From an uncultured Candidatus Saccharibacteria bacterium (GTDB taxonomy: Bacteria; Patescibacteriota; Saccharimonadia; Saccharimonadales; JAGQNJ01): a stretch of 64,000 nt of DNA. The translations under genes and the position numbers were made by a program. The stretch is from positions 67,643-131,642 of the forward strand of contig CAZPVO010000003.1 of assembly GCA_964590205.1 (NCBI GenBank), in the 5' to 3' direction. This document shows positions 1 to 64,000 of the stretch, one piece after another; within the stretch, counting starts at the first letter, position 1; each line of letters begins with the position of its first letter. A model generated the notes under the pieces. The model was not told where the DNA came from. It did not search any database and saw only the letters and a list, made by a program, of their open reading frames with translations.

Positions 1-879
1 ACTAATTGCGACTGGGTCCTGTTTGCCACCTTTGCTATTCAATAGTGATAGATTAATACTATAGAAACTAATCGTTCCCTGCTCCGCACGATTACCGATA
101 ACAATGGCGACTTTAATATATTCTTTTCCTGGTGCAGCTTGTGTTTCGTAATCTAGCGGTCGCACGTAGTTATGTTCAACGCCTGTGACCATGAAGCTAA
201 AACCATCGGCCATATTAACTTGCTCGTTAAGCCCGGCATTAATATCTTGGTCATGTGGGCTTTTCTCGTTATCAAAGAGTTTACTCAGGTTTAGCTTACC
301 ATCGGTACGTTTTTCGGTTTCCGGCTTACTGGCTTCAACTGCCTTTTTTATTTGCTCTTTCCGTGCTTTATCCTGATTAGCTGCAAAACCGTATTTTGCT
401 TTCCTAACTTGAAAGACATGAAACGCACCGTAGCTGCAGACCAAAATCGCGATTACCGTTAAAACAATTGTCGCAATTTTGAGACCTTTACTTCGCGGGT
501 GCTGCCCATACGCTGGCGCAGCAGCAGGACCACCCACTGGTGCTGGTGGGACTGGCTGTCCTGGCATTGGTGACTGAGGTGCCATCGGTTGCTGGGGCAT
601 CACCTGAGCTGGAGCCATTGGTTGTGCCATCGGCATTTGTTGAGCAACAGGCTGCTGGGGCATTGCCATGGCTGGCTGCATAGGTTGTGGTTGCTGGGGG
701 GCAGCCGTCTGTGGCTGAGCCATCGGTTGCTGTGCAACTGGTTGAACTGGCTGCATTGGCGCCTGACTAGCTGCAGGTTGCATTTGTGGTGGGACGACCG
801 TTGGCTGCGTGGTAACTGCTGGCTGAACTGGCTGATTAGGCACCGGCGCAGGATTATTTTGAGGTGTATTTGGGTCCAT
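1..879 (-). CDS. Pro/Gln-rich single-pass membrane protein, C-terminus truncated by the window edge
   Basis: Found by my own translation of the minus strand; it is absent from the ORF track because its stop lies beyond position 1. ATG at 879..877 gives MDPNTPQNNPAPVPNQ. About 140 aa are Pro/Gln/Met-rich, followed by a TM helix (IATIVLTVIAILVCSYGAF) and a beta-rich extracytoplasmic domain. The architecture matches ORF 936..1817. Confidence 0.5.
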   Translation of the reverse strand, partial: MDPNTPQNNPAPVPNQPVQPAVTTQPTVVPPQMQPAASQAPMQPVQPVAQQPMAQPQTAAPQQPQPMQPAMAMPQQPVAQQMPMAQPMAPAQVMPQQPMAPQSPMPGQPVPPAPVGGPAAAPAYGQHPRSKGLKIATIVLTVIAILVCSYGAFHVFQVRKAKYGFAANQDKARKEQIKKAVEASKPETEKRTDGKLNLSKLFDNEKSPHDQDINAGLNEQVNMADGFSFMVTGVEHNYVRPLDYETQAAPGKEYIKVAIVIGNRAEQGTISFYSINLSLLNSKGGKQDPVAIS

Positions 880-935
880 TGTTTATTAACTCTTAGGCTT
901 AAGTGTAATAAAGAAGCTTCTCAAGCACAAGCGTT

Positions 936-1817
936 TTAGTTGTTGAGCTGTACCTCAAAATTATTGGTCATAGCATCCCAAGCTGGCGTATTTTCATCCC
1001 AAACTTTATCGATTGCGTATATCCCTAGCGACTCCAAAGCTTTTTTATTAATATAAGATATTCGGCGTCCTTTTATCGTGATACCGTCTTTGTTCTTATA
1101 TTGAAAATCAAAAACTAATTTGCCACCTTGATCTTTGCTGCTTAGGTCTTCTCGGGTTTGGGTCTGTACATCTGTTGCGTTGTCTTTTTCGAGGGCTTTC
1201 TTATTTATTTGCCCAAAATAGTCAGTTATATCTTTGTTGCTATCTGAGGCAAGAAAAGAGTAACAATCGCATGTACTGGCCGTAAAAGTCACGCTGCTCT
1301 CCCAGCCGTCTTTAGTTTTTAAGGCCTGCCCTGGTTTTGCATTTTGCCGGAATATAACTGTATCAGGGTCATTTTGCACTTGTACCATATTGACCGGATA
1401 CTTAAAGCTAAAGTTGCCTGCCGCCGGTGGTTTGTCTGGTTTGTAGGTTCCAAAACGAGTGTAGTTACCGGAGTATTGTTTAGGTTTTTTGCCAACAACT
1501 GCGACAGTCGCAATGATAACTATCAGTAAGACGAATCCTACGACACCAAGTGTAATCCAAAGCCAGGTTTTCTTTTTAGCAGGAGAAGCAATTGGTGGCT
1601 GTAATGGTGGGATCGGCTGTCCTGGTGGCATTACTGGTTGAGGTGGCACAGGCGGTTGCGGAACCGGCCCTGAACCTGGGACGGGTTGAGGTGCAACTGG
1701 TGGTGGAACTGGCTGGGGTGCCGGCGCGGGTGGTACCGGGTTTTGAGGTACTGCTGATGATGGCGGAGATGGTATTGGATTTGGTGCCGGAACCGGTGGT
1801 TGAGTATTCGGAGGCAT
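936..1817 (-). CDS. Pro-rich single-pass membrane protein (hypothetical)
   Basis: 293 aa. N-terminal about 85 aa is almost pure Pro/Val/Gln (MPPNTQPPVPAPNPIP...), followed by a TM helix (WLWITLGVVGFVLLIVIIATVAVV) and a C-terminal soluble domain. Confidence 0.55.
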   Translation of the reverse strand: MPPNTQPPVPAPNPIPSPPSSAVPQNPVPPAPAPQPVPPPVAPQPVPGSGPVPQPPVPPQPVMPPGQPIPPLQPPIASPAKKKTWLWITLGVVGFVLLIVIIATVAVVGKKPKQYSGNYTRFGTYKPDKPPAAGNFSFKYPVNMVQVQNDPDTVIFRQNAKPGQALKTKDGWESSVTFTASTCDCYSFLASDSNKDITDYFGQINKKALEKDNATDVQTQTREDLSSKDQGGKLVFDFQYKNKDGITIKGRRISYINKKALESLGIYAIDKVWDENTPAWDAMTNNFEVQLNN

Positions 1818-1840
1818 GCCCCTACTTTACCATAAGCGTT

Positions 1841-2929
1841 TTATTCTTGTCCGATTGTATGCTCTAAATACGCCTTTATAAAACCGTCTAAATCGCCGTC
1901 GAGTACTTTATCCGGATCTTTTGATTCATGTTTTGTACGCAAATCTTTTACTTGCTTATACGGATGAAGCACATATGAGCGAATTTGATTTCCCCACTCC
2001 GCCGATTGGTTTGGGCCTTTAATTTCAGCAAGTTTTTCTTTATGTTGCTCCAACTGCAGCTGCGCCAATCGAGAACGTAAAATAGTCATGGCTGTTTCTT
2101 TATTCTGCAGTTGCGATCTCTCGTTCTGAATTGTCACTGTAATATTTGTTGGCAAATGTGTAATGCGCACTGCTGAATCCGTTGTATTAACTGATTGCCC
2201 GCCGTGACCGCCGCTGCGGAATACATCAACTTTTAGATCCTTGTCATCTAGCTCCAACTCATCCGGTTTATCAATAACTGGCAAAACTTCAACCTTGGCA
2301 AAACTGGTTTGGCGCAAATTATCAGCATTAAACGGACTGAGTCGAACGAGCCTGTGAACACCATGCTCACCTTTCAACTTGCCGTACACAAATGGACCTT
2401 CAAGCTCTAACGTGGCACTTTTAATACCAGCTTCTTCACCGCTCGATTGCTCGATAACTTGGCTATTCACATTGTGCGCTTCAGCCCAACGCACATACAT
2501 GCGCATGAGCATCTGTGTCCAGTCCTGTGCGTCAGTGCCACCAGCCCCGGCATGTATCTGTAAAATGACATTGTGGTCATCGTACTGACCACTGAACTGC
2601 AATTCAGTTTTCAAGTTGTCAAAATCCTTCTCAAGCTGAGTAAGTTGTTTGTTCAAATCCTCATGCAGTTCCAGGTCACCAAGTTCTGTGAGTTCCTGCA
2701 GATCAGCGATGCTTTTTTGCAGCTCATGCCATGGCTTAATGCGTGCTTGCAAGTCGGCCAGCTGTTTAGTGGTCTTGGCGGCCGTCTGATTATCATTCCA
2801 AAAGTCCGGTGCGTTCATTGAGGCGCCGAGTTTGTCGGCTTCAGCCTGCAATTTAGCAATGCCAATTTGCTTACAAGCAGCATCGACTGCTTCTACGAGT
2901 AGATTCACCTTTTTATCAAGCTCAACCAT
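1841..2929 (-). CDS. prfB: peptide chain release factor 2
   Basis: GGQ motif ([23 protein letters not shown]) and RF2-type SPF motif (RLSPFNADN). A continuous 362-aa ORF with no programmed frameshift. Confidence 0.9.
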   Translation of the reverse strand: MVELDKKVNLLVEAVDAACKQIGIAKLQAEADKLGASMNAPDFWNDNQTAAKTTKQLADLQARIKPWHELQKSIADLQELTELGDLELHEDLNKQLTQLEKDFDNLKTELQFSGQYDDHNVILQIHAGAGGTDAQDWTQMLMRMYVRWAEAHNVNSQVIEQSSGEEAGIKSATLELEGPFVYGKLKGEHGVHRLVRLSPFNADNLRQTSFAKVEVLPVIDKPDELELDDKDLKVDVFRSGGHGGQSVNTTDSAVRITHLPTNITVTIQNERSQLQNKETAMTILRSRLAQLQLEQHKEKLAEIKGPNQSAEWGNQIRSYVLHPYKQVKDLRTKHESKDPDKVLDGDLDGFIKAYLEHTIGQE

Positions 2930-2958
2930 GTCTTTAGATTATACACGCAGTAAGTGAA

Positions 2959-3483
2959 CTACTTAGCAAGTGCTTTGATGACGATTACAATGATCGCAAG
3001 CAGAGCTAACACACCGAAGGCAACAAAAATTATGCCAATCAGTTTTTTATGACCGCCACCTCCGCCAGAATGCTGTGAAGCATCAGGAATATTAGCAAGT
3101 GATGGTGTTTCTAGGGGATTTGCCCCAGTAGCTGGCGTTGGTGACATGCCAGAATTAGGTGGTAATGGCTGCGATTGAGTATCCATATTTGGCATAGGCG
3201 CAGGTGGTTGCTGGTCTGGAAATGCAGAAGCTGGCGGCATTTGCGGCATTGGTTGCTGTGGCATTGGCGGTTGCTGAGCCCCTGCCAACATTGGATCACC
3301 ACCAAGCGTGTCTACTGGCGGACTTTGAGCTGGAAAAGCTGGATTGGGTGGTAGCGGTGATGGTGCAGGTTGTGATGGCAATGGATCAGGCATTGGTGGA
3401 ATTGCTGGTGGCATTGGATTCGACGGCAACGGCTCTGGCGCTGGTGGCACAGGCGGTTGATTTTGTGGCTGCATTGGGTCCAT
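2959..3483 (-). CDS. Pro-rich tail-anchored membrane protein (hypothetical)
   Basis: 174 aa starting MDPMQPQNQPPVPPAPEP. About 140 aa are Pro/Gln/Met-rich and low-complexity, followed by a single C-terminal TM helix (LIGIIFVAFGVLALLAIIVIVI). Confidence 0.5.
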   Translation of the reverse strand: MDPMQPQNQPPVPPAPEPLPSNPMPPAIPPMPDPLPSQPAPSPLPPNPAFPAQSPPVDTLGGDPMLAGAQQPPMPQQPMPQMPPASAFPDQQPPAPMPNMDTQSQPLPPNSGMSPTPATGANPLETPSLANIPDASQHSGGGGGHKKLIGIIFVAFGVLALLAIIVIVIKALAK

Positions 3484-3560
3484 TAAATGATTATCCCTCC
3501 TGAAATTCTTTCACTTAAGTGTACTACCCCTCTTATGCTTTTGGCAACTCCCCAGGAAAG

Positions 3561-4850
3561 TTATTCCTGCCAGAGCTGTGAGAGCTGTTTATCGGCTTCA
3601 CGCGTAAATTCTTCACCACAACTACCAAGCACACCAAAACCGCCCAAGTTTTCATCAAACATTTCATTGGTGATATCGATCACCTCTTGCTTGCTGACAG
3701 TTTCGATACGCTCCGGAACTTTATAATAATCTTCGATTACTTCGTCAAAGAAAAAGCGTCCGGCATAGCCCCCAGCTGTTCCGCCGACTGTTTGAGCACT
3801 GCGTTGATAACGGCCCAGCGCATACTGCTTGGCGGCCTCAAAATCACCCGTGCCCAGTCCGCCTTGGCTCAAGGTTTTAATTTCTTTAATCATAATGTCA
3901 AGTAGTGGTCGAACATTTTTTGGCATAACTTGAGCGCCGAACCACCAGTTACTACTGGCAGCTGCCTGCCCATAATTTGAGCTCATTCCATAAACCAGTC
4001 CCTTCTCACGCGCTGTGCCAAAAATTTTGGAATGCATTGTTTCTGTGAGTAAAATATTGGCCAAGCTCAAGGCATCAACCTCTGTATCACGCATACGGCG
4101 ATTCATAAATGTGTCGGCATAAAAATACAAATTCTCAATGGTGTCGTTCTGAATGTACAATGGTTTTTTCAAGCTTTTGAGTTTTTCATCTGGCAAAGGT
4201 CGGCGACCGCCTGCCTTCGGCAAGTTTAAATTCTCGAGCAATTTTTTTATTGCATTTCGTCGAGCAGCGTTCAAATTGCCGCCGATCACAAAGCGCAAAT
4301 TATCACTGGTGTGCGTTGATTTATAATGCGTCTGGACGTCTTCAACTGTAACATTCTCCATTTTTTGGAGTCGTTCTTGGTCGGTCATAACTTTGAAGCC
4401 ATATCTTTCACGCAAATTGAGACTCAGTGTTCGGAAATGATTATTTGATCGTGCCGTCAGTTCTTCACGCACATTACCGAACTCGGCCTTGAATTCTTCT
4501 GGTAAGAATAGTGGTTGCGTAATGGCAACAAACAACAATCCTAAAATCCGATCCCATTCAAAATCAGCACATTCAGCTTCATAAGTAATGTCGTAAGTTC
4601 CGGTTGAAGCATTGGCATAAGCACCATTTTTTTCAACTTCGGCAATAAAATCTCGTGCCTTTGGATAGAGCTCATTGGCACCAAGCAAAATATGCTCCAT
4701 CAGATGCGGTGTCTCCCATTTGTCGCGCTTAACTAAGTACTCGCCAGCACGAAAATTAAGATCAAAAGTCATAACACTGGCACCAGGTATGTGAATCAGT
4801 AGGCCTTTGGCACCATTTTTTAGATCCAATTCAAATACTGTGTGTCGCAT
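3561..4850 (-). CDS. M16-family (pitrilysin/insulinase-like) zinc peptidase
   Basis: Inverted zinc-binding motif HxxEH (HLMEH) near the N-terminus. 429 aa, the size of an M16 domain pair. Confidence 0.75.
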   Translation of the reverse strand: MRHTVFELDLKNGAKGLLIHIPGASVMTFDLNFRAGEYLVKRDKWETPHLMEHILLGANELYPKARDFIAEVEKNGAYANASTGTYDITYEAECADFEWDRILGLLFVAITQPLFLPEEFKAEFGNVREELTARSNNHFRTLSLNLRERYGFKVMTDQERLQKMENVTVEDVQTHYKSTHTSDNLRFVIGGNLNAARRNAIKKLLENLNLPKAGGRRPLPDEKLKSLKKPLYIQNDTIENLYFYADTFMNRRMRDTEVDALSLANILLTETMHSKIFGTAREKGLVYGMSSNYGQAAASSNWWFGAQVMPKNVRPLLDIMIKEIKTLSQGGLGTGDFEAAKQYALGRYQRSAQTVGGTAGGYAGRFFFDEVIEDYYKVPERIETVSKQEVIDITNEMFDENLGGFGVLGSCGEEFTREADKQLSQLWQE

Positions 4851-4862
4851 ATTTTAGTTGAC

Positions 4863-7496
4863 CTATTTACGTCCTTTTGCGCGCCGTTTACGCTCGGCTT
4901 TTCGAGCTTTCTTGCGCTGCTGCGTTGAAGTCACCTTCTTAGTTGCTGACGGAGTATTTAAAATGTTCTGGCCAGCGCTGTTTTGTGTCGCTGGCGTAAA
5001 GTCAGTTTCTTCGAATTCGTCAGCTTCGATAATACGATCTGCGTTATCAACTGAACCGCGGGCTGCTCGAGTTAATTCAGTTTCAGCGGGCTGATCCAGC
5101 TCGCTCTCACTTACTGGACGAGCATTGAACAAAGCTTTAACTACTTCGTGTCGCAGAGTCGCTTGCATGTCATCGAACAAAATCTGGCTTTGACGACGAT
5201 ACTCCACTAACGGATCACGCTGACCAACGCTAATCCAGTGAATTCCTTCACGCAAATGATCCATATTTTCAAGGTGTTGCATCCACAAATTATCGAGTGC
5301 CTGCAGGTAAACATCCCGCTCAATTTTGCGCATAATGTCGGTTCCGAAAGCTTGTTCTTGCTTGGCGTATAATTTGCCAGCATCTTTTTTAAGACGAGCA
5401 CCGAACTTATCTGCATCGGCATCGAACAGTTTGTCGAGCTCTTTATCACTAAATGGAAAAACATGTGTCACCATATTTTCGAAGTCATCAGAGTGAATTT
5501 TTGGAGAATGGGCGAGCACATTTGCTTCTTCATCAACCAATGCTTTGATACGAGATTGAATATCTGCTTCTGTTAAAATCTTGCGTCGAACAGCATAAAT
5601 GGCTTTGCGATGGCGGTTCATGACATCGTCATACTGCACAACGTTCTTTCGTTGATCGAAGTTAAAGCCTTCAACCTTCTTCTGGGCTGCCTCAAGACTG
5701 CGCGAAATAATACGATTTTCGATTGGCGTTTCATCGTCCACTTTCATGCGATCCATCATTGATGAAATTCGATCACCACCAAAAATACGCATCAAATCAT
5801 CTTCACAAGATACAAAGAACTGACTAACGCCTGGATCACCTTGTCGGCCAGCACGACCTCGTAGCTGGTTGTCAATTCGGCGTGACTCGTGTCGTTCACT
5901 TCCTAAAATAAACAAGCCGCCAAGTTTTTTGGCTTCTTTATCGAGTACAATGTCAGTTCCACGACCAGCAATGTTGGTAGCCAACGTCACGGCACCTTTT
6001 TGGCCGGCCTTGGCCACAATACTTGCTTCTTTTTCATTGTTTTTTGCGTTCAAAACCTGGTGCGGCACGCCAGCTTTTTTGAGCATGTTGCTCAACAGCT
6101 CGTTCTTTTCAATCGAAACGGTACCAATCAAAACCGGCTGACCCTTGCGGTGTAACATCTTTAATTCTTTAACGATCGCTTTGAATTTGCCGGCTTCGGT
6201 CTTGTAAATACGATCAGCTCGGTCGTCACGAACAACCTTTTTGTTCGATGGAATTTGTAAAACGTCCAATTTATAAATTTGGTGAAACTCTTCGCTCTCG
6301 GTTTCGGCCGTACCGGTCATACCCGCCAGTTTTTCGTACAAACGGAAGTAGTTCTGGAAAGAAATCGTGGCAAGTGTCATTGATTCTTCTTGTACTGGCA
6401 CACCTTCTTTAGCCTCGATTGCCTGGTGCAGACCTTCGTTATAGCGTCGGCCGCGGAGCAAACGTCCAGTAAACTCATCGACAATCACCACTTCGCCGTC
6501 TTTAGTAACCACATAATCTTTATCGCGCTTAAATAATGCCTCAGCTTTTAGAGATTGCTCTAAGTGATAAATGTTTCGGATGTTTTCAGTGGCATACAAA
6601 CTCTCAATACCAAGGGCTTTTTCGACCGCCTCCACGCCTTCATCAGTCAGCACAACGGCTCGACGTTTTTCATCAATCTCATAGTGTTTCTCGCCATTGA
6701 GTCGCCTTGCAACTTTGGAAAATTGTTCATAGGCAGTCGCACTGGCTGCGGCTGGTGCCGAAATAATCAGCGGTGTGCGAGCTTCGTCAATGAGAATCGA
6801 GTCAACTTCGTCGACAATGGCATAATGCAGCTCTCTCTGACGCAGCTGGTCTTCTTCGCGGACCATGTTATCACGCAGATAATCAAAACCGAATTCATTA
6901 TTTGTACCGTAAGTAATATCTGCGTTGTAAGCTTCCTGACGAGTTGCCGGTCTGAGGTGTTTAAGCCGTGGATCGTCATGTTTTTTGTTCTCAAACTTCG
7001 TGTCATAAATAAATGATTCATCTGGAATAATCACACCGACACTTAAACCTAAGAAGTCATAGACTGGTGCCATCCAGCCAGCATCACGCTGTGCCAGGTA
7101 GTCATTAACAGTGACCAAATGAGCGCCTTTGCCAGTTAATGCATTTAAAGACAGTGGTAGTGTAGCAACCAAAGTTTTACCTTCACCGGTTTTCATCTCA
7201 CTCACGTTACCTTCATGCAGCGCCATTCCACCAACAAGCTGCACATCAAAATGTCGCATTTTGATTGTTCGATCGGCTGCTTCACGCACCAGCGCAAAGG
7301 CATCAGGCAAAATTTTATCGAGCGACTCCCCTTTTTCAAGCCGTTTTTTTAGCTCACCGGTCTGCTCCTTGAGCTTCTTATCGGACATTTTTTTATACTT
7401 ATCAGACAGCGCGTTAATATCTTTAACTCGCTTCTGCATACTTTTAACTGTTCGGGCTTGGGGATCTCCCAATAACTTCTTAAATACTTTTTTCAT
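4863..7496 (-). CDS. secA: preprotein translocase ATPase SecA
   Basis: 877 aa with the DEAD-like motor and a typical SecA N-terminus (MKKVFKKLLGDP...). The C-terminus is a Lys/Arg-rich tail rather than a Cys zinc finger. Confidence 0.95.
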   Translation of the reverse strand: MKKVFKKLLGDPQARTVKSMQKRVKDINALSDKYKKMSDKKLKEQTGELKKRLEKGESLDKILPDAFALVREAADRTIKMRHFDVQLVGGMALHEGNVSEMKTGEGKTLVATLPLSLNALTGKGAHLVTVNDYLAQRDAGWMAPVYDFLGLSVGVIIPDESFIYDTKFENKKHDDPRLKHLRPATRQEAYNADITYGTNNEFGFDYLRDNMVREEDQLRQRELHYAIVDEVDSILIDEARTPLIISAPAAASATAYEQFSKVARRLNGEKHYEIDEKRRAVVLTDEGVEAVEKALGIESLYATENIRNIYHLEQSLKAEALFKRDKDYVVTKDGEVVIVDEFTGRLLRGRRYNEGLHQAIEAKEGVPVQEESMTLATISFQNYFRLYEKLAGMTGTAETESEEFHQIYKLDVLQIPSNKKVVRDDRADRIYKTEAGKFKAIVKELKMLHRKGQPVLIGTVSIEKNELLSNMLKKAGVPHQVLNAKNNEKEASIVAKAGQKGAVTLATNIAGRGTDIVLDKEAKKLGGLFILGSERHESRRIDNQLRGRAGRQGDPGVSQFFVSCEDDLMRIFGGDRISSMMDRMKVDDETPIENRIISRSLEAAQKKVEGFNFDQRKNVVQYDDVMNRHRKAIYAVRRKILTEADIQSRIKALVDEEANVLAHSPKIHSDDFENMVTHVFPFSDKELDKLFDADADKFGARLKKDAGKLYAKQEQAFGTDIMRKIERDVYLQALDNLWMQHLENMDHLREGIHWISVGQRDPLVEYRRQSQILFDDMQATLRHEVVKALFNARPVSESELDQPAETELTRAARGSVDNADRIIEADEFEETDFTPATQNSAGQNILNTPSATKKVTSTQQRKKARKAERKRRAKGRK

Positions 7497-7558
7497 AATT
7501 CAAATAGTTAGTCGTAAACTCCAAACATTAATCACAGGTCGCGTTCTATTGTAACCTG

Positions 7559-7924
7559 TTAAACTACTTTGCGCGAGCGTATTTTAAGCAACAAACGCCT
7601 TGGCACACGTGACATGCCATTTTTATCTTTATAACGCCTGATTTGATTCTTTAGCTTAGTCTCAACAATGTCGACAGCGGCGAACATATTCAGTGTCGTT
7701 TCTTTGACCATTAAATTTTCGTGCGGTAAGTGCAGAATAACTTCGCAGGTACATTCTTTCTTATTTTTTATTTTGGATTCTTTGAGCTGTACCTCGACAT
7801 GTGCCGAAGCTCGTGCCTTTTTTGGCAAATAACGGTCCATGTGGCCAATTTTTTTAGTGACATATTTTTTGAGTTCATCACTGACAGTGGTATGAACACC
7901 ACTGATTTCCATTTTTGCGATCAT
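7559..7924 (-). CDS. hpf: ribosome hibernation promoting factor / RaiA (short form)
   Basis: 121 aa with a YfiA/HPF-like sequence (MEISGVHTTVSDELKKYVTKKIGHMDRY). Overlaps serS by 4 nt. Confidence 0.8.
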   Translation of the reverse strand: MIAKMEISGVHTTVSDELKKYVTKKIGHMDRYLPKKARASAHVEVQLKESKIKNKKECTCEVILHLPHENLMVKETTLNMFAAVDIVETKLKNQIRRYKDKNGMSRVPRRLLLKIRSRKVV

Positions 7925-9216
7925 ATCTCTTCCCTCCCACCCATATATTTTTGAAGTACTTTTGGAATTTTTACATTACCGTCTTTATCCTGGAAGTTCT
8001 CAATAATCGCAATCAGCGGACGCTCCGAAAAAACTGTGGCATCATTGGTGTGTGCCGGCTCGCTTTTACCGTTCTCGAGCCGAACTTTTGTATGCATACT
8101 GCGAGCTTGATAATCGGTGATGTAATCAGCAGTGTGCGTTTCACGGTATTTATTTTGGCCAGGCAGCCAAACCTCGATATCTACACCTTTGGCATTTGGA
8201 AAACCAATATCAGCTGTACACTTTTCAAGCACTTGGTATGGCAGTTCTAGCTGCTGCATCAAATATTCTTGAATAGCAACCTGGAATAAATGCTCATCTA
8301 GCGACGTTTCAGGAGTGGTGAAACTTTCCATTTCAAGTTTATTAAACTGATGGAGCCGCAAAATGCCCTCCATGTCTTTACCGTACGTCCCAGCTTCACG
8401 GCGAAAGGCTGTGGTGTAACCAGCAAACCTTAGCGGAAGGTCTTTGGCGTCCAAGGTTTCATTCAAATACATTGGCGCCATCGTATGTTCAGCACTCGCA
8501 TTCAACCATAAATCTTCATCCTCAATTTTGTAGGTTTGCTCTTCTTTATTAAGTCGACCTGTTGCTTCAAAAACAGACTTTTTAGCGACAGCTGGTGGAA
8601 TAACGGGAATAAAGGGCTTTGCACTAACTTTCAAATGGTTCTCATCGATAATTTTTTGCAACGTTTTCTCATCGCTCACTACATTCATGCCAAACTGCCA
8701 GAGTGCCATCTCAAACAACACAATGTCACCTTTCAAATACACAAATCGTGCACCGGCAACTTTGGCTGCACGTTCCTTATCAATCCAGCCCTTCGCCTGG
8801 GCAATTTCCCAGTGATTTTTAGGTTTAAAATCAAACTTCGTCTTTTCACCCACTGTTTTGGCCACGACATTTTCATCTTCTGATTTACCGACTGGCACTG
8901 TTTCAAGCGGCATATTTGGAACTTGTTTAAGCTCAGTGTGAAATTTTTCCTCAAGTGGTTCGAGCTTTTTTTCAAGCTCCGCAATATCAGTTTTTAATTT
9001 TTTGCCTTCCGCTAGTTGCGCTTCACTTGGCTTACCCTGCTTTAAGCCGGCGGCGTGCTCGTTGCGTTTTTGGCGCAAATTCTCGAGCTTAGCCAACACA
9101 TCCCGGCGCTGTTCATCAACTTCTAAAAGCCCTTTGGTGTCGACTGTGTAGCCTTTTTGTTTGGACTTTTTCTCAACTAACTCAGCATTATCACGAATAA
9201 ACTGAATATCTAACAT
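7921..9216 (-). CDS. serS: seryl-tRNA synthetase
   Basis: N-terminal coiled-coil arm and class II motifs (FRREAGTYGKDMEGILRLHQFNKLEM). Confidence 0.95.
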   Translation of the reverse strand: MLDIQFIRDNAELVEKKSKQKGYTVDTKGLLEVDEQRRDVLAKLENLRQKRNEHAAGLKQGKPSEAQLAEGKKLKTDIAELEKKLEPLEEKFHTELKQVPNMPLETVPVGKSEDENVVAKTVGEKTKFDFKPKNHWEIAQAKGWIDKERAAKVAGARFVYLKGDIVLFEMALWQFGMNVVSDEKTLQKIIDENHLKVSAKPFIPVIPPAVAKKSVFEATGRLNKEEQTYKIEDEDLWLNASAEHTMAPMYLNETLDAKDLPLRFAGYTTAFRREAGTYGKDMEGILRLHQFNKLEMESFTTPETSLDEHLFQVAIQEYLMQQLELPYQVLEKCTADIGFPNAKGVDIEVWLPGQNKYRETHTADYITDYQARSMHTKVRLENGKSEPAHTNDATVFSERPLIAIIENFQDKDGNVKIPKVLQKYMGGREEI

Positions 9217-9234
9217 GGTAACTATTATAGCAGT

Positions 9235-10224
9235 CTATCGGCTGGCTTGGCTGCCGAATATTACAAATACGATGAATAGGGCTAATAATGCCCAAACAAT
9301 GATTGTAAGGATACGCGTCCTGCGCTTTATAACATTGTTAAAATATGCATTCGTCGTTTGAGTCATGTCAATCGCTGCAGGCTTGGCGACGTACTGCAAA
9401 CTTGTAGCTCGATGATCAAGCTCATCGGACAATGCTTCGACTGATTCAAAGAGTTTTGATAGTGCGTTAGCCGAGCGTTCATCGTGACTGGTCATAAAAT
9501 AAATGTAAGGACCGGCGATCTCAATGTCCTGCGCCAAATTTGAATTAATCAGCGTTTGCATAACGTCTGGTGTAATAATGCTCAGCGCATCAATGTTTTC
9601 ACCCTTTTCACAATACAGGGAGAAGTACTTATTAAAGTTGCCTTCCAGTTTGATTTTTTCTTGAGGTATGTTGGCCCTAAAACTAATGTTATAACCATAA
9701 ATTGCCGCGCTTTGCTTACTGTCTAGAATCATATGAGGAAAAGCTTTACTCAGCTCAACTCGGGCAATCGTGTAGTTATGTTCCTGCTGCGAGCGTCCAC
9801 TGCCAGTCGTGAAGTGATACATATATACATCGCATTTATGCCCAGCGATGTCAGCATGGACAACTGTCCCAAGTTTTTGGTTACTACCAATATCAAAAAT
9901 CGCTGGGGGGATTTGAGCAATTGTTGCACTTGAGCCTTCTGTAGACTGCCAGCCATTAGCCGTCGCAAAATCGGCCCAAATTTTATCTCGATAGGCACTA
10001 ACTTTCCGTCGCAAATAAATAAGGACAATAATAAACAGGGTGAAGCCAAAAGGTAGGAGCGCAAAAGGGTCCCTTTCTGCCACGGACACCTCAAGAATTA
10101 TAATAATGATGGCCGCAAAAAGTATAGCAGCCGGACTTTTCAGCTGCTGCTTAAACACTGCTGGCCAAGCATTATTAGCTTTCTCGGCACTCAGCGCGTC
10201 ATATTTTATATCTTGCAGTTTCAT
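9235..10224 (-). CDS. hypothetical membrane protein (2 N-terminal TM helices, central soluble domain, C-terminal TM helix)
   Basis: 329 aa, with hydrophobic segments AAILFAAIIIIILEV / FGFTLFIIVLIYL and a C-terminal ILTIIVWALLALFIVFVIF. Overlaps the downstream Cas4-like gene by 4 nt. Confidence 0.45.
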   Translation of the reverse strand: MKLQDIKYDALSAEKANNAWPAVFKQQLKSPAAILFAAIIIIILEVSVAERDPFALLPFGFTLFIIVLIYLRRKVSAYRDKIWADFATANGWQSTEGSSATIAQIPPAIFDIGSNQKLGTVVHADIAGHKCDVYMYHFTTGSGRSQQEHNYTIARVELSKAFPHMILDSKQSAAIYGYNISFRANIPQEKIKLEGNFNKYFSLYCEKGENIDALSIITPDVMQTLINSNLAQDIEIAGPYIYFMTSHDERSANALSKLFESVEALSDELDHRATSLQYVAKPAAIDMTQTTNAYFNNVIKRRTRILTIIVWALLALFIVFVIFGSQASR

Positions 10225-10997
10225 GTTCGTTTTTTAGACTGTATTGCTTTAAGTGTAAGCTCTGTTCGTTTTTTTGCATAGCCACAGAAGTCGCATTCAC
10301 CACCCATGACCGCTTTGCCGACTGGTGGCATGTCGCCCTCAAGGCATTTTTTAATTTTTGTGAGCGTTGGCTCAATCCAGCTGTCATCACCGGTATATGG
10401 AATAATCTTGGTATGGAATTCGACTTTGTCAAAGAAGCCCTCTAAATCCATGCGTCCGTTGGCATACACAAAGTAACCTGTATCACTTACTGTGAAGCCG
10501 TTTTGACGCAGTAACCATTGATAAACTTCCATCTGACGTTTGTACATAATTTGCCAGTCAGAATCGATGCTCACCTCGGCATCTTTAGCAGTTGCTTTGT
10601 AGTCAACAACGATGATTTCCCCATCAGGCTTAACCCATATATCGTCGACTGCACCAAAAATGAGTAAATTTGTTGGTTCGTGGAGCGCCTGAACGCCAAT
10701 AAAGTTTTGGCGCCATTTATCTAAATCATCGTGCGAAAACGGCGTAGCATCGAGCCCAAATTCAATCATCATTGGATGCGCTTCTTTTTTGACTCGGTAG
10801 GTGTCAAATTCTTTTTTGAGTAGTTCATCAATTGCCGAGTTTATTCGAAACGGCGGTGAGCTTGGTCGTTTAATTTTAAGCCGTTCTTCCAGCCAAAAAC
10901 AGCGCTGACACCACATAAAATTATCAATACGCGTTCGACTCAGTTTGTAGGGACTCAGTTGCCCTGGCTGGTAGGGTTCACTTCTCCGATATGCCAT
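10221..10997 (-). CDS. Cas4/RecB-like PD-(D/E)xK nuclease family protein (orphan)
   Basis: N-terminal S..Y..C.R.F.L signature (SPYKLSRTRIDNFMWCQRCFWLEERL). Catalytic D ... (V)DYK (AVDDIWVKPDGEIIVVDYKATAK), a QxxxY motif (QIMY) and a C-terminal CDFCGY. Four Cys in total. Confidence 0.6.
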   Translation of the reverse strand: MAYRRSEPYQPGQLSPYKLSRTRIDNFMWCQRCFWLEERLKIKRPSSPPFRINSAIDELLKKEFDTYRVKKEAHPMMIEFGLDATPFSHDDLDKWRQNFIGVQALHEPTNLLIFGAVDDIWVKPDGEIIVVDYKATAKDAEVSIDSDWQIMYKRQMEVYQWLLRQNGFTVSDTGYFVYANGRMDLEGFFDKVEFHTKIIPYTGDDSWIEPTLTKIKKCLEGDMPPVGKAVMGGECDFCGYAKKRTELTLKAIQSKKRT

Positions 10998-11008
10998 GGT
11001 GCTCAGTA

Positions 11009-11698
11009 TTATAACAGCTTGCTGATGGCCGCGACTGACGCCGTTTCGGCGCGATGAGTAAAGTCGCCAATATTAACCTGAGCTACATTTTTATCTTTAA
11101 AAAGTTGCAGCTCATCGTCGGACCAGCCACCTTCTGGCCCAACCATAACTACGAGCCTGTCAGCTAGATTTGTGTCAATTTTTTGGCCTTCTTGTTCACA
11201 GACTAACAGCTGTACTTTGCCACTAAATTCATCGATTAACGTTTCCAGAGTAATAGGCTCGCGGATTTTAGGAATATTACCTCGCCCGCATTGTTCAGCT
11301 GCTTCGATGGCAATCTTGTTTGCACGTTCTTCATTAAACCCGGTTTTCTCGGACCTATCAGCCATAATTGGAATAAAGTGATTTACGCCCAACTCTGTAC
11401 ATTTTTGAACCACCCACTCGTTTTTGTCTTTTTTGAGCAACGCCCAGGCTAAATAAATGTCTTTGCTCGGCAGTTTTCGAGTCATTTCGGTCACCAGTTC
11501 AAGATCGACTGCCTCAGGCTCAAACTTGGTAATTTTATAAAGCCGTTCGTGCTGTTCGCCGTCGAATAAAACCACTTTCTGGCCAACTTTGTAGCGCAAC
11601 ACTCGTTGCCATTGGCTTACAATATCTCTATCTTGCAGCCAGAATTTATTTTTTAGCCTATGGATTTTGGGATCAATATAAAATCTATGTAATCGCAT
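11009..11698 (-). CDS. rsmE: 16S rRNA (uracil1498-N3)-methyltransferase
   Basis: RsmE-like N-terminus (MRLHRFYIDP...) and a SPOUT C-terminal domain (GPEGGWSDDE). Confidence 0.8.
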   Translation of the reverse strand: MRLHRFYIDPKIHRLKNKFWLQDRDIVSQWQRVLRYKVGQKVVLFDGEQHERLYKITKFEPEAVDLELVTEMTRKLPSKDIYLAWALLKKDKNEWVVQKCTELGVNHFIPIMADRSEKTGFNEERANKIAIEAAEQCGRGNIPKIREPITLETLIDEFSGKVQLLVCEQEGQKIDTNLADRLVVMVGPEGGWSDDELQLFKDKNVAQVNIGDFTHRAETASVAAISKLL

Positions 11699-12347
11699 AA
11701 TAACTTGTAATTTTCAATAAATCTTCGGGCTTTTCAATCAAAAAATCAGGCCGATATGTACTGAGGATTTTTTTGTTGTTGTAGCCCCATGTAACAGATG
11801 CAACTTTTAAGCCAACCTTGTGGGCGGCTTCGACATCACGGGTTTCATCGCCAACATATATTGAGTCAGTCTTGGCTATTCGCTCTTTTTTTAGAATTTT
11901 TCGCAGACTCTTGGTTTTACCAAATACCGAAACATTGCCATAGATTGCTTTAAAATACTGGTTAAGCTGATATGTCTTAAGGAATTTTTTAATGTTCTGA
12001 TCACTGTTGCTACTCATGACATATAAATTATTGCTGCGCGAGAGTTGTTCAATTACATCGATGATGCCGTCAAATGGCTTGGCGTCAACTAACCTACCAA
12101 TAAGTTCCTTGCGGCCCCGTGTGACAAGTGTTGGTACACGTCGTAATGGGATTCCAACTCGCTTAAGTGCTTGCTGAGCTGGTAAGCCACGTAGTTCCTC
12201 AACGAGTTCAACGGTTAACTTCATATTTGTCACAGACCACTGTTCAGCAACCTCAATCAAGATTGGTAATGTATTGGCAATGGTACCGTCAAAATCAAAG
12301 ATAATATTTAAAGATTTGTCTTGTTTGGGGCTATCAAGCTCCGCCAT
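11685..12347 (-). CDS. HAD-superfamily hydrolase (phosphatase)
   Basis: Motif I DxDGT (IIFDFDGTIANT) and a C-terminal GD..D motif (YVGDETRDVEAA). Confidence 0.75.
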   Translation of the reverse strand: MAELDSPKQDKSLNIIFDFDGTIANTLPILIEVAEQWSVTNMKLTVELVEELRGLPAQQALKRVGIPLRRVPTLVTRGRKELIGRLVDAKPFDGIIDVIEQLSRSNNLYVMSSNSDQNIKKFLKTYQLNQYFKAIYGNVSVFGKTKSLRKILKKERIAKTDSIYVGDETRDVEAAHKVGLKVASVTWGYNNKKILSTYRPDFLIEKPEDLLKITSYYAIT

Positions 12348-12353
12348 TTTTGC

Positions 12354-13148
12354 TTAGCCTCGTAGTCCAGCCAATAAGATACCCACCAACGCCACTTTTA
12401 TTCCAATGTCGATAACCAGGTAATTTCGTTCAACAAAATTATAACTTTTCCAGTTTTTAACTTTTCTAATTCCCTGCAACTGGTTCAAGCCAATCAAACA
12501 AAAACCAACCAGAACTGCGAACACTAAAGCATAGCTATACCATGGCAAGCGAATCATGCCGTAGATCGCCGTAAAGAGCAATGACCCTAAAATTGCCAAC
12601 CATGGCAAAATACCACTGACAACACCAATACCAAATGCACTGTAATCCGGAGTTTTTGCTTGAGTATTTTGTTTATCAGCCAGCCAACTTAGTGCACACG
12701 TCAGGACAATCGCACCCGCACACAACTTGACTGTTACCGGATCACTGATTCCAGCTAACAGCGCCACGATTTCAATTGTGATTGCCGAACTGATACCTAA
12801 ATCAATCCAACGCAGTGGGCTCTGAGCTTTTTTAAGTTCTTGATGGTAGGCCAGCTCGCCTCTGGTAATACGGTAAATAGCAATCCCGCCTGAAATGAGC
12901 AATGCAATCGCAGCCATGTATGCAATTGGCGCATCAAACCAGTTTCTCATTCCCGGTACAAAAACCGTTTGGGCTTGGCTGGTAAGTGCTTCTTTGGTAA
13001 TAAACAAGATGTTAATCGGCACAGTGTTGCTGCGAATCATGGCAATGAGTGCAACCGCGCCGACACCACACAATATTGCGCGAACAATTTGCAGCGTACG
13101 TATATCTTTTAAGTACGTCTTTTTAGCGTTTGCCATCTTAAGAGACAT
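12354..13148 (-). CDS. hypothetical polytopic membrane protein
   Basis: 264 aa with at least 6 hydrophobic helices and no recognisable motif. Confidence 0.45.
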   Translation of the reverse strand: MSLKMANAKKTYLKDIRTLQIVRAILCGVGAVALIAMIRSNTVPINILFITKEALTSQAQTVFVPGMRNWFDAPIAYMAAIALLISGGIAIYRITRGELAYHQELKKAQSPLRWIDLGISSAITIEIVALLAGISDPVTVKLCAGAIVLTCALSWLADKQNTQAKTPDYSAFGIGVVSGILPWLAILGSLLFTAIYGMIRLPWYSYALVFAVLVGFCLIGLNQLQGIRKVKNWKSYNFVERNYLVIDIGIKVALVGILLAGLRG

Positions 13149-13177
13149 TCTAGCACATCGGATACCATAACGGGGAG

Positions 13178-13699
13178 TTATTTCAAGCGCTCAGCGAATT
13201 TCGTTCGCAATTTATCAAGTTTTGGATTGATGATCACTTGGCAGTAGGCTTGCTCTGGGTGATTTTTAAAGAAATTGTGATGCTCTGCTTCCGCTTCATA
13301 GAACTTTGCAAGAGGCTGTAGCTCAGTTACGATAGGATTACCCCATAGTTTCTGCGTTTGCGCGATCGAAGCTTCGGCCTCAGTTTTTTGTTTGTCATTT
13401 TCGTATAAAATAATTGATCGATATTCTGGCCCTTCATCATTCCCTTGTCGATCCTTGGTTGTAGGATCGTGAATTGCCCAAAAAATATCCAAAATATCAG
13501 TATAGCTAATAATCTCAGGGTCAAAAGTAATCTTCACAACTTCCGCATGGCCACTATCAGAGTAGTGTAAGTCTTCGTAATGTGGATCTTTAAGGTGCCC
13601 CCCTGCGTAGCCAGGCACGACTTTACTGACGCCACGAATTAACTGATAGCTTGCTTCCAGGCACCAAAAACATCCTCCACCTAATACGGCTGTTTCCAT
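13178..13699 (-). CDS. msrA: peptide methionine sulfoxide reductase MsrA
   Basis: Active-site GCFWC (LGGGCFWCLEA). Confidence 0.9.
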   Translation of the reverse strand: METAVLGGGCFWCLEASYQLIRGVSKVVPGYAGGHLKDPHYEDLHYSDSGHAEVVKITFDPEIISYTDILDIFWAIHDPTTKDRQGNDEGPEYRSIILYENDKQKTEAEASIAQTQKLWGNPIVTELQPLAKFYEAEAEHHNFFKNHPEQAYCQVIINPKLDKLRTKFAERLK

Positions 13700-13708
13700 A
13701 CTTTTATT

Positions 13709-14077
13709 TTACTCCCTCTCATGAATCTGGCGATGATTGAGGCCAAAATAATGTGCCATTTCGTGCCACAGAGTGTGTCGCACGTTTTCCAGTAATTCTT
13801 CTTCGTTTCTACTTGAAGCAAAAAGCGGAATTTTAAAGATGGTGATTTTATCGGGCAAGATTGGTTGCGTGCCACCGCGCGCAGGCAGTGGTATACCCTC
13901 GTATAAACCATATAAGGACTGATTATCAGCCAGTTGTAGTTTTTGCCGCTGTTCCAAGCTCGGTACATCGGCGTAAATGATGGCGATGTTATTCAACCGC
14001 GACGTATATTTTTTAGGCAAGCTATCGAGTGCCTTACTAATAATTTTGTCGAATTCGTCGTCGGTTGGAACTTGCAT
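13709..14077 (-). CDS. small zincin-like metallopeptidase-family protein (DUF1025/Zincin_1-like)
   Basis: 122 aa with a C-terminal HExxH (LWHEMAHYFGLN), typical of the ~120-aa metallopeptidase-family proteins. Confidence 0.55.
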   Translation of the reverse strand: MQVPTDDEFDKIISKALDSLPKKYTSRLNNIAIIYADVPSLEQRQKLQLADNQSLYGLYEGIPLPARGGTQPILPDKITIFKIPLFASSRNEEELLENVRHTLWHEMAHYFGLNHRQIHERE

Positions 14078-14079
14078 AT

Positions 14080-14520
14080 TTAGAGTTTAATTTTGCTCAC
14101 ATCACCATCTAAGATTGTGCAACCCATCCCATATACTTCCTCAAATACAAGATTGTCTTTTTTAACTGCGTTTAGCACATAGATTAGTTTTTTTAGGTAA
14201 TATGCCAAGGCCATTTCCATGAGCCCATTTGGACCAATGTAATCTGGTTTGCCTGGTTTGTCATCATTAATGACAAGTATTGCATCGGCCTTTTCAACTT
14301 CTTTAAAATGCATATCCATAAATTGCTGTTTGCTGGTGAAATCTTCTGGATTGTCATACCAGGTTTTGAGCGGCTTAACGTCGTAGTTTTTAGTCTTACG
14401 CATAATTGCTGCATTGTGCGGCACGATAGTCTTGTAACCCTGTTCCTCGAGCTTATCGGCGATCTCGTTTACATGTTTATAAAAAGCTGAACTGGCACAA
14501 ATTGTAATTATTTTAGCCAT
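14080..14520 (-). CDS. hypothetical protein (Rossmann-like; possibly nucleoside 2-deoxyribosyltransferase-like)
   Basis: 146 aa (MAKIITICASSAFYKHV...ADAILVINDDKPG...). Fold guess only. Confidence 0.3.
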   Translation of the reverse strand: MAKIITICASSAFYKHVNEIADKLEEQGYKTIVPHNAAIMRKTKNYDVKPLKTWYDNPEDFTSKQQFMDMHFKEVEKADAILVINDDKPGKPDYIGPNGLMEMALAYYLKKLIYVLNAVKKDNLVFEEVYGMGCTILDGDVSKIKL

Positions 14521-16053
14521 TTATGATTCCAACCTTAGTCTTTTGATCAACCAGTCACGTGGCAATAAGCTTAAAAACCAACCAGCACGTGGGCCGGCAC
14601 TCTTATTAATAATGGCTTGATACAGTGTGCTAAATAATTCTTTTGGCTCAACACCAAGCTCATCTTTAAATTCATAAATAGCTTTATGGAACCACTCGCC
14701 ATCAGCATCTTCAGGTGCGTTTTCAATTTTATCCGCCAGTTTGCTCATGAAGTCTTTTTGCTTATCATCGAACTTACTAGCGTCAACTTGTTCGCTCAGC
14801 TCAAATTTAACGTCTTCTGGCGCAGCTTTGGCGAGCCATTCATTAATAAATGCTAATTCTGCCTTAATAATCTCTTCTTGTGACTCAGCCGTCTTTTTGT
14901 ACTCACTACGTTTAATAATATCGAGTGTTTTAACCGGATCTTTGAGTGCCGCCTGGTAGCTCGCAACTAGTAACGTAAATGGAATGTGGCTGATTGTTTT
15001 TTCTTCCAGTCCATCGGTACAAATATCAATTAATTGCTGCTGTTCATCTGTTTTATTCTCCATGGCAAGCAGCTCACTAAACTCATCAATCAAACGCATG
15101 AGTGTTGGCCCTTGATCAAAAAAAAGCAATTTGTCCGGGCTATAGCGGATAACAAAATACCACACGACTTCAGCTGGCAACATGCGAAGTAATTCTGTGG
15201 CGGTAATTGTATCGCCAGCGCTTTTACTCATCTTCTTAGTGTCACCAGTACGATTGATAAAATTATAGGGAATTGGGAAAGGTGCCTCAACACCGTAGAC
15301 TTTTTTGACAATGTGCGTACCTGTTTCATAACTGCCGCCTTTGGTGGCGTGATCCCGCCCAAATGGTTCAGCTTCTACTTTAAGTAGCCACCAACGCGCA
15401 GCCCAATCGATACGCCAGGCTAGTTTTACCTCGCCCTTATCGTAAGAAACTACCTGCTCTTTATTATCTTTATCAATATATGCCACCTGATTCTTGTCAG
15501 TATCAATTTTTACAAACTGTCGATTTTTGAGTCGGCCATCTTCGAGCACCTGAATTGGTGTCCAGGAATCTTCGAGTTTACGTCCGGACACATCTTCAAG
15601 TACTTTCTTGATGTCGTCAGTGTGCGTGAGGGCTTTTTCAATTGCTGGTACAAAGAATCCGCTGCGATACTTTTCGTGCGAACGCATGACATCCAGCTGC
15701 AGCTTGAGAGCATCAGCAGCTTCAAGCATGTCTGCGAAGTAAAAATCTGCATATGAACGCTCTGACCCATCTGGGGCTGGTACATCACAAAGCGGCATGC
15801 CCAAATATTGCTCCCATTTTTCATCAATACCGGCTGGAACTTTGCGAAAAATATCCAAATCATCAACCACATGGATATGATGAGCTGTTCGACCTCGACG
15901 TCGAACTTCTCGGGCAATCGCTTCGGCGGTTAGCACTTCTCGCAGCGTACCTAAATGATAGGTGCCGGATGGTGAAACACCTGAACTGACTATTATCTCA
16001 CCCTCTGGATGACGTTTTTCCAACTCATCAACAACTTTATTTAGCCAGAACAT
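14521..16053 (-). CDS. lysK: lysyl-tRNA synthetase, class I (archaeal-type)
   Basis: HIGH-like HLGT and KMSKS motifs. Blockwise similarity to archaeal class I LysRS (HHIHVVDDLDIFRKVP..EKWEQYLGMPL..VPAPDG; LAWRIDWAARW..EPFGRDH; KMSKSAGD). Confidence 0.8.
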   Translation of the reverse strand: MFWLNKVVDELEKRHPEGEIIVSSGVSPSGTYHLGTLREVLTAEAIAREVRRRGRTAHHIHVVDDLDIFRKVPAGIDEKWEQYLGMPLCDVPAPDGSERSYADFYFADMLEAADALKLQLDVMRSHEKYRSGFFVPAIEKALTHTDDIKKVLEDVSGRKLEDSWTPIQVLEDGRLKNRQFVKIDTDKNQVAYIDKDNKEQVVSYDKGEVKLAWRIDWAARWWLLKVEAEPFGRDHATKGGSYETGTHIVKKVYGVEAPFPIPYNFINRTGDTKKMSKSAGDTITATELLRMLPAEVVWYFVIRYSPDKLLFFDQGPTLMRLIDEFSELLAMENKTDEQQQLIDICTDGLEEKTISHIPFTLLVASYQAALKDPVKTLDIIKRSEYKKTAESQEEIIKAELAFINEWLAKAAPEDVKFELSEQVDASKFDDKQKDFMSKLADKIENAPEDADGEWFHKAIYEFKDELGVEPKELFSTLYQAIINKSAGPRAGWFLSLLPRDWLIKRLRLES

Positions 16054-16087
16054 ATCTACAAATTATACAAGACGAGCCGGAACGAGC

Positions 16088-16549
16088 CTAAGCTATTACT
16101 ACAACTTTGTAACTGGCAGTCTCGGCAGGTGTTTTAATTTCAACGGAGTCGCCAACTTTTTTGTTGAGCAACGCTTTACCAATTGGGGATTCGTCTGAGA
16201 TTTTGCCATTCATTGGATCAGCTTCAACTGTTCCAACAACTTGGAACTCTTTTTGTTTGCCGCTGTCGCCTTTAAGCGTAACTTTGGAGCCAAGCTGAAC
16301 TTTACTATCACCACGTGGCTTTTTAATAACTTCTACGTTTAGAAGAATGTGCTCGATTTCTGCGATACGACCTTCTACACGCTCTTGTTCCTGGCGGGCA
16401 GAAGTATACTCAGCATTTTCAGCTAGATCACCAAATTCGCGGGCAGTCTTGATTCTTTCAGCAATAACGGGTCGCTGGGAAATGAGTTCTTCGCACTCTT
16501 GTTTTAATTCGTCCACACCCTCTTTGGTCAGATGAAACTGCTTTTTCAT
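16088..16549 (-). CDS. greA: transcription elongation factor GreA
   Basis: 153 aa, with an N-terminal coiled coil containing the acidic tip and a C-terminal FKBP-like domain. Confidence 0.9.
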   Translation of the reverse strand: MKKQFHLTKEGVDELKQECEELISQRPVIAERIKTAREFGDLAENAEYTSARQEQERVEGRIAEIEHILLNVEVIKKPRGDSKVQLGSKVTLKGDSGKQKEFQVVGTVEADPMNGKISDESPIGKALLNKKVGDSVEIKTPAETASYKVVVIA

Positions 16550-16611
16550 GGCAGTACTCCTTATATTGCTTATGTTAGTTTAGGGAGTTACCGTAGTATA
16601 GCAAGTGAGGT

Positions 16612-17862
16612 CTATGCTGCCAACACTTTTTTTAATTGTTCGTTATCGAGCAATTCGCTATCTGTTTTTGTCCGTTTTTTGTATTCAAATTTTTTAGCCT
16701 TTAGCGTTTTTTCGCTTACTACAATACGATGCGGAATTCCAAGTAAATCGGCATCCGCAAACTTCTCGCCAGCTCGCACCTCACGATCATCATATAACAC
16801 TTCGATGCCAGATTTCTGTAAATCTTCATACAAATCATCTGTGGCTTTTATTACATCTTTATCTTCGCCGAGTCGAACTAAGTAGACCCTGAACGGCGCA
16901 ATATTCTCTGGCCACACCAAGCCCTTGTCATCGGAAAAGTGTTCTGCGATTACGCCCATCAGACGTGTTACACCTATTCCATATGAGCCCAAGTAAACTG
17001 ATGCCTTATTTCCCTTTTCGTCAGTTACATATAAGCCCATGTCATCACACTTCTGTGTTCCAAAGTTAAAGATATTACCAACCTCAGCCGCTTTTACTTC
17101 TTCTAAATCTTCACGTTTAAGACCTAGTTTTTTGAGTGACTCTTCGTCTAGAACCTCTTCGTTGATAGCTACGTTCTTCTTACGATCAAGATAGATAACA
17201 TCTTCGCCGGCCTCAGTAATCGTCTGGAATTCATGGCTGTACTTTGTAAATGCTCCACCGGCCGCGAAAGTAATATAGGTAATATCGCCAAGTCCTACTC
17301 GATCATAAACTTTCATGTAAGCTTCTTTTGCTCTCTCGTAAAAATCAAGGTGGGCTTTTTCATCAATGTGATAGTCATACATGTCATTCATGACAAATTC
17401 GCGGCCACGCATAATGCCACTCTTTGAACGCAATTCGTTGCGAAGCTTGGTCTGGAATTGGTGAACCACTACTGGAAAATCGCGGTAACTTGCAACGTAG
17501 TTTTTCATCATTTCCGTGATTGGCTCTTCGTGAGACCAGCCAAAACCAACCTCGGTGCCGTTTTTGAGCTGTGATTTAAACCAAACATCGACAACTTCAT
17601 CATCCCACCTGCTCGTTCGCTCCCAGAGTTCTTTGCTCTGTAAACTTGTCATGATGATTTCTTGTCCACCAATGGCGTTCATTTCCTCTCGGACAATTTG
17701 CTTAATATTTTCAAGCACCCGTAATCCTAGCGGCAAGTATGCATACACGCCAGCCATCTCTTTATGAATATAGCCAGCTTGAATTAAAAGCTTCGCGTTA
17801 TGCGACGTTTCGTCAGCTGGTACTTCTTTTCGAGTTTTTGTAAATAGTTGTGATGATCTCAT
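16612..17862 (-). CDS. proS: prolyl-tRNA synthetase (short form without INS editing domain)
   Basis: N-terminus MRSSQLFTKTRKEVPADETSHNAKLLIQAGYI..LPLGLRVLENI is typical of ProRS. Class II core of 416 aa. Confidence 0.9.
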   Translation of the reverse strand: MRSSQLFTKTRKEVPADETSHNAKLLIQAGYIHKEMAGVYAYLPLGLRVLENIKQIVREEMNAIGGQEIIMTSLQSKELWERTSRWDDEVVDVWFKSQLKNGTEVGFGWSHEEPITEMMKNYVASYRDFPVVVHQFQTKLRNELRSKSGIMRGREFVMNDMYDYHIDEKAHLDFYERAKEAYMKVYDRVGLGDITYITFAAGGAFTKYSHEFQTITEAGEDVIYLDRKKNVAINEEVLDEESLKKLGLKREDLEEVKAAEVGNIFNFGTQKCDDMGLYVTDEKGNKASVYLGSYGIGVTRLMGVIAEHFSDDKGLVWPENIAPFRVYLVRLGEDKDVIKATDDLYEDLQKSGIEVLYDDREVRAGEKFADADLLGIPHRIVVSEKTLKAKKFEYKKRTKTDSELLDNEQLKKVLAA

Positions 17863-17997
17863 GTTTATCCTTGTTCATCTTAAAAAGTAAAAATTATAAA
17901 GCAAAATTATAGACGGCCTGTGGCCGGAAGCTTTGGATTTTGACTTTTTAGATCACACATAATCAAGGGTTATTGTACCCTAGAACTTACGTTATGA

Positions 17998-18804
17998 CTA
18001 CATGCCAGCCTTAAAGACAAAGAGCAGCATAAAAGCCATACCATTTTTGAGCATGTGCAAGATAATAGACGCTGTCAGTGAATTTCGTGTTTCGCGCAAG
18101 TAAACAAGCACCATCGATAATGTAAAGGTATCTATGGCAGCAGCCCACAAAAGTGGTGCACCACTACCAAATTGCAGATGAGCCATCGCAAACAAAATAC
18201 TGGTAATAATGGCGGCTGGGATAAACTTTAGCTTTGTCCTGAGGCCAGTGTATAGAAAACCACGAACTAGGATTTCCTCAGCAATTGGCGGTAATATAAC
18301 CAGGCTCAAAAAGACAAAAATCATATCTTTTGTCGACTTGGCAGTTTCAAAGCCAATTTCCTGCTTTTGATCTAAGTTAATCTGTGGAACCAGTTTTTGG
18401 ACTACGAAAAATATGGCTATATAGGCCAAAAAATAGATACCGAAGCCAATCAGTGCATAGAGAGCTTCTTTGGCGTGCGGCTTAACCAGACCAATGGCTT
18501 TCATGCTCAGTCGGCGGAGTTTCAAAACCCCGTAAACCGCCAAAACAACAAGTGCTTCGATTAAAAATATCATGAAGAATTGTGCCAAAACTGAGCTTGT
18601 GAGCCATGCCTGGGCGGTGCTTGTGCTCCAGCCTTTTGAATTTGTGTAGAGCAGTATTATGACTTCGGTGACAATTTGTGTTGCCAAGTAAATAAAAATT
18701 GTCAGAACTACTGCGCTAACAGGTCCCCACATTTTTTTGACAGGTTTAGCTTTTGGCTCTGGTCCCCCCGCCACAATTGAATCGGAGTGATCAGTAATTT
18801 CCAC
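17998..18804 (-). CDS. CPBP-family intramembrane metalloprotease (CAAX protease-like)
   Basis: EExxxR motif (AEEILVRGFLY) and FxxxH motif (FAMAH) in a polytopic membrane protein. Confidence 0.8.
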   Translation of the reverse strand: MEITDHSDSIVAGGPEPKAKPVKKMWGPVSAVVLTIFIYLATQIVTEVIILLYTNSKGWSTSTAQAWLTSSVLAQFFMIFLIEALVVLAVYGVLKLRRLSMKAIGLVKPHAKEALYALIGFGIYFLAYIAIFFVVQKLVPQINLDQKQEIGFETAKSTKDMIFVFLSLVILPPIAEEILVRGFLYTGLRTKLKFIPAAIITSILFAMAHLQFGSGAPLLWAAAIDTFTLSMVLVYLRETRNSLTASIILHMLKNGMAFMLLFVFKAGM

Positions 18805-19931
18805 TAGAAGAACCGCCTGATATCAACAACTGTAATCACAACAAACAAGATCATGAGCACTACAAAGCCAAGCCCGTGGATCAACTCTTCTTTTTTAGCT
18901 GTCAGTGGTTTTCGCCGAATCCGATATAGATAGGTTACGAACAAACGGCCGCCATCCAGTGCGGGAATTGGCAAGATGTTAATAATTGCCAACGTGAGTG
19001 ATATAACCCCAATAATCATCAGCATAAACTGCAAACCAAGGCTGCTACCGTCCTTAAGAATTACAAACACGCCAACTGGTCCGGAAACCTGTGAGCTGGC
19101 TGTTGTGGTGTCACCATGAAACAAACTTGCAACTGCCGTACCGATCCCCTTGTATGTCAAAATACTAAACTGCACAGCCACTCCCGCACCTGTTACTGGT
19201 GCAGACCAAGTCGAGCGGCGTAGTTCGTAGTCAGCCGGGCTTACACCCAAATAACCCTTTGGATTATCAGTGTTTTTGCTGGCATTAACTTCATCTGTAC
19301 TGCGCAGTGTTGTTTTTGCTGTTTTGACTGTGCCATCGTGTACATAGGTGATGGTAACTTCTTGATTGGCCAGCTGACTGGTAATTGGCGGCAAGGAATC
19401 TACGTCTTTTACTTCGTGAACCTGGTTATCTGAACCTGTAATGCTCAGTAACTGATCTTGTGACTGCAGATTAATCTTTTCAGCTGGCGATTTTGGTTCG
19501 ACGTAGCCAATCAAAACCTTCTGTGAGCTTATTTTTGTGTCACTCGGGATTGTAAATTGGTTATCGAATAGTTTTGGCATGCCGATAAGTGCTACCAAAG
19601 TAAAAAGCAGCCATGCAACCAGTAAATTCATAACTATTCCAGCCGAAATTATTTTAGTTTTGCCCCACAAACTGGCCGCACCATAACTACCGGGTTCAGT
19701 ATCTGCATCATGTTCGCCCTTGAGCTTTACAAAACCGCCCAATGGTAGAAGATTAATCGTAAAAAGCGTCTTACTTTTTAATTTTTTCTTAATAATTCTG
19801 GGTGGAAAGCCGATTCCAAATTCTTCTACTTCTACATTATTACGTCTCGCGGCAATGGCATGGCCAAGTTCGTGGACAACCACTAAGCCAACAAATAAAA
19901 TTAGCCCCAAAATTAGCAAAAATAATCCCAC
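18804..19931 (-). CDS. rseP: RIP metalloprotease RseP (site-2 protease, M50)
   Basis: HExxH in TM1 (HELGHAIAARR), a PDZ-like central region and a C-terminal LDGG motif (PALDGGRL). Confidence 0.85.
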   Translation of the reverse strand: MGLFLLILGLILFVGLVVVHELGHAIAARRNNVEVEEFGIGFPPRIIKKKLKSKTLFTINLLPLGGFVKLKGEHDADTEPGSYGAASLWGKTKIISAGIVMNLLVAWLLFTLVALIGMPKLFDNQFTIPSDTKISSQKVLIGYVEPKSPAEKINLQSQDQLLSITGSDNQVHEVKDVDSLPPITSQLANQEVTITYVHDGTVKTAKTTLRSTDEVNASKNTDNPKGYLGVSPADYELRRSTWSAPVTGAGVAVQFSILTYKGIGTAVASLFHGDTTTASSQVSGPVGVFVILKDGSSLGLQFMLMIIGVISLTLAIINILPIPALDGGRLFVTYLYRIRRKPLTAKKEELIHGLGFVVLMILFVVITVVDIRRFF

Positions 19932-19991
19932 TTATTTACCCTCTACCTCTGTTAGTTTTGAATACATATGTTGTTCGTTATTGATCATTCC

Positions 19992-20558
19992 CTAAATTGT
20001 CATTATCTCGGCTTCTTTGTCCTTAGCAAGCTTTTCGACATTGTTTTTGCAGGCTTGCATAGCATCATCGATCTGCTTTTCCAGTCGAGACCAATCGTCT
20101 TCACCAAGCTGTTTGTCTTTTTTAGCTTGATCGGCTTGTTTGATAGCGTCATGACGAGCGTTTCGGAGTTTAATCATACAATCTTCTACTTTTATACCTA
20201 GTTGTTTGGCGATTTCGGCACGTCTTTCAGTAGTTAGTGGTGGTACTGGCACACGAATTACACGCCCATCATCGGTTGGATTCAGTCCCAATGTTTGATT
20301 ATCACGGATCGCCTGCGCGATTGCTTGCAGATTATTAGGGTCAAATGGGCTTACTTGTAATAATGTTGCTTCCGGAGCCGTAATCGTCGCGACCTGAATC
20401 AGTGGCATTGGTGAACCGTAAGCCTCAACTGTAATGCCATCCAGCATTGCTGGTGTAGCCCGACCTGTTCGAACTTTCTTTAATTCGTCTTGAAAATGTT
20501 CGACAGCTTTATCGAATTTACCTTTTACTTCACTGAGTATTTGATTTGAATCCACCAA
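19992..20558 (-). CDS. frr: ribosome recycling factor
   Basis: 188 aa with RRF-typical sequence throughout. Confidence 0.95.
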   Translation of the reverse strand: MVDSNQILSEVKGKFDKAVEHFQDELKKVRTGRATPAMLDGITVEAYGSPMPLIQVATITAPEATLLQVSPFDPNNLQAIAQAIRDNQTLGLNPTDDGRVIRVPVPPLTTERRAEIAKQLGIKVEDCMIKLRNARHDAIKQADQAKKDKQLGEDDWSRLEKQIDDAMQACKNNVEKLAKDKEAEIMTI

Positions 20559-20774
20559 TTATTCTCCTGGTTGCACTTCAATAAATTCAACTTCACGCAG
20601 AGTACCACTAGCATCGACAACACCACCAGCGAGTGAAAGTCGTAGGCTGTTGGATCGCTCGGCAATACCTTCTCTTACATCTTCAGGCAGATCCTCATAT
20701 TTAGTGCATACTACGCGTCTGATCTGATCGTTAAGAAGCGCTCGTTCGTGTTCCGGCGTAAGTCCATCGGTCAT
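20559..20774 (-). CDS. small hypothetical protein (71 aa)
   Basis: Its stop abuts the frr start, so it is translationally coupled in the rpsB-tsf-frr operon. No recognisable motif. Confidence 0.4.
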   Translation of the reverse strand: MTDGLTPEHERALLNDQIRRVVCTKYEDLPEDVREGIAERSNSLRLSLAGGVVDASGTLREVEFIEVQPGE

Positions 20775-20817
20775 ATGTTTTCTCTCCTTAGAACTACTTT
20801 ATTGTAGCATAGAGCGC

Positions 20818-21291
20818 TTATAAAAATTCGCCTGGTTCGAGAGCTAAATCAAAGAAAGCCGTCGGACGTATTCTTGCACCATACCTTTTGTAAAATTTAT
20901 GAGCTCGCTCCCGAGAGTAATCAGATGTCCAATTAACTTGCTCAGCTTCCTGATCGCGACACCAATCGTTACCGATATCAAGTAACGTTTGCCCGATGCC
21001 TTGACCTTCCATTGACTTGCTGACCATGAAAAAGTCCAGGAAGCCTTTGATTTTCCATCCATGAATAATGATGTTCATTGTTGCCGAACCAACAAGTCGG
21101 CCTCCGAGTTGAGCAAGGAATACCTCGCGTTCAGGAGAATCAATAATTCTGCGCAGGAGTGCTTCGCGAGCTGGTTGATTATCATTATGCTCAAACGCTT
21201 CAGCCCGTAAATTTCCCATTTCGGCAGCAATTTCAGGGCTGTACTCTGTGAGTGTCCCGATTTCCACCCCAGTGGGTAAAACTAAAGCCAT
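20818..21291 (-). CDS. GNAT-family N-acetyltransferase
   Basis: Acetyl-CoA-binding Q/RxxGxG/A motif (MEGQGIGQTLL), 157 aa. It sits where pyrH is normally found. Confidence 0.8.
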   Translation of the reverse strand: MALVLPTGVEIGTLTEYSPEIAAEMGNLRAEAFEHNDNQPAREALLRRIIDSPEREVFLAQLGGRLVGSATMNIIIHGWKIKGFLDFFMVSKSMEGQGIGQTLLDIGNDWCRDQEAEQVNWTSDYSRERAHKFYKRYGARIRPTAFFDLALEPGEFL

Positions 21292-21293
21292 AG

Positions 21294-21893
21294 CTACTCG
21301 CTTACTTCACCGAGAGCCATGCGGCTGAATCGGCGCACCACAATGTTCTCACCAAGTTTTGCATTGTGTTCTTTAACGTATTCACCAACGGTGATGTCTG
21401 GATTCTTAACAAATGGTTGTTCGAGCAAGATTTGCTCAGCAAAGTGTTTGTGAACCATGCCACCAGCGATTTGATCGTGCATGTTTTCAGGCTTGCCCTC
21501 AGATTTTACTTTATCTTTGAATTCTTTCATTTTTTCGTCGTGAACGTCTTTTGGCACATCTTCTTTCGAGACATATTCAGGAGCTGCTGCCGCAATGTGC
21601 ATAGCAAGATCTTTAACAAGATCTGTAAAGATTTCATTGCGAGCTACAAAATCGGTTTCGCAGTTTACTTCTACTAAAACACCGATGCGGCCGTCGTGAT
21701 TGTAAGTGCCGACAAGTCCGGCACGCGCTTCGCGTTCACCACGCTTGTCAGCCTTGGTTAGACCTTTCTTGCGCATGGCTTCCAGTGCTTTATCAAAGTC
21801 ACCATTAACTTCCTCGAGTGCAGCTTTAGCGTCAGTTAAACCAACGCCTGTTAAATTCTTGAGTCGTTTTACATCTTCAATATTCACACCCAT
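21294..21893 (-). CDS. tsf: elongation factor Ts (short form)
   Basis: N-terminal UBA-like EF-Ts signature (VKRLKNLTGVGLTDAKAALEE). 199 aa. Confidence 0.9.
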   Translation of the reverse strand: MGVNIEDVKRLKNLTGVGLTDAKAALEEVNGDFDKALEAMRKKGLTKADKRGEREARAGLVGTYNHDGRIGVLVEVNCETDFVARNEIFTDLVKDLAMHIAAAAPEYVSKEDVPKDVHDEKMKEFKDKVKSEGKPENMHDQIAGGMVHKHFAEQILLEQPFVKNPDITVGEYVKEHNAKLGENIVVRRFSRMALGEVSE

Positions 21894-22645
21894 TATTTTT
21901 TCTCCTCAACTTTTTCGGCTTTTTCTTCATCTTTATCGGCAGATTTTGTTTGCTGCTTGGACTGTCCGGCTTCGATTGCCTTCTTTACATAGTCTGCAAT
22001 CAGCTGCAGCGCTTTAATTGCATCGTCGTTGCAAGGAATTGGATATTTTACTGTGCTTGGATCGGCGTTACTATCTGCCAAAGCCACTACTGGTACGCCA
22101 AGTTTGGTCGCTTCGCGAACAGCATTAACATCGTGAACCATGTCGAACACGAATACCACACCTGGTTTAGCGGCCATGTCTTTAATGCCACCGTACAAGT
22201 GATTCATGTGGTCAATTTCTTCCTGGAATCGCTGTACTTCGAGCTTGTTATATTTAGCCTCAAGTTGGCCAGATTCCATTTTGCTCTCTAGATCTTTCAG
22301 GTGTTTGATGCGACCAGAAATAGTCTTTTGGTTAGTCAGCATGCCCCCAACCCATCGCTCTGTTACGAACGGCATCTTGGTATCTGCCGCCAATTTTTGA
22401 GCAATCTCGCGAGCTTGGCGCTTGGTGCCAACAATCAGTACTTGTTTGCCCTCAGAAGCTGTTTTTTGGATAAATTCCAGAGCATTTTCGAGCTCAGCAA
22501 CGGTTTTGGTTAAATCAATAATGTGGCTGCCTTCACGCTTGCTGTGAATGTATTGCGCCATTTTTGGGTGCCAACGACTGGTCTTGTGACCAAAATGCGC
22601 GCCAGCTTCTAATAATTGCTTGATGTCTACATCAACTGTAGCCAT
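21893..22645 (-). CDS. rpsB: 30S ribosomal protein S2
   Basis: [29 protein letters not shown] is canonical S2. Confidence 0.95.
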
Positions 22646-22779
22646 AGGTTTTGTCCTTCCTCTTCATGTGAGTGCCGCATTGTCCCTACACAGGTTTCAA
22701 AACGGAGGATTGTGTCTCACACTGCTTAATTTGTTACCGACTTATCTTAACAGAGGTGTGAGAATTCCGCAACCCCTTA

Positions 22780-22808
22780 TTGACTCTTGGCTAACAGATG
22801 TGTATACT
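22780..22808 (+). promoter_or_regulatory. sigma70-like promoter of rpmE (TTGACT-17-TATACT), giving a near-leaderless transcript
   Basis: TTGACT at 22780..22785, a 17-nt spacer, TATACT at 22803..22808, and the ATG at 22818. The 5' UTR would be about 3-5 nt with no SD. Confidence 0.5.
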
Positions 22809-22817
22809 GATCTGGTT

Positions 22818-23183
22818 ATGAAAAAGGATTTGCACCCAGATAATTACCGAGTCGTAGTCTTCGAGGACCTCAATGATGGTACTCGTTTTTTGACACGCTC
22901 AACAGTTACTGCCGAGGAAACCACTAAGTGGGAAGATGGCAACGAATATCCTTTGGTTAAAGTGCACATTAGCAGTGCTTCTCACCCGTTTTTTACTGGT
23001 CAGGAAAAAATGATCGACATTGAAGGTCGCGTTGATAAGTTCAAGGCTCGAGCTGAAGCTGCCGAGAAAGCTCTCGAGGCTCGCAAGGCTGCTGCTAAGA
23101 AGAAAACGACGCACAAAGCGCACGTCGAAGCCAAGAAAGCCGAAAAGCAAGAAACTGAATCACCAGCGACAGCTGATAAATAA
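22818..23183 (+). CDS. rpmE: 50S ribosomal protein L31, type B (no Cys) with Lys/Ala-rich C-terminal extension
   Basis: [10 protein letters not shown]...[23 protein letters not shown]. The track ORF begins upstream at 22620, but homology starts at the ATG at 22818. Confidence 0.85.
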
Positions 23184-23199
23184 CTTTAGATAACACACG

Positions 23200-23231
23200 C
23201 CACCTCCCTGTTTATTTGGAGGTGGTTTTTA
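23200..23231 (+). terminator. rho-independent terminator after rpmE
   Basis: CCACCTCC-ctgtttattt-GGAGGTGG followed by TTTTTA. Confidence 0.75.
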
Positions 23232-23250
23232 TATACTAAAAAGGAACAGT

Positions 23251-24309
23251 ATGGACCAGAAAGAACAAGAATTACGGAAAGAGCTCGAAGATCTGCAAGC
23301 TAAATTGCAGGATCCGGCTATTTATAGTGATTCAAGTTACCCTAAACTGGCCAAACGACAAAGCGAGCTGGAGTCTGTTATCGCCCTGTTTGATGAAAAG
23401 AATCAGCTCGAAAAAGCTCACCGCGATGCCACCGAACTGGTTAATAGTGATGATGCCGATATGGCAGCGCTTGTTCAAGAAGAACTCCAAAGCACAGAGT
23501 CAGCTTTAGCTATTAACGAAGCGCGTCTTACTGAAGCTTTGGTACCGAAAGATCCAAACGATGAACGCGATGCAATTATCGAAATTCGTGCGGCCGCCGG
23601 TGGTGATGAAGCCAGTTTATTTGCTGGCGATTTATTCCGTATGTACACGCGCTGGGCTGAAGCGCACAATTTTAAAGTTGAGCTTATTGACCATAATGCC
23701 AATGAAGTAGGCGGCTATAAAGAAGTGATCTTTGCCGTTCGTGGAGCTGAAGCGTATAAGAATTTAAAGTTCGAAGCCGGTGTACACCGCGTGCAGCGTG
23801 TTCCGACGACCGAATCTCAAGGCCGCATTCACACCAGCACAGTCACTGTAGCCGTATTACCCGAAGCCGAGGAAAGTGATGTTGAAATCAACCAAGCTGA
23901 CCTTCGAATTGACGTGTATCGATCGAGTGGTCATGGCGGCCAAAGTGTGAACACAACTGACTCTGCTGTGCGAATAACTCATTTACCCACCGGCATTGTC
24001 GTGACCTGCCAGGACGAAAAATCGCAGATCAAAAATAAAGAGAAAGCGATGGGCGTTTTAAGATCTCGGTTACTGCAAAATAAGATAGAGCAGGAGCAAA
24101 AACAGCTTTCTGATGCACGTAAACAATTAATTGGTTCAGGCGACCGAAGCGAAAAAATTCGGACCTATAATTTCCCGCAAGATCGCATCACTGACCATCG
24201 AATTGGCTATTCTCGCAGTAACATTCCGGGGGCGTTGGACGGCAATATCGACGACTTAATTGAGCAATTACAGAACTATGAGCGCCAACTCATCAATGAA
24301 AATAAGTGA
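23251..24309 (+). CDS. prfA: peptide chain release factor 1
   Basis: GGQ motif ([24 protein letters not shown]) and an RF1-type tripeptide region ([14 protein letters not shown]). Confidence 0.95.
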
Positions 24310-25108
24310 TTGGCTGACCCAATCTAAGCACAAATTAGGTCACGCTGGGATTGAAACTGCTGAGCTTGACTGCCTCGTTTTACTGCAGGACGTTTTAGGT
24401 CAAGAAAAAGCTTTTATTTTAACTCACCTCGAAAATGTGTTGACTAAAAAACAACTCCTCATTTTGAATGAGCGTTTGGGTCGAAGAATCAAACACGAGC
24501 CACTCGCCTATATTCGCGGTTATGTAGAGTTTTACGGTCGAAATTTTATAGTCGATAAGAATGTTCTTGTTCCACGCCCTGAAACAGAGACAATGATCGA
24601 AGAATTGAAACTGCTCGCTTCAAAATCTGAACAGCTCGTTTTGACTGATGTTGGCTGTGGCTCAGGCGCAATTGGCATAACCGCTAAACTGGAAATTCCA
24701 GACTCAAAAGTCTATTTGACAGACATTGATAAAAATTGTTTGGGGATTTCTGAAAGAAATAGTCGGGTCTTAAAAACAACAGTTGTTTTTGAACATGGTG
24801 ATTTGCTGGCACCACTTGCTGACAAAAAGCTCGACATCGTACTGGCTAACTTGCCGTACGTGCCCAATGACTACACTATCAATGAAGCTGCACGCAAGGA
24901 ACCGCCTGTCGCACTATTTGGTGGCGATGATGGTCTCGACTTATACCGTCAATTATTTGAACAAATAAGTGCACTCCCGCGCAAACCAGGCCATGTGCTG
25001 ACCGAATCATTACCCATGCAGCACAAGGCCCTGAACAAAATCGCAAAACAAGCGAGCTACAAGCTGCTTAGAACCAACAATTTTATCTCTGTTTTCGTGC
25101 TTACCTAG
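24296..25108 (+). CDS. prmC: release factor glutamine N5-methyltransferase PrmC/HemK
   Basis: SAM-binding motif ([12 protein letters not shown]) and a catalytic tetrapeptide that reads NLPY here, where NPPY is usual. The ATG at 24296 overlaps the prfA stop in ATGAAAATAAGTGA; the ORF frame opens at 24260. Confidence 0.8.
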
Positions 25109-26337
25109 CTTTGGGGTGCTACACCAAGTGTTACTGGTATCGTGATAGTTTTGCCATCACGAATGACAGTCAGTGTAACTTTGTCGCCAGAGCTATATTG
25201 GCCGAGCACTGAAGTGAGATTATTAGTCTCATTAATATCTTTGTTATCTACCTTGGTGATGATGTCACCTGATTGCAAACCGGCTGTGGCTGCTGGTGAG
25301 TTAGGAAGCACCGGTGCTTGATCGCCATTACCTGGTGCTAGGTAAGCTCCGCGCTTCGTACTTAAATTTTGTTGTGCAGCGTAGTCATCGGTTAGGGAGA
25401 CGTAGCGTACGCCAAGATATGGTCGCTCGAGTTTTCCCTTTTCAAGCACACTCTTAATGAGCCCTTGAACATCATTGATTGGAATAGCAAAACCAATATT
25501 TGTAGCCCCATCACCGGCAACTGCTGTGTTGATGCCAATAACCTCACTATTTGAGTTCACAAGTGGACCACCCGAATTACCTTGGTTAATGGCAGCATCA
25601 GTCTGAAATAGATCGTTTAAATTCTCGGGTGTTTCGCCATTACCACCTCCAGCCTGTACACTTCGGCCAAAGCCCGAAATAATACCCGACGTAACAGTGT
25701 TTTGGAACTGACCAAGTGCATTACCGATGGCTACAACCATGTCACCAACCTGAACTTTACTTGAATCACCCAATTTTACTGGAGTTAGCTTTTTGCCTTT
25801 GCTGTCCTTGATACGCAAAAATGCAACGTCCAGCGGATCTGAGTCACTTGTGCGACCAATTACATCAACATTATCAAGTGTCGTCCCATCGGATAGCGTT
25901 ACGCTCACGGTCGTTGCACCGCTCGGCACCACATGTCGATTGGTCAAGATATCACCTTTATCACTGATAATAAAACCTGTACCTGCACTTTGTTCTTGGG
26001 TATTGCGTATGTTGCCAAAATAATCAGCTTGTGGTGCTTGGCTTGTTACATTTATTGAGACCACGCTCGGGTTCAGATCTTTGGCAATCGTGCTGATCAG
26101 CTGACTTTCACTGGCCACAACTTGTTTAGCCTGCGCATTACTAGCATTTGTATTGGTGTTGTTGTGACTGACTCGGCTGCCTATAAAGCCACCGAAGAAG
26201 CCAACAATTAAACTAGCGCCTAGAGTGACAAGCATGCCAGTACTTAAACTGGATGCCATCTTATTACTTTTAGCCTTTTTATTACTTTTCGGCGCTGAAA
26301 CTGGCGCTTCCTTGGTTGAAGCGGGTTCGTTATTCAT
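25105..26337 (-). CDS. htrA: HtrA/DegP-family serine protease with PDZ domain
   Basis: Catalytic His (ILTNRHVV), Asp (DVAFLRI) and Ser (GNSGGPLVN). N-terminal TM anchor and a C-terminal PDZ. Confidence 0.85.
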   Translation of the reverse strand: MNNEPASTKEAPVSAPKSNKKAKSNKMASSLSTGMLVTLGASLIVGFFGGFIGSRVSHNNTNTNASNAQAKQVVASESQLISTIAKDLNPSVVSINVTSQAPQADYFGNIRNTQEQSAGTGFIISDKGDILTNRHVVPSGATTVSVTLSDGTTLDNVDVIGRTSDSDPLDVAFLRIKDSKGKKLTPVKLGDSSKVQVGDMVVAIGNALGQFQNTVTSGIISGFGRSVQAGGGNGETPENLNDLFQTDAAINQGNSGGPLVNSNSEVIGINTAVAGDGATNIGFAIPINDVQGLIKSVLEKGKLERPYLGVRYVSLTDDYAAQQNLSTKRGAYLAPGNGDQAPVLPNSPAATAGLQSGDIITKVDNKDINETNNLTSVLGQYSSGDKVTLTVIRDGKTITIPVTLGVAPQS

Positions 26338-26367
26338 CTTCCCTCCTAAATCAAAAACTATTTAAAT

Positions 26368-27117
26368 CTAAATAGCCTTGTCGCCCCAGTCCGAAAAGAC
26401 TAATACTACTATTATAATCGCAATCATAATGAATATAAACTGGCGTCTCAGCAAAACTGAGAGTCTATCAGTTCTATCTAAGTAATAGATTGTCGCCAAG
26501 CCAAAACCAAGTACTGTCAGTAGCAATGTTGGCTGAGCTACAAAACCATAAAACAGCAACCAGTGCCCCAAGATCCACACTAGCGAGGCGCCAAAATAGG
26601 CCCACACATCTGTCAGAAACCGGGTGTACGGTTCATCAAAACTGGTAAAGAAGTGCCTTGCACAAGCGTAACAAACCACCCAAGTCGCAATAATTAACGA
26701 GTACAGCGGCGCATCTGGCCATGCCCAGAATATCGCCATCAGCCCAAAAATCTGGGCAACGAGTGCCTGAATTGATATGCCAAACAGCGTGGCGCTTGGC
26801 TTAATAAGCAGTAGCCACAATGCATAAACAGTAGCCCAAATCGCTTGCACAAGCTGACTATCGGTATGAACCATAAAGACGATAACTGCTAAGCCAACGA
26901 CAATATCAACACCGTTAGCCCGAATATTAGCCAACCAGTGGCGTGGCCGGACTGCAAACATTCGCCATTTACTCAAAAGTAGCACCGCAATCGCCAGTTC
27001 AGCAAAATTTATGCGTACCAAAATAAAGATCACCACCGGTAGCAAAATTGTTAGGGCGATATGAATGAAGTGAGAAAATCCGCTTGCTGGACGAATTCTA
27101 GTTTTCAGACGTTCCAT
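26368..27117 (-). CDS. hypothetical polytopic membrane protein
   Basis: 249 aa, about 7 hydrophobic helices, Trp-rich. Overlaps the LCP gene by 20 nt. Confidence 0.45.
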   Translation of the reverse strand: MERLKTRIRPASGFSHFIHIALTILLPVVIFILVRINFAELAIAVLLLSKWRMFAVRPRHWLANIRANGVDIVVGLAVIVFMVHTDSQLVQAIWATVYALWLLLIKPSATLFGISIQALVAQIFGLMAIFWAWPDAPLYSLIIATWVVCYACARHFFTSFDEPYTRFLTDVWAYFGASLVWILGHWLLFYGFVAQPTLLLTVLGFGLATIYYLDRTDRLSVLLRRQFIFIMIAIIIVVLVFSDWGDKAI

Positions 27118-28729
27118 TTTGTCCCACTATTATAACAAAGTCGGCGTCTTCTGGGTTAATCCCATCTGGCAGTTTAGAAGTTGCAGAGGTTTTAAAACGC
27201 AGTTCTAGATAGTGTTTGGTATATTTTTTGGCGCCGCCGCGCATATCAACCAACACATTATTAGTGTAATCCTTGATTGGAGCATCTTCTACTTTAGTGA
27301 CGTTGTAGCCATATGATTTCAGTTCATTAGCTCTAGCAGTCGCTAGCCCTGAGCGAGTTGTCCCATTTATCACAATAATCTTTGGGTCTTCTTTCTTTAT
27401 GAAACCGTCTTTGAGCGTATTCCGAACAAAGCTTTGGATGTCAGCATAGGCATACGTGCCGGCTTTTGGCACGACAACTGATTGACCACCAATATTTCCG
27501 GTCGTTACTAGCTCTTGTGGTGGATCTGCTAATCCAGCCGACTTAATCTGACTACTGTTAATCTGCTTACCAAGATTATAAAGCTGCATGATTTCATTAA
27601 TATTAAAGTTTGTGGCGATGTGATTACCAAAAGTGTCCATCAGCTGCGAAACTTTTATCGGGTTGCCGAAGGTTCCAAGCGTAAAGACCTTGTCTTTGAG
27701 AGCCACGGCTACTTCACGCTGCCGTTGGTTACGATCAAAGTCACCTCTTGGGCTGCCATATCTCGATTGAGCATAAAGCAAAGCCTGTTTACCGTTCATG
27801 TGTTGAGGGCCAACCTTGGCAATCAACGGATTACCATGATTTTCATTAGCCAGCACCGTGTCATACACCTGTTGTTGCACATTTATATCAACGCCGCCGA
27901 CTGTGTCGATTGCTTCACGAAAACCAACAAAATCAACAATCGCATAATAATTGATTGGCACACCAGCCACTTCGGTCACTTTTTTCTGAATGGCCGCAAA
28001 ACCGGCCTTTTCGGCATCGGCATTTGTTTTTCCTTTAGCCAGTGCACTATCTTTGGCATTAGCAAAGACGGCATTAATTTTTGAAGATCCTCCACCGTCG
28101 TTTTTAACCCATAAATCTCTTGGAATACTAACAAGTCCGGCTTCTTTATTAATTGGATCGATGCTGGCGATCAGGATTGTATCAGTTAAATCAGCACCAT
28201 CATGCCCAGCGCCACCTCGCGCTAAAAGTAGCACATTAATGCGGCCATCACCCTCACCTTTTAGTTTTGAAGGATCGATGTCATCGCTCAGCGCAGCGGC
28301 ACTTCCACCACCTGCGAACACCTGTCGAGCTTTTAGATATCCTTTGCCAAAGAAGTAACCGGCCAATAAGACACTTATTATAAGTAAGATGCTGAAGGTC
28401 TTTAAAACTACTTTGAGACCAAGGCGTTTTTTCTTTGGCTTTTCTTGAACGTCGTCAGATAAATCGATGTCTTCTCCTTTTTTATAAGATGGTTTTCGGC
28501 CAATGGCACTGCCGTCAGGCACAATGTTGCCCCCAGTCTTCCTGGGATGAAAGCCTTCTGGTTGGCTTTTAAAATCATCGAGGTTTTTTTGGCTGGTACT
28601 CAACGACCGACTGCGGCGCAAATTTGAACCATCTTGGTTAAGCGAATCGCTTGAACTCGATGGGTTAACAAAACCGTCAATAAATTTTGGTTTCTGCCTT
28701 GAGTGTTTTGGTCGACGATAATTATCCAT
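27098..28729 (-). CDS. LytR-CpsA-Psr (LCP) family cell-wall glycopolymer ligase
   Basis: LCP core (GHDGADLTDTILIASIDPINKEAGLVSIPRDLWV). N-terminal cytoplasmic low-complexity region plus TM, and a C-terminal LytR_C-like domain. Confidence 0.85.
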   Translation of the reverse strand: MDNYRRPKHSRQKPKFIDGFVNPSSSSDSLNQDGSNLRRSRSLSTSQKNLDDFKSQPEGFHPRKTGGNIVPDGSAIGRKPSYKKGEDIDLSDDVQEKPKKKRLGLKVVLKTFSILLIISVLLAGYFFGKGYLKARQVFAGGGSAAALSDDIDPSKLKGEGDGRINVLLLARGGAGHDGADLTDTILIASIDPINKEAGLVSIPRDLWVKNDGGGSSKINAVFANAKDSALAKGKTNADAEKAGFAAIQKKVTEVAGVPINYYAIVDFVGFREAIDTVGGVDINVQQQVYDTVLANENHGNPLIAKVGPQHMNGKQALLYAQSRYGSPRGDFDRNQRQREVAVALKDKVFTLGTFGNPIKVSQLMDTFGNHIATNFNINEIMQLYNLGKQINSSQIKSAGLADPPQELVTTGNIGGQSVVVPKAGTYAYADIQSFVRNTLKDGFIKKEDPKIIVINGTTRSGLATARANELKSYGYNVTKVEDAPIKDYTNNVLVDMRGGAKKYTKHYLELRFKTSATSKLPDGINPEDADFVIIVGQNGTSEN

Positions 28730-28810
28730 AAGTAATTAGACTCTTAGTATAGCGGTTTATAGCCCCATAAAAAAGGTTCTTTTGCTTAGAATTTCTCAGG
28801 AATTAGAGTT

Positions 28811-29500
28811 TTGAATCATCTCAAAAAAGAGTATAGTCAGAGTCTGAATATGAGCAGTGAGAACAGTAAAATCCCAGCGTCTCAACCGGTTGAGCAACCA
28901 GAACCACCCGTAAAGCATAATTACGAAGGTTTATGGAGTATTATAGGCACGATTGTTTTACTCGTGGCGGCACCAATTATTGCTGTTATTCTCACTTTGT
29001 TCGTCTTTCAATCTTATGAAGTGGACGGCCCAAGTATGCAAAACACTCTGTATAACCAGGATCGCTTAATTGTTTATAAGCTGCCGCGAACAGTTATGCG
29101 AGTCACTCATCATCCATTTATTCCCAAACGCGGCGAAATTGTCATATTTAATAAGTCGGATCTTGGTAGTGAGCCTGGTCAAAGTGGTTCAAAGCAACTT
29201 ATTAAAAGAGTAATTGGTCTGCCAGGCGAACGAGTCGTCGTGAAAGACGGTAAAGTTCTAGTGTATAACCAAGAGCATCCTAACGGATTTGATCCTGACG
29301 CTGGCCAAGCCTGGGCCAATACTGCCAATATTGCCATCACTAACGGAGAAGTTGATACTGTTGTACCTGAGGGCAATGTCTTTGTCATGGGCGACAACCG
29401 CACGAACTCTTTGGATTCACGCTTTTTTGGGCCTGTTCCATCAAACGATTTGGTTGGCGAATTAGTATTTCGACTTTGGCCGAATACCAAAGAATTCTAA
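28811..29500 (+). CDS. lepB: signal peptidase I
   Basis: Boxes B (GPSMQNTL, Ser), D (KRVIGLPGERV, Lys) and E (GDNRTNSLDSRFFG). Confidence 0.9.
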   Translation: MNHLKKEYSQSLNMSSENSKIPASQPVEQPEPPVKHNYEGLWSIIGTIVLLVAAPIIAVILTLFVFQSYEVDGPSMQNTLYNQDRLIVYKLPRTVMRVTHHPFIPKRGEIVIFNKSDLGSEPGQSGSKQLIKRVIGLPGERVVVKDGKVLVYNQEHPNGFDPDAGQAWANTANIAITNGEVDTVVPEGNVFVMGDNRTNSLDSRFFGPVPSNDLVGELVFRLWPNTKEF

Positions 29501-30366
29501 CTTAGTAGCTGATCGATTATTTTGGCGAGTTCTTTATCGCTGACAAAGTGAATTTCGAGGCGACCGCCTTTGGCAGTACGCTTAATGGTGACTGGCGCCT
29601 TGATCTTATCGCTTAAACTTTGGGTTTGCGGCGTGGTTTTGGCCATTTTAGAACGGACGGCTTTAGTGGTTGTGGCTCCCTGTTTGGTTGACACCACAAA
29701 CTGTTCGGCCTGGCGTACCGACCAACCATATTTTTCTATAGAGTCCAAAAGCTCGGTTTGCTTTTCAGGTAAATCTTTCAGCGCTAAGATTGCTCGAGCA
29801 TGCCCCTCGCTAATCTTTTGTTCCCGTAAAGCTTGCTTAGCAGGTTCAGGCAGTTGCAGCAAACGAACGATATTATTAACAGTGGTCGTTGCTTTGCTTA
29901 AACGCTTAGCGATGTCACCGTAACTCATACTAAACTGATCATGCAAGCGCTCGATTGATTGAGCTTGCTCCAGCGGTGAAAGATCGACACGTTGGACGTT
30001 TTCAACCAAGGCGATCTCGAGTTGTTCCAGTTCCTCTGTCGAGCGCACAATGACTGGCACATGTTTATGCCCCGCCAGCTGTGCGGCACGCCACCGACGT
30101 TCACCTGCAATAATCTCGTAACTGCCGCCTCGTTTTGTGACTACTAATGGCTGAACAATGCCGTAATTTTTTATCGACTCCGATAATTCACTGAGCGCTT
30201 GCTCATCGAAGTGTTTTCGTGGCTGATCTGGATTCGGCCTAACTTGATCTACTGGCAGTTGTTGTACTCGTTCACCCTGCTCAGTTAAGAGTGAGGCATC
30301 TAAATCCTGCGGGATTAAGGCATCGAACCCTTTGCCCAACCCCTTATTGGCTGCTTTGGTAGCCAT
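29497..30366 (-). CDS. parB: chromosome partitioning protein ParB
   Basis: ParB box (EIIAGERRWRAAQLAG) and HTH region. Confidence 0.9.
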   Translation of the reverse strand: MATKAANKGLGKGFDALIPQDLDASLLTEQGERVQQLPVDQVRPNPDQPRKHFDEQALSELSESIKNYGIVQPLVVTKRGGSYEIIAGERRWRAAQLAGHKHVPVIVRSTEELEQLEIALVENVQRVDLSPLEQAQSIERLHDQFSMSYGDIAKRLSKATTTVNNIVRLLQLPEPAKQALREQKISEGHARAILALKDLPEKQTELLDSIEKYGWSVRQAEQFVVSTKQGATTTKAVRSKMAKTTPQTQSLSDKIKAPVTIKRTAKGGRLEIHFVSDKELAKIIDQLLS

Positions 30367-30369
30367 ATT

Positions 30370-31131
30370 TTATCCTTCTCCCACCCGTTTACTTACTTCT
30401 TTAGCTAGTTGCTTATAAGCACGTGCGCCTTTTGACCACTTGTCATGCTCGGCAATACTTTTGCCAAAACTGGGCGCTTCCGCCAAACGAATATTACGAG
30501 GTACTACTGTTTCAAACAGCTTATTGTCGAAGTGTTTCTTCAGTTCGTTATAAACATTATCAGACAACGTTGTGCGACTATCGAACATCGTGACCACAAC
30601 ACCCAGTAACTCTAGCCCAGGATTCAAACCACCTCTGACACGTTGCACTACATCAAGTAGTTGGCTAAGTCCTTCGAGTGCATAATATTCAGCCTGAACA
30701 GGAATCAGCACCCAGTTCGCCGCTGTTAAAGCATTAATACTCAGGAGCCCAAGAGATGGCGGACAATCAATGAGCACTATGTCATAAGAAAGCCCAGTTA
30801 ATACCTGTTTGAGTTTACTCTCACGGTGTTGAGCTGATACCAGTTCAACTTCGGCAGCCGCAAGTGTGGCGTTGGCTGGAATGATATGAAGATTTTCATC
30901 AATTTCTAACACCGCTTTGGGCCTCTCAACACCGTTAACTAATAAATCATACGTTGTAACTTCTTGCTGGGCTTTCGGAATGCCGAACCCGCTTGTGGCA
31001 TTACCTTGGGGATCAAGATCAACAACCAACACATTTTTGCCCTGCCTTTGTAGATAAGCCGCCAAATTAATAGCACTGGTAGTTTTCCCTACCCCACCTT
31101 TTTGATTTAGTATGGCAATTGTTTGTGTCAC
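30370..31131 (-). CDS. parA: chromosome partitioning ATPase ParA/Soj
   Basis: Deviant Walker A KGGVGKTT. Confidence 0.9.
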   Translation of the reverse strand: MTQTIAILNQKGGVGKTTSAINLAAYLQRQGKNVLVVDLDPQGNATSGFGIPKAQQEVTTYDLLVNGVERPKAVLEIDENLHIIPANATLAAAEVELVSAQHRESKLKQVLTGLSYDIVLIDCPPSLGLLSINALTAANWVLIPVQAEYYALEGLSQLLDVVQRVRGGLNPGLELLGVVVTMFDSRTTLSDNVYNELKKHFDNKLFETVVPRNIRLAEAPSFGKSIAEHDKWSKGARAYKQLAKEVSKRVGEG

Positions 31132-31176
31132 GCTTCCCTCTTCGCTTTTCTAAACATAAGCTTAGCACTTCCCTAC

Positions 31177-31194
31177 TTTCACGGCAACGTGAAA
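31177..31194. promoter_or_regulatory. split parS-like inverted repeat TTTCACG-gcaa-CGTGAAA in the parA promoter region
   Basis: Perfect 7-bp inverted repeat whose half-sites match the parS half-site (tGTTTCAC) but are separated by 4 extra bp. It lies 37-54 bp upstream of the parA start and downstream of a TATAAT-like -10. The 11-bp direct repeat ACTAGCATTAT occurs at 31208 and 31233. Confidence 0.45.
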
Positions 31195-31428
31195 TATACA
31201 TGTTCAACTAGCATTATATGGCTCCTAATCGTACTAGCATTATCCGGCTACCAAGTTTTCCCCTCTTGTATCCTTACTGCCCACATGTGAAGATTACTTT
31301 TTTGATTATTTTACGACACGAATAAAGTCCCTGTATTGGCCCATAGGTATGTCTGGATTTCTCGACTGAATAGATATAGTTGTTGTGAGAATAAGGCGAC
31401 CTTGGGTGCGAGGACTGATCGACGAGTA

Positions 31429-31452
31429 AAAGTTGCCAGTGGCAAGTTTTAC
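31429..31452 (-). terminator. weak hairpin (TTGCCAgTGGCAA flanked by A/T runs) downstream of the giant gene
   Basis: Palindrome at 31434..31446 about 100 nt past the giant-gene stop. The stem is short, so this is tentative. Confidence 0.25.
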
Positions 31453-31552
31453 AAGGAGTTCCGCAGCAAGCCTTATTACAACAGCAACTACCTCTAGGAA
31501 TGAGAGTATCCAGGAGCTTTGGTTACTTTGGCGGCCCAGAGTAACCTCTGTT

Positions 31553-34500
31553 CTATTGTTGAACTTGGTAGTTCATGATCACATCTGTTGAGGCTGGTGT
31601 TTCAAAGTAGATCGTGAAGTCTTTATCAGTGCTATCGACACGGTAGCGAGGCGCAAACGTATCCTTAGGCGTTAGTATGACAACTGGTTCACTACCCAGG
31701 TCGTATGGTTTCACGAAGGTAAACTTGAGCTGCGTCTGACCAGCTGGGATTGTCAGCGTTCCCCTAGTATCGGTATTGCCAAGCAAATGTCCCTGGATGG
31801 TAATGTTGCCGGCGAAGGTGGCGTTACCAGTAACTGTTAGTTGAGCTATTGTGGCCGCTCCAGTCACAGTCAGGTTGTGTACTGTCGCAGTACCTGAGAC
31901 ATTAAGGCTCGCGAAGTTGGTGTTGCCTTGGTTATTCTCAAGCGCACTCACACGTTGGCTCAAATCACTTATCTGTCCAGTAAGGTTACTAACACTGTTA
32001 TTTGAAGTTGTTTGCCCCTGCTGTAAGCCAGTTATTTGCAGGTCTTGCGTCTGAGCGGCACCAACCAGATAAGGGATGATTGCCTGGTAGTTGGCGACAT
32101 AGTAGCCGTTACTGTCTTGGGAAACAGCTTGAGGGAGTATTTGCATAAGCTCTTGGGCGATGAAGCCTTCTTGGTTCTTCTGTGTTGGATCATCATTCCA
32201 GGTAAAGTTCACACCTCGAAGCTGCTTAATAACATCGAGGCCATTGGCGATAGTTACTACATTACCCTTGAGCCGAGCGTCAGATGAACAGGCGAACTGA
32301 GTACCGGCGCCTGGGCTAATAGTACAAGTCTCGGCACCGGCGTTATTAAATTGCGCTACAGCACTACCACTGGTAGCTGCATTGGTAAAGGCAAAGACAT
32401 TTGAAGCATTAACACCCAAGGTAACATTGCCGTTATTAGCAGCATTTCGCCAGGCGATGTTGTTATTATTTTGAAGTCGCACTGCGCCTGCATCAGCACG
32501 ACTACTCCCTACCCCTAAGTATACCCCTGCGACCCACGCCCCGCCAGTTGAGGAAATGCCGCTAGCATTTGTCGTAATATTTCCGGCACTACTGATAGAA
32601 AAGTCAGTACCGACCGCAAAGGCATCATCGGTTTTAAGAGTATCAGCTGCACTGCGATATAGGTTGGTATCTCGTGATGAACCAAATGCCAGACCAGCAG
32701 CGGCACTTGTATTATCTGCGTCACTACCAACCCAAAGAGTTTGAGTCCGAGCCGTGCCAATTGCAATACCATAGTTTGTTCCGCTACCACTGTTAGACGC
32801 TCCAACCTTTATTCCATAATTAGTCGCGCCTGAGGTTAGGCCATCAATGTTAATGCCGTAGTTGTTGGTAACCACGGGTGCGCCATCAATAGTAGGGGCG
32901 TCGAGCTGAATACCATATATGTTAGACACTGTCAGACCCGAGCATAAGCCACTACATCCACCACTACCGCTGAGAGAAACTGTATTATGGAAGCCATACA
33001 TATTGGTTGTGGTGCTACCACTTATACCGAGGTTAGATACATTATTGCTAAATCCTGTATATGAAGCCATCGTGCCACTGCCCCCAATACTGCCTCCGAC
33101 ACCATAGCCATAGGCGTTGTCGGCAGTGGTAAGTGACATTGCAGCATAATAATTATAAGCGTTGCTTGTGCCCGCACCAGCATTGTCAGCTGAAACGTTC
33201 GAATAGACACCATACGTATTTGCGGTGCCACCAGTAGCACCTGTACGCGTAACATTTATCACTTGACCAAACGTTGTATCTGTACCGCTTGTCGTTACAC
33301 CAGTATTGTTTACAGTAGTCACTTGTCCTTGCAGCGATCCGGCAGTAGCACTTGCACTACTCTGAGTCACGTTCAACGGTGCTAAGCCAGACTTATTACC
33401 ATCACCTCCAAAAGATGAACTACCTTGCGCTGATAGACCTTGTCCAAACGATGCAGCACCCTGCACACTCAGATCACCGGCATCAGTAATGGTACCTTCG
33501 GTATAAAGTTGAGAGGCAGCAATACCACCGGCCGATAGCTGTTGGATATATGCTCCCCCCATATCGTAGATGCGCAAGTTACCATTTGCGTTCATATACG
33601 CATAGCGTCCAGCAACTTGTATGGTCTGAATAGCATTGCCGACGTTTGCGTTTGAAAGCACCGAAAAGGCATTGCTCGGTACGGTAACATCATAAACCGA
33701 GAAGCTTGTAGCAGCCGTGTTGCCGCCAAGATAGGCATAGTTACCTTGGACCCATATGGCCTGGTTTGTTGCACTACCGGTTGTGACGCTCTTAGTTAAG
33801 GTTGGCGCTGTCGGGTCACTAACATTTATAATTTCGAATTTACCACTGCTCTCACCAAGGTACGCATAGCTTCCTTTTACGAATATTGCATTCACGGCTG
33901 CGCCGATACCAGTGCCGGTTGTGCCATTGGTACCTGAAGAATTGATGAACCCGGTCGTAGTAACAGAGTAAGGATTAGAGATATCTGCGATGTATAGGTT
34001 AGTAGTTGTAGAGGTGTAATATATATATTTACCTTGGCCAAATATTTCACCATTACCGGATGCTACAGGTGTCCAGGTGCTCGTAACAGATGGAGATATT
34101 GGATTCGAAACATCCATTATTCTTACAACGCCACTACCCGTACTTATATAGGCATAGTGCCCTTGAACCCATATGCCGTTTGATGTTGCACCCCCATGAG
34201 CCGTTGTCGATACAATACTTGGCGACTTCGGATTACTAATATCAATGATCTGTAGGCTTGTAGAGGTGGCTACATAGGCATACTTACCTACCACTTGAAT
34301 CGATGTGGCAGTCCCAGTTAGCGCAGTAGAACCCAAATTAACCGGATTAGCTGGGTCAGAAATATCTTGTGGGACCAAAAAGGCACTCGTTATCGAATAG
34401 GCATAATTACCTTGAACCCATGTATCAATAGTACTCGCGAATGCAACCGAACCAATTTGCTGCGGGGCTGCCGCAAAGCTATTCTTAAATGTTGCGCCAG

Positions 34501-37500
34501 TACTGACATGCAGATCACCATCAATATTCACATTTCTATCGAAGTTTGCGCTACCTTGCACATCAAGTGACCCAACAATATGCGTGTTGCCGGCGGTAAG
34601 ACTGCCTCCAATACTGCCGGAAGGATCAGAACCCGAAGCATCCGACAAAGCTTGATTGCTCAGGCCAACCAGATCAAGCGAACCACCAACCAGTACACGG
34701 GCTGTGCTCGCGTAATAAATATTACTATATACAGTGCCCGATGATGCGTTAGCAGACGCACCGCCAAGACTATAGATATAGCCGTTGTCGGCTACACTTG
34801 CCTGACCAAGCAATGACTGAGGTAATGTATAGCTGGACGTCTGGAAAGTTCCCAGGGTTCCATCACCGTTAAGTTTGGCGTAGTAGATAGTGTTATTTGT
34901 GTTAGTTGAACCAGTGGTACTACCGCCAATAACATATACATACCCATTAACAAAGGCGCCCGAATGGTACTGACGGTTAGCAGGAAGTGTTGGTGTGCTT
35001 AGGGTTTGGACGTTACTGTTAGCACCAGTTAATGGATCAAGTGTCGTAGTAATAATGGTATTGTTTGCCCCACCACCAATAATGTAGGCCGTGTTATTGG
35101 CTACAACTACTGTGGCATTAGCGCGTCCGCCAACTGTCGTACCAGTATTCCACGCCGTAGCACTTGAACCATTGCCACCAAGACTACCGTCAGAGTTAAC
35201 CTTTGCGTAAAATAGGGCACCGGCACCTCCCGATGCAGAATAAATATAGCCATTAGCCGTAAAGACAACATGGCCAGACTTGGCAGTCAAACCACTAGTG
35301 TTGCCGCTTTGCCAGGCACCTGTCGAACCATCAGAGTTAATTTTTGCATAATAAACAGTCGTTTGGTTCGATCCGTTATTTGCAGCATGACCACTGACGA
35401 CATACATAAAACCGTTAACCACAACTGGATTGCCGAACTCTCCTCGCGCTGCTGGCAGTGACTGGGAAGCAGTTGTCCATGAGCCAGTTGAGCCATCAGC
35501 ATTAATTTTTGCATAGTACACAGCGGTTGTTGCGGCTGAGCCATTAGCAGTTGCAGTGAATCCGCCTACTGAATAGACATAGCCATTGTAGACAACTGAG
35601 CCATTACCATAAACGCTGGCTGGCAAGCTGTTGTTGTTCTTTTCCCATGGGCCAGTTTCACCGGTATTCTGGTTATTGAGTGTAATATGGTTCTGGAAAG
35701 CACCTACTTGTAGGTTTTGAGCGGGAGCTGTGTACGTAAGCCCTGTCGCTCCTGAGACAATCGTTACCCCATCAACAAAAATGTTTCGAGCAGTAGCGTC
35801 GCTTTGCTTAATATATGCACCTGCTACCGTCGTACCATTAGCGCCAGCAACAAGAGTAGAACATGTGAACAGCGTCCAGGTTGTGTTAAGGGTTTGGCCG
35901 GTAAGACAGTTAATGTCAGATCCATTGCTAGTGAGGCCTATCTGTGCCGTTGTCATGCTGCCGCTGTCGACACGAGCATAGAAGCTTACGCTGTAGGTGC
36001 CACCGGCTGGAAAGGCCAGGTTAAAGGTGGCTCCATCGTTGGCTGCTGCGGTGGTGGCAATCTTAAGAGATCGACTCCCGAAGTTGGATAAGCTGTCGTC
36101 ATCGGTAATGGTAGCGCTACCCTTGGCGGTAACAAGTGAAGTATTTTGTTCAAAGTTCGGGTTTCCAAACAGGTTCAGGCCACTCGTCAGCGTATTTATC
36201 TTCAAGATGTCTGCTCCAGAAGCATTATCTACCCTGAAAGCTGAAGTTGAATTTGCAGCGTTTTGGAACAAGGCCGAACCGTTATTGCCGCTGATGGTCA
36301 CTACCGTACTCTGGGCGTTCTGCGTACTACCAGTAGAGCCAGCCGCTGCAATCTTAATATTCACATCGCCACCATTACCGGTACCCGTGCCAACCCCGCC
36401 ATTTAGATTCAGTGCACCGCCAGTTGTATTAGAAAGACCACTGGCTGCATTGCCTCCTTGTACGCTAAGCGCTGCAGCTGTAACGCCTGCACTCGAACTG
36501 CCAGTTGCATTTAGCGTAAAGGCAGCTGGTGTTGCTGATGTAACACCGTTACCAAAGTAACCCGATGTTGCAGTACTGGAAGCAGCTTGTCCTAGCTGGA
36601 CAACTAACTGGTTAGCAGCTGTCGAGGCTGCTGATGCACCGAGTACTACGGTGTCGCTAAAGGCAGACGAAGCACTACCCCCCAAAATAACGTTTCTATT
36701 TACCGTACCACTGGCTGCCGCACTGGACCCGAGGATGACGCAGGTTGCACAGTTGCCACCACTAGCACTTGTGCCAATAATGACGTTACCCGCCGAAGAA
36801 CTGCCGGTTGCGCTAGTACCAATTACGACTGCGTTGCCACTTGGTGAAGTGGCACTATTTCCAATTACTACAGTGTTGTTACCGGCTGCTGTGGCGCCTG
36901 AACCAAAGCGTTCACTGCTACTACCTGCACCAGGACAGCTTAGGCTTCCATTAGTTCCACTAATCGTACAAGCTGTTGCCAAACTGTTTACCGAGGTGCC
37001 TGATGTACCTGCCGCAGAGTATTGAAAGATAATGTTACCACCCGCAACATTACCTGTACTCTGGCCACCGGCCAATATTAAGTCACCTCCTGCTGTGTTG
37101 CTTGTACCAGTTGTTGAGCTACCGGCTTGCAACTGAATAGCAGTACCTGCTCTACCGGCAGTGTTACTACCTTCGCCTGTAAGCGTAAACGAAGATGGAT
37201 TAAGTGCACCAGCTGTTGCCAGACCAAAGTACGCAGTATTACTGGTATCAAAAACCAGCCGGGTTATATTATTTGTTTTAATTGCCAGCGTATTGTTATC
37301 GAGCGTACCGAGTACTCCCGGCGTACTTGCCCCAAGCGTATTGCCACCTTGCGCCCAGTAAGTACCACTTGCCTGGTAGCCTGAGCAGACCGAACCAGTC
37401 GTACAAATTGTGCCGCTTTCATCTGGTAGCGTAAATGTTCTGCTTGCCGTAAAAGTATTGGCACCGAGTATCGATCCAATAAAGCCATTGCCAGCTGTAC

Positions 37501-40500
37501 TATCGTGAAAAGCCAAAATCCCTTTAATTGGTGTCGTATCGTTGCCAAGTGCTACACCAGGTACTATCCCGCTCGTAACAATAGTGAGAAGAGAAGCTCC
37601 ATCAGACCGTTTAACAGCAAACGCTGAAGCAGAGTCGACACTGTTTTGGAAAGTGGTCGCACCGCCAACTGCAATGGTTGCTTGGGTTACATTGTTAGTT
37701 TCAAACTTGAAGTTGTTGCTGTCGTTAGTACCAAGAATTACATCTGAACCGAAGCTATTACCGTTATTAAGAATGTCGCCTGTCCCACCAATTCCGGCAC
37801 AGTTACCACTGGTCAAACAAACCGTACCCGAAGCATTTGGCAAAGAAATAGCATACGTGCTTGAGCCTGGGTTAGATGCCGATAGACTAATCGAACCTGA
37901 GCCGCCTGAGTTATAGAATGTTAAGCTGCCGGTTGCACCTGAGGCTCGTCCAAAATAGAAGTTTCCACTTGCCGTAACACCAGAGACTGCATTGCCGCTA
38001 CTGTCTTGGAATTGCAACAAATCAGCCGTCTGGCTTGATTTAGCTTTTATAAGACCAGTGATGCTGCCAGTGGCAGAGCTTTGAACTGCAAAGTTTGCAT
38101 TGCTCTGAACAGTTGTCGAGTTATTAATGTAATTACCAGAGCCGCTCGACGATGCAAAACCACAATTGGTTGAGTTTTGTATACAAATTGTGCCGCTTTC
38201 GTCAGGCAGATTAATTGTTCGTGCACCGGTTGCAGCTACCACGCTTAGCGTTGTCGTATTAGAGTTTGAGCTATTATTGAAAACAAGCGTACCAGAGCTA
38301 GAAGATGCTTGGCCAAGTAAAACTGAGCCATTAGAGGTATTGGCAGTCAGAATGTTATCACCGAGCGACGTGAGGATCCTGAAGCCGGCCGATGAGTTAG
38401 TGCTATTCTGGAAGGTTGTAGCTCCCCCATTTGCGATGGTGACTTGTGTATTATTCCCTGTAATAAATTGTAGACTGTTTGCATCTGTTGTTCCGAGCTT
38501 GGCAGTTGCACTAAACGCATTTCCATTTTGAGTAAAGTAATTGCCGCTTGCTTGGTAGCCACTACAAACTGAACCAGTTGTACAAACAGTTCCATTTTCG
38601 GCAGGTAGTGTAATCGTATATGCAGTCGGCCCTGGATTTGCAGCATTGAGGGTTATTGAGCCAGCACCCGCGGCATTGTATAACAACAAACTACCCGATG
38701 TAGAACTTGCAGTACCTAATACTGCAGTGCCCGTTGGCACTGTCAACGTACTACCAACTATAAAGTTGCCATCTGTTTTTAGCGTGGCTGCTGCTGAACG
38801 ATATAAGTTTGTATCACGAGAAAGTCCGAATCCTATGCCAGCCGCAGCCGTCGTATTATCAGCATCACTCGAGAGCCAAAGGGTCTGAGTATCAGCAGTA
38901 CCGACTGCTATACCGTAGTCGACCGTTCCAGCCGTTTGCGGCTGTACATTAATACCAAAGTTAGTGCCAATGGTGCCGCCGCCACTATTAACTGCAGATA
39001 ATACGAGTTGACCAGCGGCATTGGTGATCGTACCTGATGAGGTATTACTAACAAGTGTGCCAAGACCTATTGCGCTTGTTACAGTACCACTAGCATTGTT
39101 ATCACTCAGAGCAAGCATTCCAAATTCAGAAGTAACAGAGCCAGCGCCGTTATTTCTTGCCCAACCTGACGTACCAATAACTGTACTGACCGCCCCCGTC
39201 GTGCTCACATTAGTTGTTCCAGCAGTTGAGGTATATACCCCTGAGTAGTTGATTCCTGATCCGGTCAAACCTAAACTACCATCCAAAGCTGTCGAAAAAA
39301 CCGTCGAATCAGAAGGAGGGCTTAGCGTAATCCAATCTTGGATACCTGTTACCGCACCACTAGTATTTGAATAGCTTTCCTTGGTTTGCACCAACACATT
39401 AGGACTAATAGAGGCATTGCCACCGACTGCAAGCTGACTGCCAACCGTAAGGTCATTATTAACATTTACATCACCCGATGAAGTCACAGTCAGTCTTGTG
39501 ATGTTATGAGTCTCGAAATTTAAATCATAGTTATCGTTTGTACCGATAGTAATAGCTGAGCCAAAAGCGTTACCACCATTGTTGATGTCACCGCTACCGC
39601 CACTACCATTACAGTTATTGGCGGTTGTGCAAATATCATACGTACCAGAACCTGCTGCCGTCGCAAATTTGTATGTTGTTGTTCCACCTGCCCCATCAGC
39701 TAACTTAAAGTAAATGTTTCCGTCTGTTCCAGTGAGACCACCTATTCCACTGCCCGCCGTACCAGCCTGGAACGTAATATTGCCCCCAGCACCATTGGTT
39801 GAGCCATTTGGTGCGTCACCGCCATTCCCGGCCTGCAAGCTGATAGACGAACCCGCACCACCGATTTGCCCGGTTCCTCCAACTGTATTGCCACCTTTAG
39901 CCCCCAGTACATTAAGAACTGGATCGGCATCTGTCCCGTCAGATCCCGAGTCATTTGGTGATGAACTATTAACTGTAAGCGTTGCTGAAGGAGTCCCCGC
40001 ACCAATAATTACCCTTTTATCAGTTGTATCGACAGTCAGAACATTAGACCCAGCAGTATTTTTAACCTGAAAGGCTGTACTACTATTGGTTGTTGGCGCC
40101 AATGTGAAGCGGTCAGTTATGATATCTCGAACATACTCGGTGCCGTAATAGGCTGTTGGCGAACCGATATTAGAACCAGTTACGGTGTCAGAAGCCGAAC
40201 CAAGGTTAGCAAAGCGTAGTCTTTGGTTGGATGCATCGTAGTAAGCCAACTGGGCGTAACCATCAGGGCCTATTGCAGCAGAAACATACTGACCAACATT
40301 CGCCGAACTGTCGACTGTTGAAATAGTTGGGTTGGCACAGGTTTTGTCATCACAAGAAGCAAATTTTAGAGTGTTAGGAGTAGTATCATAATATGCGATT
40401 TGTGGCACACCTTTGGCATTCAGCACAATACTTGTGGCTTGAGCATCGGAAGTGTTATCAACCGTTTGGGTCGTCTTGGATGAGCAAGCCGCATTAAGAC

Positions 40501-42430
40501 AGTTAATGTAGGTTAGGCGGCCTACGCCAGAACTCTGATAAGCAATGTGTGCCAAGTTGGCGTTATCAAGAACAATTGTGTTCCAGTCGCCAGACCCGCT
40601 CGCCGCATCAACCGTAGTTGTATTGCTTGTGGTACAGTTAGCATTCGTACATTGTACATACTGAAGCCCTCCTGGTTGCAAATGATAGGTTAGTCTTGCT
40701 GTATTATCAGAAGCTAAAGCTATCCCTGGTGCACCTGTATTATTACCACCGCTATTATTAATAACGGTAGAAACCGACGTGGAACAATCAGTTGCTGTAC
40801 ATCGAACAAACGTAAATGAAGTGTTTGCGCCGTTAAATAGAAACATCCGTGCCATTCCATCCGTGCCAACGGCAATTCTTGCCGAACGTTGAGTTAGATT
40901 ATTTGCCCCGCTCATAACTACTACTGGTGTAGTAGTAGTGCTACAGTCGGAATTACAACGTAAAAACTTAAACTGATCATTCAGCGAATCGTAGTAAACA
41001 ATGTGGATGTTATTGCTACTATCAAGTGCTGCTGAGGCATGCGAACCAATACTGCCTGTCGATTGAAGTGTCCGTTGTGTAATACTTGAACAAAGTGTGT
41101 CGTTACACTTGGTAAAGCCAAGATCTGCCGCTGTCGGTTTGAAGCTTATAATCCTGGCCAAGCCACTACTGTCAAGCAATATTGTGTCGTGCTGACCGTC
41201 ACGAACTGCAGATAGCGTAGTATTGTAAAAAGTGGTGGTAAGGTTCCCTGCTGTCAGAGGCACTAGCGAAGCTGTATTAACCGTACCCGTAGTTGTATTT
41301 ACGGTTAGTAAATTTACTCCTGCTGCATTTTGAACAGCAAATGCCTGGTTTGAGTTGGCTGCATTCTTAAAAGTTACTGCGCCACCAACTGCAAAAGTAG
41401 CCGCTGTTTGTCCATTGGTTCGAATCTGCAACGGATTACTGTCATTTGTTCCTAGAACTGCCGTTGCACCGTATTTGTTACCGCCTTGTAGAAAAGCCGT
41501 TGTCGAAATTTGAATGTTGACAGTATTACCACTTTGATTGGTGGTAAGAGTAATACCTGTTCCTTGTAGCAATTTAATAACTTGGGAGTTATCACCTGTA
41601 CCAAATGTCAGAGATACATCGCCTACTTGGCCGTTAATAGAACTAACGCTATCTTCTTGTGTTGTACTTGTAGCAACTTGGCTTTGGATCGGTACTGAGT
41701 TGCTTGATGCACAATTGTCTGAACTTAAACATATTTCGCCCGAGCTATTTGGCAAAGTATAGACTTGATCAGATGTTAACGCACTGGCGTCAAACTGTCC
41801 AAATACGGTGCCATTGGCTGTACCAATAAACAGCGAGCCCCGTGCAACAACGTCACCATTCACAATTAATTTATTTTTGCCGCCTTTAGACTGTAGAACT
41901 GATAAAACGTTCCCTGTATCTTCACCTAGAGTCAAACTTTGTTCATTCACCGAGCTAGATGGTGATTTAAGCTGACCGATGTTGCGGCGCGATATAAACC
42001 CTGTGACACCGACTAACGCAATTACAATCAGCATCGCCACACCGGTTATGATGTAAACAGCTTTATTGCGGCCAAGTCTTCGTGGGAATAACGGTGTTTT
42101 GGGTTCTGCAGCTGGAGTCTGAGCCGGCTGCGTAGCAGTAGATGCTCCCGAATTAGGGTCACCTAACGGAGGTGATGCTACCGGGTTGGATGTGACAACA
42201 GATTCACTTGGGGCTGATTCTAAAGAGTTAGCATCCGGAACAATTGGCGGTTCATAGCTGTTTGTTGCTGTTTGAGATGGAGGTGGTGTTACTGGTTGAG
42301 AAACTGATTGTGTACTAACGGATGCAGCAGCAGTTGGAGTTGAGGCACCTTGATACGAGGCCCCTTCCCCCTGCTGGGTAGGAGTAAAAACTGTGTTCGC
42401 AACTGGGGTATTTTTATCTTCGTTTTGCAT
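31553..42430 (-). CDS. giant (3625 aa) N-terminally membrane-anchored surface fibre/adhesin with Kelch and LVIVD propellers, a CBM4_9-like domain, tail-fibre-like repeats and a C-terminal Peptidase_S74 intramolecular chaperone domain
   Basis: Single uninterrupted ORF. aa 1-123 are S/T/P/A-rich, aa 124-146 form a TM helix, and the rest is G/S/T/N/A-rich with multiple internal repeat families (domain map in findings). All plus-strand ORFs inside are antisense artefacts. Confidence 0.9.
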   Translation of the reverse strand: MQNEDKNTPVANTVFTPTQQGEGASYQGASTPTAAASVSTQSVSQPVTPPPSQTATNSYEPPIVPDANSLESAPSESVVTSNPVASPPLGDPNSGASTATQPAQTPAAEPKTPLFPRRLGRNKAVYIITGVAMLIVIALVGVTGFISRRNIGQLKSPSSSVNEQSLTLGEDTGNVLSVLQSKGGKNKLIVNGDVVARGSLFIGTANGTVFGQFDASALTSDQVYTLPNSSGEICLSSDNCASSNSVPIQSQVATSTTQEDSVSSINGQVGDVSLTFGTGDNSQVIKLLQGTGITLTTNQSGNTVNIQISTTAFLQGGNKYGATAVLGTNDSNPLQIRTNGQTAATFAVGGAVTFKNAANSNQAFAVQNAAGVNLLTVNTTTGTVNTASLVPLTAGNLTTTFYNTTLSAVRDGQHDTILLDSSGLARIISFKPTAADLGFTKCNDTLCSSITQRTLQSTGSIGSHASAALDSSNNIHIVYYDSLNDQFKFLRCNSDCSTTTTPVVVMSGANNLTQRSARIAVGTDGMARMFLFNGANTSFTFVRCTATDCSTSVSTVINNSGGNNTGAPGIALASDNTARLTYHLQPGGLQYVQCTNANCTTSNTTTVDAASGSGDWNTIVLDNANLAHIAYQSSGVGRLTYINCLNAACSSKTTQTVDNTSDAQATSIVLNAKGVPQIAYYDTTPNTLKFASCDDKTCANPTISTVDSSANVGQYVSAAIGPDGYAQLAYYDASNQRLRFANLGSASDTVTGSNIGSPTAYYGTEYVRDIITDRFTLAPTTNSSTAFQVKNTAGSNVLTVDTTDKRVIIGAGTPSATLTVNSSSPNDSGSDGTDADPVLNVLGAKGGNTVGGTGQIGGAGSSISLQAGNGGDAPNGSTNGAGGNITFQAGTAGSGIGGLTGTDGNIYFKLADGAGGTTTYKFATAAGSGTYDICTTANNCNGSGGSGDINNGGNAFGSAITIGTNDNYDLNFETHNITRLTVTSSGDVNVNNDLTVGSQLAVGGNASISPNVLVQTKESYSNTSGAVTGIQDWITLSPPSDSTVFSTALDGSLGLTGSGINYSGVYTSTAGTTNVSTTGAVSTVIGTSGWARNNGAGSVTSEFGMLALSDNNASGTVTSAIGLGTLVSNTSSGTITNAAGQLVLSAVNSGGGTIGTNFGINVQPQTAGTVDYGIAVGTADTQTLWLSSDADNTTAAAGIGFGLSRDTNLYRSAAATLKTDGNFIVGSTLTVPTGTAVLGTASSTSGSLLLYNAAGAGSITLNAANPGPTAYTITLPAENGTVCTTGSVCSGYQASGNYFTQNGNAFSATAKLGTTDANSLQFITGNNTQVTIANGGATTFQNSTNSSAGFRILTSLGDNILTANTSNGSVLLGQASSSSGTLVFNNSSNSNTTTLSVVAATGARTINLPDESGTICIQNSTNCGFASSSGSGNYINNSTTVQSNANFAVQSSATGSITGLIKAKSSQTADLLQFQDSSGNAVSGVTASGNFYFGRASGATGSLTFYNSGGSGSISLSASNPGSSTYAISLPNASGTVCLTSGNCAGIGGTGDILNNGNSFGSDVILGTNDSNNFKFETNNVTQATIAVGGATTFQNSVDSASAFAVKRSDGASLLTIVTSGIVPGVALGNDTTPIKGILAFHDSTAGNGFIGSILGANTFTASRTFTLPDESGTICTTGSVCSGYQASGTYWAQGGNTLGASTPGVLGTLDNNTLAIKTNNITRLVFDTSNTAYFGLATAGALNPSSFTLTGEGSNTAGRAGTAIQLQAGSSTTGTSNTAGGDLILAGGQSTGNVAGGNIIFQYSAAGTSGTSVNSLATACTISGTNGSLSCPGAGSSSERFGSGATAAGNNTVVIGNSATSPSGNAVVIGTSATGSSSAGNVIIGTSASGGNCATCVILGSSAAASGTVNRNVILGGSASSAFSDTVVLGASAASTAANQLVVQLGQAASSTATSGYFGNGVTSATPAAFTLNATGSSSAGVTAAALSVQGGNAASGLSNTTGGALNLNGGVGTGTGNGGDVNIKIAAAGSTGSTQNAQSTVVTISGNNGSALFQNAANSTSAFRVDNASGADILKINTLTSGLNLFGNPNFEQNTSLVTAKGSATITDDDSLSNFGSRSLKIATTAAANDGATFNLAFPAGGTYSVSFYARVDSGSMTTAQIGLTSNGSDINCLTGQTLNTTWTLFTCSTLVAGANGTTVAGAYIKQSDATARNIFVDGVTIVSGATGLTYTAPAQNLQVGAFQNHITLNNQNTGETGPWEKNNNSLPASVYGNGSVVYNGYVYSVGGFTATANGSAATTAVYYAKINADGSTGSWTTASQSLPAARGEFGNPVVVNGFMYVVSGHAANNGSNQTTVYYAKINSDGSTGAWQSGNTSGLTAKSGHVVFTANGYIYSASGGAGALFYAKVNSDGSLGGNGSSATAWNTGTTVGGRANATVVVANNTAYIIGGGANNTIITTTLDPLTGANSNVQTLSTPTLPANRQYHSGAFVNGYVYVIGGSTTGSTNTNNTIYYAKLNGDGTLGTFQTSSYTLPQSLLGQASVADNGYIYSLGGASANASSGTVYSNIYYASTARVLVGGSLDLVGLSNQALSDASGSDPSGSIGGSLTAGNTHIVGSLDVQGSANFDRNVNIDGDLHVSTGATFKNSFAAAPQQIGSVAFASTIDTWVQGNYAYSITSAFLVPQDISDPANPVNLGSTALTGTATSIQVVGKYAYVATSTSLQIIDISNPKSPSIVSTTAHGGATSNGIWVQGHYAYISTGSGVVRIMDVSNPISPSVTSTWTPVASGNGEIFGQGKYIYYTSTTTNLYIADISNPYSVTTTGFINSSGTNGTTGTGIGAAVNAIFVKGSYAYLGESSGKFEIINVSDPTAPTLTKSVTTGSATNQAIWVQGNYAYLGGNTAATSFSVYDVTVPSNAFSVLSNANVGNAIQTIQVAGRYAYMNANGNLRIYDMGGAYIQQLSAGGIAASQLYTEGTITDAGDLSVQGAASFGQGLSAQGSSSFGGDGNKSGLAPLNVTQSSASATAGSLQGQVTTVNNTGVTTSGTDTTFGQVINVTRTGATGGTANTYGVYSNVSADNAGAGTSNAYNYYAAMSLTTADNAYGYGVGGSIGGSGTMASYTGFSNNVSNLGISGSTTTNMYGFHNTVSLSGSGGCSGLCSGLTVSNIYGIQLDAPTIDGAPVVTNNYGINIDGLTSGATNYGIKVGASNSGSGTNYGIAIGTARTQTLWVGSDADNTSAAAGLAFGSSRDTNLYRSAADTLKTDDAFAVGTDFSISSAGNITTNASGISSTGGAWVAGVYLGVGSSRADAGAVRLQNNNNIAWRNAANNGNVTLGVNASNVFAFTNAATSGSAVAQFNNAGAETCTISPGAGTQFACSSDARLKGNVVTIANGLDVIKQLRGVNFTWNDDPTQKNQEGFIAQELMQILPQAVSQDSNGYYVANYQAIIPYLVGAAQTQDLQITGLQQGQTTSNNSVSNLTGQISDLSQRVSALENNQGNTNFASLNVSGTATVHNLTVTGAATIAQLTVTGNATFAGNITIQGHLLGNTDTRGTLTIPAGQTQLKFTFVKPYDLGSEPVVILTPKDTFAPRYRVDSTDKDFTIYFETPASTDVIMNYQVQQ

Positions 42431-42506
42431 TTGTGTTTGAACCTAAGCTTTGAGCTTATGGTTACCCCATATAAATTGTACGGCATCAGGAGTTAAAACC
42501 AAAGGA

Positions 42507-42531
42507 TTTTGCACACAAAATGTGTGCAAAA
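42507..42531 (-). terminator. intrinsic terminator / perfect palindrome TTTTGCACACA-aaa-TGTGTGCAAAA between the 278-aa gene and the giant gene
   Basis: 11-bp perfect stem immediately after the stop of ORF 42536..43372, followed on the minus strand by the U-rich tract TCCTTTGGTTTT. Confidence 0.55.
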
Positions 42532-42535
42532 CTTC

Positions 42536-43372
42536 CTAAATCCACAAAATGATATAAATCGAACCTAGCCCAAAGAGTAAAACAATAAACGCCAGCCACG
42601 ATACTTGAAACAACTGCTTGAACAATGCTGTTCGAGCCAATGGATTACGTCCAACAGAGATAATCGAGCTATGAATAGCTCCATAAATAATCGATCCTTC
42701 CACAATAAGCAGCAAGAAAAAGATCACTAAAGCTACGATTACTTGAGCTTGGGTAACGGTTTTTCCGGTTATGGACTGCCCGAAAAGTACCAAATAAGGT
42801 TTTTGCTCGGCAGCGTCAAGACTTCGGTCGTGCGGATCGACATTGATCTTAACTTTGTTGATTAGAACTGTTCGTTCACTACCTTCTTTTGTGCTGACCT
42901 TCTGCGTAATCGCTTTATCTTTGTTAAAATCTTCTAATGCTGCCCCTACTACTTGGGTATCACTGTCAGCTGCCTTCATGCCTATTCCAGTCAGGGGTGA
43001 AACCACAATATAGTCACCCTGTTTGATGTCGCCATTCAGATCTGATACATACACGTCAGCATCACCCGAGGTCGTAACGTAAACTTGAGCATTAGAATTA
43101 CTCAAAGTTATCAAACTGGAATCAATCGTTGTGACAATTCCAACAACTTTACCCTTGTTACCATTGTTTGCTCGCTCAACAAGTTCGTTGCCATCTGAAC
43201 TATTTTTTGTTTGTGAAGCAATCATATTTATCTTCAGACTCGTATCTGTAGTGCTGTAGCCTTTTGAAATGCTAACAGCGAGCGCAGATGCAGCCGGTAG
43301 TAAAACCAATAAGCAAGCTACGGCTGCAGACAGTCGTAGATACCATTTAACAGATGACAAATTCTTGGCCAT
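42536..43372 (-). CDS. hypothetical secreted/membrane protein (signal peptide, beta-rich ectodomain, 2 C-terminal TM helices)
   Basis: 278 aa. N-terminal signal-like LRLSAAVACLLVLLPAASALA, and C-terminal VIVALVIFFLLLIVEGSIIYGAI / WLAFIVLLFGLGSIYIILWI. Lies directly upstream of the giant gene, co-directional. Confidence 0.5.
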   Translation of the reverse strand: MAKNLSSVKWYLRLSAAVACLLVLLPAASALAVSISKGYSTTDTSLKINMIASQTKNSSDGNELVERANNGNKGKVVGIVTTIDSSLITLSNSNAQVYVTTSGDADVYVSDLNGDIKQGDYIVVSPLTGIGMKAADSDTQVVGAALEDFNKDKAITQKVSTKEGSERTVLINKVKINVDPHDRSLDAAEQKPYLVLFGQSITGKTVTQAQVIVALVIFFLLLIVEGSIIYGAIHSSIISVGRNPLARTALFKQLFQVSWLAFIVLLFGLGSIYIILWI

Positions 43373-43451
43373 TCTTATTCGCCCTCAAGCGTTAGCATAA
43401 TGACTATTCTAGCGCATAGCGCGTCAGTTTACTATTGATTGAGAAGAAAGC

Positions 43452-43757
43452 TTAGGCGATTTTAGAAATTTTGATCGTAGTGTGACGCTGTCGATGACCG
43501 TGTACTTTTTTTACGCGTTTTTTAGCTTTGTAACGGATTGCGGTCACTTTATCGTCTTTTACTTCTTGTTCCAAGATATCAGCTGTAACTTTACCAGCGA
43601 GCTCAGGAGTACCAATCTCAACTTTATCACCATCAATGGTTAACAGAGGTTTAAAATCGACTTTTTTATCGGCAGTCTTCAGGAGCTCAATCTCAAGAGT
43701 CTCACCTTCAGATACGAGATATTGTTTGCCACCAGTAGTGATTACAGCTTTTTTCAT
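43452..43757 (-). CDS. rplU: 50S ribosomal protein L21
   Basis: MKKAVITTGGKQYLVSEGETLEIE is canonical L21. No rpmA (L27) follows it here. Confidence 0.9.
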   Translation of the reverse strand: MKKAVITTGGKQYLVSEGETLEIELLKTADKKVDFKPLLTIDGDKVEIGTPELAGKVTADILEQEVKDDKVTAIRYKAKKRVKKVHGHRQRHTTIKISKIA

Positions 43758-43794
43758 AATACCAATAGAGATTAACAGATAAGCATCTGTTTGT

Positions 43795-46704
43795 CTAGGC
43801 TTTTGCTAAAGCGATGGCTAGTTCAGCTCCCTCAACTTTTACCGAAGTTTCAAACTGTTTAGGCGGAGTTTTGACTAAACTTTTGGCCAAAACTTCTTGT
43901 TTTATGGTATCTTCGTGCTCTTCTATGGCCTTTGCCAACTCTTTGTCATCTGTTAGTAACGACACCGTTATGCGGTCATCGACATTCAAACCGGCTTGCT
44001 TGCGTGCACTCTGAATATTTCGGATAACTTCGCGCATTAACCCTTCTCGTTTTAGAACTGGAGTTAATCTTGTATCCAGTACAACAGATGGGTTAGGACC
44101 ACCTCCGACTTCACTAGCCGTTTTACTTGTAACTTTCTTAACATTTAGCTCTTCCTTGGCAATTTCAGCAAACTGATCATAGTATTCCTTCGCATCTACG
44201 GTATCAAATACGTTTACTAAAACTGCCTCAGTTAAAGGTTGGCGAACTTTGAGTTTAGCTTCGGCTCGCTTGGCGAGTCCATCAGTAATTGCGTCACGTA
44301 ACTTTTGCATTTCATCTATTAAAAGTTCGTTGATGTGGCCGACCTCTGGCCAGTCCAGCAAATGAACTGATTCCTCACCAGTGAGGTTACGGTATAGTTC
44401 TTCGCTCAAGAACGGTGTAAATGGCGCAAAAATTATTGCAACTTGAGTCAAGACATAGTGCAAAGTCTTGTATGCATCGTTCTTATCGGTGTCATTATCG
44501 CTCTTCCAGAAGCGTTTACGACTTCGGCGAACATACCAGTTACTGGCATCATCAACAAATTCTAGCATCGGTTTCATGGCATTTGGAATATCATAGCGCT
44601 GCATATGCCCGTCTACTTCTTTAGTCAACTGATGTACCCTGGAAACTACCCACTGATCAAGAGGGTTTTTAAGTTCTCCCGATGGATCTTCAAGCTTACC
44701 GTCCCATTCCCAACCATCAACATCGGCGTACATCGTAAAGAAGTCGTACATGTTCCAGATCATAGCCAATTTACGCTGCACATCCGCCACATCTTTGTCC
44801 TGCAGCGAGAAATCTTCACCGTTCAACAGAGTTGAACTGAGTAGTAAAAATCGCAAAGCATCAGCTGAATACATATCCATCAGCTCATTCGGATCGGTGT
44901 AGTTACCAAATTGCTTACTCATTTTGCGGCCATCATTACCTGCTAACGTCCCCGTTACGATGACATTGCTAAAAGCGTTTTTATCAAACAGACCTACGCC
45001 AACAGCGTGTAAGTAATAAAACCAGGCTCGCACCTGACCAACATACTCGGCGATAAAGTCAGCCGGGTAGCTTTGTTCAAACTTCTCAACATTTTCAAAT
45101 GGATAATGAAATTGTGCAAACGGCATGCTTCCAGATTCAAACCAGCAGTCCAAAACTTTGTCTATTCGAGTGTATTTGACGCCATCTATTGTAAATGTAA
45201 CATCATCTATCCACGGACGATGGTAGTCATCTAACTCAATACCGCTTAACTCCTTGAGTTCAGCGTAGCTGCCAACAACTTTGATGTGTTCTTTACCACT
45301 TTTATCTTTCCCTTTCCAAACAGGCATGGCTGTTGCCCAAAAACGGTCACGGCTTAAGTTCCAATCCGGTGCACTCTCAACTGTCTTAGCAAACCGCCCT
45401 TGCTTAACGTGCTCTGGAAACCAATGGATCGGGCTATTATCCTCAAGCATCTTCTCTTTCTGCCCCTGAATATCCAAGAACCAACTCGGGTGAGCCCGGT
45501 ATATCAACTTTGAATGACAGCGGTGACAGTGCGGATAGCTGTGGGTATAGTAGTAAATTCGGAGGGCTTTTCCCTGGCTCAAGAAGTTTTTAGCAATCTC
45601 TTTGTCAACATCCCAAACCTGTTTACCCTTCCAGTCACTCTCTGTTAGAAAGCCATTATCATCAATAACTGCTACCACTGGAAATTTCTTTTCTTGTGAC
45701 AGCTGATAATCTTCTTCACCATAAGCCGGCGCTTGAGAAACTATACCTGTGCCTTCCTCCATGCTGACAAACCAGGCATCGTAAATCTTATGGGCACCCT
45801 CACCCCAATCTTTGTAGTAAGGTTCGTAAGATCTGCCGACTAGCTCTTTACCCTTTAGTTCCCTCACTGTCTTGTACTCCAGGGGCTGATGTTTTTCATC
45901 TTGAAGGACTTCTGTGACTAAATCCTTTGCCAAGATGTACTTGTCTTTACCGACTTCAACTTCTGCGTAAGTAGCATCCTTATCGACAGCCAGACCAGTA
46001 TTAGCCAGTAGCGTCCATGGAACAGTTGTCCATACTAACAGATAAGTATCGCTGTCTTTCAATTTAAATTTGGCATATAGTGAAGGGTCGGTAACATCCT
46101 GGTATGAGTTATCCATGGCCACCTCAGCCTTGCTGATGGGTGTAGCATCGCGAATACAATACATAAGCACCTTTTCGCCCTCATAGATTTTGCCACGCTC
46201 ATACAGCTTCTTAAAAGCCCACCAGACGGATTCCATGTAATCTTTGTCCATGGTTTTGTAGGCACCCTTAAAATCAACCCAGCGGCCAATCCGATCAATA
46301 GTATCTTCCCAAAGAGATCCAGTCTGCACCATATTATCGCGACATGTGGTGATGTACTCTTCCAGGCTAACCTTTGTGCCGATGTCACGCTTATCAACAA
46401 TTCCGAGCTTTTTCTCTGTAAATACTTCAGCTGGAAGGCCGTGACAATCCCAACCCCAGACACGTTCAACACGCTTGCCTTTCATGGTCCAATAGCGTGG
46501 TACAGCATCTTTAACGATGGAGCTCAATAATGTTCCATGATGCGGCACCCCTGTTATAAACGGCGGGCCATCATAAAAAACATAACTATTAGATTGGGGT
46601 CGATTTTCGACAGACTTCTCAAAGGTCTTGTTGTCTTTCCAGTGAGTGACAAGATCTTTTTCGTATTCGATTGCTTTGCGACGACTTCCCTGTTTGAACT
46701 TCAC
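43795..46704 (-). CDS. ileS: isoleucyl-tRNA synthetase (eukaryote-like type 2)
   Basis: FYDGPPFITGVPHHGT (HIGH), WDCHGLP and KMSKQ. GTG start at 46704..46702, preceded by SD AAGAGG. 969 aa. Confidence 0.95.
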   Translation of the reverse strand: MKFKQGSRRKAIEYEKDLVTHWKDNKTFEKSVENRPQSNSYVFYDGPPFITGVPHHGTLLSSIVKDAVPRYWTMKGKRVERVWGWDCHGLPAEVFTEKKLGIVDKRDIGTKVSLEEYITTCRDNMVQTGSLWEDTIDRIGRWVDFKGAYKTMDKDYMESVWWAFKKLYERGKIYEGEKVLMYCIRDATPISKAEVAMDNSYQDVTDPSLYAKFKLKDSDTYLLVWTTVPWTLLANTGLAVDKDATYAEVEVGKDKYILAKDLVTEVLQDEKHQPLEYKTVRELKGKELVGRSYEPYYKDWGEGAHKIYDAWFVSMEEGTGIVSQAPAYGEEDYQLSQEKKFPVVAVIDDNGFLTESDWKGKQVWDVDKEIAKNFLSQGKALRIYYYTHSYPHCHRCHSKLIYRAHPSWFLDIQGQKEKMLEDNSPIHWFPEHVKQGRFAKTVESAPDWNLSRDRFWATAMPVWKGKDKSGKEHIKVVGSYAELKELSGIELDDYHRPWIDDVTFTIDGVKYTRIDKVLDCWFESGSMPFAQFHYPFENVEKFEQSYPADFIAEYVGQVRAWFYYLHAVGVGLFDKNAFSNVIVTGTLAGNDGRKMSKQFGNYTDPNELMDMYSADALRFLLLSSTLLNGEDFSLQDKDVADVQRKLAMIWNMYDFFTMYADVDGWEWDGKLEDPSGELKNPLDQWVVSRVHQLTKEVDGHMQRYDIPNAMKPMLEFVDDASNWYVRRSRKRFWKSDNDTDKNDAYKTLHYVLTQVAIIFAPFTPFLSEELYRNLTGEESVHLLDWPEVGHINELLIDEMQKLRDAITDGLAKRAEAKLKVRQPLTEAVLVNVFDTVDAKEYYDQFAEIAKEELNVKKVTSKTASEVGGGPNPSVVLDTRLTPVLKREGLMREVIRNIQSARKQAGLNVDDRITVSLLTDDKELAKAIEEHEDTIKQEVLAKSLVKTPPKQFETSVKVEGAELAIALAKA

Positions 46705-46924
46705 GTTTCTTACCTCTTAAAAAATAAAAAGCCCCTGATCTTGTAGGAGCCAGCAAGCTGACGGTACCATCCTACTTTGGGACTTAATTGCGGGACGATT
46801 ACGGGCCCTACCGGTTAGGTTCTACTGAGCTTTAATAAACTGTTCTTCCTACTCCTCGTGGTTGATAGCCACTGATAACGGATTTACAGCTAAATATACG
46901 CTAAAGCTAAGGATAGAGCAATAC
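46705..46924 (-). promoter_or_regulatory. putative T-box riboswitch leader of ileS (antiterminator/terminator)
   Basis: On the minus strand, AAUUAAG...GUAGGAUGGUACCGUCAG resembles the T-box core AGGGUGGNACCGCG. It can fold as helix GUAGGA/UCCUAC, a 7-nt bulge UGGUACC and helix GUCAG/CUGGC. An overlapping terminator GCUCCU-acaagauc-AGGGGC plus U9 follows, then the SD and GTG. A candidate AUC-A specifier sits in a GUGG/CCAC hairpin upstream. Confidence 0.5.
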
Positions 46925-47188
46925 TCAAGCGGCCAGAAAACCAACGACATCATTAACTACTGGTAGCGGCGTACCGATCCAGCTTCGAGCCAATTGCCCA
47001 TCATCACGAACCGCTAGAACTGTTGGATATTGCATCACGTCGTACAGCTTAGCCATCTCTGACCCCGCTGGTGAATCAACATCGATAAGTTCACATTCAT
47101 AAGAGCTGTGGCGCTCAAAATCATGGGCAAACTCTTCCACGGCTCGCGCAAACTCAGAATCTGGCCGGTAGAGAATAATTGCTTTCAT
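46925..47188 (-). CDS. small thioredoxin-fold-like protein lacking CxxC (hypothetical)
   Basis: 87 aa, with a YPTVLAVRDDGQ cis-Pro-like segment but no CxxC. Neighbour of nrdJ. Confidence 0.3.
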   Translation of the reverse strand: MKAIILYRPDSEFARAVEEFAHDFERHSSYECELIDVDSPAGSEMAKLYDVMQYPTVLAVRDDGQLARSWIGTPLPVVNDVVGFLAA

Positions 47189-47393
47189 TCTTCAAGTTTA
47201 ACATAAGCTTTGGTCAGTATGTATCCCTGAGAAATTTGCACTTGAGCATAATACAAGGAAGAAATGAGCATTGGAACGAAGCGTATCTGTAATACGCTGA
47301 GGTGAAACGCGCAGTTTCTGACACCGTAGTACGCCAAGAGCAGTAGCAAAGTTGCAGCTTTGCTGACAATTTAGCTACTGCGGTGCACTTTTC

Positions 47394-50165
47394 TCAGGAG
47401 CAGCCAGTTGTAGAGCCACATGAGGTACAGACATAGCAGCTGCCTGCTTTTTGGGTCTGATTACCACAGTTGTAGCACATCGGTGCGGCATCATCCTGAC
47501 GGCTTGTTTCTTTCTTAGCCGGCTTGCTTGTTTGTACTCTTGGAACTTCTACGAGCTTTGGCTGTTCTTCTTTCTCAACCTTAACCTCAGGAACTTCAAC
47601 TTTTTCTTCGAGTAAACTGGTTTGCACATCTGGCATGTCATCGATAGAGGCCAGGCCAAGCTCCAACTGATCATCGAACGACAGATAGGTTTTACCTAAT
47701 CGACGGAAGACATAGTCAACGAGTGAACTGGCAGTACGAATCTCTTTGTCATCTGTTACACCAGCTGGCGCAAAGGCCATGTTTGTTAAGCCATACACGT
47801 AACTCTTTAGAGGTACACCGTACTGCAAACCGTAGCTCACAGAGATAGCCAGCGAATCCATGATGCCAGCCAAGGTTGAACCCTGCTTGGCAATTTGCAT
47901 GAAGACTTCACCAGGGGTACCATCTTCGTACTCACCCACTGTTACGAAACCTTTGCTACCACCAACAGTGAAGGCAAATGTTTTGGCGTTACGTACTTTT
48001 GGTAGTGGACGGCGCATAGCACCCTTAACGATGATCTTGTCGTTAATAGATTCAGCACTAGCTGGCTCTTCTTTTTTGTCGCCTTCTTTCTTAGCCATTG
48101 ACAGTGGTTGCGCAACTTTACAGTTGTCCCGGTAAATTGCCACGGCTTTCAGACCAAGTTTCCAGGCTTCGATGTGTAATTGTTCAACATCTTCAACAGT
48201 AACTTCTTCCGGCATATTCACTGTTTTACTGATCGCACCAGAGATAAATGGCTGCACAGCACCCATCATCTTAACGTGACCCATATAGTGAATAGGGTTA
48301 TCGCCCATTGAGCAAGAAAATACCGCCTTGTGCTCTTCTTTAAGATGTGGCGCACCGGTGATAGTTTTCTCTACATCGATATAGTTGATGATGTCGTCAA
48401 TTTGGTCCTTACTGTAACCAAGTGTCTTCAGAGCCCGTGGCACCGTTTGGTTAACAATATGCATTGTTCCACCACCGACAAGTTTCTTCACCTTAACAAG
48501 ACCAAGATCTGGCTCAATACCAGTGGTATCACAATCCATCATCAGACCAATGGTTCCAGTTGGAGCCAGTACACTGGCCTGCGAGTTGCGAACACCGTGC
48601 ATTTCACCCAGTTCAACTGCATCATCCCAAGAGGCAGCTGCAGCACTCAAAAGTTCCTCTGATACTAAACTAGCATCAATCTTTGAGACTTCCCCTCTAT
48701 GCATTTTCAGTACGTTTAGCATTCCTTCGCGGTCCTTATGAAAACCAGCAAATGGTCCAACCCGCTCAGCAATACGCGCACTGGTAGCGTAGGCGTGACC
48801 TGTCATTAACGCTGTAACAGCGGCAGCAAGTGCACGACCTTCGTCTGAATCATACGGTAAGCCAAGAGCCATCAATAACGCGCCAAGGTTAGCGTAGCCA
48901 AGACCAAGCTCTCGATAAGCTCGAGCATTCTTAGCAATTCCCTCTGTCGGATATTCAGAATAGCCAACTAGAATTTCCTGCGCTGTAAACATAATCTTCA
49001 CTGTATGCTTGAAAGCTTCAATGTCGAATGTCTGATCATCTCGAAGGTACTTCAACAGGTTAATTGAAGCTAGGTTACAGGCTGAATTGTCCAAGTGCAT
49101 ATACTCGCTACAGGGGTTGCTGGCGTTAATGCGGCCAGCATTTGGCGCAGTATGCCACTTGTTGATGATAGTGTCGAATTGCATACCAGGATCAGCACAC
49201 TCCCAGGCAGCTTCAGCAATCTGGCGAAAGATGTTTCGAGCCTTAACTGTTTTAACTGGTTTGTTAGTCTTGACCGCCGTTAAGTCCCAGTCTTCATCGT
49301 TGATAACTGCATTCATAAAGTCATCGGTAACACGAACTGAGTTATTGGCGTTTTGATACTGAACAGAGAAGGAATCCTTACCATCGAGGTTCATGTCAAA
49401 GCCAGCTTCCTGAAGCACGCGCGCTTTGCGCTCTTCAATCGCCTTACACCAGATAAACTCTTCAACATCAGGGTGGGCAACATTCAAAATAACCATCTTG
49501 GCTGCTCGGCGAGTTTTACCACCGCTCTTGATAGCACCAGCAGAGCTGTCGGCGCCACGCATGAAGCTCAGTGGGCCAGATGCAGTGCCAGCGCTCTTAC
49601 CGAGTGTTTCATGAGACGAACGAAGCACACTTAGGTTGATTCCCGAACCAGAGCCACCCTTAAAGATCATTCCTTCTTCGCGGTACCAGTTAAGAATTGC
49701 TGGCATGGTATCCTCGATGCCAAGAATGAAACAAGCACTTGCCTGTTGAGAGCGAGCTGGTGCACCAATGTTAAACCACACTGGTGAGTTAAATGCAGCT
49801 CGTTGGGTTGCGAGGATGTATTTTAGTTCTTCTCTAAATGATTCTGCTTCGGTATCAGATTCAAAGTAACCTTCTTTTTGACCATGGCGAGTGATGGTAT
49901 CAGCTACTCGATCGATAAGTTTTTGGAGCGAATCCTCTCGCTCGTCGGTACCAGGTGTACCGGTGAAATATTTTTGGGCAACGATGTTAATTGCATTCAA
50001 CGACCAAAAATCCGGGAATTCAATATCATTTTGTTCGAAAACCGGCTTATTAGTCATTGGATTCATGATAAGTGAATCTCTTGAAACCCACGTCAGTTGA
50101 TCGTAGGCTTTGGTTTTGGGTTGGGTGAATAACCTCCCAACCGTTAATTTGGCTGTATGTCCCAT
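47394..50165 (-). CDS. nrdJ: adenosylcobalamin-dependent ribonucleotide reductase (class II, NrdJ)
   Basis: Active-site region PCSEYMHLDNSACNLASINL and a C-terminal Cys-rich zinc ribbon (CYNCGNQTQKAGSCYVCTSCG). 923 aa. Confidence 0.9.
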   Translation of the reverse strand: MGHTAKLTVGRLFTQPKTKAYDQLTWVSRDSLIMNPMTNKPVFEQNDIEFPDFWSLNAINIVAQKYFTGTPGTDEREDSLQKLIDRVADTITRHGQKEGYFESDTEAESFREELKYILATQRAAFNSPVWFNIGAPARSQQASACFILGIEDTMPAILNWYREEGMIFKGGSGSGINLSVLRSSHETLGKSAGTASGPLSFMRGADSSAGAIKSGGKTRRAAKMVILNVAHPDVEEFIWCKAIEERKARVLQEAGFDMNLDGKDSFSVQYQNANNSVRVTDDFMNAVINDEDWDLTAVKTNKPVKTVKARNIFRQIAEAAWECADPGMQFDTIINKWHTAPNAGRINASNPCSEYMHLDNSACNLASINLLKYLRDDQTFDIEAFKHTVKIMFTAQEILVGYSEYPTEGIAKNARAYRELGLGYANLGALLMALGLPYDSDEGRALAAAVTALMTGHAYATSARIAERVGPFAGFHKDREGMLNVLKMHRGEVSKIDASLVSEELLSAAAASWDDAVELGEMHGVRNSQASVLAPTGTIGLMMDCDTTGIEPDLGLVKVKKLVGGGTMHIVNQTVPRALKTLGYSKDQIDDIINYIDVEKTITGAPHLKEEHKAVFSCSMGDNPIHYMGHVKMMGAVQPFISGAISKTVNMPEEVTVEDVEQLHIEAWKLGLKAVAIYRDNCKVAQPLSMAKKEGDKKEEPASAESINDKIIVKGAMRRPLPKVRNAKTFAFTVGGSKGFVTVGEYEDGTPGEVFMQIAKQGSTLAGIMDSLAISVSYGLQYGVPLKSYVYGLTNMAFAPAGVTDDKEIRTASSLVDYVFRRLGKTYLSFDDQLELGLASIDDMPDVQTSLLEEKVEVPEVKVEKEEQPKLVEVPRVQTSKPAKKETSRQDDAAPMCYNCGNQTQKAGSCYVCTSCGSTTGCS

Positions 50166-50293
50166 AGTTACCCTCGCTTAAATTGGTTTTATTTTTTGTT
50201 TAGAGTTCGCGGTCGTCTCTCTTTACCGCTGAGCTCCCCAGGAACCTCAAGTAGGGTTTAAACCCCCTGGGTAGCGGCCAAATCTTTATAGTT

Positions 50294-50782
50294 TTATGAT
50301 TTGGCCTTTGTTTCTGTTGTTTTCATATGGCGAATTTGCGACAGTTCGCGTTCAAAGCTTGCGATGTCTTTGAAACGTCGATACACGCTAGCAAATCGTA
50401 CATATGCCACTTCATTTAGGGGTGCTAGCCCTTCCATTACCAGCTCGCCGATCTTTGCGGATGAAACTTCTGAGTCTCCGCAGGCGTAAAGCTGTTGCTC
50501 TATATCAGCTACTAAACGTTCTAATTGCAACCCCGTTAATGTCGTTTTCTCACAAGCATGGTACAGTCCGCCTAAAAGCTTTTCCCGGCTATATAACTCT
50601 CTTGTGCCATTATGCTTAATGACAATCAGCTGAGGCCGTTCTAAACGCTCATAGGTAGTAAAACGATATTTACAGGCAGTGCAGGCACGTCGGCGCCGTA
50701 TAGCTTCGCCGTCGTTTACATCACGTGACTCGATTACTTTCGTATCGTCATGATGGCATTGGCTACACTTCATTCTTAGCAC
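50294..50782 (-). CDS. nrdR: transcriptional repressor NrdR
   Basis: N-terminal zinc ribbon (CSQCHHDDTKVIESR...CTACKYRFTTYE) plus an ATP-cone. Confidence 0.9.
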   Translation of the reverse strand: MLRMKCSQCHHDDTKVIESRDVNDGEAIRRRRACTACKYRFTTYERLERPQLIVIKHNGTRELYSREKLLGGLYHACEKTTLTGLQLERLVADIEQQLYACGDSEVSSAKIGELVMEGLAPLNEVAYVRFASVYRRFKDIASFERELSQIRHMKTTETKAKS

Positions 50783-50971
50783 ACCTCCTTACTTAATGTT
50801 CTCCGTTTCCTACCTACATTTAATTGAGCAAGAAGCGAATGATACATTTTTGTACTCAATCTAAATGTGCGATCACTATATTTTATCCCTACATATAGCG
50901 CCTATGCATATGATCATAGCCCTACTCATAGCGCTTTGCAAGTAAAATTATGGTGTATTATTTAATACGTT

Positions 50972-52378
50972 TTAGTCTGCTTTTTCGTCTTTTTCTTGAG
51001 GTGATTCGTCTGATTCTGAGGACTCTTCATCCTTCTTATCTTTGCGACGACTCTTAAATCGACGTAAAAATGAAGGTTTTTCTAATTCATCTTCGTCGTG
51101 ATTACTAACAACTGTCTGACTGCTGTCTTGATCTTTAGGGTCACTATCAGAGGTGACTTCATCATTATTATCAAGCGTCCAGATATTAGGCATAGGGCTA
51201 TCGCTATGAAAGTCAGTAGCACCAGCAATATGGTCAGCACCATCATCAAGTTGCATATCAAGATCTTTAATATCTTTCGTATCAATCCCGGCTAAAGGAG
51301 ATTCTTCTTTAGTAGATTCTTTATCATCTTTCTTATCATCGTCATCGTCTGGTGCCTGAGTTGCAGTGGTTTGCTTCGTAAAGTAAGCCGCATCAAAACC
51401 AGTTGCAACAACTGTAATGATAATCTCGCCTTCTAGGTCTGTGTTAATAGATGCACCAAATATGATGTTAGCATCCGGGTCTGCAGCGTTTGTAATCGTT
51501 TCAGCAGCAGAATTTATCTCATGCATGGTCATATCATTGCCGCCGATGACATTAAATAGAATGCCTCGTGCGCCATCGATTGAGACTTCCAAAAGTGGTG
51601 ACTCAATAGCTTGTTGAGCAGCTTTAACAGCTCGATCTTCCCCACTTGCTCGGCCAATGCCCATAAGTGCAGAGCCAGCGTTGCTCATGACTGATTTAAC
51701 ATCAGCAAAGTCAAGATTAATAAGGCCATGAACGGTGATAAGGTCAGCAATGCCTTGGACTCCTTGGCGCAAAACATCATCAGCAACTTTAAATGCCTCT
51801 AAAAGTGGTGTCTGTCGATCAATTGTTTGCAGCAGGCGGTCGTTTGGAATAGTAATAAGTGTATCGACTGACTCTCGCAAATTAGCAATTGCTGTTTCAG
51901 CATTTTTACGACGCTTTTCACCTTCAAACGCAAATGGCTTGGTCGCAAAGCCAACCACAAGAGCATTCATATCCTTAGCTAACTTCGCAACAATATGACC
52001 AGCACCACTTCCAGTTCCACCTCCAGCACCAATCGTCACAAAGACCATATCGGAACCTTCTAATGACTTCTTAATATCATCCATGGACTCCTCAGCCGCT
52101 TTTTGACCCATAGTTGGGTCAGACCCAGAGCCAAGTCCCCTCGTGGCTTCTTTACCAATATGTATCTTTTGATCGGCTTTCGAGTGATGTAAGGCTTGAG
52201 CATCCGTATTAATGGCTATAAATTCAACATCACGAACACCGGCTTCAACCATCCGATTGATAGCTGCACCGCCGGCTCCCCCCACACCAACAACCTTAAT
52301 GGATGCAAATGTTTCAATAGCTGGAGCAACTTGTGGCATTTTATCTTTATCCTCTCCCTTTACACTGTACATGAACAA
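50972..52378 (-). CDS. ftsZ: cell division protein FtsZ
   Basis: Tubulin signature GGGTGSG and T7 loop. Long acidic/low-complexity C-terminal linker of 468 aa. Confidence 0.95.
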   Translation of the reverse strand: MFMYSVKGEDKDKMPQVAPAIETFASIKVVGVGGAGGAAINRMVEAGVRDVEFIAINTDAQALHHSKADQKIHIGKEATRGLGSGSDPTMGQKAAEESMDDIKKSLEGSDMVFVTIGAGGGTGSGAGHIVAKLAKDMNALVVGFATKPFAFEGEKRRKNAETAIANLRESVDTLITIPNDRLLQTIDRQTPLLEAFKVADDVLRQGVQGIADLITVHGLINLDFADVKSVMSNAGSALMGIGRASGEDRAVKAAQQAIESPLLEVSIDGARGILFNVIGGNDMTMHEINSAAETITNAADPDANIIFGASINTDLEGEIIITVVATGFDAAYFTKQTTATQAPDDDDDKKDDKESTKEESPLAGIDTKDIKDLDMQLDDGADHIAGATDFHSDSPMPNIWTLDNNDEVTSDSDPKDQDSSQTVVSNHDEDELEKPSFLRRFKSRRKDKKDEESSESDESPQEKDEKAD

Positions 52379-52452
52379 GTATACATGGGGCCGTGAACAA
52401 CATCAATGTATGCTTTTTAATTCTGCAAAATGAGAGAGTTCACAAATTGTGC

Positions 52453-53730
52453 TCAATGAGATTTTCGACGGAATTTTTTCCAGATTCCATCCACTGCATT
52501 AAAGAATTTATCACCGCTTCCGCCCATATCTCCGGCAGATTGAGGTGGGAGTAACAGCATATCAAGGAGCATTAGCCCTGTTGCCGTAGCATATGTCGGA
52601 TCGTTCACAGTATCAATCAGACCACCCACTGGCTGCAGCTTACCAAGTCGAGCTGCTAACTGTAGTTTCTCTCTTGTAAATTCTGTAATTCCCGGTAGCT
52701 TTGCGCCGCCTCCGACAATCACTACACCACCTGGTAATTTGCGCGACTTATGGATACGTTTTAGCTCTTTATCGACGTACTCCAACAGCTCTTCTACACG
52801 TGCCTCTGTTATCATAACAACTTCTTCACCGTCAAAACTAAACTGCTTTTTGCCAATTTTAACAGTCATGAGTTTTTTATTAGTAGTACCAGCTATAGCA
52901 GCGTGTTCAATTTTTACTTTTTCAGCGATATCTAGATCAGTTTTCAATCCAATTGCCAGATCATTTGTAATATGCACGCTACCGATTGGCAACACACCTA
53001 CGTATTGCACTTCACCATCTTCTATAATCGCCATATTTGTTGAGCCGGCACCAATATCAAGCAGTAGTGTCCCCGCCTCTTTTTGTTGACGTGTCAGTAC
53101 AGCCTCAGCAGCTGCGAGTCCAGATACAGTCTTATGAGCTGCATGCAGCTGCAGTTTTTCTAATACTTGTTCAATTGAGCGAACATTAGGTGTGGCGGCC
53201 GTAACAATGTGAGTATCGACTTCCAGACGGACTCCTTGCATGCCCACTGGATCTTTAATATTATCCTGACCATCTACTGAGTAGTTCTTGGCAAACACTT
53301 GGATAATTTCCCGATTTGGTGGCAGTTGCACAATAGTTGCGGCTTCCTCGGCACGCATACGATCATCTGGGCTTATCTCACGGTTTGCACTACTGATTGC
53401 AATCACACCTTTAGAATTGATGCCAGCCACATGTGCACCATTTACATTTACTGTCACCTGCCTGAATTGCATACCAGATACACGCTCTGCTTCGCCAAGA
53501 GCTTGGCCAACCGCTTCCACCACATCATCAAGATGAGCAATAACCCCTTTACGCATACCCTTATTAACTGATTGACCGTGGCCAATCACTGAAGCATGAG
53601 TGGGATCCTCGGGATCAAGACTACCGACTACACATCTTACTCGGCTTGTTCCTATGTCTAAGCCTACAAAATGAGGCATGGACGATTGTTGCATGAAAGC
53701 AGTATAACGCTTATTCTTTACCTCTGGCAA
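52453..53730 (-). CDS. ftsA: cell division protein FtsA
   Basis: Actin-like ATPase phosphate-1 motif FVGLDIGTSRVRCVVG. Confidence 0.9.
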   Translation of the reverse strand: MPEVKNKRYTAFMQQSSMPHFVGLDIGTSRVRCVVGSLDPEDPTHASVIGHGQSVNKGMRKGVIAHLDDVVEAVGQALGEAERVSGMQFRQVTVNVNGAHVAGINSKGVIAISSANREISPDDRMRAEEAATIVQLPPNREIIQVFAKNYSVDGQDNIKDPVGMQGVRLEVDTHIVTAATPNVRSIEQVLEKLQLHAAHKTVSGLAAAEAVLTRQQKEAGTLLLDIGAGSTNMAIIEDGEVQYVGVLPIGSVHITNDLAIGLKTDLDIAEKVKIEHAAIAGTTNKKLMTVKIGKKQFSFDGEEVVMITEARVEELLEYVDKELKRIHKSRKLPGGVVIVGGGAKLPGITEFTREKLQLAARLGKLQPVGGLIDTVNDPTYATATGLMLLDMLLLPPQSAGDMGGSGDKFFNAVDGIWKKFRRKSH

Positions 53731-53749
53731 GACTGTCTACAAAATTTGC

Positions 53750-54502
53750 TCAAAGCGTTGTAAGAATATCAGCACCGTTTGCTGTAACCACCACTGTATG
53801 TTCAAATTGTGCCGCCCAACTATGATCAGCAGTCACAAGCGTCCAGCCATCAGGCAATTCACGAATGATCGGGCTGCCAAGTGTCGTAATTGGTTCAATG
53901 GCAATCGTCATTCCTGCTTTAAGAACAGTTCCTTGCCCAGCTCGACCATAATTTGGTATTTCAGGCTCCTCATGAAGTTCATGCCCAACACCATGACCAA
54001 CAAGTTCGCGGACAATGCCAAGTTTGTATTTTCTAAGTACTTGTTCAATTGCCGCCGAAACATCTCCTGTATAAACACCGTGGCGAATCTTTTTTATGCC
54101 AGTCTCCAATGCCTTTTGCGTGCCAACAACCAGGCGTTTCGTTTCTTCGGTGTATTTATCGTCCACACAAACTGTTATGCCTGCATCTGTAATAAAACCT
54201 TTATAGCGAACACCGAAATCAAAGTTAACAATATCTCCCGCTTCGAATGGCCGGTCATTAGGAATCGAGTGTTGTACCTGTTCATTAACAGATATACAAA
54301 TAACATCTGGGTAGCCATGAAAACCAAGAAACGCCGGCTCACCACCGAGCCTTTGGAGCTCCTCTCGTGCCATTTTAGACATATCCTTAGGTGTTAAGCC
54401 TGCGCGGCATTTCTCTTTCATAAGCTGCAACACAGTTGCCAGCATGCGACCACCGTCGCGCATGGCCTCAATTTCAGAAGGCGACTTACTCGTTGTTAGC
54501 AT
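53750..54502 (-). CDS. map: methionine aminopeptidase type I
   Basis: Pita-bread fold metal ligands (FHGYPDVICISVNEQVQHSIP; GHGVGHELHEEP). Confidence 0.9.
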   Translation of the reverse strand: MLTTSKSPSEIEAMRDGGRMLATVLQLMKEKCRAGLTPKDMSKMAREELQRLGGEPAFLGFHGYPDVICISVNEQVQHSIPNDRPFEAGDIVNFDFGVRYKGFITDAGITVCVDDKYTEETKRLVVGTQKALETGIKKIRHGVYTGDVSAAIEQVLRKYKLGIVRELVGHGVGHELHEEPEIPNYGRAGQGTVLKAGMTIAIEPITTLGSPIIRELPDGWTLVTADHSWAAQFEHTVVVTANGADILTTL

Positions 54503-54511
54503 ACCAATCTA

Positions 54512-55051
54512 CTATAGACCTTTTTTGACGGCCTTTATTATCACTTTATGGACTTTATCAGGTGGTTGCTGGCCATCAATCTGGTAAACAGGGATACCCG
54601 CTTTTTTAAAATCATCGAGGATTGGAACAGTAGTTTGCTGGTACTCTAAAAACCGCTCTTGAATTGCCTTTGCCGTGTCATCAGGCCGGCCTCGCTTTAG
54701 AAGTCGCTTCAGCACTTCCTTTTCCGTTGCTTTAATGTGGATTACGGCTGTAACTTTTAGCTGCCCGTGTTTTACTTGTCCAAGTAACCAATCAGCTTGA
54801 GCTGGTGTTCGTGGAAAACCATCGAGTACAAACTCCTGGTTTGAATCGATAACACTAAAGATTTTTTGGACGAGTGAAATTATTTCCTTGTCGTTAAGGA
54901 GCTTTCCGGCGATCATTTCTTTACGGCGTTCACCCACAATGAGCATTCTCAAGAAATCACCTGTCGACAACCATGGTAACCCCAGCTCGTCAGCTAATCG
55001 GCGTCCTTGCACACTTTTTCCGGCGCCAGCCACTCCCATAAATATGATCAT
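54512..55051 (-). CDS. adk: adenylate kinase (short, lid-less)
   Basis: P-loop GVAGAGKSVQ in a 179-aa protein. Confidence 0.85.
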   Translation of the reverse strand: MIIFMGVAGAGKSVQGRRLADELGLPWLSTGDFLRMLIVGERRKEMIAGKLLNDKEIISLVQKIFSVIDSNQEFVLDGFPRTPAQADWLLGQVKHGQLKVTAVIHIKATEKEVLKRLLKRGRPDDTAKAIQERFLEYQQTTVPILDDFKKAGIPVYQIDGQQPPDKVHKVIIKAVKKGL

Positions 55052-55503
55052 GATAACCTCTGTTTTATGGCTGCTGCAATTCGTCCACCATCCGCTTGCC
55101 CATCAGCACGCCTTTTCACTTCACCAATAATAACACCCATTGTCTGCTGTGTTAACGGACCGTTTGATGCAATTGCCTTTTCTATGAGAGCATTTAACTC
55201 TTCGTCACTCATTTCTTCTGGCAAATATGTCTGAATAATACTTTTCTCTTTTAACTCCAGGTCGCGACGCTCGTTGTTGCCGCCTTTTTCATATAAATCC
55301 GCGCTATCTTGGCGTTTTTTGGCTTCCTTTTGAAATACAGATACAACTTCAGAATCTGCCAAGCCTTCTTCACGTTTATTCTTAGCAACCTCCTCATACA
55401 GGATGGCACTTTTTAAACCACGCAGAAGAGTGACAAGATCTTTATCGCCGGCTAGGAGTGCTTTTTTTAGATCTTCTTCTAAGCGTTGTTTAATTGTAGC
55501 CAT
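55048..55503 (-). CDS. GatB/YqeY domain protein
   Basis: N-terminus MATIKQRLEEDLKKALLAGDKDLVTLLRGLKSAI is typical of the YqeY family. Confidence 0.75.
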   Translation of the reverse strand: MATIKQRLEEDLKKALLAGDKDLVTLLRGLKSAILYEEVAKNKREEGLADSEVVSVFQKEAKKRQDSADLYEKGGNNERRDLELKEKSIIQTYLPEEMSDEELNALIEKAIASNGPLTQQTMGVIIGEVKRRADGQADGGRIAAAIKQRLS

Positions 55504-55506
55504 GTT

Positions 55507-55722
55507 TTAGCGAGATGAGAGTTTTACTTTTTTTATCTTTTGTATTTTACGATTTTTGCGCACAATGGCACGCTCACGACGCTCACGTTTACTGAGCGGT
55601 TTTTCAAAGTACTGGGATTGCTTTGATACAGCCATTACGCCTGACTGTTGTACTTTCCGGGTAAACCGACGAAGCATATTTTCGAGCGGTTCTTTGGAAT
55701 CTTTACGAGTAACTTGAATCAT
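55507..55722 (-). CDS. rpsU: 30S ribosomal protein S21
   Basis: 71 aa, basic and S21-like (LRRFTRKVQQSGVMAVSKQSQYFEKPLSKRERRERA). Confidence 0.8.
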   Translation of the reverse strand: MIQVTRKDSKEPLENMLRRFTRKVQQSGVMAVSKQSQYFEKPLSKRERRERAIVRKNRKIQKIKKVKLSSR

Positions 55723-55777
55723 AGGTTGTGATTATACATTAACAGAGGAGTTATGGCAAGAAATTAACGACTGGTTC

Positions 55778-56065
55778 CTAGTTCGTTTGCCTTTTTTGGG
55801 TCATTCGTTGTGACTTCAACACTATGCTTTGGAGTTCTTTGAATATTGGGAAGTGCTTGTTGGTGTAGTAAATTTTAGTATTTCCCTGACGCTCTGAGAT
55901 TAAAAAACCAACTTTCTCGAGTCGCTTAAGTTCGCGTTGGATATTACCAGCGTCTTCTTTGATAAGTTTAGCGAGTCCTCGGACGTGCGTTTTAAAGTCC
56001 GGGTACTTGGCGTACACGACAATAATTTTTCTCCGAACTCGTGAAGTTATAAATACATCTAACAT
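55778..56065 (-). CDS. putative winged-helix transcriptional regulator
   Basis: 95 aa basic protein with an HTH-like region (NIQRELKRLEKVGFLISERQGNTKIYY). It is divergent from priA. The start codon is uncertain. Confidence 0.4.
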   Translation of the reverse strand: MLDVFITSRVRRKIIVVYAKYPDFKTHVRGLAKLIKEDAGNIQRELKRLEKVGFLISERQGNTKIYYTNKHFPIFKELQSIVLKSQRMTQKRQTN

Positions 56066-56138
56066 AAGCTTTATTGTTATTAGAACAACGTACTACAGGT
56101 AGTATACCGTTCTCCAGATTTTTTTCAACAACTTTGAA

Positions 56139-58097
56139 ATGAAACCTTATAATACAGGTATGTACTTCTATGATATTTGGGTAGGGTCAGCCAAAGTTCA
56201 CGCCAGTGAACCTCTGACATATAGTTGTTCCGAACAGTTAAAAGTTGGCGAAGTTGTGCGTGTGCCTGTGAGGCAGAACTTCGCTATGGGATATGTTGTA
56301 GCAGAAGTCACTCCCCTTACTAATATAGTTGATCGTATTAAATCCATAGCCGGGCATAGCGATATTGTTGTACCTCACGCAACAATAGGTTTACACGACT
56401 GGCTACAAACTTATTATCCGGCAGCAAGTGGACTCATAAACAGTCTGTTCTTGCCACCAAGCCTACCACTAGAACGTACTAAGGAAGAAAAGGCTACCCC
56501 GGATAAAATTGCTCCGCTACCTTCACTAACAGATGACCAAAAGAAAGCTCTGATGGTAATAAAAGATTCAAGAGCTCGTTCTATATTGCTCCATGGTGCG
56601 ACAGGAACTGGCAAAACTAGAGTGTACATTGAGCTCGCACGGCAAGCCGTCGCTCAAAATAAATCTGTCGTTATTCTTACACCCGAAATCGGATTGACGC
56701 CCCAAATGGCTGATAATTTTTCGAAAGTCTTTCCTGAACAAGTAATTGTAATGCATTCAAATCTGAGCAGTTCTCGGCTGAGAGACAATTGGTATAAGAT
56801 TGCGAATGCCCCTAAGCCACTTATCGTTATTGGCCCTCGTTCTGCTTTATTTGCCCCACTAAAAGAAATTGGTCTTGTTGTTGTTGATGAAGCGCACGAA
56901 CCTGCCTATAAGCAGGAACAGGCGCCTTACTATCAAGCGACAAGAGTTGCCTCTCAACTAGCCCGCATTCACGGTGCCCTATGTATTTTTGGCACGGCAA
57001 CACCGTCAGTTGGCGATTATTTTGTATTTAGCGAGAAGAAACTGCCAATAATAAACCTTAACCAACCAGCTACTGGTAAAATTATTCCGCCAACAATTAC
57101 GATTTCCGACCTCAAAGATCCGTCCCAGCGTAATGAGTCATCGATCGTCTCGCGGGTGTTGCTTGAATCAATTAAAAACCATACACAGCAGGGCCAACAG
57201 GCACTGCTGTTTCTAAATCGTCGGGGCAGCGCTCGAGTGGTACTCTGTCAAAACTGTGGTTGGCAAGCCATTTGCCCTAATTGCGATATTCCAATGACAT
57301 ACCACGGTGATCAGTATCTACTGCGCTGTCACACCTGTGGTATTACTGAACCTATTAAAACTGCCTGCCCGGTTTGCGCCAGCAGCGATATTTTATACCA
57401 AACCCCTGGTACTAAATCGCTCGAAGCAGAAGCTCGAAGACTTTTCCCAGAATTAAAAGTTCAACGGTTTGATAGTGATAATGTAGCGAGCGAAAAATTG
57501 GAACGTCATTTTGACGCGCTTGTCAGTGGTGAAATTGATATTATTATTGGCACTCAACTAGTCACCAAAGGTTTGGACTTACCTAAGTTAGGGGTCGTCG
57601 GTATTATTAACGCTGATACTGGGCTAAACTTTCCCGACTTTACAAGCGAGGAACGTACTTATCAGCAGCTGAGTCAGGTTATCGGCCGGGTTGGCCGACA
57701 TCAGCTTGAGAGCAGCATTGTGATTCAAACTTACAATCCAGATAATCCTTTATTCAAGTTGGTCACAAGCCGTGATTGGCAAGCTTTTTACAAAAGTCAG
57801 CTGCAAACACGTCAGCAATTTGGTTTTCCACCTTACAGTTACCTATTGCAATTGACCATCGCACGCGCCACAGCTGTTTCTGCACGAACTGCTGGACAAA
57901 ATCTTACACAAGCAATTCTAAGCCGTCATAAAAGTGTAAAAATTCGTGGGCCAAGCCCAAGGATGCACGAAAAGATTAGGGGCAAATATCACTGGCAAAT
58001 TGTAGTCTCATCTAAACAGCGCAGCCAACTCCTGAATATTATTGAGGAGCTGCCGAGCGGGTGGCAGTACAACATCGATCCAGCCAATCTGATGTAG
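56139..58097 (+). CDS. priA: primosomal protein N' (replication restart helicase PriA)
   Basis: Walker A LLHGATGTGKT, DEAH box (VVVDEAHE) and a Cys-rich zinc-binding region (CQNCGW..CPNC..CHTCG..CPVC). Confidence 0.9.
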   Translation: MKPYNTGMYFYDIWVGSAKVHASEPLTYSCSEQLKVGEVVRVPVRQNFAMGYVVAEVTPLTNIVDRIKSIAGHSDIVVPHATIGLHDWLQTYYPAASGLINSLFLPPSLPLERTKEEKATPDKIAPLPSLTDDQKKALMVIKDSRARSILLHGATGTGKTRVYIELARQAVAQNKSVVILTPEIGLTPQMADNFSKVFPEQVIVMHSNLSSSRLRDNWYKIANAPKPLIVIGPRSALFAPLKEIGLVVVDEAHEPAYKQEQAPYYQATRVASQLARIHGALCIFGTATPSVGDYFVFSEKKLPIINLNQPATGKIIPPTITISDLKDPSQRNESSIVSRVLLESIKNHTQQGQQALLFLNRRGSARVVLCQNCGWQAICPNCDIPMTYHGDQYLLRCHTCGITEPIKTACPVCASSDILYQTPGTKSLEAEARRLFPELKVQRFDSDNVASEKLERHFDALVSGEIDIIIGTQLVTKGLDLPKLGVVGIINADTGLNFPDFTSEERTYQQLSQVIGRVGRHQLESSIVIQTYNPDNPLFKLVTSRDWQAFYKSQLQTRQQFGFPPYSYLLQLTIARATAVSARTAGQNLTQAILSRHKSVKIRGPSPRMHEKIRGKYHWQIVVSSKQRSQLLNIIEELPSGWQYNIDPANLM

Positions 58098-58132
58098 CAC
58101 TCACCTAACAGATAGGCTATACTGGAGCGTAA

Positions 58133-58711
58133 ATGTCCGCTACAAAGAAAGATATTGTTACCCTGCCGTACGCCCACTTACGCGAACCATCTCAAAAAGT
58201 TGGGCTTATTACTCCTGAAATTAAGCAAGTCATCAAAGATATGCAATCAGCCACCCTGGACTGGGAGGATAGCCGCGAACACGAAGTTGGGGTTGCTCTG
58301 GCGGCAATTCAGATTGATAAAAAACTGCGTATTGTCATTATCCGTGAGAATATCGACGACAAAGACAATCGCAACTTCATGGTGTTCATTAACCCTGAGG
58401 TCGTAAAACTTGAAGGTGAAATAGTTGAGGATTATGAAGGCTGTTTAAGTATCAAAGATATCTACGGCAAAGTGCCCCGCTACAATAAGGTCAAAGTTAA
58501 AGCGATTGGCCTCAACGGCAAAGAGTTTCGCATTACCGCTGAAGGCTTTTTAGCCCGCGTTTTTCAGCATGAGATTGATCATACCAAAGGAAAAGTTTTC
58601 ATTGATTACATCAAAGATGATCCCAAAGCATTTTATAGATTAAAATCAGATGGTAAGTTAGAGTCACTCGATTATGAAAAAGACATCCGAAACAGTCGTA
58701 TTCTTTGGTAG
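58133..58711 (+). CDS. def: peptide deformylase
   Basis: Motifs EGCLS and QHEIDH. Confidence 0.9.
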   Translation: MSATKKDIVTLPYAHLREPSQKVGLITPEIKQVIKDMQSATLDWEDSREHEVGVALAAIQIDKKLRIVIIRENIDDKDNRNFMVFINPEVVKLEGEIVEDYEGCLSIKDIYGKVPRYNKVKVKAIGLNGKEFRITAEGFLARVFQHEIDHTKGKVFIDYIKDDPKAFYRLKSDGKLESLDYEKDIRNSRILW

Positions 58712-59564
58712 CGGGCCGGTTGCTGCCGCCTCACTAAAATCGCTTAATGAGCATTTTATTGTGGAAGCAATCGTGACGAAGCCCATTACCGAGCAGGAGA
58801 TGAGCCAAGCTGCTCCTGGCGTGCCAATTCAGACCGTTTCATCAAAGGGTCAGCTCAGCGAACTTATCGCCAGCAATCCATTTAAAAGCCGCGTCGGTAT
58901 TATTGTTGATTTTGGCATAATCGTCGAGCAGTCCGTTATAGATTACTTTCCACTTGGCATTGTAAACTCACACTTTTCGCTGCTGCCTAAGTGGCGTGGC
59001 GCCGATCCAATTACTTTTTCAGTGCTCTCAGGACAGCAAGAAACTGGCGTTAGCCTCATGTTAATTGTCGAGAAGCTCGATGAAGGACCTCTGTTGGCTC
59101 AAAGTAAACTTAAACTTGAACCGGACGTCACAACTCCTGAGCTTACAGATCAGCTTGTAGACCTTAGCAACCACATGCTCGAAGCTGTTTTGCCAGTTTA
59201 CCTAGAAGGAAACTTGGTTCTTTGTGAACAGGACGAAACTGCTCAGCCGACCTATTCGCGCAAACTAACTAAAGAAGATGGTCAACTTGATTGGCAAAAG
59301 CCCGCCGAGCAGCTGGAACGAGAAGTCAGAGCATTCATTGGCTGGCCAAGTAGTAAAACTACGCTAGCCGGTAAAGAAGTTACAATTACTGAAGCACATG
59401 TTGAATCTGGTTCAGGGCAACCAGGTAAGGCGTCACTTGATAACAAACAACTGGCCGTATTTTGCGCTAGCGATAAGCTCATCATCGACAAACTCAAGCC
59501 TGCCGGCAAAAAAGAAATGACCGGCTGGGAATTCGTCGCCGGTCATAAAGATAAACTTATCTAA
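58674..59564 (+). CDS. fmt: methionyl-tRNA formyltransferase
   Basis: N-terminal VVFFGSGPVAA and the SLLP motif (NSHFSLLPKWRGADPI). Overlaps the 3' end of def. Confidence 0.9.
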   Translation: MKKTSETVVFFGSGPVAAASLKSLNEHFIVEAIVTKPITEQEMSQAAPGVPIQTVSSKGQLSELIASNPFKSRVGIIVDFGIIVEQSVIDYFPLGIVNSHFSLLPKWRGADPITFSVLSGQQETGVSLMLIVEKLDEGPLLAQSKLKLEPDVTTPELTDQLVDLSNHMLEAVLPVYLEGNLVLCEQDETAQPTYSRKLTKEDGQLDWQKPAEQLEREVRAFIGWPSSKTTLAGKEVTITEAHVESGSGQPGKASLDNKQLAVFCASDKLIIDKLKPAGKKEMTGWEFVAGHKDKLI

Positions 59565-59565
59565 T

Positions 59566-59919
59566 TTACTGTTGGGGTGGTTGTTGAACAGAGGCCAAAA
59601 TTTGTGAGGCGCTACCTTTAATTTCAGCTTTTAGCTTCTCAAGTTCGTCCGCAACAACTTGTTTGTAGTCTGGGAAATTACTCTCAAGCCATGTAAGCGC
59701 ATCTTTCTCTTTTTGAGCTCGTGCTTCTTCGGTGTCAGTCTCTGTTGGCATAAGTTTTTCGAAATCATCCAGCTGCTGATCTGACATTTGTGAAGCTAAT
59801 TGCATGCCTACGCGCATTTCTAATGTTTCGTAAATGTGCTGCAGCATTCGGTTCTTTTCTTGAGGTGGCAAAGAACCAAGTCCGAGTTCTTCCAGTAGAT
59901 TGTTGTCCAGCTTAAACAT
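59566..59919 (-). CDS. hypothetical acidic protein (117 aa)
   Basis: No recognisable motif. Predicted helical. Confidence 0.35.
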   Translation of the reverse strand: MFKLDNNLLEELGLGSLPPQEKNRMLQHIYETLEMRVGMQLASQMSDQQLDDFEKLMPTETDTEEARAQKEKDALTWLESNFPDYKQVVADELEKLKAEIKGSASQILASVQQPPQQ

Positions 59920-59968
59920 GTGTTTTCCTTTCTGTATGCCTCTATTCTATCATCTCGTGCTTATTTCG

Positions 59969-61618
59969 CTAGAGCAAAGCCCACAGGGCTATGCCAAGCA
60001 ATACAGCGGCAGCTCCAACAGCTCCCGTGTACATAGCACGCTTGTAAGTATGTGAAGTCTTGTCTTTCAATTCGGCTTCTTTGGTTAACTCAGCCGTTGT
60101 TTTTACATATTGTCCGTTGATAGCGTGTTGAGTGGTCGCATCCTTGGCAAATAAGTCTTGTGCAGAGATTGGCGCACTAAGACCACTGCTAAGACTTCCT
60201 GGCATCTGTAGATCGTTGTCTTTAATTTCATGTTGGAGCTCGTACTGCTTTTCTTGAGCAGCTTTATGCTCAGCGTTCCACTCTGTTTGATTCAGAAGTG
60301 GCTCAGTCTCGGGGGCTTTTTCACCAACTTGTGCTCTCATCATCTCCCGTGCATCCAAATACGAGGAGTTTGATCTCTCTGAAAGATTCGGAATGGTGGC
60401 AGCTTTGGCCTCTAATTCAACTTCACGGTTTGTTCTATTTTGAGCAGCAATAATGTCGCCGATCGATTCAACTTTTTCAGTTTGTTTAGTTGCCTGCTGC
60501 TCCGTATCGTTGCCCTGTTCTGCGGTTGCCATTTTTTTCTCTTCTTGTTCCGGCTTGATTGGCATTTGTTCGCCTGTTTCACGCTTAACTAGTTCTGTCT
60601 CAACAGGTTTTGCATTATCCTGGTTCGTTTCGGCTAATTTTTCACTCTGTAGCTTTTCTTTTTCTTGAGCAACTTTAGCTGCTTGTTCAGCACCTGCCGC
60701 GAAGGCAGCATCTTGGGCGCCTTTGATTTCAGCTAGCTGGCGGTTAAATTCAACTTGTTGTTGGGCTTGCTGCTCAGATAACTCTTTATCGGCTGCTTCA
60801 CGTGCGTTTTGCTCCGCTCCGACTTCACGGCGAGCTTGGCGGGCTTTATGAGCCCCGTACAAGCCGGCAACAGCCCCTACCACACCGAGAGCGTTACCAG
60901 TTCTGTTAGCGGCTGCTGCACCGGTTGCTGCTTCTACTGGTGGTACTACTACGGGTACTACTGGCGCCCCAGGTACGGTTCCCCTAGTTGACGCTGCTCG
61001 AGCTGGAACTTCTTCTTCGTCTTCTGGCTCAGGTTCAGCCTCAGCAGCTACTTCAGGAGCGGCTTCCTCTAATGGTGGAAGCTCCGACTCAAGTTCATCA
61101 GGTTCTTCTGCTGATATTGGCTCAGTCTCAACACCCGGTTCTTCTGCGGCTACCGGCGTTTCTACGGCTGCAACTGGCAATACTGGTAATGCCGGGACTG
61201 CTTCGGGCACCGGCTCTTCCGCTTCAGCCGATTCTTCCTCTGATACTGCCGCCACAGGAACTTCAGGTGTCACCAATTCCTCCTCTTCCTCGACTTCATC
61301 AAGTGCAGGTTCTTCAGTTTCAGCTGTTTCGGGTGATTCTTCGTCTTCTGGCTCAGCTTCTTCGTCTTCTGCTTCATCTGGCTCTGTTTCAAAGAGTGAG
61401 GCAAGGTTTTCGCCTAAATCTTTTGGTTCATCTTCTTCATCACTATCTTTAGATTCACCACCGGTATGTTTTTGGATAAGTTCAAAAAGGCTAAGGGGTT
61501 TGTCCTTTTCGTCGTCTTGATTGGCTTTAACTTCCTCAGGCGTATCATTAGATTCAGCCTTGAAGTCACTGCCATCGGGTTTCCCAAATTCTTTGTCCAT
61601 ATTAAACCTACTATACAA
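59969..61618 (-). CDS. highly acidic Glu/Pro/Ala/Val-rich low-complexity protein with C-terminal TM anchor (hypothetical)
   Basis: 549 aa. About 200 aa are E/P/A/V-rich repeats, followed by an A/Q/K-rich coiled-coil-like region and a C-terminal TM helix (MYTGAVGAAAVLLGIALWALL). The start codon is ambiguous. Confidence 0.5.
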   Translation of the reverse strand: MYSRFNMDKEFGKPDGSDFKAESNDTPEEVKANQDDEKDKPLSLFELIQKHTGGESKDSDEEDEPKDLGENLASLFETEPDEAEDEEAEPEDEESPETAETEEPALDEVEEEEELVTPEVPVAAVSEEESAEAEEPVPEAVPALPVLPVAAVETPVAAEEPGVETEPISAEEPDELESELPPLEEAAPEVAAEAEPEPEDEEEVPARAASTRGTVPGAPVVPVVVPPVEAATGAAAANRTGNALGVVGAVAGLYGAHKARQARREVGAEQNAREAADKELSEQQAQQQVEFNRQLAEIKGAQDAAFAAGAEQAAKVAQEKEKLQSEKLAETNQDNAKPVETELVKRETGEQMPIKPEQEEKKMATAEQGNDTEQQATKQTEKVESIGDIIAAQNRTNREVELEAKAATIPNLSERSNSSYLDAREMMRAQVGEKAPETEPLLNQTEWNAEHKAAQEKQYELQHEIKDNDLQMPGSLSSGLSAPISAQDLFAKDATTQHAINGQYVKTTAELTKEAELKDKTSHTYKRAMYTGAVGAAAVLLGIALWALL

Positions 61619-61621
61619 GAT

Positions 61622-63388
61622 TTAAAGAGTTCTCGCAACAACCTCTCTTGAGAAGAGATCTAATCGATCGCCTTCTTGCAGCTCTAATTTGCTCTCCGTC
61701 TTCAGCTGAACACCGCACATTTCACCCTCAACCACCTCTTTTGTCTCTTGTGGCCCACGCTTCAGTCCTTCTACCTCAAAGATACCTAACTCCTGATCAC
61801 CCCTGGTTACACGAGCGAGTGAAGGCACACTCAGTTTACCTTTGGTTACTTCGCCACCACAGATTACCTCTGTTTTCGTTGTTTTGAAAACACCTTTCAC
61901 AATCAGTCGGCCCAGATCAGTCTCGACCACCTCTGGACTTAACATAGTGCTTAGCTCTTGTTTAGCATCATCAATCAATTCATAAATAACTTTATAGAGA
62001 CGAACGGGCACTTTGTCTCTTGAGGCCAGTTGCTTAACGTTTTGAGGCATGCTGACATTAAAGCCATAAATAATTGCTTTACCGCTGTGCGCCATATGAA
62101 GATCGTTGGCATTCACATCGCCTACCCCTGTACCAATTACTCGAATAGCTACTTCTTCGTTATCAAGAGTTTTGAGGCTATCAATAACAGAGGTTAATGA
62201 GCCTTGGACATCGGCCTTTACGATAACTGGCAGTTCTTGGAGTTGCATGTTGCGGTTAATCATATGCATTAGCTGGCTAGAGGTGTTAATGTCCAGTTTG
62301 CCGGCTCCGCCTTGAGCTGATTTAGCTTTGCCCTCGGCTGCTGCACGTGCAGCTTTATCGGATACGGCAACAGAGAACGTATCACCAAATTCAGGGAGCT
62401 CCCGAAAGCCGCTAATAATAACCGGGGTGGACGGAGTAGCTTCTTTGATAGGATTTCCACCTGTTGCCTCCAGATTCTTTACCTTTCCATAGGTGCTACC
62501 AGCAACAATAAAATCACCTGCTCTCAACGTACCATTCTCAACAAGTGCGATAGCTACAGGACCACGGCCTGTCTCCATATGCGATTCAATAACCAATCCT
62601 GTCGCTGGAACATCAACTTCAGCCTTTAGTTCCTCGATGTCGGCCACGAGTAGCACCATGTCGAGCAGCTGAGGAATACCTTGCCCTGTCTTTGCAGATA
62701 CTGGCACTACCACTGTATCGCCACCCCAGTCTTCAGGCATCAAGTTATTCTCTGATAACTGCTGTTTTAGGCGGTTTTCGTCAGCACCTTCTTTATCGAT
62801 TTTGTTCATGGCGATAATCATCTTAACGCCAGCTTTTTGAGCAAAACGAATAGCTTCAAGTGTTTGTGGTTTTATACCGTCATCAGCGGCAATGACAATA
62901 ATAGCTACATCTGTTAGCTGGGCACCATGTTCGCGCAGAGCAGCAAACGCTTCATGCCCTGGAGTATCTAAAAATGTAATCTTTCGCTTATTGTGCTCTA
63001 CCTGATAGGCAGAGATGTGCTGAGTAATACCACCGGCTTCTTGCTTGGTGACCTCTGAGCTTCGTATAGCGTCCAGAAGCGACGTTTTGCCGTGATCGAC
63101 GTGTCCCATTACCGCGACAACAGGTGGCCGAGAGACATCCTTATCACTCGCCTCACGCTTTACTCGACGCGGAATAACTACTGGCTCTTCAGCTTTTTTG
63201 GTTAGCTCTACCTCGAGACCCAGTTCACCAACAATGATTTCAGCCGTATCGAAGTCAATACGCTCATTAACGGTGACCATCACACCATTCTTAAAGAGCT
63301 CGCTGATCAGCTTGCTAACAGGGATCATCAGTTTCTCGGCAAGCGCACCGACGGTAATCATGTCATCTATTTCTATTGTTTGTGCCAT
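61622..63388 (-). CDS. infB: translation initiation factor IF-2 (short form)
   Basis: G1 motif [17 protein letters not shown] and NKID. 588 aa. Confidence 0.95.
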
Positions 63389-63441
63389 TTCTTGCCTCCT
63401 TTCCCTGTTAACTCAAACTACATAGCTCGTCCGAAAAAGAG

Positions 63442-64000
63442 TTACTTCTTCTTGTCCTTTAGACTTAAGGCGATCTTGCGACCCTCAAGGTCAATATCGA
63501 GAACTGTAAATTTCTTCTTTTCGTTCAATTGGAAGATCTTCTCTGGATCGATGCTTTCATCGTCACCCATCTCTGATACATGAACTAAAGCTTCAACTGC
63601 GGGCGAAAGTTGCACGAACGCCCCAAACGGTGTAATTCGGGTAATTTTACCCTCAACAGTATCACCCTTCTTGAAGGCTTTCACTTCGTGTAGCCATGGG
63701 TCTTCACTCATCTGTTTAAGGCTGAGGCTCAAACGATCTTTATCGATAGCGATAATCTTGGCTTTAACAGTTTGGCCAACCTTCACGTAATCTTTAGGAT
63801 CTTCAACGCGTTCCCAAGAGATTTCAGAGATGTGGATCAAACCTTCAATGCTATCAACGTTTACAAAAGCACCGAAATCGATAACACCGGTGATAACACC
63901 TTCAACCTCGTCACCAACTTTTAGCTTGGCGAAGCGGTCTTGAAGCTCGTCTTTGAGAGCTTCCTTCTCTGATACGATCAGTTTATTGTCCTTCTTACTG
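63442..64000 (-). CDS. rpsA: ribosomal protein S1-like protein with multiple S1 domains, N-terminus beyond the window end
   Basis: Repeated S1 RNA-binding domains (GVITGVIDFGAFVNVD..GLIHISE; GKITRITPFGAFVQL...ALVHVSEM). The reading frame continues through 63841..64000, and the track ORF start at 63840 is an internal TTG. Confidence 0.7.
   Translation of the reverse strand, partial: SKKDNKLIVSEKEALKDELQDRFAKLKVGDEVEGVITGVIDFGAFVNVDSIEGLIHISEISWERVEDPKDYVKVGQTVKAKIIAIDKDRLSLSLKQMSEDPWLHEVKAFKKGDTVEGKITRITPFGAFVQLSPAVEALVHVSEMGDDESIDPEKIFQLNEKKKFTVLDIDLEGRKIALSLKDKKK

Follow-up and report, generated by a model that had tools for sequence, protein, structure and literature searches.

The window analyzed here, a 64,000-nucleotide stretch of DNA from a Saccharimonadales (TM7) bacterium, has as its largest ORF a giant gene at positions 31553 to 42430 of the minus strand, with an ATG start and 3625 uninterrupted sense codons; all features described below lie on the same strand. 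Upstream of it is the gene for a 278-aa membrane protein and candidate partner, here called U278 (42536 to 43372). Between the two, directly after the U278 stop codon, stands a hairpin with a 12-pair stem, TTTTGCACAC-ATTTT-GTGTGCAAAA (42506 to 42532), a palindrome of TGTGTGCAAAA; the fold of the intergenic region has a z of -2.9. The first-pass annotation called it a palindromic terminator-like hairpin. The palindrome is indeed perfect, but "terminator" is only one reading of it, since the hairpin is not conserved across 12 related loci and overlaps a conserved promoter-region motif. A related motif, GTGTTCAAAA, with TATAAA ahead of it, is conserved 5′ of the giant genes in 5 loci. With a terminator-like hairpin between U278 and the giant gene, cotranscription may be absent in this genome.

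The giant protein is rich in small and polar residues (G+S+T+N+A, 58%). Its ectodomain is charge-poor, although the earlier statement that it has almost no charged residues went too far: D+E+K+R amount to 8.2% of the whole protein and drop to 2.8% in aa 1751 to 2000. The N-terminal tail (aa 1 to 120; 42071 to 42430) is of low complexity, as judged by composition, and probably cytoplasmic. It contains a short conserved motif, S69-LESAP74 (42209 to 42226), of the (D/E)xLEx(P/H) type found in most of 16 aligned giants, 45 to 60 residues N-terminal to the transmembrane (TM) helix. The single TM helix or signal anchor anticipated at aa 124 to 146 (41993 to 42061) was recovered by Kyte-Doolittle hydropathy; it has basic residues on both flanks, and the segment in question (aa 121 to 149) is the sole hydropathy peak of ≥1.6 across the 3625 aa. 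Every member of the giant family examined has a TM anchor at aa ~70 to 150. The helix is followed by a family-defining juxtamembrane module (aa 147 to 260; 41651 to 41992), delineated by the 16-giant alignment and by N-anchored matches among 164 representatives, with the motifs xVxEQxVxL, LxVNGDxxxxGxL, and YTLPNxSGxxCLxSxNC. The anchor module and the cytoplasmic motif are conserved among the giants, whereas the middle of the protein is not. All 34 cysteines lie C-terminal to the TM helix and are arranged in closely spaced C-x2-15-C pairs, a pattern compatible with a position outside the cytoplasm.

Self-BLAST of tiles resolved six repeat families in the giant, bearing out an initial count of at least five. 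About six or seven repeats of ~50 aa, recognized by self-similarity, occupy aa 400 to 750 (40181 to 41233); six of them bear a C-x3/4-C pair, the Cys pairs being ~50 aa apart. These repeats have no Pfam match and are not present in the closest relatives; from their sequence, they likely form a β-propeller-like module. An array of ~125-aa modules follows at aa 885 to 1727 (37250 to 39778). The motif that ends them, LPxxSGT[IV]C(x3-6)C, is found in five full copies, with further module copies lacking it, and the same module occurs in up to 29 copies in other giants, which reach 5474 aa. Two internal repeat pairs (aa 1156 to 1231 versus aa 3203 to 3279, with 62 to 68% identity, and aa 1729 to 1842 versus aa 1953 to 2065) and the Kelch and LVIVD blades make up the other families. 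The Kelch-type β-propeller (aa ~2257 to 2601; 34628 to 35662) is identified by Pfam (Kelch_6, 33.5 bits, cutoff 25.3; Kelch_1, 21.5 bits, cutoff 20.1), by sequence matches to Kelch proteins in the PDB, and by internal repeats. The LVIVD β-propeller (aa ~2669 to 2957; 33560 to 34426) scores 124 bits over 6 stretches (cutoff 20.2), and Beta_propel and PorZ_N_b_propeller also exceed their Pfam cutoffs in this region. A CBM_4_9 carbohydrate-binding module (aa ~2086 to 2189; 35864 to 36175; Pfam, 32.7 bits, cutoff 25.9) was missing from the domain list of the first-pass annotation.

Near the C terminus lies a Peptidase_S74 intramolecular chaperone core (PF13884; aa 3383 to 3436; 32123 to 32284), which scores 52.9 to 57.3 bits against a cutoff of 22 and covers profile positions 1 to 57 of 58. 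S74, Kelch, and LVIVD, the domains for which a search had been proposed, all score above their Pfam cutoffs. The Ser-Lys dyad is contained in S3383-D-A-R-L-K3388 (pattern S-D-x-R-x-K), and the Ser, Asp, and Lys are each ≥90% conserved across 10 aligned giant C termini. Peptidase_S74 is also present in the homologues of loci L004, L005, L006, L009, L025, and L027. In an AF2 model of aa 3330 to 3625, pLDDT is <50 ahead of the S74 core and 56 to 72 over it, so that the S74 fold is supported by sequence only. The model and conservation delineate a post-S74 region (31556 to 32122) consisting of a putative coiled coil (aa ~3437 to 3510), modeled as a long helix at model residues 119 to 172, and a terminal β-sandwich (aa 3511 to 3625). 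The last ~70 residues are the only confident part of the model (pLDDT, 82 to 91). The β-sandwich ends in NYQVQQ, and the post-S74 region is conserved in the S74-bearing relatives at 32 to 81% identity; in Foldseek, the C-terminal tip gave weak matches (E ~0.02) to tailspike and pyocin-fiber tips and to H-type lectins.

For U278, 209 homologues were found. The window's own protein has no Pfam name, and its AF2 model has a mean pLDDT of 90.1. Hydropathy indicates a hydrophobic segment at the N terminus and a pair of TM helices at the C terminus. The former (aa 1 to 32; 43277 to 43372; helix 6 to 27 in the model) is a signal peptide or N-terminal helix ending ASALA|VS; the family has small residues at -3/-1 followed by a conserved ISQGYxTxD, and cleavage at this point is predicted. 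Next comes an extracytoplasmic β domain of the β-tulip type (aa 33 to 182; 42827 to 43276), and then a C-terminal TM helical hairpin (aa 208 to 277; 42542 to 42751) with an invariant G241-R-N-P244 at its cytoplasmic turn (42641 to 42652). E225, in the first helix of the hairpin, is ≥90% conserved in a 22-sequence alignment (A1) and missing in the family members linked to an atp operon (see below). The ectodomain matches structurally the autochaperone fold of the φ29 gp12 tailspike and trimeric phage decoration proteins, its β-tulip relatives being φ29 gp12 D4, λ gpD, P74-26 gp87, XM1 gp53, and the base of φ29 gp8.5. Profile matches to PF23982 were obtained in 18 of 74 U278 homologues (best E, 9.5e-5) and to Phage_cement in 1 of the 74, with none to PF23982 or PF22758 in the window's own protein. 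The tandem β-tulips of gp12 D4 are an autochaperone needed for trimerization, and β-tulips are generally trimeric (bioRxiv 10.1101/216911; PMC3357383). The ectodomain fold thus lends support to what had been a guess, that U278 is a candidate assembly or anchoring partner. D4, however, is the cleaved-off C-terminal domain of a fiber and decoration proteins are bound to capsids, whereas U278 is the product of a separate gene, exported by a signal peptide and moored in the cell membrane through its two-helix hairpin.

The pair occupies a fixed place in the chromosomal order common to Saccharibacteria, ftsA-ftsZ-nrdR-nrd-ileS-rplU-U278-giant-parA-parB-lepB-LCP. Related contigs are Saccharibacteria chromosomes of 0.77 to 0.84 Mb, in agreement with the small genome presumed at the outset. 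Each of the 16 informative loci has U278 beside a TM-anchored giant, with U278 identities as low as 36%, and the pairing extends to giants that lack S74 (L001, L011, and L014 to L016). Conservation of the giant and its 278-aa neighbor in related genomes was accordingly found, as was the suspected hypervariability of the giant, whose size ranges from 925 to 3625 aa across related loci and whose middle region is shuffled; L004, the closest relative, has no equivalent of aa 400 to 800 or ~2100 to 3200. As the giant-linked loci all share one chromosomal neighborhood, the adjacency could partly be inherited synteny instead of the result of selection. This account is opposed by three rearrangements that keep the pairing: the giant is upstream in L005 and in L002/L003, and rplU lies between the two genes in L013. 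In the cultivated model Southlakia epibionticum, both genes are missing from the syntenic site and nothing is annotated as S74, indicating that the epibiotic lifestyle itself can do without the module. A universal or "central" function in Saccharibacteria, the latter suggested at the outset for the giant, is thereby excluded.

The reading we favor, at somewhat better than even confidence, is that the locus is a two-gene surface-fiber module of epibiotic Saccharimonadales built from phage structural parts. The giant would be a domesticated phage-type fiber adhesin, and U278 a membrane-tethered assembly or anchoring factor acting in trans. From the predicted topology, one signal-anchor helix would hold the giant in the cell membrane, with a disordered tail of ~120 residues inside and ~3480 residues outside. 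The ectodomain would be a long, charge-poor, repeat-built surface fiber, probably homotrimeric and possibly β-helical, with the ~125-aa modules as a disulfide-clasped shaft and the distal half as a lineage-specific receptor-binding cassette (CBM4/9, Kelch propeller, and LVIVD propeller). The S74 chaperone would nucleate, from the C terminus, the folding of the three chains and their alignment in register. On the model of endosialidase, T5 pb1, and MyRF, S74 probably cleaves itself at Ser3383 via the Ser-Lys dyad, which would free a 243-aa fragment. Processed U278 would present a β-tulip, of the type that trimerizes φ29 tailspikes and decoration proteins, on its two-helix hairpin, most likely as a trimeric platform at the membrane surface that acts as a chaperone or a socket for the membrane-anchored N terminus of the fiber. 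The likely role is to bind surface glycans of a host or partner cell, and swaps of the middle cassette between species would adapt binding specificity.

A substantial part of bacterial diversity belongs to Saccharibacteria and other Patescibacteria, which live attached to other bacteria. Apart from type IV pili and a small number of predicted adhesins, little is known of how they select and grip their hosts (PMC10633639, PMC11665869), and we found no published description of a U278-giant module in the literature. The pair is a candidate for this function, with a fixed rplU-parA address, a conserved anchor and partner gene, and a swappable CBM/propeller middle, a layout like that of phage receptor-binding proteins. 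Should the giant prove to be a host-recognition fiber, sequence might allow the host range of uncultured Saccharimonadales to be predicted, and hosts could be fished for with the binding cassette. Such a fiber would also mean that bacteria have domesticated both a phage fiber and a phage fiber-assembly domain, the latter redeployed in trans on the cell membrane.

Among known systems, S74 phage fibers such as K1F endosialidase and the L-shaped fiber T5 pb1 share with the giant a Ser-x4-Lys core after a long charge-poor repeat region, a helical segment after the core, and receptor-binding modules in the distal part. The giant differs in its bacterial core-gene neighborhood, in the TM anchor and cytoplasmic tail that replace the virion-attachment domain, in being 3 to 4 times longer, in the ~190 residues, including the conserved β-sandwich, that follow the S74 core, and in the conserved separate membrane protein beside it. 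MyRF is a eukaryotic membrane-anchored transcription factor in which S74 drives trimerization and Ser-Lys self-cleavage. There, S74 precedes the TM helix and cleavage frees a cytoplasmic DNA-binding trimer, whereas the giant has its TM helix at the N terminus and S74 at the opposite end, outside the cell. Trimeric autotransporter adhesins of the YadA family are likewise long, repeat-built surface fibers with an adhesion role, as proposed for the giant, and weak YadA_head-like repeats occur in the L005 homologue (E, 1.7e-4, below cutoff). Membership of that class was rejected, no segment of the giant giving a Pfam match to a YadA-type barrel at E ≤ 1; in place of a C-terminal β-barrel and an outer membrane, the giant has an N-terminal TM anchor and S74-nucleated folding. 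The giant membrane proteins of Vampirococcus lugosii (1392 to 4163 aa), for which a role in a fibrous surface that binds the host has been proposed (PMC8080830), are also very large membrane-localized proteins of an ultrasmall epibiont, but they have WD40, PKD, integrin, and fibronectin domains, with no S74, partner gene, or fixed locus described.

An anchored surface fiber need not recognize hosts, and the giant might instead have a structural or protective role, which we regard as rather unlikely. It could then form a fibrous coat that spaces cells, act as a decoy or shield against grazing or phages, or bind environmental polysaccharides. Its extremely S/T/G/N-rich, mucin-like composition would suit a coat, CBM4/9 is generic for glycans, and the fibrous coat of Vampirococcus occurs between sister cells as well as on the host side (PMC8080830). 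Moreover, S. epibionticum attaches to its hosts without the module, its essential attachment factors being type IV pili and other adhesins. Turnover of the propeller/CBM cassette between a conserved anchor and C terminus is, however, the pattern of a receptor-binding protein, not of a bulk coat, and a single-copy 3625-aa gene with elaborate S74 maturation would be a costly route to a coat.

A second alternative concerns U278, which might be a general membrane protein, possibly associated with ATP synthase or c-subunit-like, that adjoins the giant only because both sit in a conserved, insertion-tolerant rplU-parA slot. Three distant U278 homologues (33 to 40% identity) are the first gene of operons of the order U278like-b-delta-alpha-gamma-beta-epsilon, encoded just before b (atpF); these operons are without a and c genes and have no fiber gene alongside. 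The function of the U278 family is therefore not intrinsically fiber-specific. The invariant R-N-P turn of the hairpin resembles the R-Q/N-P loop of c subunits, and hhalign places GRNP on the c-subunit ARQP (P = 0.0017, at a probability of only 15.7%). In L027, the slot holds other surface genes, for β-helix and LamG proteins, and in the window a terminator-like hairpin stands between the two genes. Against this, the adjacency outlasts three independent gene-order rearrangements, and a phage fiber-chaperone/decoration fold makes sense beside a phage-type fiber. The c-subunit likeness is also limited: 74 U278 members gave no ATP-synt_C (PF00137) match at E ≤ 10, helix 2 lacks an Asp or Glu in mid-membrane, and the structural match to c subunits is no better than that to designed hairpins. 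The hairpin was accordingly rejected as an ordinary ATP-synthase subunit c, for want of a PF00137 match and a helix-2 carboxylate. On balance, we consider it doubtful that U278 is unrelated to the fiber.

A far more speculative scheme, to which we attach very little probability, would derive the U278 family from a c-subunit membrane hairpin fused to a phage β-tulip ectodomain, the product being an oligomeric membrane socket. In one Saccharimonadales lineage, the U278 homologue would replace Fo a and c while b, delta, alpha, gamma, beta, and epsilon are kept, so that an F1 motor would be coupled to a phage-like domain outside the cell, in analogy to the surface machines of Mycoplasma with their F1-like ATPases. 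In the lineage of the window, the socket would hold and assemble the giant fiber, whose (D/E)xLExP motif would contact the GRNP loop, making the fiber part of a membrane machine and not a passive adhesin. The link of the U278 family to an ATP-synthase operon lacking a and c merits separate study.

It is extremely improbable that the region is what remains of a prophage or tailocin, with the giant as a virion tail fiber. The S74 domain, the matches of the giant to tail-fiber PHROG families, and the phage-like fold of U278 do point to phages, and viral contigs are rich in the S74 core, with at least 473 relatives in IMG/VR. The flanks, by contrast, consist of ileS, rplU, parA, and parB in an order conserved in at least 16 loci and carry none of the genes for capsid, portal, terminase, tail, or integrase. 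GC content shows no break, no tRNA gene was found, and the N terminus of every giant family member has a TM anchor in place of a domain for virion attachment. The core-gene flanks and the anchor led us to reject the virion tail-fiber identity. Least probable of all, to a negligible degree, is an assembly artifact or decaying pseudogene: the ORF is long, repetitive, of low complexity, and from a metagenome-assembled genome, but it is read through without interruption, all its domains are intact and score above Pfam cutoffs, and homologues from many such genomes, including the chromosome-scale contigs of 0.77 to 0.84 Mb, have the same architecture. The single intact ORF of the first-pass annotation stands, with no sign of frameshifts: an identical 3625-aa product is recorded at NCBI and in Logan, and a separate Logan assembly of run SRR9179560, the reads of which are possibly common to both, is 100% identical across window positions 32536 to 44556, most of the giant, which counts against repeat collapse or a frameshift artifact.

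The giant gene occupies positions 31553 to 42430 (minus strand) as an uninterrupted frame of 3625 codons with an ATG start; no other ORF of the window comes near it in size, and a frame of this length cannot have stayed open by chance in DNA of 47% G+C. The same 3625-aa product is recorded from NCBI and Logan, and a second, separate assembly (Logan, SRR9179560), which may rest on shared reads, is 100% identical to positions 32536 to 44556, spanning most of the giant's repeats. An assembly or frameshift artifact is thus ruled out, and the single intact ORF described in the first-pass annotation stands.

Hydropathy analysis of the product identified exactly one TM-grade segment (aa 121 to 149), in agreement with the single TM helix proposed at first reading. 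The 120 residues before it are rich in P, S, T, A, and Q. In the remainder, G, S, T, N, and A account for 58% of residues, as expected from the earlier description of the ectodomain, and D, E, K, and R for 8.2%, so that the region is charge-poor rather than almost devoid of charged residues as had been claimed. All 34 cysteines lie C-terminal of the TM helix in close pairs (C-x2-15-C, mostly C-x3-6-C), a distribution that fits an oxidizing, extracytoplasmic location.

Tiled self-BLAST resolved six repeat families where at least five had been predicted: a ∼125-aa module with LPxxSGT[IV]C...C at its end (the motif is complete in five copies and lacking in additional ones), a ∼50-aa repeat at aa 400 to 750 (about six or seven copies), two pairwise repeats (aa 1156 to 1231 versus 3203 to 3279 and aa 1729 to 1842 versus 1953 to 2065), Kelch blades, and LVIVD blades. 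The ∼50-aa repeats (window positions 40181 to 41233) follow the pattern ...YYDxxxxxLxFxxC-x3/4-C..., with a disulfide-like Cys pair (CxxxC) in six of them, and look like propeller blades; they matched no Pfam family and, by sequence, no solved structure, and are missing from the closest relatives.

The S74, Kelch, and LVIVD domains named in the first-pass annotation were all recovered above curated cutoffs when the giant was scanned in segments against Pfam. LVIVD scored 124 bits over six stretches and Peptidase_S74 57 bits over a near-full profile (aa 3383 to 3436), accompanied by Kelch_6, Kelch_1, Beta_propel, PorZ_N_b_propeller, and CBM_4_9 (aa ∼2086 to 2189). Two phage families in PHROGs match the S74 region, one of them annotated as "long tail fiber protein distal subunit." NCBIfam holds no family for the giant or for its 278-aa neighbor, and a PDB sequence search with the giant matched Kelch proteins only. 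Matches of designed "Bagel" propellers to the fiber-module profile were discarded as spurious sums of ∼3.5-bit repeats.

The S74 core motif reads S3383-D-A-R-L-K3388, and its Ser, Asp, and Lys are near-invariant across ten aligned C-termini; we take S3383 and K3388 to be the Ser-x4-Lys dyad of the S74 family, as in endosialidase and MyRF. The ∼190 residues beyond the core comprise a long helix followed by a terminal beta-sandwich ending in NYQVQQ. AF2 modeled the C-terminal 296 aa poorly (pLDDT 61) except for the last ∼70 residues, for which Foldseek returned tailspike and pyocin-fiber tips and H-type lectins at E values of ∼0.02 (all >0.01), a likeness to be read as a hint only.

The gene lies in a conserved chromosomal neighborhood, with isoleucyl-tRNA synthetase and ribosomal protein L21 genes upstream and parA and parB downstream. 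Across relatives the recurrent order is ftsA-ftsZ-nrdR-nrd-ileS-rplU-[278 aa]-[giant]-parA-parB-lepB-LCP, and the MAGs that encode relatives of the 278-aa protein are labeled "Candidatus Saccharibacteria/Saccharimonadales"; contigs of 0.77 to 0.84 Mb are among them. No phage gene or G+C break was seen at the locus, and Rfam and tRNA scans of the whole window were both empty. The giant thus belongs to the chromosome of an epibiont lineage with small genomes, a prophage origin being ruled out by the conserved order and the lack of any phage gene.

The interval from the giant stop codon to parA (31132 to 31552; 420 bp) contains no ORF of at least 80 aa and has an 11-pair hairpin at 31521 to 31546, directly 3′ of the stop codon. 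In related loci the interval measures 240 to 1250 bp, with one exception of about 65 bp (L022), and in L001 and L012 it includes an additional 197-aa ORF. In locus L027, a pectate-lyase-like beta-helix protein of 850 aa is encoded between the ileS and rplU genes (6540 to 9092), and the giant is directly followed by a LamG/sialidase-like protein of >626 aa (18995 to 20873). Genes for surface proteins seem to concentrate in the rplU-parA region.

The 278-aa membrane protein encoded directly upstream of the giant (U278; 42536 to 43372, minus strand) is its constant companion. In all 16 distinct informative loci (the same clade, drawn from all fetched loci, with U278 identity down to ∼36%), U278 adjoins, on the same strand, a large protein that has a single TM helix at its N-terminus, bearing out the proposed joint conservation of the two genes; four more loci, which end too near U278 for judgment, were left out of this count. 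The sizes of the adjoining giants include 925, 1367, 1411, 1638, 1745, 1860, 1883, 2069, 2094, 2241, 2706, 2769, 2856, and 3625 aa. The giant lies upstream of U278 in L005, its C-terminus lies upstream of U278 with parA directly after U278 in L002 and L003, and rplU separates the two genes in L013. Because the pairing outlasts such rearrangements, it argues for functional linkage more strongly than plain synteny would.

An exhaustive representative search with giant aa 100 to 420 returned 164 cluster representatives of up to 5474 aa. In a 5.8-billion protein collection, whose index handles giants so poorly that an aa 110 to 420 query missed even itself, the giant C-terminus found six short proteins only. 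Alignment of the 16 giant N-termini revealed a disordered tail of 70 to 120 aa, a basic-flanked TM helix, and a juxtamembrane module with the motifs xVxEQxVxL, LxVNGDxxxxGxL, and YTLPNxSGTxCLDSNNC. Most of the tails, otherwise unalignable, contain a (D/E)xLEx(P/H)-type motif 45 to 60 residues before the TM helix (SLESAP in the window copy, aa 69 to 74, positions 42209 to 42226), and its conservation suggests a cytoplasmic binding partner. The C-termini are of at least three types: S74 is present in the window giant and in L004, L005, L006, L009, L025, and L027, and was not found in the giants of L001, L011, L014, L015, and L016. Even the closest relative, L004 (64% identity in U278, 83% in L21), lacks any equivalent of window giant aa 400 to 800 and ∼2100 to 3200, which hold the Cys repeats and the CBM-Kelch-LVIVD cassette. 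As judged from these alignments, the anchor is constant in the family, and the putative binding region is shuffled and lineage specific.

A total of 209 homologues of U278 were detected, and no named family covers the protein. Its fold is predicted with high confidence by AF2 (pLDDT 90.1, 74-sequence alignment): a signal-peptide-like N-terminal helix ending ASALA|VS, a beta domain (aa 35 to 182), two short helices, and a long TM hairpin (208 to 242 and 244 to 277) with an invariant G-R-N-P at the turn. This GRNP loop is the sole invariant cytoplasmic feature of the protein. Pfam assigned XM1_gp53_minor_capsid to 18 of 74 family members and Phage_cement to 1 of 74, and among predicted viral structures the best match was a "preneck appendage protein" (E = 2.9e-10), along with many long tail-fiber-like proteins. 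A PDB sequence search found nothing meaningful, a metagenome scan with the U278 profile detected 5 loci only, and a viral scan, whose search pattern lay within the TM hairpin and is uninformative on the ectodomain, detected none. The D4 region of gp12 consists of tandem beta-tulip domains, an autochaperone needed for tailspike trimerization and then removed, and beta-tulips act generally as trimers (bioRxiv 10.1101/216911; PMC3357383). Together, the fold matches and the gp12 D4 literature suggest that U278 is an in-trans version of a phage fiber-assembly domain, membrane tethered, whereas some phage fibers bear the domain in cis for assembly.

We are confident that the giant is a real, N-anchored extracellular S74 fiber protein. 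It would sit in the membrane in type II orientation, tail inside and fiber outside, and may fold as a homotrimer whose nucleation starts at the C-terminal S74 domain; this chaperone would then cut at Ser3383. U278 could form a trimeric membrane platform acting as chaperone or socket for the anchored end of the fiber, especially important for family members without S74, and the CBM/Kelch/LVIVD cassette may bind glycans of a host or partner cell. This whole package of trimeric S74 fiber, U278 platform, and glycan binding we regard as slightly favored. A less likely rival reading, a structural or protective coat or shield, would suit both the composition of the giant and the fact that the cultivated Southlakia epibionticum lacks the module. 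From the lack of detectable lattice or SLH-type domains and the unsuited size and architecture, we infer that the giant is not an S-layer protein; a trimeric autotransporter adhesin is ruled out by the absence of a barrel anchor.

The syntenic site of S. epibionticum (SEML1_0180 to 0186) reads ileS-NTP transferase-rplU-parA-parB, with neither a U278 gene nor a giant (PMC10633639, Table S1), and the annotation tables searched contain no S74, LVIVD, or tail-fiber entry. Since both genes are absent from this site, the module is lineage restricted, and the current genetic model is of no use for testing it directly.

Bacterial genomes commonly encode S74-bearing "tail fiber domain" proteins, and viral contigs are rich in the S74 core. 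Giant surface proteins as such are no surprise in epibionts. The closest precedent is Vampirococcus, a CPR epibiont whose giant membrane proteins were proposed to form a fibrous host-binding surface (PMC8080830). Full-text literature searches turned up nothing on the giant locus, the U278 family, or saccharibacterial S74 fibers, and a giant-gene survey does not treat the locus. The new elements here are the N-terminal TM anchor together with the conserved motif in the cytoplasmic tail, the fixed place on the chromosome, the turnover of cassettes, and the conserved beta-tulip membrane partner in trans, the function of the giant itself being a matter of inference.

The palindrome reported between U278 and the giant is real (42506 to 42532; 12-pair stem); its reading as a conserved terminator is ruled out, as it is missing from 12 related loci. 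It consists of two inverted copies of TGTGTGCAAAA, near-identical to a motif, GTGTTCAAAA, that is conserved, with TATAAA before it, in the U278-giant spacer of five loci (L001, L014, L015, L016, and L025), 84 to 118 nt upstream of the giant start codon. For the window palindrome, a role as operator or promoter-proximal element is thus as plausible as one in termination. Elsewhere in the window the motif shows no enrichment (8 matches versus 5.9 expected), but its one-mismatch copies at 19956 to 19966 and 55554 to 55564 are likewise found a short way 5′ of minus-strand genes.

Full-length distant U278 homologues (33 to 40% identity) also head tightly packed operons in L023 (9734 to 15577), L024 (10001 to 15900), and L026 (4199 to 10528), followed by a b-like protein (one TM helix plus coiled coil), delta (OSCP), alpha, gamma, beta, and epsilon. 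The fetched flanks contain no gene for subunit a or c, and approximate c-subunit sequences, used only as probes, found no canonical c gene in these loci or in the window. This arrangement is unlike the canonical atp operon of S. epibionticum (AtpZ-a-c-b-delta-alpha-gamma-x-beta-epsilon), and the operon may encode an F1/stalk complex that docks on a noncanonical membrane partner.

Follow-up and report, generated by a model that had tools for sequence, protein, structure and literature searches.

The window analysed here, a 64-kb stretch of a 137,927-bp contig, is part of a Saccharimonadales (CPR) chromosome: its IleRS is 71-78% identical to those of Ca. Saccharibacteria/Saccharimonadales MAGs, and the genes that neighbour the giant gene described below are housekeeping ones (ParA, ParB, signal peptidase, LytR, HtrA, IleRS, RNR and FtsZ). 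The giant gene itself is a chromosomal accessory: its presence differs among close relatives, and the relative L008 has the same syntenic slot without the gene, as expected for a variable surface determinant. The exact protein sequence forms a singleton cluster, and no close orthologue was found in the collections searched. The gene and the parts of its product, from the N-terminus to the C-terminus, are the following:

31553..42430, minus strand: giant gene, a single uninterrupted ORF of 3,625 aa, predicted to encode a membrane-anchored modular surface fibre protein
41993..42061, minus strand: single hydrophobic transmembrane anchor, aa 124-146 (AVYIITGVAMLIVIALVGVTGFI), read from the sequence
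35744..36172, minus strand: CBM_4_9-type beta-sandwich module (PF02018), aa 2087-2229
35663..35743, minus strand: flexible linker between CBM and Kelch modules, aa 2230-2256 (pLDDT <50 at model residues 151-174)
34703..35662, minus strand: six-bladed Kelch beta-propeller, aa 2257-2576, blade 4 degenerate
34463..34702, minus strand: conserved post-Kelch stalk of 80 aa, aa 2577-2656 (LDLVG...GGSLTAGN..VG.L.V.G.A.F)
33557..34462, minus strand: seven-bladed LVIVD beta-propeller, aa 2657-2958 (PF08309, E=7e-34)
32123..32284, minus strand: Peptidase_S74 intramolecular chaperone domain, aa 3383-3436, with an SSDARLK motif
31556..31870, minus strand: C-terminal domain of about 105 aa, aa 3521-3625, without a Pfam match

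The anchor is preceded by 120 aa rich in Pro, Ser, Thr and Ala, and we infer that this N-terminus lies inside the cell and the remainder of the protein outside. The signs of surface display are the single N-terminal hydrophobic helix, the 34 cysteines, all of which fall into 17 close pairs, and the S74 domain with its SSDxRxK motif. The latter domain scores 52.9-57.3 bits against PF13884 (Pfam cut-off 22) and matches phrog_33119, a long tail fibre distal subunit; its SSDARLK aligns with SSDRRIK of 6f45, and the region has matches in 340 phage records. It would be expected to cleave itself, and trimerisation of the protein is predicted solely from its presence. About 190 aa follow the S74 core, including the C-terminal domain, which is also present at the C-terminal end, or close to it, in the proteins P0036, P0076, P0071 and P0109.

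Besides the S74 domain, the only Pfam matches in the 3,625-aa protein are the CBM, Kelch and LVIVD modules, the remainder being a repetitive, low-complexity fibre without a Pfam match. These three are the sole recognisable binding-type modules of the protein and therefore its best annotated candidates for ligand binding. A sequence-only reading had already singled them out: all 15 motifs that it quoted were found at the places it gave, within this one ORF, and aa 2087-2958 correspond exactly to nt 33557-36172. Both profile searches and structure prediction recover the jelly-roll and the two propeller folds that it had named, and we hold the three fold assignments to be very nearly certain.

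The motifs that bound the CBM4_9-like module in that reading lie at aa 2090-2096 (NPNFEQN) and aa 2216-2225 (NIFVDGVTIV). Although CBM_4_9 went unreported in the whole-protein Pfam scan, PF02018 scores above its cut-off of 25.9 bits within the fragment (26.3 bits) and with the domain taken in isolation (33.0 bits), and it is matched by all 18 copies in the family. Compared with the PDB, the family profile matches CBM22 (4xup, 8e-12), CBM16 (2zex, 1.6e-10) and also CBM4 (1gui, 1k42), over most of the length of these solved modules (about 130-140 residues). The AF2 model has ten strands, with a pLDDT of about 90 for aa ~2099-2226. The module contains two invariant cysteines (C2175 and C2190) and no histidine. 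It carries a Leu at a position that is Trp in 17 of the 18 family members, and this copy may therefore be inactive or altered. Modules of the CBM_4_9 type bind ligands wherever they have been studied.

The six Kelch blades align in register with those of 22 homologous propellers and share a mean blade-to-blade identity of 33%; blades 1 and 2 are further linked by a 52-nt DNA repeat with a spacing of 165 nt, i.e. one blade. Taken singly, blades 1, 4, 5 and 6 give weak Pfam matches and blades 2 and 3 none, while the whole region matches Kelch_6 (26.0 against a cut-off of 25.3) and, under the gathering cut-off, PF24681 (E=5e-11). The profile finds the designed SAKe6 (1e-34), KLHL2 (1e-19) and Keap1 (1e-16) in the PDB, and the model, with a pLDDT of 80-95 (52-84 in blade 4), is matched by Foldseek to LZTR1, KLHL12 and NS1-BP at a target-normalised TM of 0.75-0.81. 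The motif YYAK(I/L/V)N.DG..G.W, which had been taken for a linker preceding each blade, in fact constitutes strands C and D of a Kelch blade. It is complete in blades 1, 2, 3 (as FYAKVN) and 5, whereas blade 4 has a degenerate version (IITTTLDPLTGANSNVQTL) and blade 6 a truncated one (YYAS). The N-terminal segment ETGPWEKNNNSLP (GPWEK) appears to give blade 6 its missing fourth (D) strand and to close the propeller, a placement based on the sequence motif and the strand pattern, not on inspected model coordinates.

The segment that follows (aa 2577-2656), left unannotated in the sequence-only reading, is a conserved stalk module with neither a Pfam match nor a PDB relative. It stands after the Kelch propeller in 39 of 120 homologues and matches 1,854 protein-cluster representatives at E<=1e-3 (550 at <=1e-10), many of them 2,000-6,400 aa long. 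Modelled as a monomer, it has low confidence. Across the Kelch propeller and the stalk, the invariant or near-invariant columns (N, G, Y, W, D, A, K, L, P, T and V) are all structural.

In the LVIVD propeller, Pfam finds six stretches; submitted singly, units 1, 2, 3 and 5 exceed the cut-off, 4 and 6 are weak and 7 is undetected. The AF2 model (pLDDT 87.7, pTM 0.86) nevertheless has seven four-stranded blades, in line with the seven repeats previously counted; it lists 27 strands of at least 3 residues, plus short ones, and the N-terminal strand QIGSVAF probably completes blade 7. Foldseek matches the model to the seven-bladed WD40 propeller of beta-TrCP (TM 0.72-0.74). Only Y, A and P columns are invariant or nearly so, and these are structural. 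The structural nature of the conserved columns and the scarcity of His and Glu support a non-catalytic character of the modules, as judged from their alignments.

The trio is not a fixed unit. At least 14 homologues contain the CBM-Kelch-stalk cassette, P0027 and P0071 contain Kelch-stalk-LVIVD, and one protein of 3,089 aa (P0366) has the CBM-Kelch-LVIVD trio in the same order. The modules are thus interchangeable cassettes, stock parts common to many similar giant proteins, and the trio is one arrangement among freely shuffled parts. Nor is it a tip: it lies within 58-82% of the chain, and beyond it come about 420 aa of fibre, the S74 domain and the C-terminal domain. The suggestion that such modules are the classic way of building receptor-binding tips is likewise overstated, propellers having been described as rare in receptor-binding proteins (PMC4901313). 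A tblastn search of 50,697 phage genomes gave no match to the trio, and the phage analogy is therefore one of folds only. The description of the trio as glycan-binding-like applies to the CBM, the only one of the three that belongs to a carbohydrate-binding family, but not to the Kelch and LVIVD propellers, which have no established glycan preference. In sum, the observation made from the sequence is confirmed and its interpretation partly supported: the region remains the best annotated candidate for ligand or host-surface recognition in the protein, though neither as a tip nor as a fixed unit.

We give about an even chance to the following function, that of a long cell-surface fibre with adhesive modules. 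One N-terminal helix would hold the protein in the cell membrane and the S74 chaperone would lie towards the other end of a long, probably trimeric, fibre. In its outer half, three independently folding extracellular modules would form lateral adhesive knobs, the CBM and Kelch modules being joined by the flexible linker and the Kelch and LVIVD modules by the conserved stalk. For the CBM, the ligand would be a polysaccharide, probably a glycan from the capsule or cell wall of a bacterium that serves as host or lives nearby; the variable top-face loops of the propellers might contact further surface ligands, glycan or protein; and three copies per trimer would provide avidity. There are precedents: essential envelope proteins of Southlakia epibionticum with polysaccharide-binding domains are proposed to target host glycans (PMC10633639), phage tail proteins with CBM22/CBM16-like folds bind Gram-positive cells (PMC11406892), and there are trimeric receptor-binding proteins with propeller platforms (PMC4901313). 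The Leu-for-Trp replacement in the CBM, the degenerate Kelch blade 4, the internal position of the modules, the membership of just one of the three in a carbohydrate-binding family and the lack of a match to the trio in the phage genomes count against this function.

A doubtful alternative is that the propellers bind a surface protein or peptide of the partner cell and that carbohydrate is touched by the CBM only. The nearest solved structures are peptide- or protein-binding, both for Kelch (LZTR1, KLHDC2, KLHL12 and Keap1) and for LVIVD (beta-TrCP and Fbw7), and to our knowledge neither propeller type is a CAZy carbohydrate-binding family. However, propeller fold similarity tells little about the ligand, and the physical linkage of CBM and Kelch in one cassette suggests a shared, polysaccharide-rich target; moreover, the propellers of Gp45 from the Staphylococcus phage phi11 are proposed to bind GlcNAc on teichoic acid, a Gram-positive cell-wall glycan (PMC4901313).

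It is unlikely that the modules are purely structural, i.e. rigid nodes or spacers on which the length, stiffness or lateral packing of an envelope fibre, or of an S-layer-like coat, would depend, without a specific external ligand. Their bead-like recurrence, in many copies and orders within proteins of 2,000-6,400 aa, would fit such a role, as would the repetitive nature of the rest of the protein and the loss of the conserved Trp from its CBM. By contrast, studied CBM_4_9 modules bind ligands (e.g. PMC11406892), and a gene whose presence varies among close relatives is more readily seen as an interaction determinant than as a core envelope scaffold.

Rather improbable is a fibre that captures environmental polysaccharide (plant, algal or biofilm matrix) for nutrients or biofilm anchoring instead of recognising a host cell. 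Soil, sediment and groundwater metagenomes are the sources of the homologues, and the ligands of the nearest solved CBMs (CBM22, CBM16 and CBM4) are, to judge by their listed source enzymes, xylan, mannan/glucan and laminarin-type polymers; yet no glycoside hydrolase or sugar-uptake gene is present in the protein or elsewhere in the 64-kb window, and the Saccharibacteria that have been cultivated are attached to bacterial hosts (PMC10633639, PMC11665869), a lifestyle that we assume for this organism from its lineage.

Finally, an enzymatic role for at least one module (Kelch as a sialic-acid mutarotase or galactose-oxidase-like oxidase, LVIVD as a metal-dependent hydrolase resembling the phosphotriesterase Sb-PTE) is very unlikely: 'N-acetylneuraminic acid mutarotase', as JGI calls many homologues, is a generic COG name, and NanM is absent among the best 60 of 98 PDB matches of the Kelch profile; Sb-PTE is the nearest solved sequence relative of the LVIVD family profile (5hrm, 5e-15), but the match is confined to the L.ivDis.P..P repeat motif of an enzyme with large insertions, and the LVIVD domain, which holds 2 His and 3 Glu in 302 aa, has no PDB relative when searched alone; and in the alignments His, Cys, Glu and Arg are nowhere conserved outside the repeat motif.

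Among known systems, phi11 Gp45 is likewise an elongated multidomain fibre, whose propellers form a mid-fibre platform, not the extreme tip, and make few inter-subunit contacts (PMC4901313). Gp45 is a phage-borne protein of 636 aa with five-bladed propellers that are neither Kelch nor LVIVD, whereas the present protein is chromosomal, membrane-anchored and 3,625 aa long, has six- and seven-bladed propellers and is a trimer by prediction only; the trio has no sequence similarity to Gp45. The same source lists two other examples of propellers in receptor-binding proteins, plus the endosialidases (PMC4901313). The latter, from K1F and phi92 (coliphage tailspikes), carry a propeller on a stalk and a terminal Peptidase_S74 intramolecular chaperone, which drives trimer folding and is cleaved off (cited in PMC4901313, PMC3357383). 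The giant protein shares the S74 domain with SSDxRxK, but its propellers lack conserved catalytic residues, whereas that of the endosialidases is a catalytic sialidase; it also extends about 190 aa beyond the S74 core, with the extra recurrent domain, and its N-terminus bears a membrane anchor, not a virion-attachment domain.

The CBM family matches the same solved modules as the tail proteins of the Bacillus cereus myophages Vp4 and Deep-Blue, whose CBM folds match 1DYO, 1H6X, 4XUP (CBM22) and 2ZEY/2ZEW (CBM16) and provide a precedent for the CBM reading (PMC11406892). Their large adsorption proteins string several CBMs together, and cell binding by Vp4 Gp119 was demonstrated by experiment (PMC11406892). 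These are, however, phage baseplate or spike proteins without propellers and without detectable sequence similarity to the trio. In the same phylum and lifestyle, Southlakia epibionticum has envelope proteins with glycan-binding-type surface domains (SEML1_0891, VCBS; SEML1_0315, dockerin; SEML1_0890, FN3), for which adhesion to, or degradation of, host glycans is proposed (PMC10633639); these domain families are other than CBM_4_9, Kelch and LVIVD.

Sb-PTE (Sphingobium sp. TCM1; PDB 5hrm, 5ioj) is described as a seven-bladed propeller in the title of Mabanglo et al. 2016 (cited in PMC11656708); it has a binuclear metal centre, whereas the LVIVD domain has very few potential metal ligands, and the LVIVD domain alone fails to detect it. 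The Kelch domains of KLHL2/3/12, Keap1, LZTR1 and KLHDC2 and the designed SAKe6 share fold and motif (hydrophobic strand, GG, Y, W) with the present propeller. The natural ones are intracellular eukaryotic substrate adaptors, whereas the propeller described here is a bacterial, probably extracellular, module that carries a signature of its own (YYAKLN.DG..G.W) and leads into a dedicated stalk.

The CBM_4_9-like jelly roll, the Kelch propeller and the LVIVD propeller (together, the trio) are encoded by one uninterrupted ORF, and each peptide quoted for them in the sequence-only reading was found at its place. An overlapping plus-strand ORF (35997-36560) was set aside, since the minus strand is strongly conserved at the protein level. 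The giant protein and its parts, in window coordinates where nucleotides are given, are as follows.

31553-42430 (-): giant ORF, 3,625 aa, enclosing the trio
first 120 aa: low-complexity N-terminus, ahead of the hydrophobic helix
aa 124-146: single hydrophobic helix
about 1,900 aa between helix and trio: repetitive fibre, without Pfam match
aa 2087-2958, corresponding exactly to nt 33557-36172 (-): trio
aa 2577-2656, 34463-34702 (-): conserved stalk between the two propellers
about 420 aa, C-terminal to the trio and before S74: second fibre stretch
aa 3383-3436: Peptidase_S74 (PF13884)
aa 3521-3625, 31556-31870 (-): C-terminal domain of about 105 aa, downstream of S74

When the other ~2,700 aa of the protein were scanned against Pfam as eight segments, S74 was the sole match. 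All 34 cysteines fall into 17 close pairs, a pattern that fits an extracellular protein, and the trio is probably extracellular. Six repeats of ~50 aa occupy aa ~420-740 (window 40211-41171, (-)); they follow the pattern ...IAYYD....LKF..C....C, each closes with a C-x3/4-C pair (442/447, 492/496, 544/549, 594/599, 644/649 and 693/698), and they have no match in Pfam. Judged by this pattern, they look like one more propeller-like repeat domain that had gone without annotation. A fibre element of ~75 aa (YGIA.GTA.TQTLW..SDADNT.AAAG..FG.SRDTNLYRSAA.TLKTD) is present in two closely similar copies on the minus strand, ~2,050 aa apart, at aa ~1161-1235 (window 38726-38950) and aa ~3209-3283 (window 32582-32806), the second ~100 aa upstream of the S74 chaperone.

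The first module of the trio is a beta-sandwich of ~140 aa related to solved CBMs, as judged from profile comparisons and modelling. CBM_4_9 (PF02018) scored 33.0 bits on the isolated domain (cut-off 25.9, E=9e-8) and 26.3 bits on the trio fragment, and it matched all 18 family copies from the window and its homologues, with a best E of 3e-16. These 18 copies align over ~146 columns; the N..FE start and two Cys are invariant, and the copies also share D(G)V as their terminal motif. The family profile matched solved CBM22 modules (4xup, 8e-12; 1dyo, 5e-9), CBM16 (2zex, 1.6e-10, aligned over nearly its full length) and the CBM4 modules 1gui and 1k42, the alignments to solved CBMs covering ~130-140 residues, that is most of the module. 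The AlphaFold (AF2) model shows aa ~2099-2226 as an all-beta domain of ten strands with a pLDDT of ~90. The CBM was modelled jointly with the Kelch domain and the fold search covered the two together; all 50 matches listed by Foldseek against the PDB were Kelch-type propellers. The window's copy carries a Leu (aa ~2102) at a position occupied by Trp in 17 of the 18 family copies.

The second module is, in the predicted structure, a closed propeller of six four-stranded blades. In Pfam on the trio fragment, Kelch_6 scored 26.0 bits against a cut-off of 25.3, PF24681 scored 42.7 bits (E=5e-11), under its cut-off of 50, and a blade-by-blade search gave weak Kelch matches for blades 1, 4, 5 and 6 and none for blades 2 and 3. 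The units, at a mean pairwise identity of 33%, are clearly copies of one repeat, and blades 1 and 2 retain a 52-nt DNA repeat spaced by 165 nt, i.e. one blade. We obtained 22 homologous units by cutting homologues at the conserved segment after each propeller, and all six blades of these are in perfect register with those of the window. Invariant positions comprise N-G-Y..Y..GG and residues of YYAKLN.DG..G.W; variable ones lie in the loops after GG and ahead of the first strand. The profile of the 23 propellers matched solved six-bladed Kelch structures (the designed SAKe6, 1e-34; KLHL2, 1e-19; Keap1, 1e-16), and the model, with a pLDDT of 80-95 that declines to 52-84 in blade 4, matched six-bladed LZTR1, KLHL12 and NS1-BP at target-normalised TM values of 0.75-0.81 in Foldseek. 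The YYAK...W motif, which had been read as a linker preceding each blade, turned out to be strands C and D of each blade; blades 1, 2, 3 and 5 have it intact, blade 4 has a degenerate version and blade 6 a truncated one. The N-terminal GPWEK appears to supply the fourth (D) strand that blade 6 lacks, as judged from the motif and the strand pattern rather than from inspected coordinates.

The JGI name for the homologues, NanM / YjhT-type N-acetylneuraminate mutarotase, would make this propeller an enzyme. NanM is absent among the best 60 of the 98 PDB matches of the Kelch profile, and the Kelch alignment holds no conserved Glu or Arg beyond the repeat motif.

The third module matched LVIVD in Pfam on the trio fragment (PF08309: E=7e-34, 115 bits, six stretches). 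Tested singly, units 1, 2, 3 and 5 lie above the cut-off, units 4 and 6 match weakly and unit 7 goes undetected; the units are again clearly copies of one repeat (mean pairwise identity 32%), and an alignment of 63 members gives a consensus of seven repeats. A beta-propeller fold is predicted for the LVIVD family. Consistent with this, the model of aa 2640-2980 (pLDDT 87.7, pTM 0.86) contains seven blades of four strands each, with a strand from the N-terminus as closure, and it resembles seven-bladed WD40 propellers (TM 0.72-0.74). The sole strong solved relative of the family profile is the seven-bladed phosphotriesterase Sb-PTE (5hrm, 5e-15), which raises the possibility of a metal-dependent hydrolase of that type. 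This match is confined to the repeat motif, and the window's LVIVD domain as a single-sequence query found no match in the PDB. The domain holds 2 His and 3 Glu; the 63-sequence alignment has zero invariant columns, its near-invariant residues being Y, A and P only, the start Met aside, and there are no conserved His/Asp/Glu residues of the metal-ligand type, all of which speaks against this candidate. Conserved catalytic-type residues are absent from the trio modules.

Pfam and profile searches together with structure prediction therefore bear out the reading of a jelly-roll-type CBM followed by two propellers, i.e. three autonomous folds, with the blade anatomy corrected. The annotation can also be extended by one module, the stalk, whose conserved pattern is LDLVG...GGSLTAGN..VG.L.V.G.A.F. 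It comes after Kelch propellers in 39 of the first 120 homologues, has no significant match in Pfam or the PDB and is poorly modelled as a monomer. Searching 1.84 billion cluster representatives with its profile retrieved 1,854 proteins with the stalk (550 at E<=1e-10), many of them 2,000-6,400 aa long and with up to eight full copies. The C-terminal half of the stalk, GN..VG.L.V.G.A.F, is a generic fibre repeat that reaches 20-36 copies in some other long proteins. Among the 137 newly fetched representative proteins, S74 is terminal in seven (P0373, P0413, P0428, P0440, P0417, P0394 and P0477).

Module maps drawn with HMMs built here, one per module, show how these parts are combined elsewhere. 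CBM-Kelch-stalk cassettes occur in at least 14 homologues, often in tandem, and the order Kelch-stalk-LVIVD is found in two (P0027 and P0071). In the 137 further representatives, CBM and Kelch are joined in 15, Kelch and LVIVD in 8, and all three kinds, in various orders, in 4, one of which (P0366, 3,089 aa) has the same order as the window, CBM-Kelch-stalk-LVIVD. Other Saccharibacteria carry module sets that differ from the window's: at one locus (L001, 243-5024 and 5390-14035) a 1,593-aa all-Kelch protein adjoins a 2,881-aa giant protein with 12 FG-GAP repeats, four CBM_4_9 modules and an LVIVD propeller, and at another (L002, 4079-11764) a 2,561-aa protein combines a right-handed beta-helix with LVIVD. 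Since module arrangements recur in such varied forms, the trio is one arrangement of interchangeable parts rather than a fixed unit.

Near its C-terminus the protein carries what is, by sequence, an S74 intramolecular-chaperone domain with the Ser...Lys (SDxRxK) motif: PF13884 scored 52.9-57.3 bits against a cut-off of 22, and SSDARLK aligns to SSDRRIK of 6f45, a solved phage long-tail-fibre protein. By analogy with the S74 family, the protein would homotrimerise and release its chaperone by autoproteolysis. The C-terminal domain downstream of S74 is shared with other proteins that contain Kelch, CBM or collagen modules (P0036, P0076, P0071 and P0109), in which it likewise lies at the C-terminus or close to it; if S74 cleavage holds true, it would leave together with the chaperone.

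A phage or prophage origin, with the giant protein as a virion component, was also considered. When the C-terminal part was compared with phages, the S74 region alone matched; in terms of fold, Kelch propellers and a CenC-like CBM have counterparts in phage proteins, among them 'virion structural proteins' of jumbo phages. The trio itself found no match by tblastn against 50,697 phage genomes, and the neighbouring genes (ParA, ParB, signal peptidase I, LytR, HtrA, IleRS, class II RNR, FtsZ, SecA, aminoacyl-tRNA synthetases, PriA and IF-2) are housekeeping genes, which places the locus on a chromosome and not in a phage. The flanks are also syntenic with relatives: in one, at 76% IleRS identity (L008, 12910-15483), the block FtsZ-NrdR-RNR-IleRS-L21 ... 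ParA-ParB-SPase-LytR-HtrA is conserved. These findings led us to reject a prophage origin. In the same relative, the syntenic slot between IleRS/L21 and ParA holds no giant gene, while in a second relative a large gene begins at the same place and is cut off by the contig end; the giant gene is therefore a variable accessory insert. Targeting by a diversity-generating retroelement was ruled out by a direct-repeat search of the whole window, which found no template/variable repeat pair; its only hits were the repeat shared between blades and one in an acidic tract, which is unrelated.

The window's IleRS shares 71-78% identity with proteins from Ca. Saccharibacteria/Saccharimonadales MAGs, and the trio homologues carry the names Saccharimonadales, Saccharibacteria or Patescibacteria. 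The giant protein forms a singleton cluster; orthologue searches returned no orthologue, the GTDB representatives giving only module-level relatives (23-37% identity) and the JGI metagenome scan only relatives at 23-30% identity. Giant genes of this class often terminate contigs (P0001, P0027), and such genes are thus under-represented in assemblies. Immediately upstream of the giant gene lies a 278-aa ORF (window 42536-43372, (-)) with no Pfam match; a 278-aa gene has the same position, before a truncated large gene, in the P0247 relative and may thus be a conserved partner. G+C is 47-49% within the giant gene (window 32001-40000) vs 42-46% in most of the remaining window, a rise probably due to a Gly/Ala/Thr/Ser-rich composition and not to foreign origin. 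Nearly all genes in window 1-64000 are on the minus strand and the cumulative GC skew falls steadily, consistent with one replichore arm; ARAGORN found no tRNA or tmRNA genes in the 64 kb.

The giant protein is most likely a modular bacterial surface fibre made of known domain families. Given its S74 domain, we infer that the fibre would be trimeric, with the chaperone cut off at Ser3383, and its N-terminal anchor would put the trio in the fibre's outer half. The lateral knobs of one trimer would then number three CBMs and six propellers, which may bind by avidity. The sequence-only reading had called the trio glycan-binding-like and, by comparison with receptor-binding tips, the best candidate for ligand or host-surface recognition: the three folds are real, yet of the three modules the CBM alone comes from a carbohydrate-binding family, and the modules are internal, off the tip.

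To our knowledge, no receptor-ligand pair is known for host recognition by CPR/Patescibacteria. In the literature searched, no paper names Saccharibacteria and LVIVD together, and Saccharibacteria and Kelch are named together only in an unrelated context. We think it possible, and on balance rather unlikely, that the protein determines the host range of an epibiotic Saccharibacterium, as a trimeric fibre that is anchored in the cell, matured by S74 and constructed on the principle of phage receptor-binding proteins, whose swappable CBM-Kelch-stalk and LVIVD cassettes read the cell-wall glycans of particular hosts and whose reshuffling between strains retargets the epibiont. If so, strain-level gain, loss and reshuffling of cassettes would open new hosts. 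In itself the finding correctly assigns parts of an uncharacterised surface protein to known domain families and adds no new mechanism. Its interest is moderate and lies mainly in offering a concrete, well-delimited fragment for testing CPR host recognition, with confidently modelled modules of ~140, 320 and 300 aa; as the same cassettes occur in many giant proteins, and the stalk in so many cluster representatives, a result on one would transfer widely.

Host attachment in CPR/Patescibacteria has been linked genetically to type IV pili and a few 'adhesins' (PMC10633639, PMC12206443), and a role in targeting host glycans has been proposed for essential envelope proteins of the cultivated Saccharibacterium S. 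epibionticum that carry polysaccharide-binding domains (PMC10633639). Propellers in a fibre had been called the classic way in which tips are built; the literature calls them rare (PMC4901313). In phage phi11, Gp45 has a mid-fibre propeller platform thought to bind the GlcNAc of wall teichoic acid (PMC4901313), and endosialidase tailspikes unite a propeller with a stalk and an S74 chaperone (PMC4901313, PMC3357383). Myophages of B. cereus have tail proteins whose CBM folds match the same PDB entries as the window's CBM family, and one of these proteins binds cells (PMC11406892).

Follow-up and report, generated by a model that had tools for sequence, protein, structure and literature searches.

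Members of the Saccharibacteria grow on the surface of other bacterial cells, to which they are attached, and the giant surface proteins that they carry change fast and are prime candidates for a part in recognizing the host. One such protein, with a predicted length of 3625 residues, is encoded in the 64,000-nucleotide stretch of DNA analyzed here (designated as the window), which comes from an uncultured Candidatus Saccharibacteria bacterium. A first-pass annotation of the window noted a series of repeats with paired cysteines in this protein, close to its predicted membrane anchor. The locus raises the question of what fold the repeats adopt, to which family they belong, and what the cysteine pairs and the domain as a whole may contribute to the surface protein.

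Cysteine-paired repeats in a giant surface protein

The giant open reading frame (ORF) consists of an N-terminal low-complexity segment, one predicted transmembrane (TM) helix, a long ectodomain and a C-terminal Peptidase_S74 region, in this order (Table 1). The C-terminus is tail-fibre-like, and the S74 region was the only part of the protein that gave a match in a PHROGs search. Besides the domain described below, Pfam located two propellers toward the distal end, Kelch at aa 2429–2572 and LVIVD at approximately aa 2670–3010. An exact look-up of the giant protein sequence returned no record. A 3625-aa gene is also called on the Logan contig SRR9179560_668614, and its product is identical to the giant ORF over the 3298 comparable aa, so that this copy is uninformative on the conservation of the cysteine pairs.

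Residues 405–745 of the giant ORF correspond exactly to nt 40196–41218. All six cysteine pairs reported by the first-pass annotation were found in the translation, together with both context strings that it had quoted. The distances from first cysteine to first cysteine are 50, 52, 50, 50 and 49 aa, in place of the period of 52–57 aa given before. Each repeat had been described as carrying CxxxC; this spacing (C-x3-C) holds for one pair, while the other five are C-x4-C. The repeats number seven and not six, as a seventh one lacking cysteine follows in register at aa 714–759 ('YAQLAYYDASNQRLRFANLG'). The tandem repeats themselves are real, and their periodicity is supported by leave-one-out repeat HMMs, in which each of the seven omitted repeats scored 21.4–46.1 bits, far above the shuffled controls (500 per repeat; mean near 0 and maximum 11.6 bits or less). 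A six-frame search of the whole window with a repeat HMM trained on the family described below gave exactly seven matches, all of them in this region, with i-Evalues of 4e-19 to 3e-8 and scores of 29–64 bits; repeat 6 is the nearest to the family consensus (63.8 bits). The mean amino acid identity among the repeats is 23%. A tandem repeat at the DNA level was not found in the repeat region, which rules out a recent DNA duplication and indicates that the repeats are old and diverged.

The region had also been called the only cysteine-rich part of an otherwise nearly cysteine-free ectodomain. It is indeed rich in cysteine, with 12 residues in the 361 aa of the propeller, but the remainder of the protein is cysteine-poor rather than cysteine-free (22 in 3264 aa). 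The 34 cysteines of the giant protein can all be grouped into 17 local pairs, with spacings of 3–15 aa, an arrangement that occurred in none of 20,000 random placements. This pairing fits an oxidising extracytoplasmic location. A regular-expression search of the window did not find a thioredoxin- or DsbA-like CxxC candidate, and its three CxxC matches are unrelated.

Table 1 Features of the giant ORF and its propeller domain (positions are those of the window).
Feature	Residues (aa)	Position (nt)	Strand	Remarks
Giant ORF, 3625 aa		31553..42430	minus	ORF call; contains the predicted propeller
Predicted membrane anchor	124-146	41993..42061	minus	AVYIITGVAMLIVIALVGVTGFI, read from the translation; RRLGRNK just before
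Predicted seven-bladed beta-propeller	399-745	40196..41236	minus	AF2 model and Foldseek; spans all 28 predicted strands
N-terminal strand TTFYNTT	399-405	41216..41236	minus	First strand in DSSP (E5-11)
Repeat 1	413-462	41045..41194	minus	Cys pair CNDTLC, C442/C447, nt 41090-41107
Repeat 2	464-510	40901..41041	minus	Cys pair CNSDC, C492/C496, nt 40943-40957
Repeat 3	517-563	40742..40882	minus	Cys pair CTATDC, C544/C549, nt 40784-40801
Repeat 4	570-614	40589..40723	minus	Cys pair CTNANC, C594/C599, nt 40634-40651
Repeat 5	616-662	40445..40585	minus	Cys pair CLNAAC, C644/C649, nt 40484-40501
Repeat 6	664-713	40292..40441	minus	Cys pair CDDKTC, C693/C698, nt 40337-40354
Repeat 7	714-759	40154..40291	minus	Without Cys pair; propeller ends with its strands A-C at aa 745

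Predicted fold and position of the cysteine pairs

The domain is predicted to be a seven-bladed beta-propeller with four strands per blade. The best AlphaFold2 (AF2) model has a pLDDT of 88.8 and a pTM of 0.88 (84.9–88.8 for the five models) and contains 28 strands and no helices, with a strand count of 1 + 7 × 3 + 6; it is disordered past about aa 750. Modelling of the region, which the first-pass annotation had proposed, thus gave an ordered fold and not an unstructured one. Of the two folds suggested there, the stacked beta-sandwich is ruled out by the AF2 model. The propeller with a cysteine clip per blade was retained, but its supposed six blades are at variance with the 28 strands, the seven repeats and the seven-bladed top matches; in a Foldseek search against the PDB, each of the top 22 matches is a propeller with seven blades. 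The propeller profile also reached designed TIM barrels (sTIM11 and others) at E about 3e-6, and this match was rejected as an artefact of repeat periodicity because the AF2 model is all-beta without helices.

The strand at aa 399–405 lies in the register of the repeat D strands, and the model shows no D strand after repeat 7. In the model, this strand probably acts as the “velcro” strand that closes blade 7 as its strand D. Such a closure would provide blade 7 with its outer strand from the N-terminal side, which would account for the lack of a cysteine pair in this blade, and, as the strand order suggests, the entry and exit of the chain would then coincide with the site of the clip in the other blades.

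According to DSSP, the first cysteine of the first five pairs (model residues 48, 98, 150, 200 and 250) is the final residue of a strand and that of the sixth pair (model residue 299) is located one residue beyond the strand end, while the second cysteines (model residues 53, 102, 155, 205, 255 and 304) are in the next loop. The model thereby places the pairs of blades 1–6 at the end of strand C and in the C–D loop. Each pair most likely forms a local disulfide, as judged from the strict co-occurrence of its two cysteines, their position and the extracytoplasmic location. This disulfide would staple the outer hairpin in blades 1–6, and the six disulfides together would stabilise the module for extracellular life.

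An unnamed repeat family with two hairpin staples

Pfam at E ≤ 10 gave nothing meaningful on aa 381–820, the sole match being CMV_UL148C (E 0.33, 11.9 bits against a cutoff of 27), and neither did Pfam and NCBIfam at E ≤ 1 in the propeller region when the whole giant protein was searched. The Kelch, LVIVD, WD40, NHL, YVTN, SBBP and PQQ models had no match in aa 381–820. The first-pass annotation could assign no named family, which agrees with the absence of Pfam and NCBIfam matches in the window copy; nevertheless, sequence comparison places the domain, as a diverged copy, in a very large family of repeats that is very widespread in prokaryotic surface proteins, the unnamed “YYD...LKYA” surface-propeller family. 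The family comprises at least 44,483 clusters (50% identity) at E ≤ 1e-3 and 17,086 at E ≤ 1e-30. The whole domain matches family members with E values of 6e-56 to 1e-20, and 74 word-seeded homologues share 24–33% identity over about 88% of its length. Most members have seven repeats. The family consensus is TSLALD..G.P.ISYYD..N..LKyA, followed by a hairpin staple and TVD..G.VG; in a second form, it ends in '.naaC...t.tTVDs.GdVG'.

The window copy shares with the family the consensus, the seven repeats and the cysteine staple in blades 1–6 with the last blade unclipped, but it is an outlier, with full-length identity of at most 33% (43% over a half-length fragment). The YYD, K and VD residues of the consensus have degenerated in it, and YYD is kept in three of the seven blades; if such residues are binding sites, most of them would have been lost in this copy. 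With a single-repeat profile, nothing in the PDB was retrieved at E < 0.4, and hence no solved member is detectable by sequence. Family members are found within large secreted or surface proteins, and their fusion partners (Big, PKD, fn3, SLH, CWB2, sortase, collagen and T9SS-sorting domains) are of kinds typical of surface proteins. Some other members match Pfam BNR_4, DUF7253 or DUF1936. The BFVD matches include uncharacterised phage proteins, among others Gp424, Gp425 and Gp427 of Bacillus phage G, and a few proteins annotated as tail fibre or tail spike appear in the lower ranks. A BNR_4-overlapping cluster of tip domains with 37,575 MGnify hits was described in predicted fibrillar adhesins, and adhesion was suggested as its role (Monzon & Bateman 2022, PMC9210967). 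The YYD...LKYA family is possibly this “cluster 16”.

A tblastn search of 80 syntenic Saccharibacteria loci with the domain gave no match at E ≤ 1e-5, a scan of genome contigs detected no close relative, and a scan of metagenome contigs detected one relative with 24% identity. Related Saccharibacteria species are, according to the tblastn search, without the propeller module at the syntenic, ileS-linked locus.

The hairpin between strands C and D carries one of two staples, C-x3-5-C or W-x-G-x-x-W, and proteins are nearly always of one type. The second Trp of the alternative staple is invariant. In a family sample of 325 repeats, both cysteines are present in 146 and one cysteine in 4, and about 100 are of the Trp type. 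Across 17 Cys-type double propellers, the cysteine columns are either invariant or conserved to 90% or more. Six of the seven repeats of the window domain bear the Cys-type staple, and in seven Cys-type relatives the last repeat likewise lacks the pair. The few named Cys-type members come from Acidimicrobiia, Anaerolineales and the Saccharibacterium of the window, and those of the Trp type that are named or T9SS-tagged come from Elusimicrobia and from lineages with a T9SS; this trend with taxonomy is based on about six named proteins and is anecdotal. The Pfam company of the 17 Cys-type proteins (PKD, DUF11, Beta_helix and LamG only) is uninformative on the type of envelope.

Putative role of the propeller

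By fold, the Photorhabdus PLL/PHL lectins (5c9l, 5mxe, 6rfz, 6t96 and 8q83) match best, with Foldseek E values of 2e-14 to 6e-12 and TM scores of 0.66–0.79; the top matches to this W-motif propeller fold have an E value of 2e-14 and TM scores of 0.70–0.79. In the lectins as in the window domain, each of the seven near-equivalent blades is built from four antiparallel strands, and the repeat length is about 50 aa. PLL/PHL lectins have up to seven sugar sites, which are located between the blades and contain a conserved Trp for CH-pi stacking, and their cysteines form inter-subunit bridges (PMC6943638). The identity in structural alignments, on the other hand, is only 11–13%, and the lectins were not retrieved by the propeller profile (E ≤ 1) or the repeat profile (E ≤ 10). 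The sugar-stacking Trp is absent from the window domain, which has a single Trp in aa 399–759, and its cysteines would be intra-blade clips in place of inter-subunit bridges. Moreover, the lectins are small soluble proteins, whereas the window domain is a module of a membrane-anchored giant protein.

On the basis of the fold neighbours, the repeat-like equivalence of the blades and the domain company of the relatives, we consider it reasonably probable that the propeller is a non-catalytic, putative ligand-binding module (lectin-like or adhesive, and possibly multivalent) that is stapled by cysteines and displayed on a surface fibre. About 250 aa separate it from the one predicted TM anchor, at the N-terminal end of this Saccharibacteria (TM7) surface protein.

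The propeller may instead be a structural or self-anchoring node and not a head that binds the host. It would then be located within the wall or S-layer of the cell itself or just above it, where it would bind this layer or mediate oligomerisation of the fibre, while the distal Kelch and LVIVD propellers would recognise the target. We regard this reading as doubtful. Its basis is the start of the domain only about 250 aa past the TM helix of a 3625-aa protein, the presence of two other propellers toward the distal end, the degeneration of the family's polar consensus in four of the seven blades, and the suggested single entry and exit point of the chain, as would be expected of a node inserted in a fibre. 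However, anchoring in the relatives is left to SLH, CWB2, sortase or T9SS domains outside the propeller, which is the non-anchor part, and a core element would be expected to be conserved, whereas the syntenic giant proteins of the 80 related Saccharibacteria do not contain the module. The near-anchor position is also a point against an adhesin head, as it suits a role embedded in the cell wall better than one at the distal tip.

A polysaccharide lyase or glycosidase of the BNR_4, PL42/GH145, PL25 or sialidase type that cuts envelope glycans of the host or of the cell itself is improbable in our estimation. BNR_4 (PF15892; GH145/PL42 rhamnosidase-lyases BT3686 5mul, FoRham1 7esn and 4irt, with the PL24/PL25 ulvan lyases as similar structures) is seven-bladed like the window domain and is the only named family reached by sequence from its relatives or profile. 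Its members are seven-bladed PL42/GH145 enzymes, and the BNR/Asp-box motif is cited in the same source (PMC8377490). Catalysis relies on an Arg neutraliser and a His base/acid, or on His48 in GH145. The propeller profile reached the GH145-type chains 4irt, 5muk, 5mum and 5mvh at E about 1e-3, and BNR_4 was matched, counted by E value, by 12 of 47 relatives (E ≤ 0.01) and by 5 of 17 (E ≤ 0.001), the best at 4e-16 and 58.4 bits. In Foldseek, GH145 BT3686, PL42 FoRham1 and sialidases come right after the lectins, with E values of 3e-10 to 1e-7 (3e-10 to 2e-8 for the GH145/PL42 group). That the closest families reachable by sequence are enzymes is an observation that runs against a non-catalytic role. 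Nevertheless, neither the window protein nor the domain matched the BNR_4 model (gathering score 27.3 bits) even at E ≤ 10, and the Asp-box SxDxGxTW was not found by regular expression in the domain or in the whole giant protein. The blades are recognisably equivalent and much more repeat-like than those of BNR_4 enzymes, which lack the per-blade cysteine clip in the alignments. Unlike what a single active site formed by non-equivalent blades would demand, the alignment of 47 homologues contains no invariant or near-invariant blade-specific polar column, and only the repeat-structural L and Y are near-invariant. The lectins also outscore the enzymes by fold (TM 0.70–0.79 versus 0.60–0.68). The bacterial and viral sialidases belong to the same beta-propeller fold class and are extracellular and carbohydrate-active, but they are weaker matches (E about 5e-8, TM 0.48–0.55) with six blades and an Asp-box, whereas the window domain has seven blades, no Asp-box and no sequence match to them.

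It is highly improbable that the cysteine pairs are metal ligands or redox-active sites and not structural disulfides: although C-x3/4-C spacing is also known in metal-binding motifs and one relative has a whole-protein match to Ogr_Delta (it may be the same one that matches PyrI_C, both matches being probably cysteine-driven), each site would have two ligands only, the pairs are about 50 aa apart on hairpins of separate blades, the domain is extracytoplasmic, and thousands of relatives have Trp/Gly/Trp as a functional substitute for the pair, which points to a function in packing or stapling.

A wider reading takes the YYD...LKYA propellers as a major unnamed class of prokaryotic surface lectin or adhesion domains, which comprises 44,000 or more clusters at the 50% identity level and has neither a solved structure nor a Pfam model of its own. 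The two staples of this class, a disulfide or Trp-Gly-Trp packing, would be interchangeable, and the choice between them may follow envelope type or extracytoplasmic redox chemistry. In the episymbiont, the propeller would serve for host recognition, as a lineage-specific cassette that was exchanged into a giant fibre of hypervariable sequence. This reading as a whole is speculative and in our view unlikely. The domain assignment is solid and fairly ordinary: it is a useful annotation that introduces no new kind of system and leaves the current understanding intact. It brings to light a very large family of surface domains that is almost unannotated and without a solved structure, and this family offers a clean natural experiment in beta-hairpin stapling by a disulfide versus Trp packing. 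With a confident fold and family in hand, experimenters know which piece of the giant Saccharibacteria protein to express and assay for binding, under oxidising conditions.

Repeat array and predicted fold

Nucleotides 40196–41218 of the window correspond exactly to residues 405–745 of the giant ORF. The six Cys pairs reported there by the first-pass annotation are all present (aa 442/447, 492/496, 544/549, 594/599, 644/649, and 693/698), five spaced C-x4-C and one C-x3-C, and its two quoted context strings were both found in the translation. The period of 52–57 aa that it gave was too long, as the measured first-Cys-to-first-Cys distances are 50, 52, 50, 50, and 49 (~50 aa). A seventh repeat without cysteines is present in register at aa 714–759 ('...GYAQLAYYDASNQRLRFANLG...', the sequence being anchored on Cys). 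The periodicity exceeds chance in a leave-one-out repeat HMM with a shuffle test and with a family-trained HMM. Each omitted repeat scored 21.4–46.1 bits against the HMM from the other six repeats, and 500 shuffles per repeat gave a mean of ~0 and a maximum of 11.6 bits. The repeat HMM retrained on relatives, run over all six frames of the 64-kb window, gave seven significant matches, every one of them at the propeller region. Because the mean inter-repeat identity is 23% and no DNA-level tandem repeat was found, the array is old and diverged.

Residues 395–775 were aligned with 46 homologues and modeled with AlphaFold2 (mean pLDDT 88.8 and pTM 0.88; five models, 84.9–88.8). The model contains 28 β-strands and no helix, with disorder only beyond ~aa 750. 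Of the earlier suggestions, a six-bladed propeller or a stacked β-sandwich, the propeller stands and the sandwich is rejected, but the blade count changes: 28 strands in seven repeats give seven four-stranded blades. The strand order along the sequence is D'-(A-B-C-D)x6-(A-B-C), in which an additional first strand (TTFYNTT, aa 399–405) shares the register of the D strands, and repeat 7 has no D strand after it. The simplest reading of the model is that the N-terminal strand completes blade 7 in the usual velcro closure. According to DSSP of the model, the first Cys is the final residue of strand C in five blades and lies one residue beyond the strand in the sixth, and the second Cys follows 4–5 residues later within the C-D loop. 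In blades 1–6, the two Cys of a pair therefore lie on either side of the turn in the outer hairpin. The seventh pair would be missing because blade 7, where the chain would enter and exit, does not have that hairpin.

The description of this domain as the only Cys-rich part was only roughly right: it holds 12 Cys in 361 aa, but another 22 occur in the other 3264 aa. All 34 Cys residues of the protein fall into 17 local pairs with members 3–15 aa apart and at least 44 aa between adjacent pairs. Local pairing of 17/17 was never reached in 20,000 random Cys placements (best, 8/17), which suggests that every Cys of the giant protein is in a short-range disulfide.

Architecture of the giant protein and its locus

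The giant protein consists, in order, of a low-complexity N-terminus, a hydrophobic helix, fibre-like modules, the propeller, fibre modules, and Kelch, LVIVD, and Peptidase_S74 regions. Its three propellers (Cys-clip, Kelch, and LVIVD) are unrelated. The PHROG model phrog_33119 (long tail fiber protein distal subunit) matched the C-terminus at aa 3376–3469, and, although its N-terminus carries a membrane anchor, the giant protein may assemble in the manner of a trimeric phage tail fibre. The fibre region repeats a second Cys-pair context, 'TLPxxSGT[IV]C-x5-C', and after it comes a ~130-aa module with the motif 'AFxVxNxxGxxxLTVxT'; copies of this last motif lie on both sides of the propeller (~aa 360–385 and aa 783–808). 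Several fibre modules after the propeller carry their own 'TLPxxSGTIC-x5-C' pair.

Features of the giant protein and its neighborhood (window coordinates, except for the last three rows, which use those of each syntenic locus).
Feature	Position (nt)	Residues (aa)	Strand	Remark
Giant ORF	31553-42430	3625 aa	minus	window translation
Single hydrophobic helix		124-146		basic residues just before
TLPxxSGT[IV]C-x5-C	approx. 41711-41731	234		
TLPxxSGT[IV]C-x5-C	approx. 39611-39631	934		
TLPxxSGT[IV]C-x5-C	approx. 38564-38584	1283		
TLPxxSGT[IV]C-x5-C	approx. 38162-38185	1416		
TLPxxSGT[IV]C-x5-C	approx. 37799-37819	1538		
TLPxxSGT[IV]C-x5-C	approx. 37385-37405	1676		
Kelch-type propeller	~33401-35146 (with LVIVD)	2429-2572	minus	
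LVIVD-repeat propeller	~33401-35146 (with Kelch)	~2670-3010	minus	
Peptidase_S74	32123-32284	3383-3436	minus	intramolecular-chaperone domain; E 5e-14
278-aa ORF	42536-43372	278 aa	minus	between rplU and giant gene
Large gene, L018	15246-22514			no Cys-clip propeller
Large gene, L045	17749-21249			no Cys-clip propeller
Large gene, L012	15315-16403			no Cys-clip propeller

Housekeeping neighbors include parA, parB, ileS, class II ribonucleotide reductase, ftsZ, ftsA, rplU, and a LytR-family gene. The IleRS is 65–73% identical to those of 80 species representatives, nearly all labelled Candidatus Saccharibacteria or Saccharimonadales, which makes the host a TM7 bacterium. The same locus was found on Logan contig SRR9179560_668614. 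The 278-aa ORF had no Pfam match at E ≤ 1e-3, and on two Logan contigs it is also conserved beside the giant gene. No propeller homologue was found within 10 kb downstream of ileS in 80 related genomes. About 15 of these 80 syntenic loci (L005–L084) encode large proteins with only some modules of the giant protein, namely the LVIVD region, fibre modules, and the TM-proximal segment. This pattern indicates a putative hypervariable surface protein undergoing module shuffling. Because the syntenic relatives share other modules and do not have the propeller, the giant protein is considered modular and variable, with the propeller as a lineage-specific cassette.

A repeat family with two hairpin staples

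That the domain could not be assigned to a named family holds for the window copy, for which no Pfam or NCBIfam model gave a match; even so, the copy has many relatives and belongs to a very large repeat family. A word-seeded search found 74 proteins (E 6e-56 to 3e-4), typically 24–33% identical over ~88% of the domain. When 1.84 billion cluster representatives were scanned in full with HMMER, using the alignment, 44,483 scored E ≤ 1e-3, of which 17,086 reached E ≤ 1e-30; many of the matched proteins carry at least two propellers and are 700 to >7000 aa long. Most family members have seven repeats. BNR_4 was matched by 12 of 47 family members (best E 4e-16) and by 5 of 17 Cys-type members, DUF7253 by 8/47, and DUF1936 by 7/47, the window copy matching none of these models.

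The C-D hairpin of the family occurs in two versions, Cys...Cys or a shorter W-x-G-x-x-W, and relatives are almost always purely one type, mixed proteins being near absent. Both Cys residues are present in 146 of 325 family repeats and a single Cys in only 4. As a stand-in for the orthologue check proposed by the first-pass annotation, conservation was judged on family relatives. Across 17 Cys-type double propellers every Cys column is at least 90% conserved or fully invariant, and all of 22 Trp-type proteins keep the hairpin Trp. Seven Cys-type relatives, like the window copy, have no pair in the last repeat, and at least eight others are paired in all seven repeats. On these alignments, no feature of the subfamily is better conserved than the paired Cys, which act as a unit replaceable only by another hairpin-packing device. 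Such conservation, co-occurrence, and exchange only for other hairpin packing support a probable structural disulfide at each pair. Among named proteins, those of the Cys type come from Acidimicrobiia and Anaerolineales, and those of the Trp type either come from Elusimicrobia or have T9SS sorting domains, in a sample too small for a conclusion.

No solved structure for the family proper was detectable by sequence in PDB profile searches. A single-repeat profile had no PDB match at E < 0.4, and the propeller profile reached the GH145-type chains 4irt, 5muk, 5mum, and 5mvh at E of about 1e-3. The propeller alignment also matched sTIM11 and other four-fold TIM barrels designed de novo (E 3e-6 to 8e-4), which were rejected because the model is all-β; the match is almost certainly a periodic-repeat artefact and calls for caution in profile searches using repeat proteins. 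Foldseek against the PDB ranked the seven-bladed Photorhabdus lectins PLL, PLL2–5, and PHL highest (E 2e-14 to 6e-12, TM 0.66–0.79, 11–13% identity), followed by GH145 BT3686, 4irt, PL42 FoRham1, and the CV39L lectin (E 3e-10 to 3e-8) and then by six-bladed sialidases. Among predicted viral structures, the top matches were uncharacterised phage proteins including Bacillus phage G Gp424/425/427, with a few annotated tail-fibre or tail-spike proteins further down. PLL-family lectins bind sugar between blades via Trp stacking, and their Cys form inter-subunit bridges (PMC6943638). In contrast to these Trp-stacked sites, the window domain has only one Trp, and it is placed outside the PLL family for this reason. 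The SxDxGxTW motif of the BNR_4 enzymes, which are PL42/GH145 seven-bladed propellers (PMC8377490), is absent from the window domain.

Proposed function

We propose that the six Cys pairs would form disulfides that staple the outer hairpins for stability outside the cell, and that closure of blade 7 by the N-terminal strand would let the fibre enter and exit at one point. The propeller is probably a non-catalytic binding module: its relatives keep company with surface-protein domains and the nearest folds are lectin-like. A similar tentative view was taken by Monzon & Bateman of a BNR_4-overlapping tip domain in predicted fibrillar adhesins (PMC9210967). Proximity to the membrane anchor and erosion of the polar consensus, with the family YYD retained in only three of seven blades, weigh against a host-binding head. 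A role in anchoring to the cell's own wall or in scaffolding is a serious alternative, though an unlikely one. An enzyme is somewhat less likely still, and binding is preferred over catalysis because the repeats are nearly equivalent from blade to blade, the 47 homologues conserve no polar residue specific to one blade, and lectins are a better fold match than enzymes. Metal binding by the Cys pairs, in place of the proposed disulfides, is very improbable.

The Cys-pair observation is real and the propeller idea was right except for the blade count. The window domain adds a new, diverged member to a very large family that is effectively unnamed and structurally uncharacterised. The links to BNR_4 enzymes are distant, and the fold most resembles that of PLL lectins. 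Specialists are not expected to be surprised; what is worth keeping is the dichotomy of Cys and Trp staples, how large the unannotated family is, and the cassette-like occurrence of the module in one Saccharibacteria lineage.
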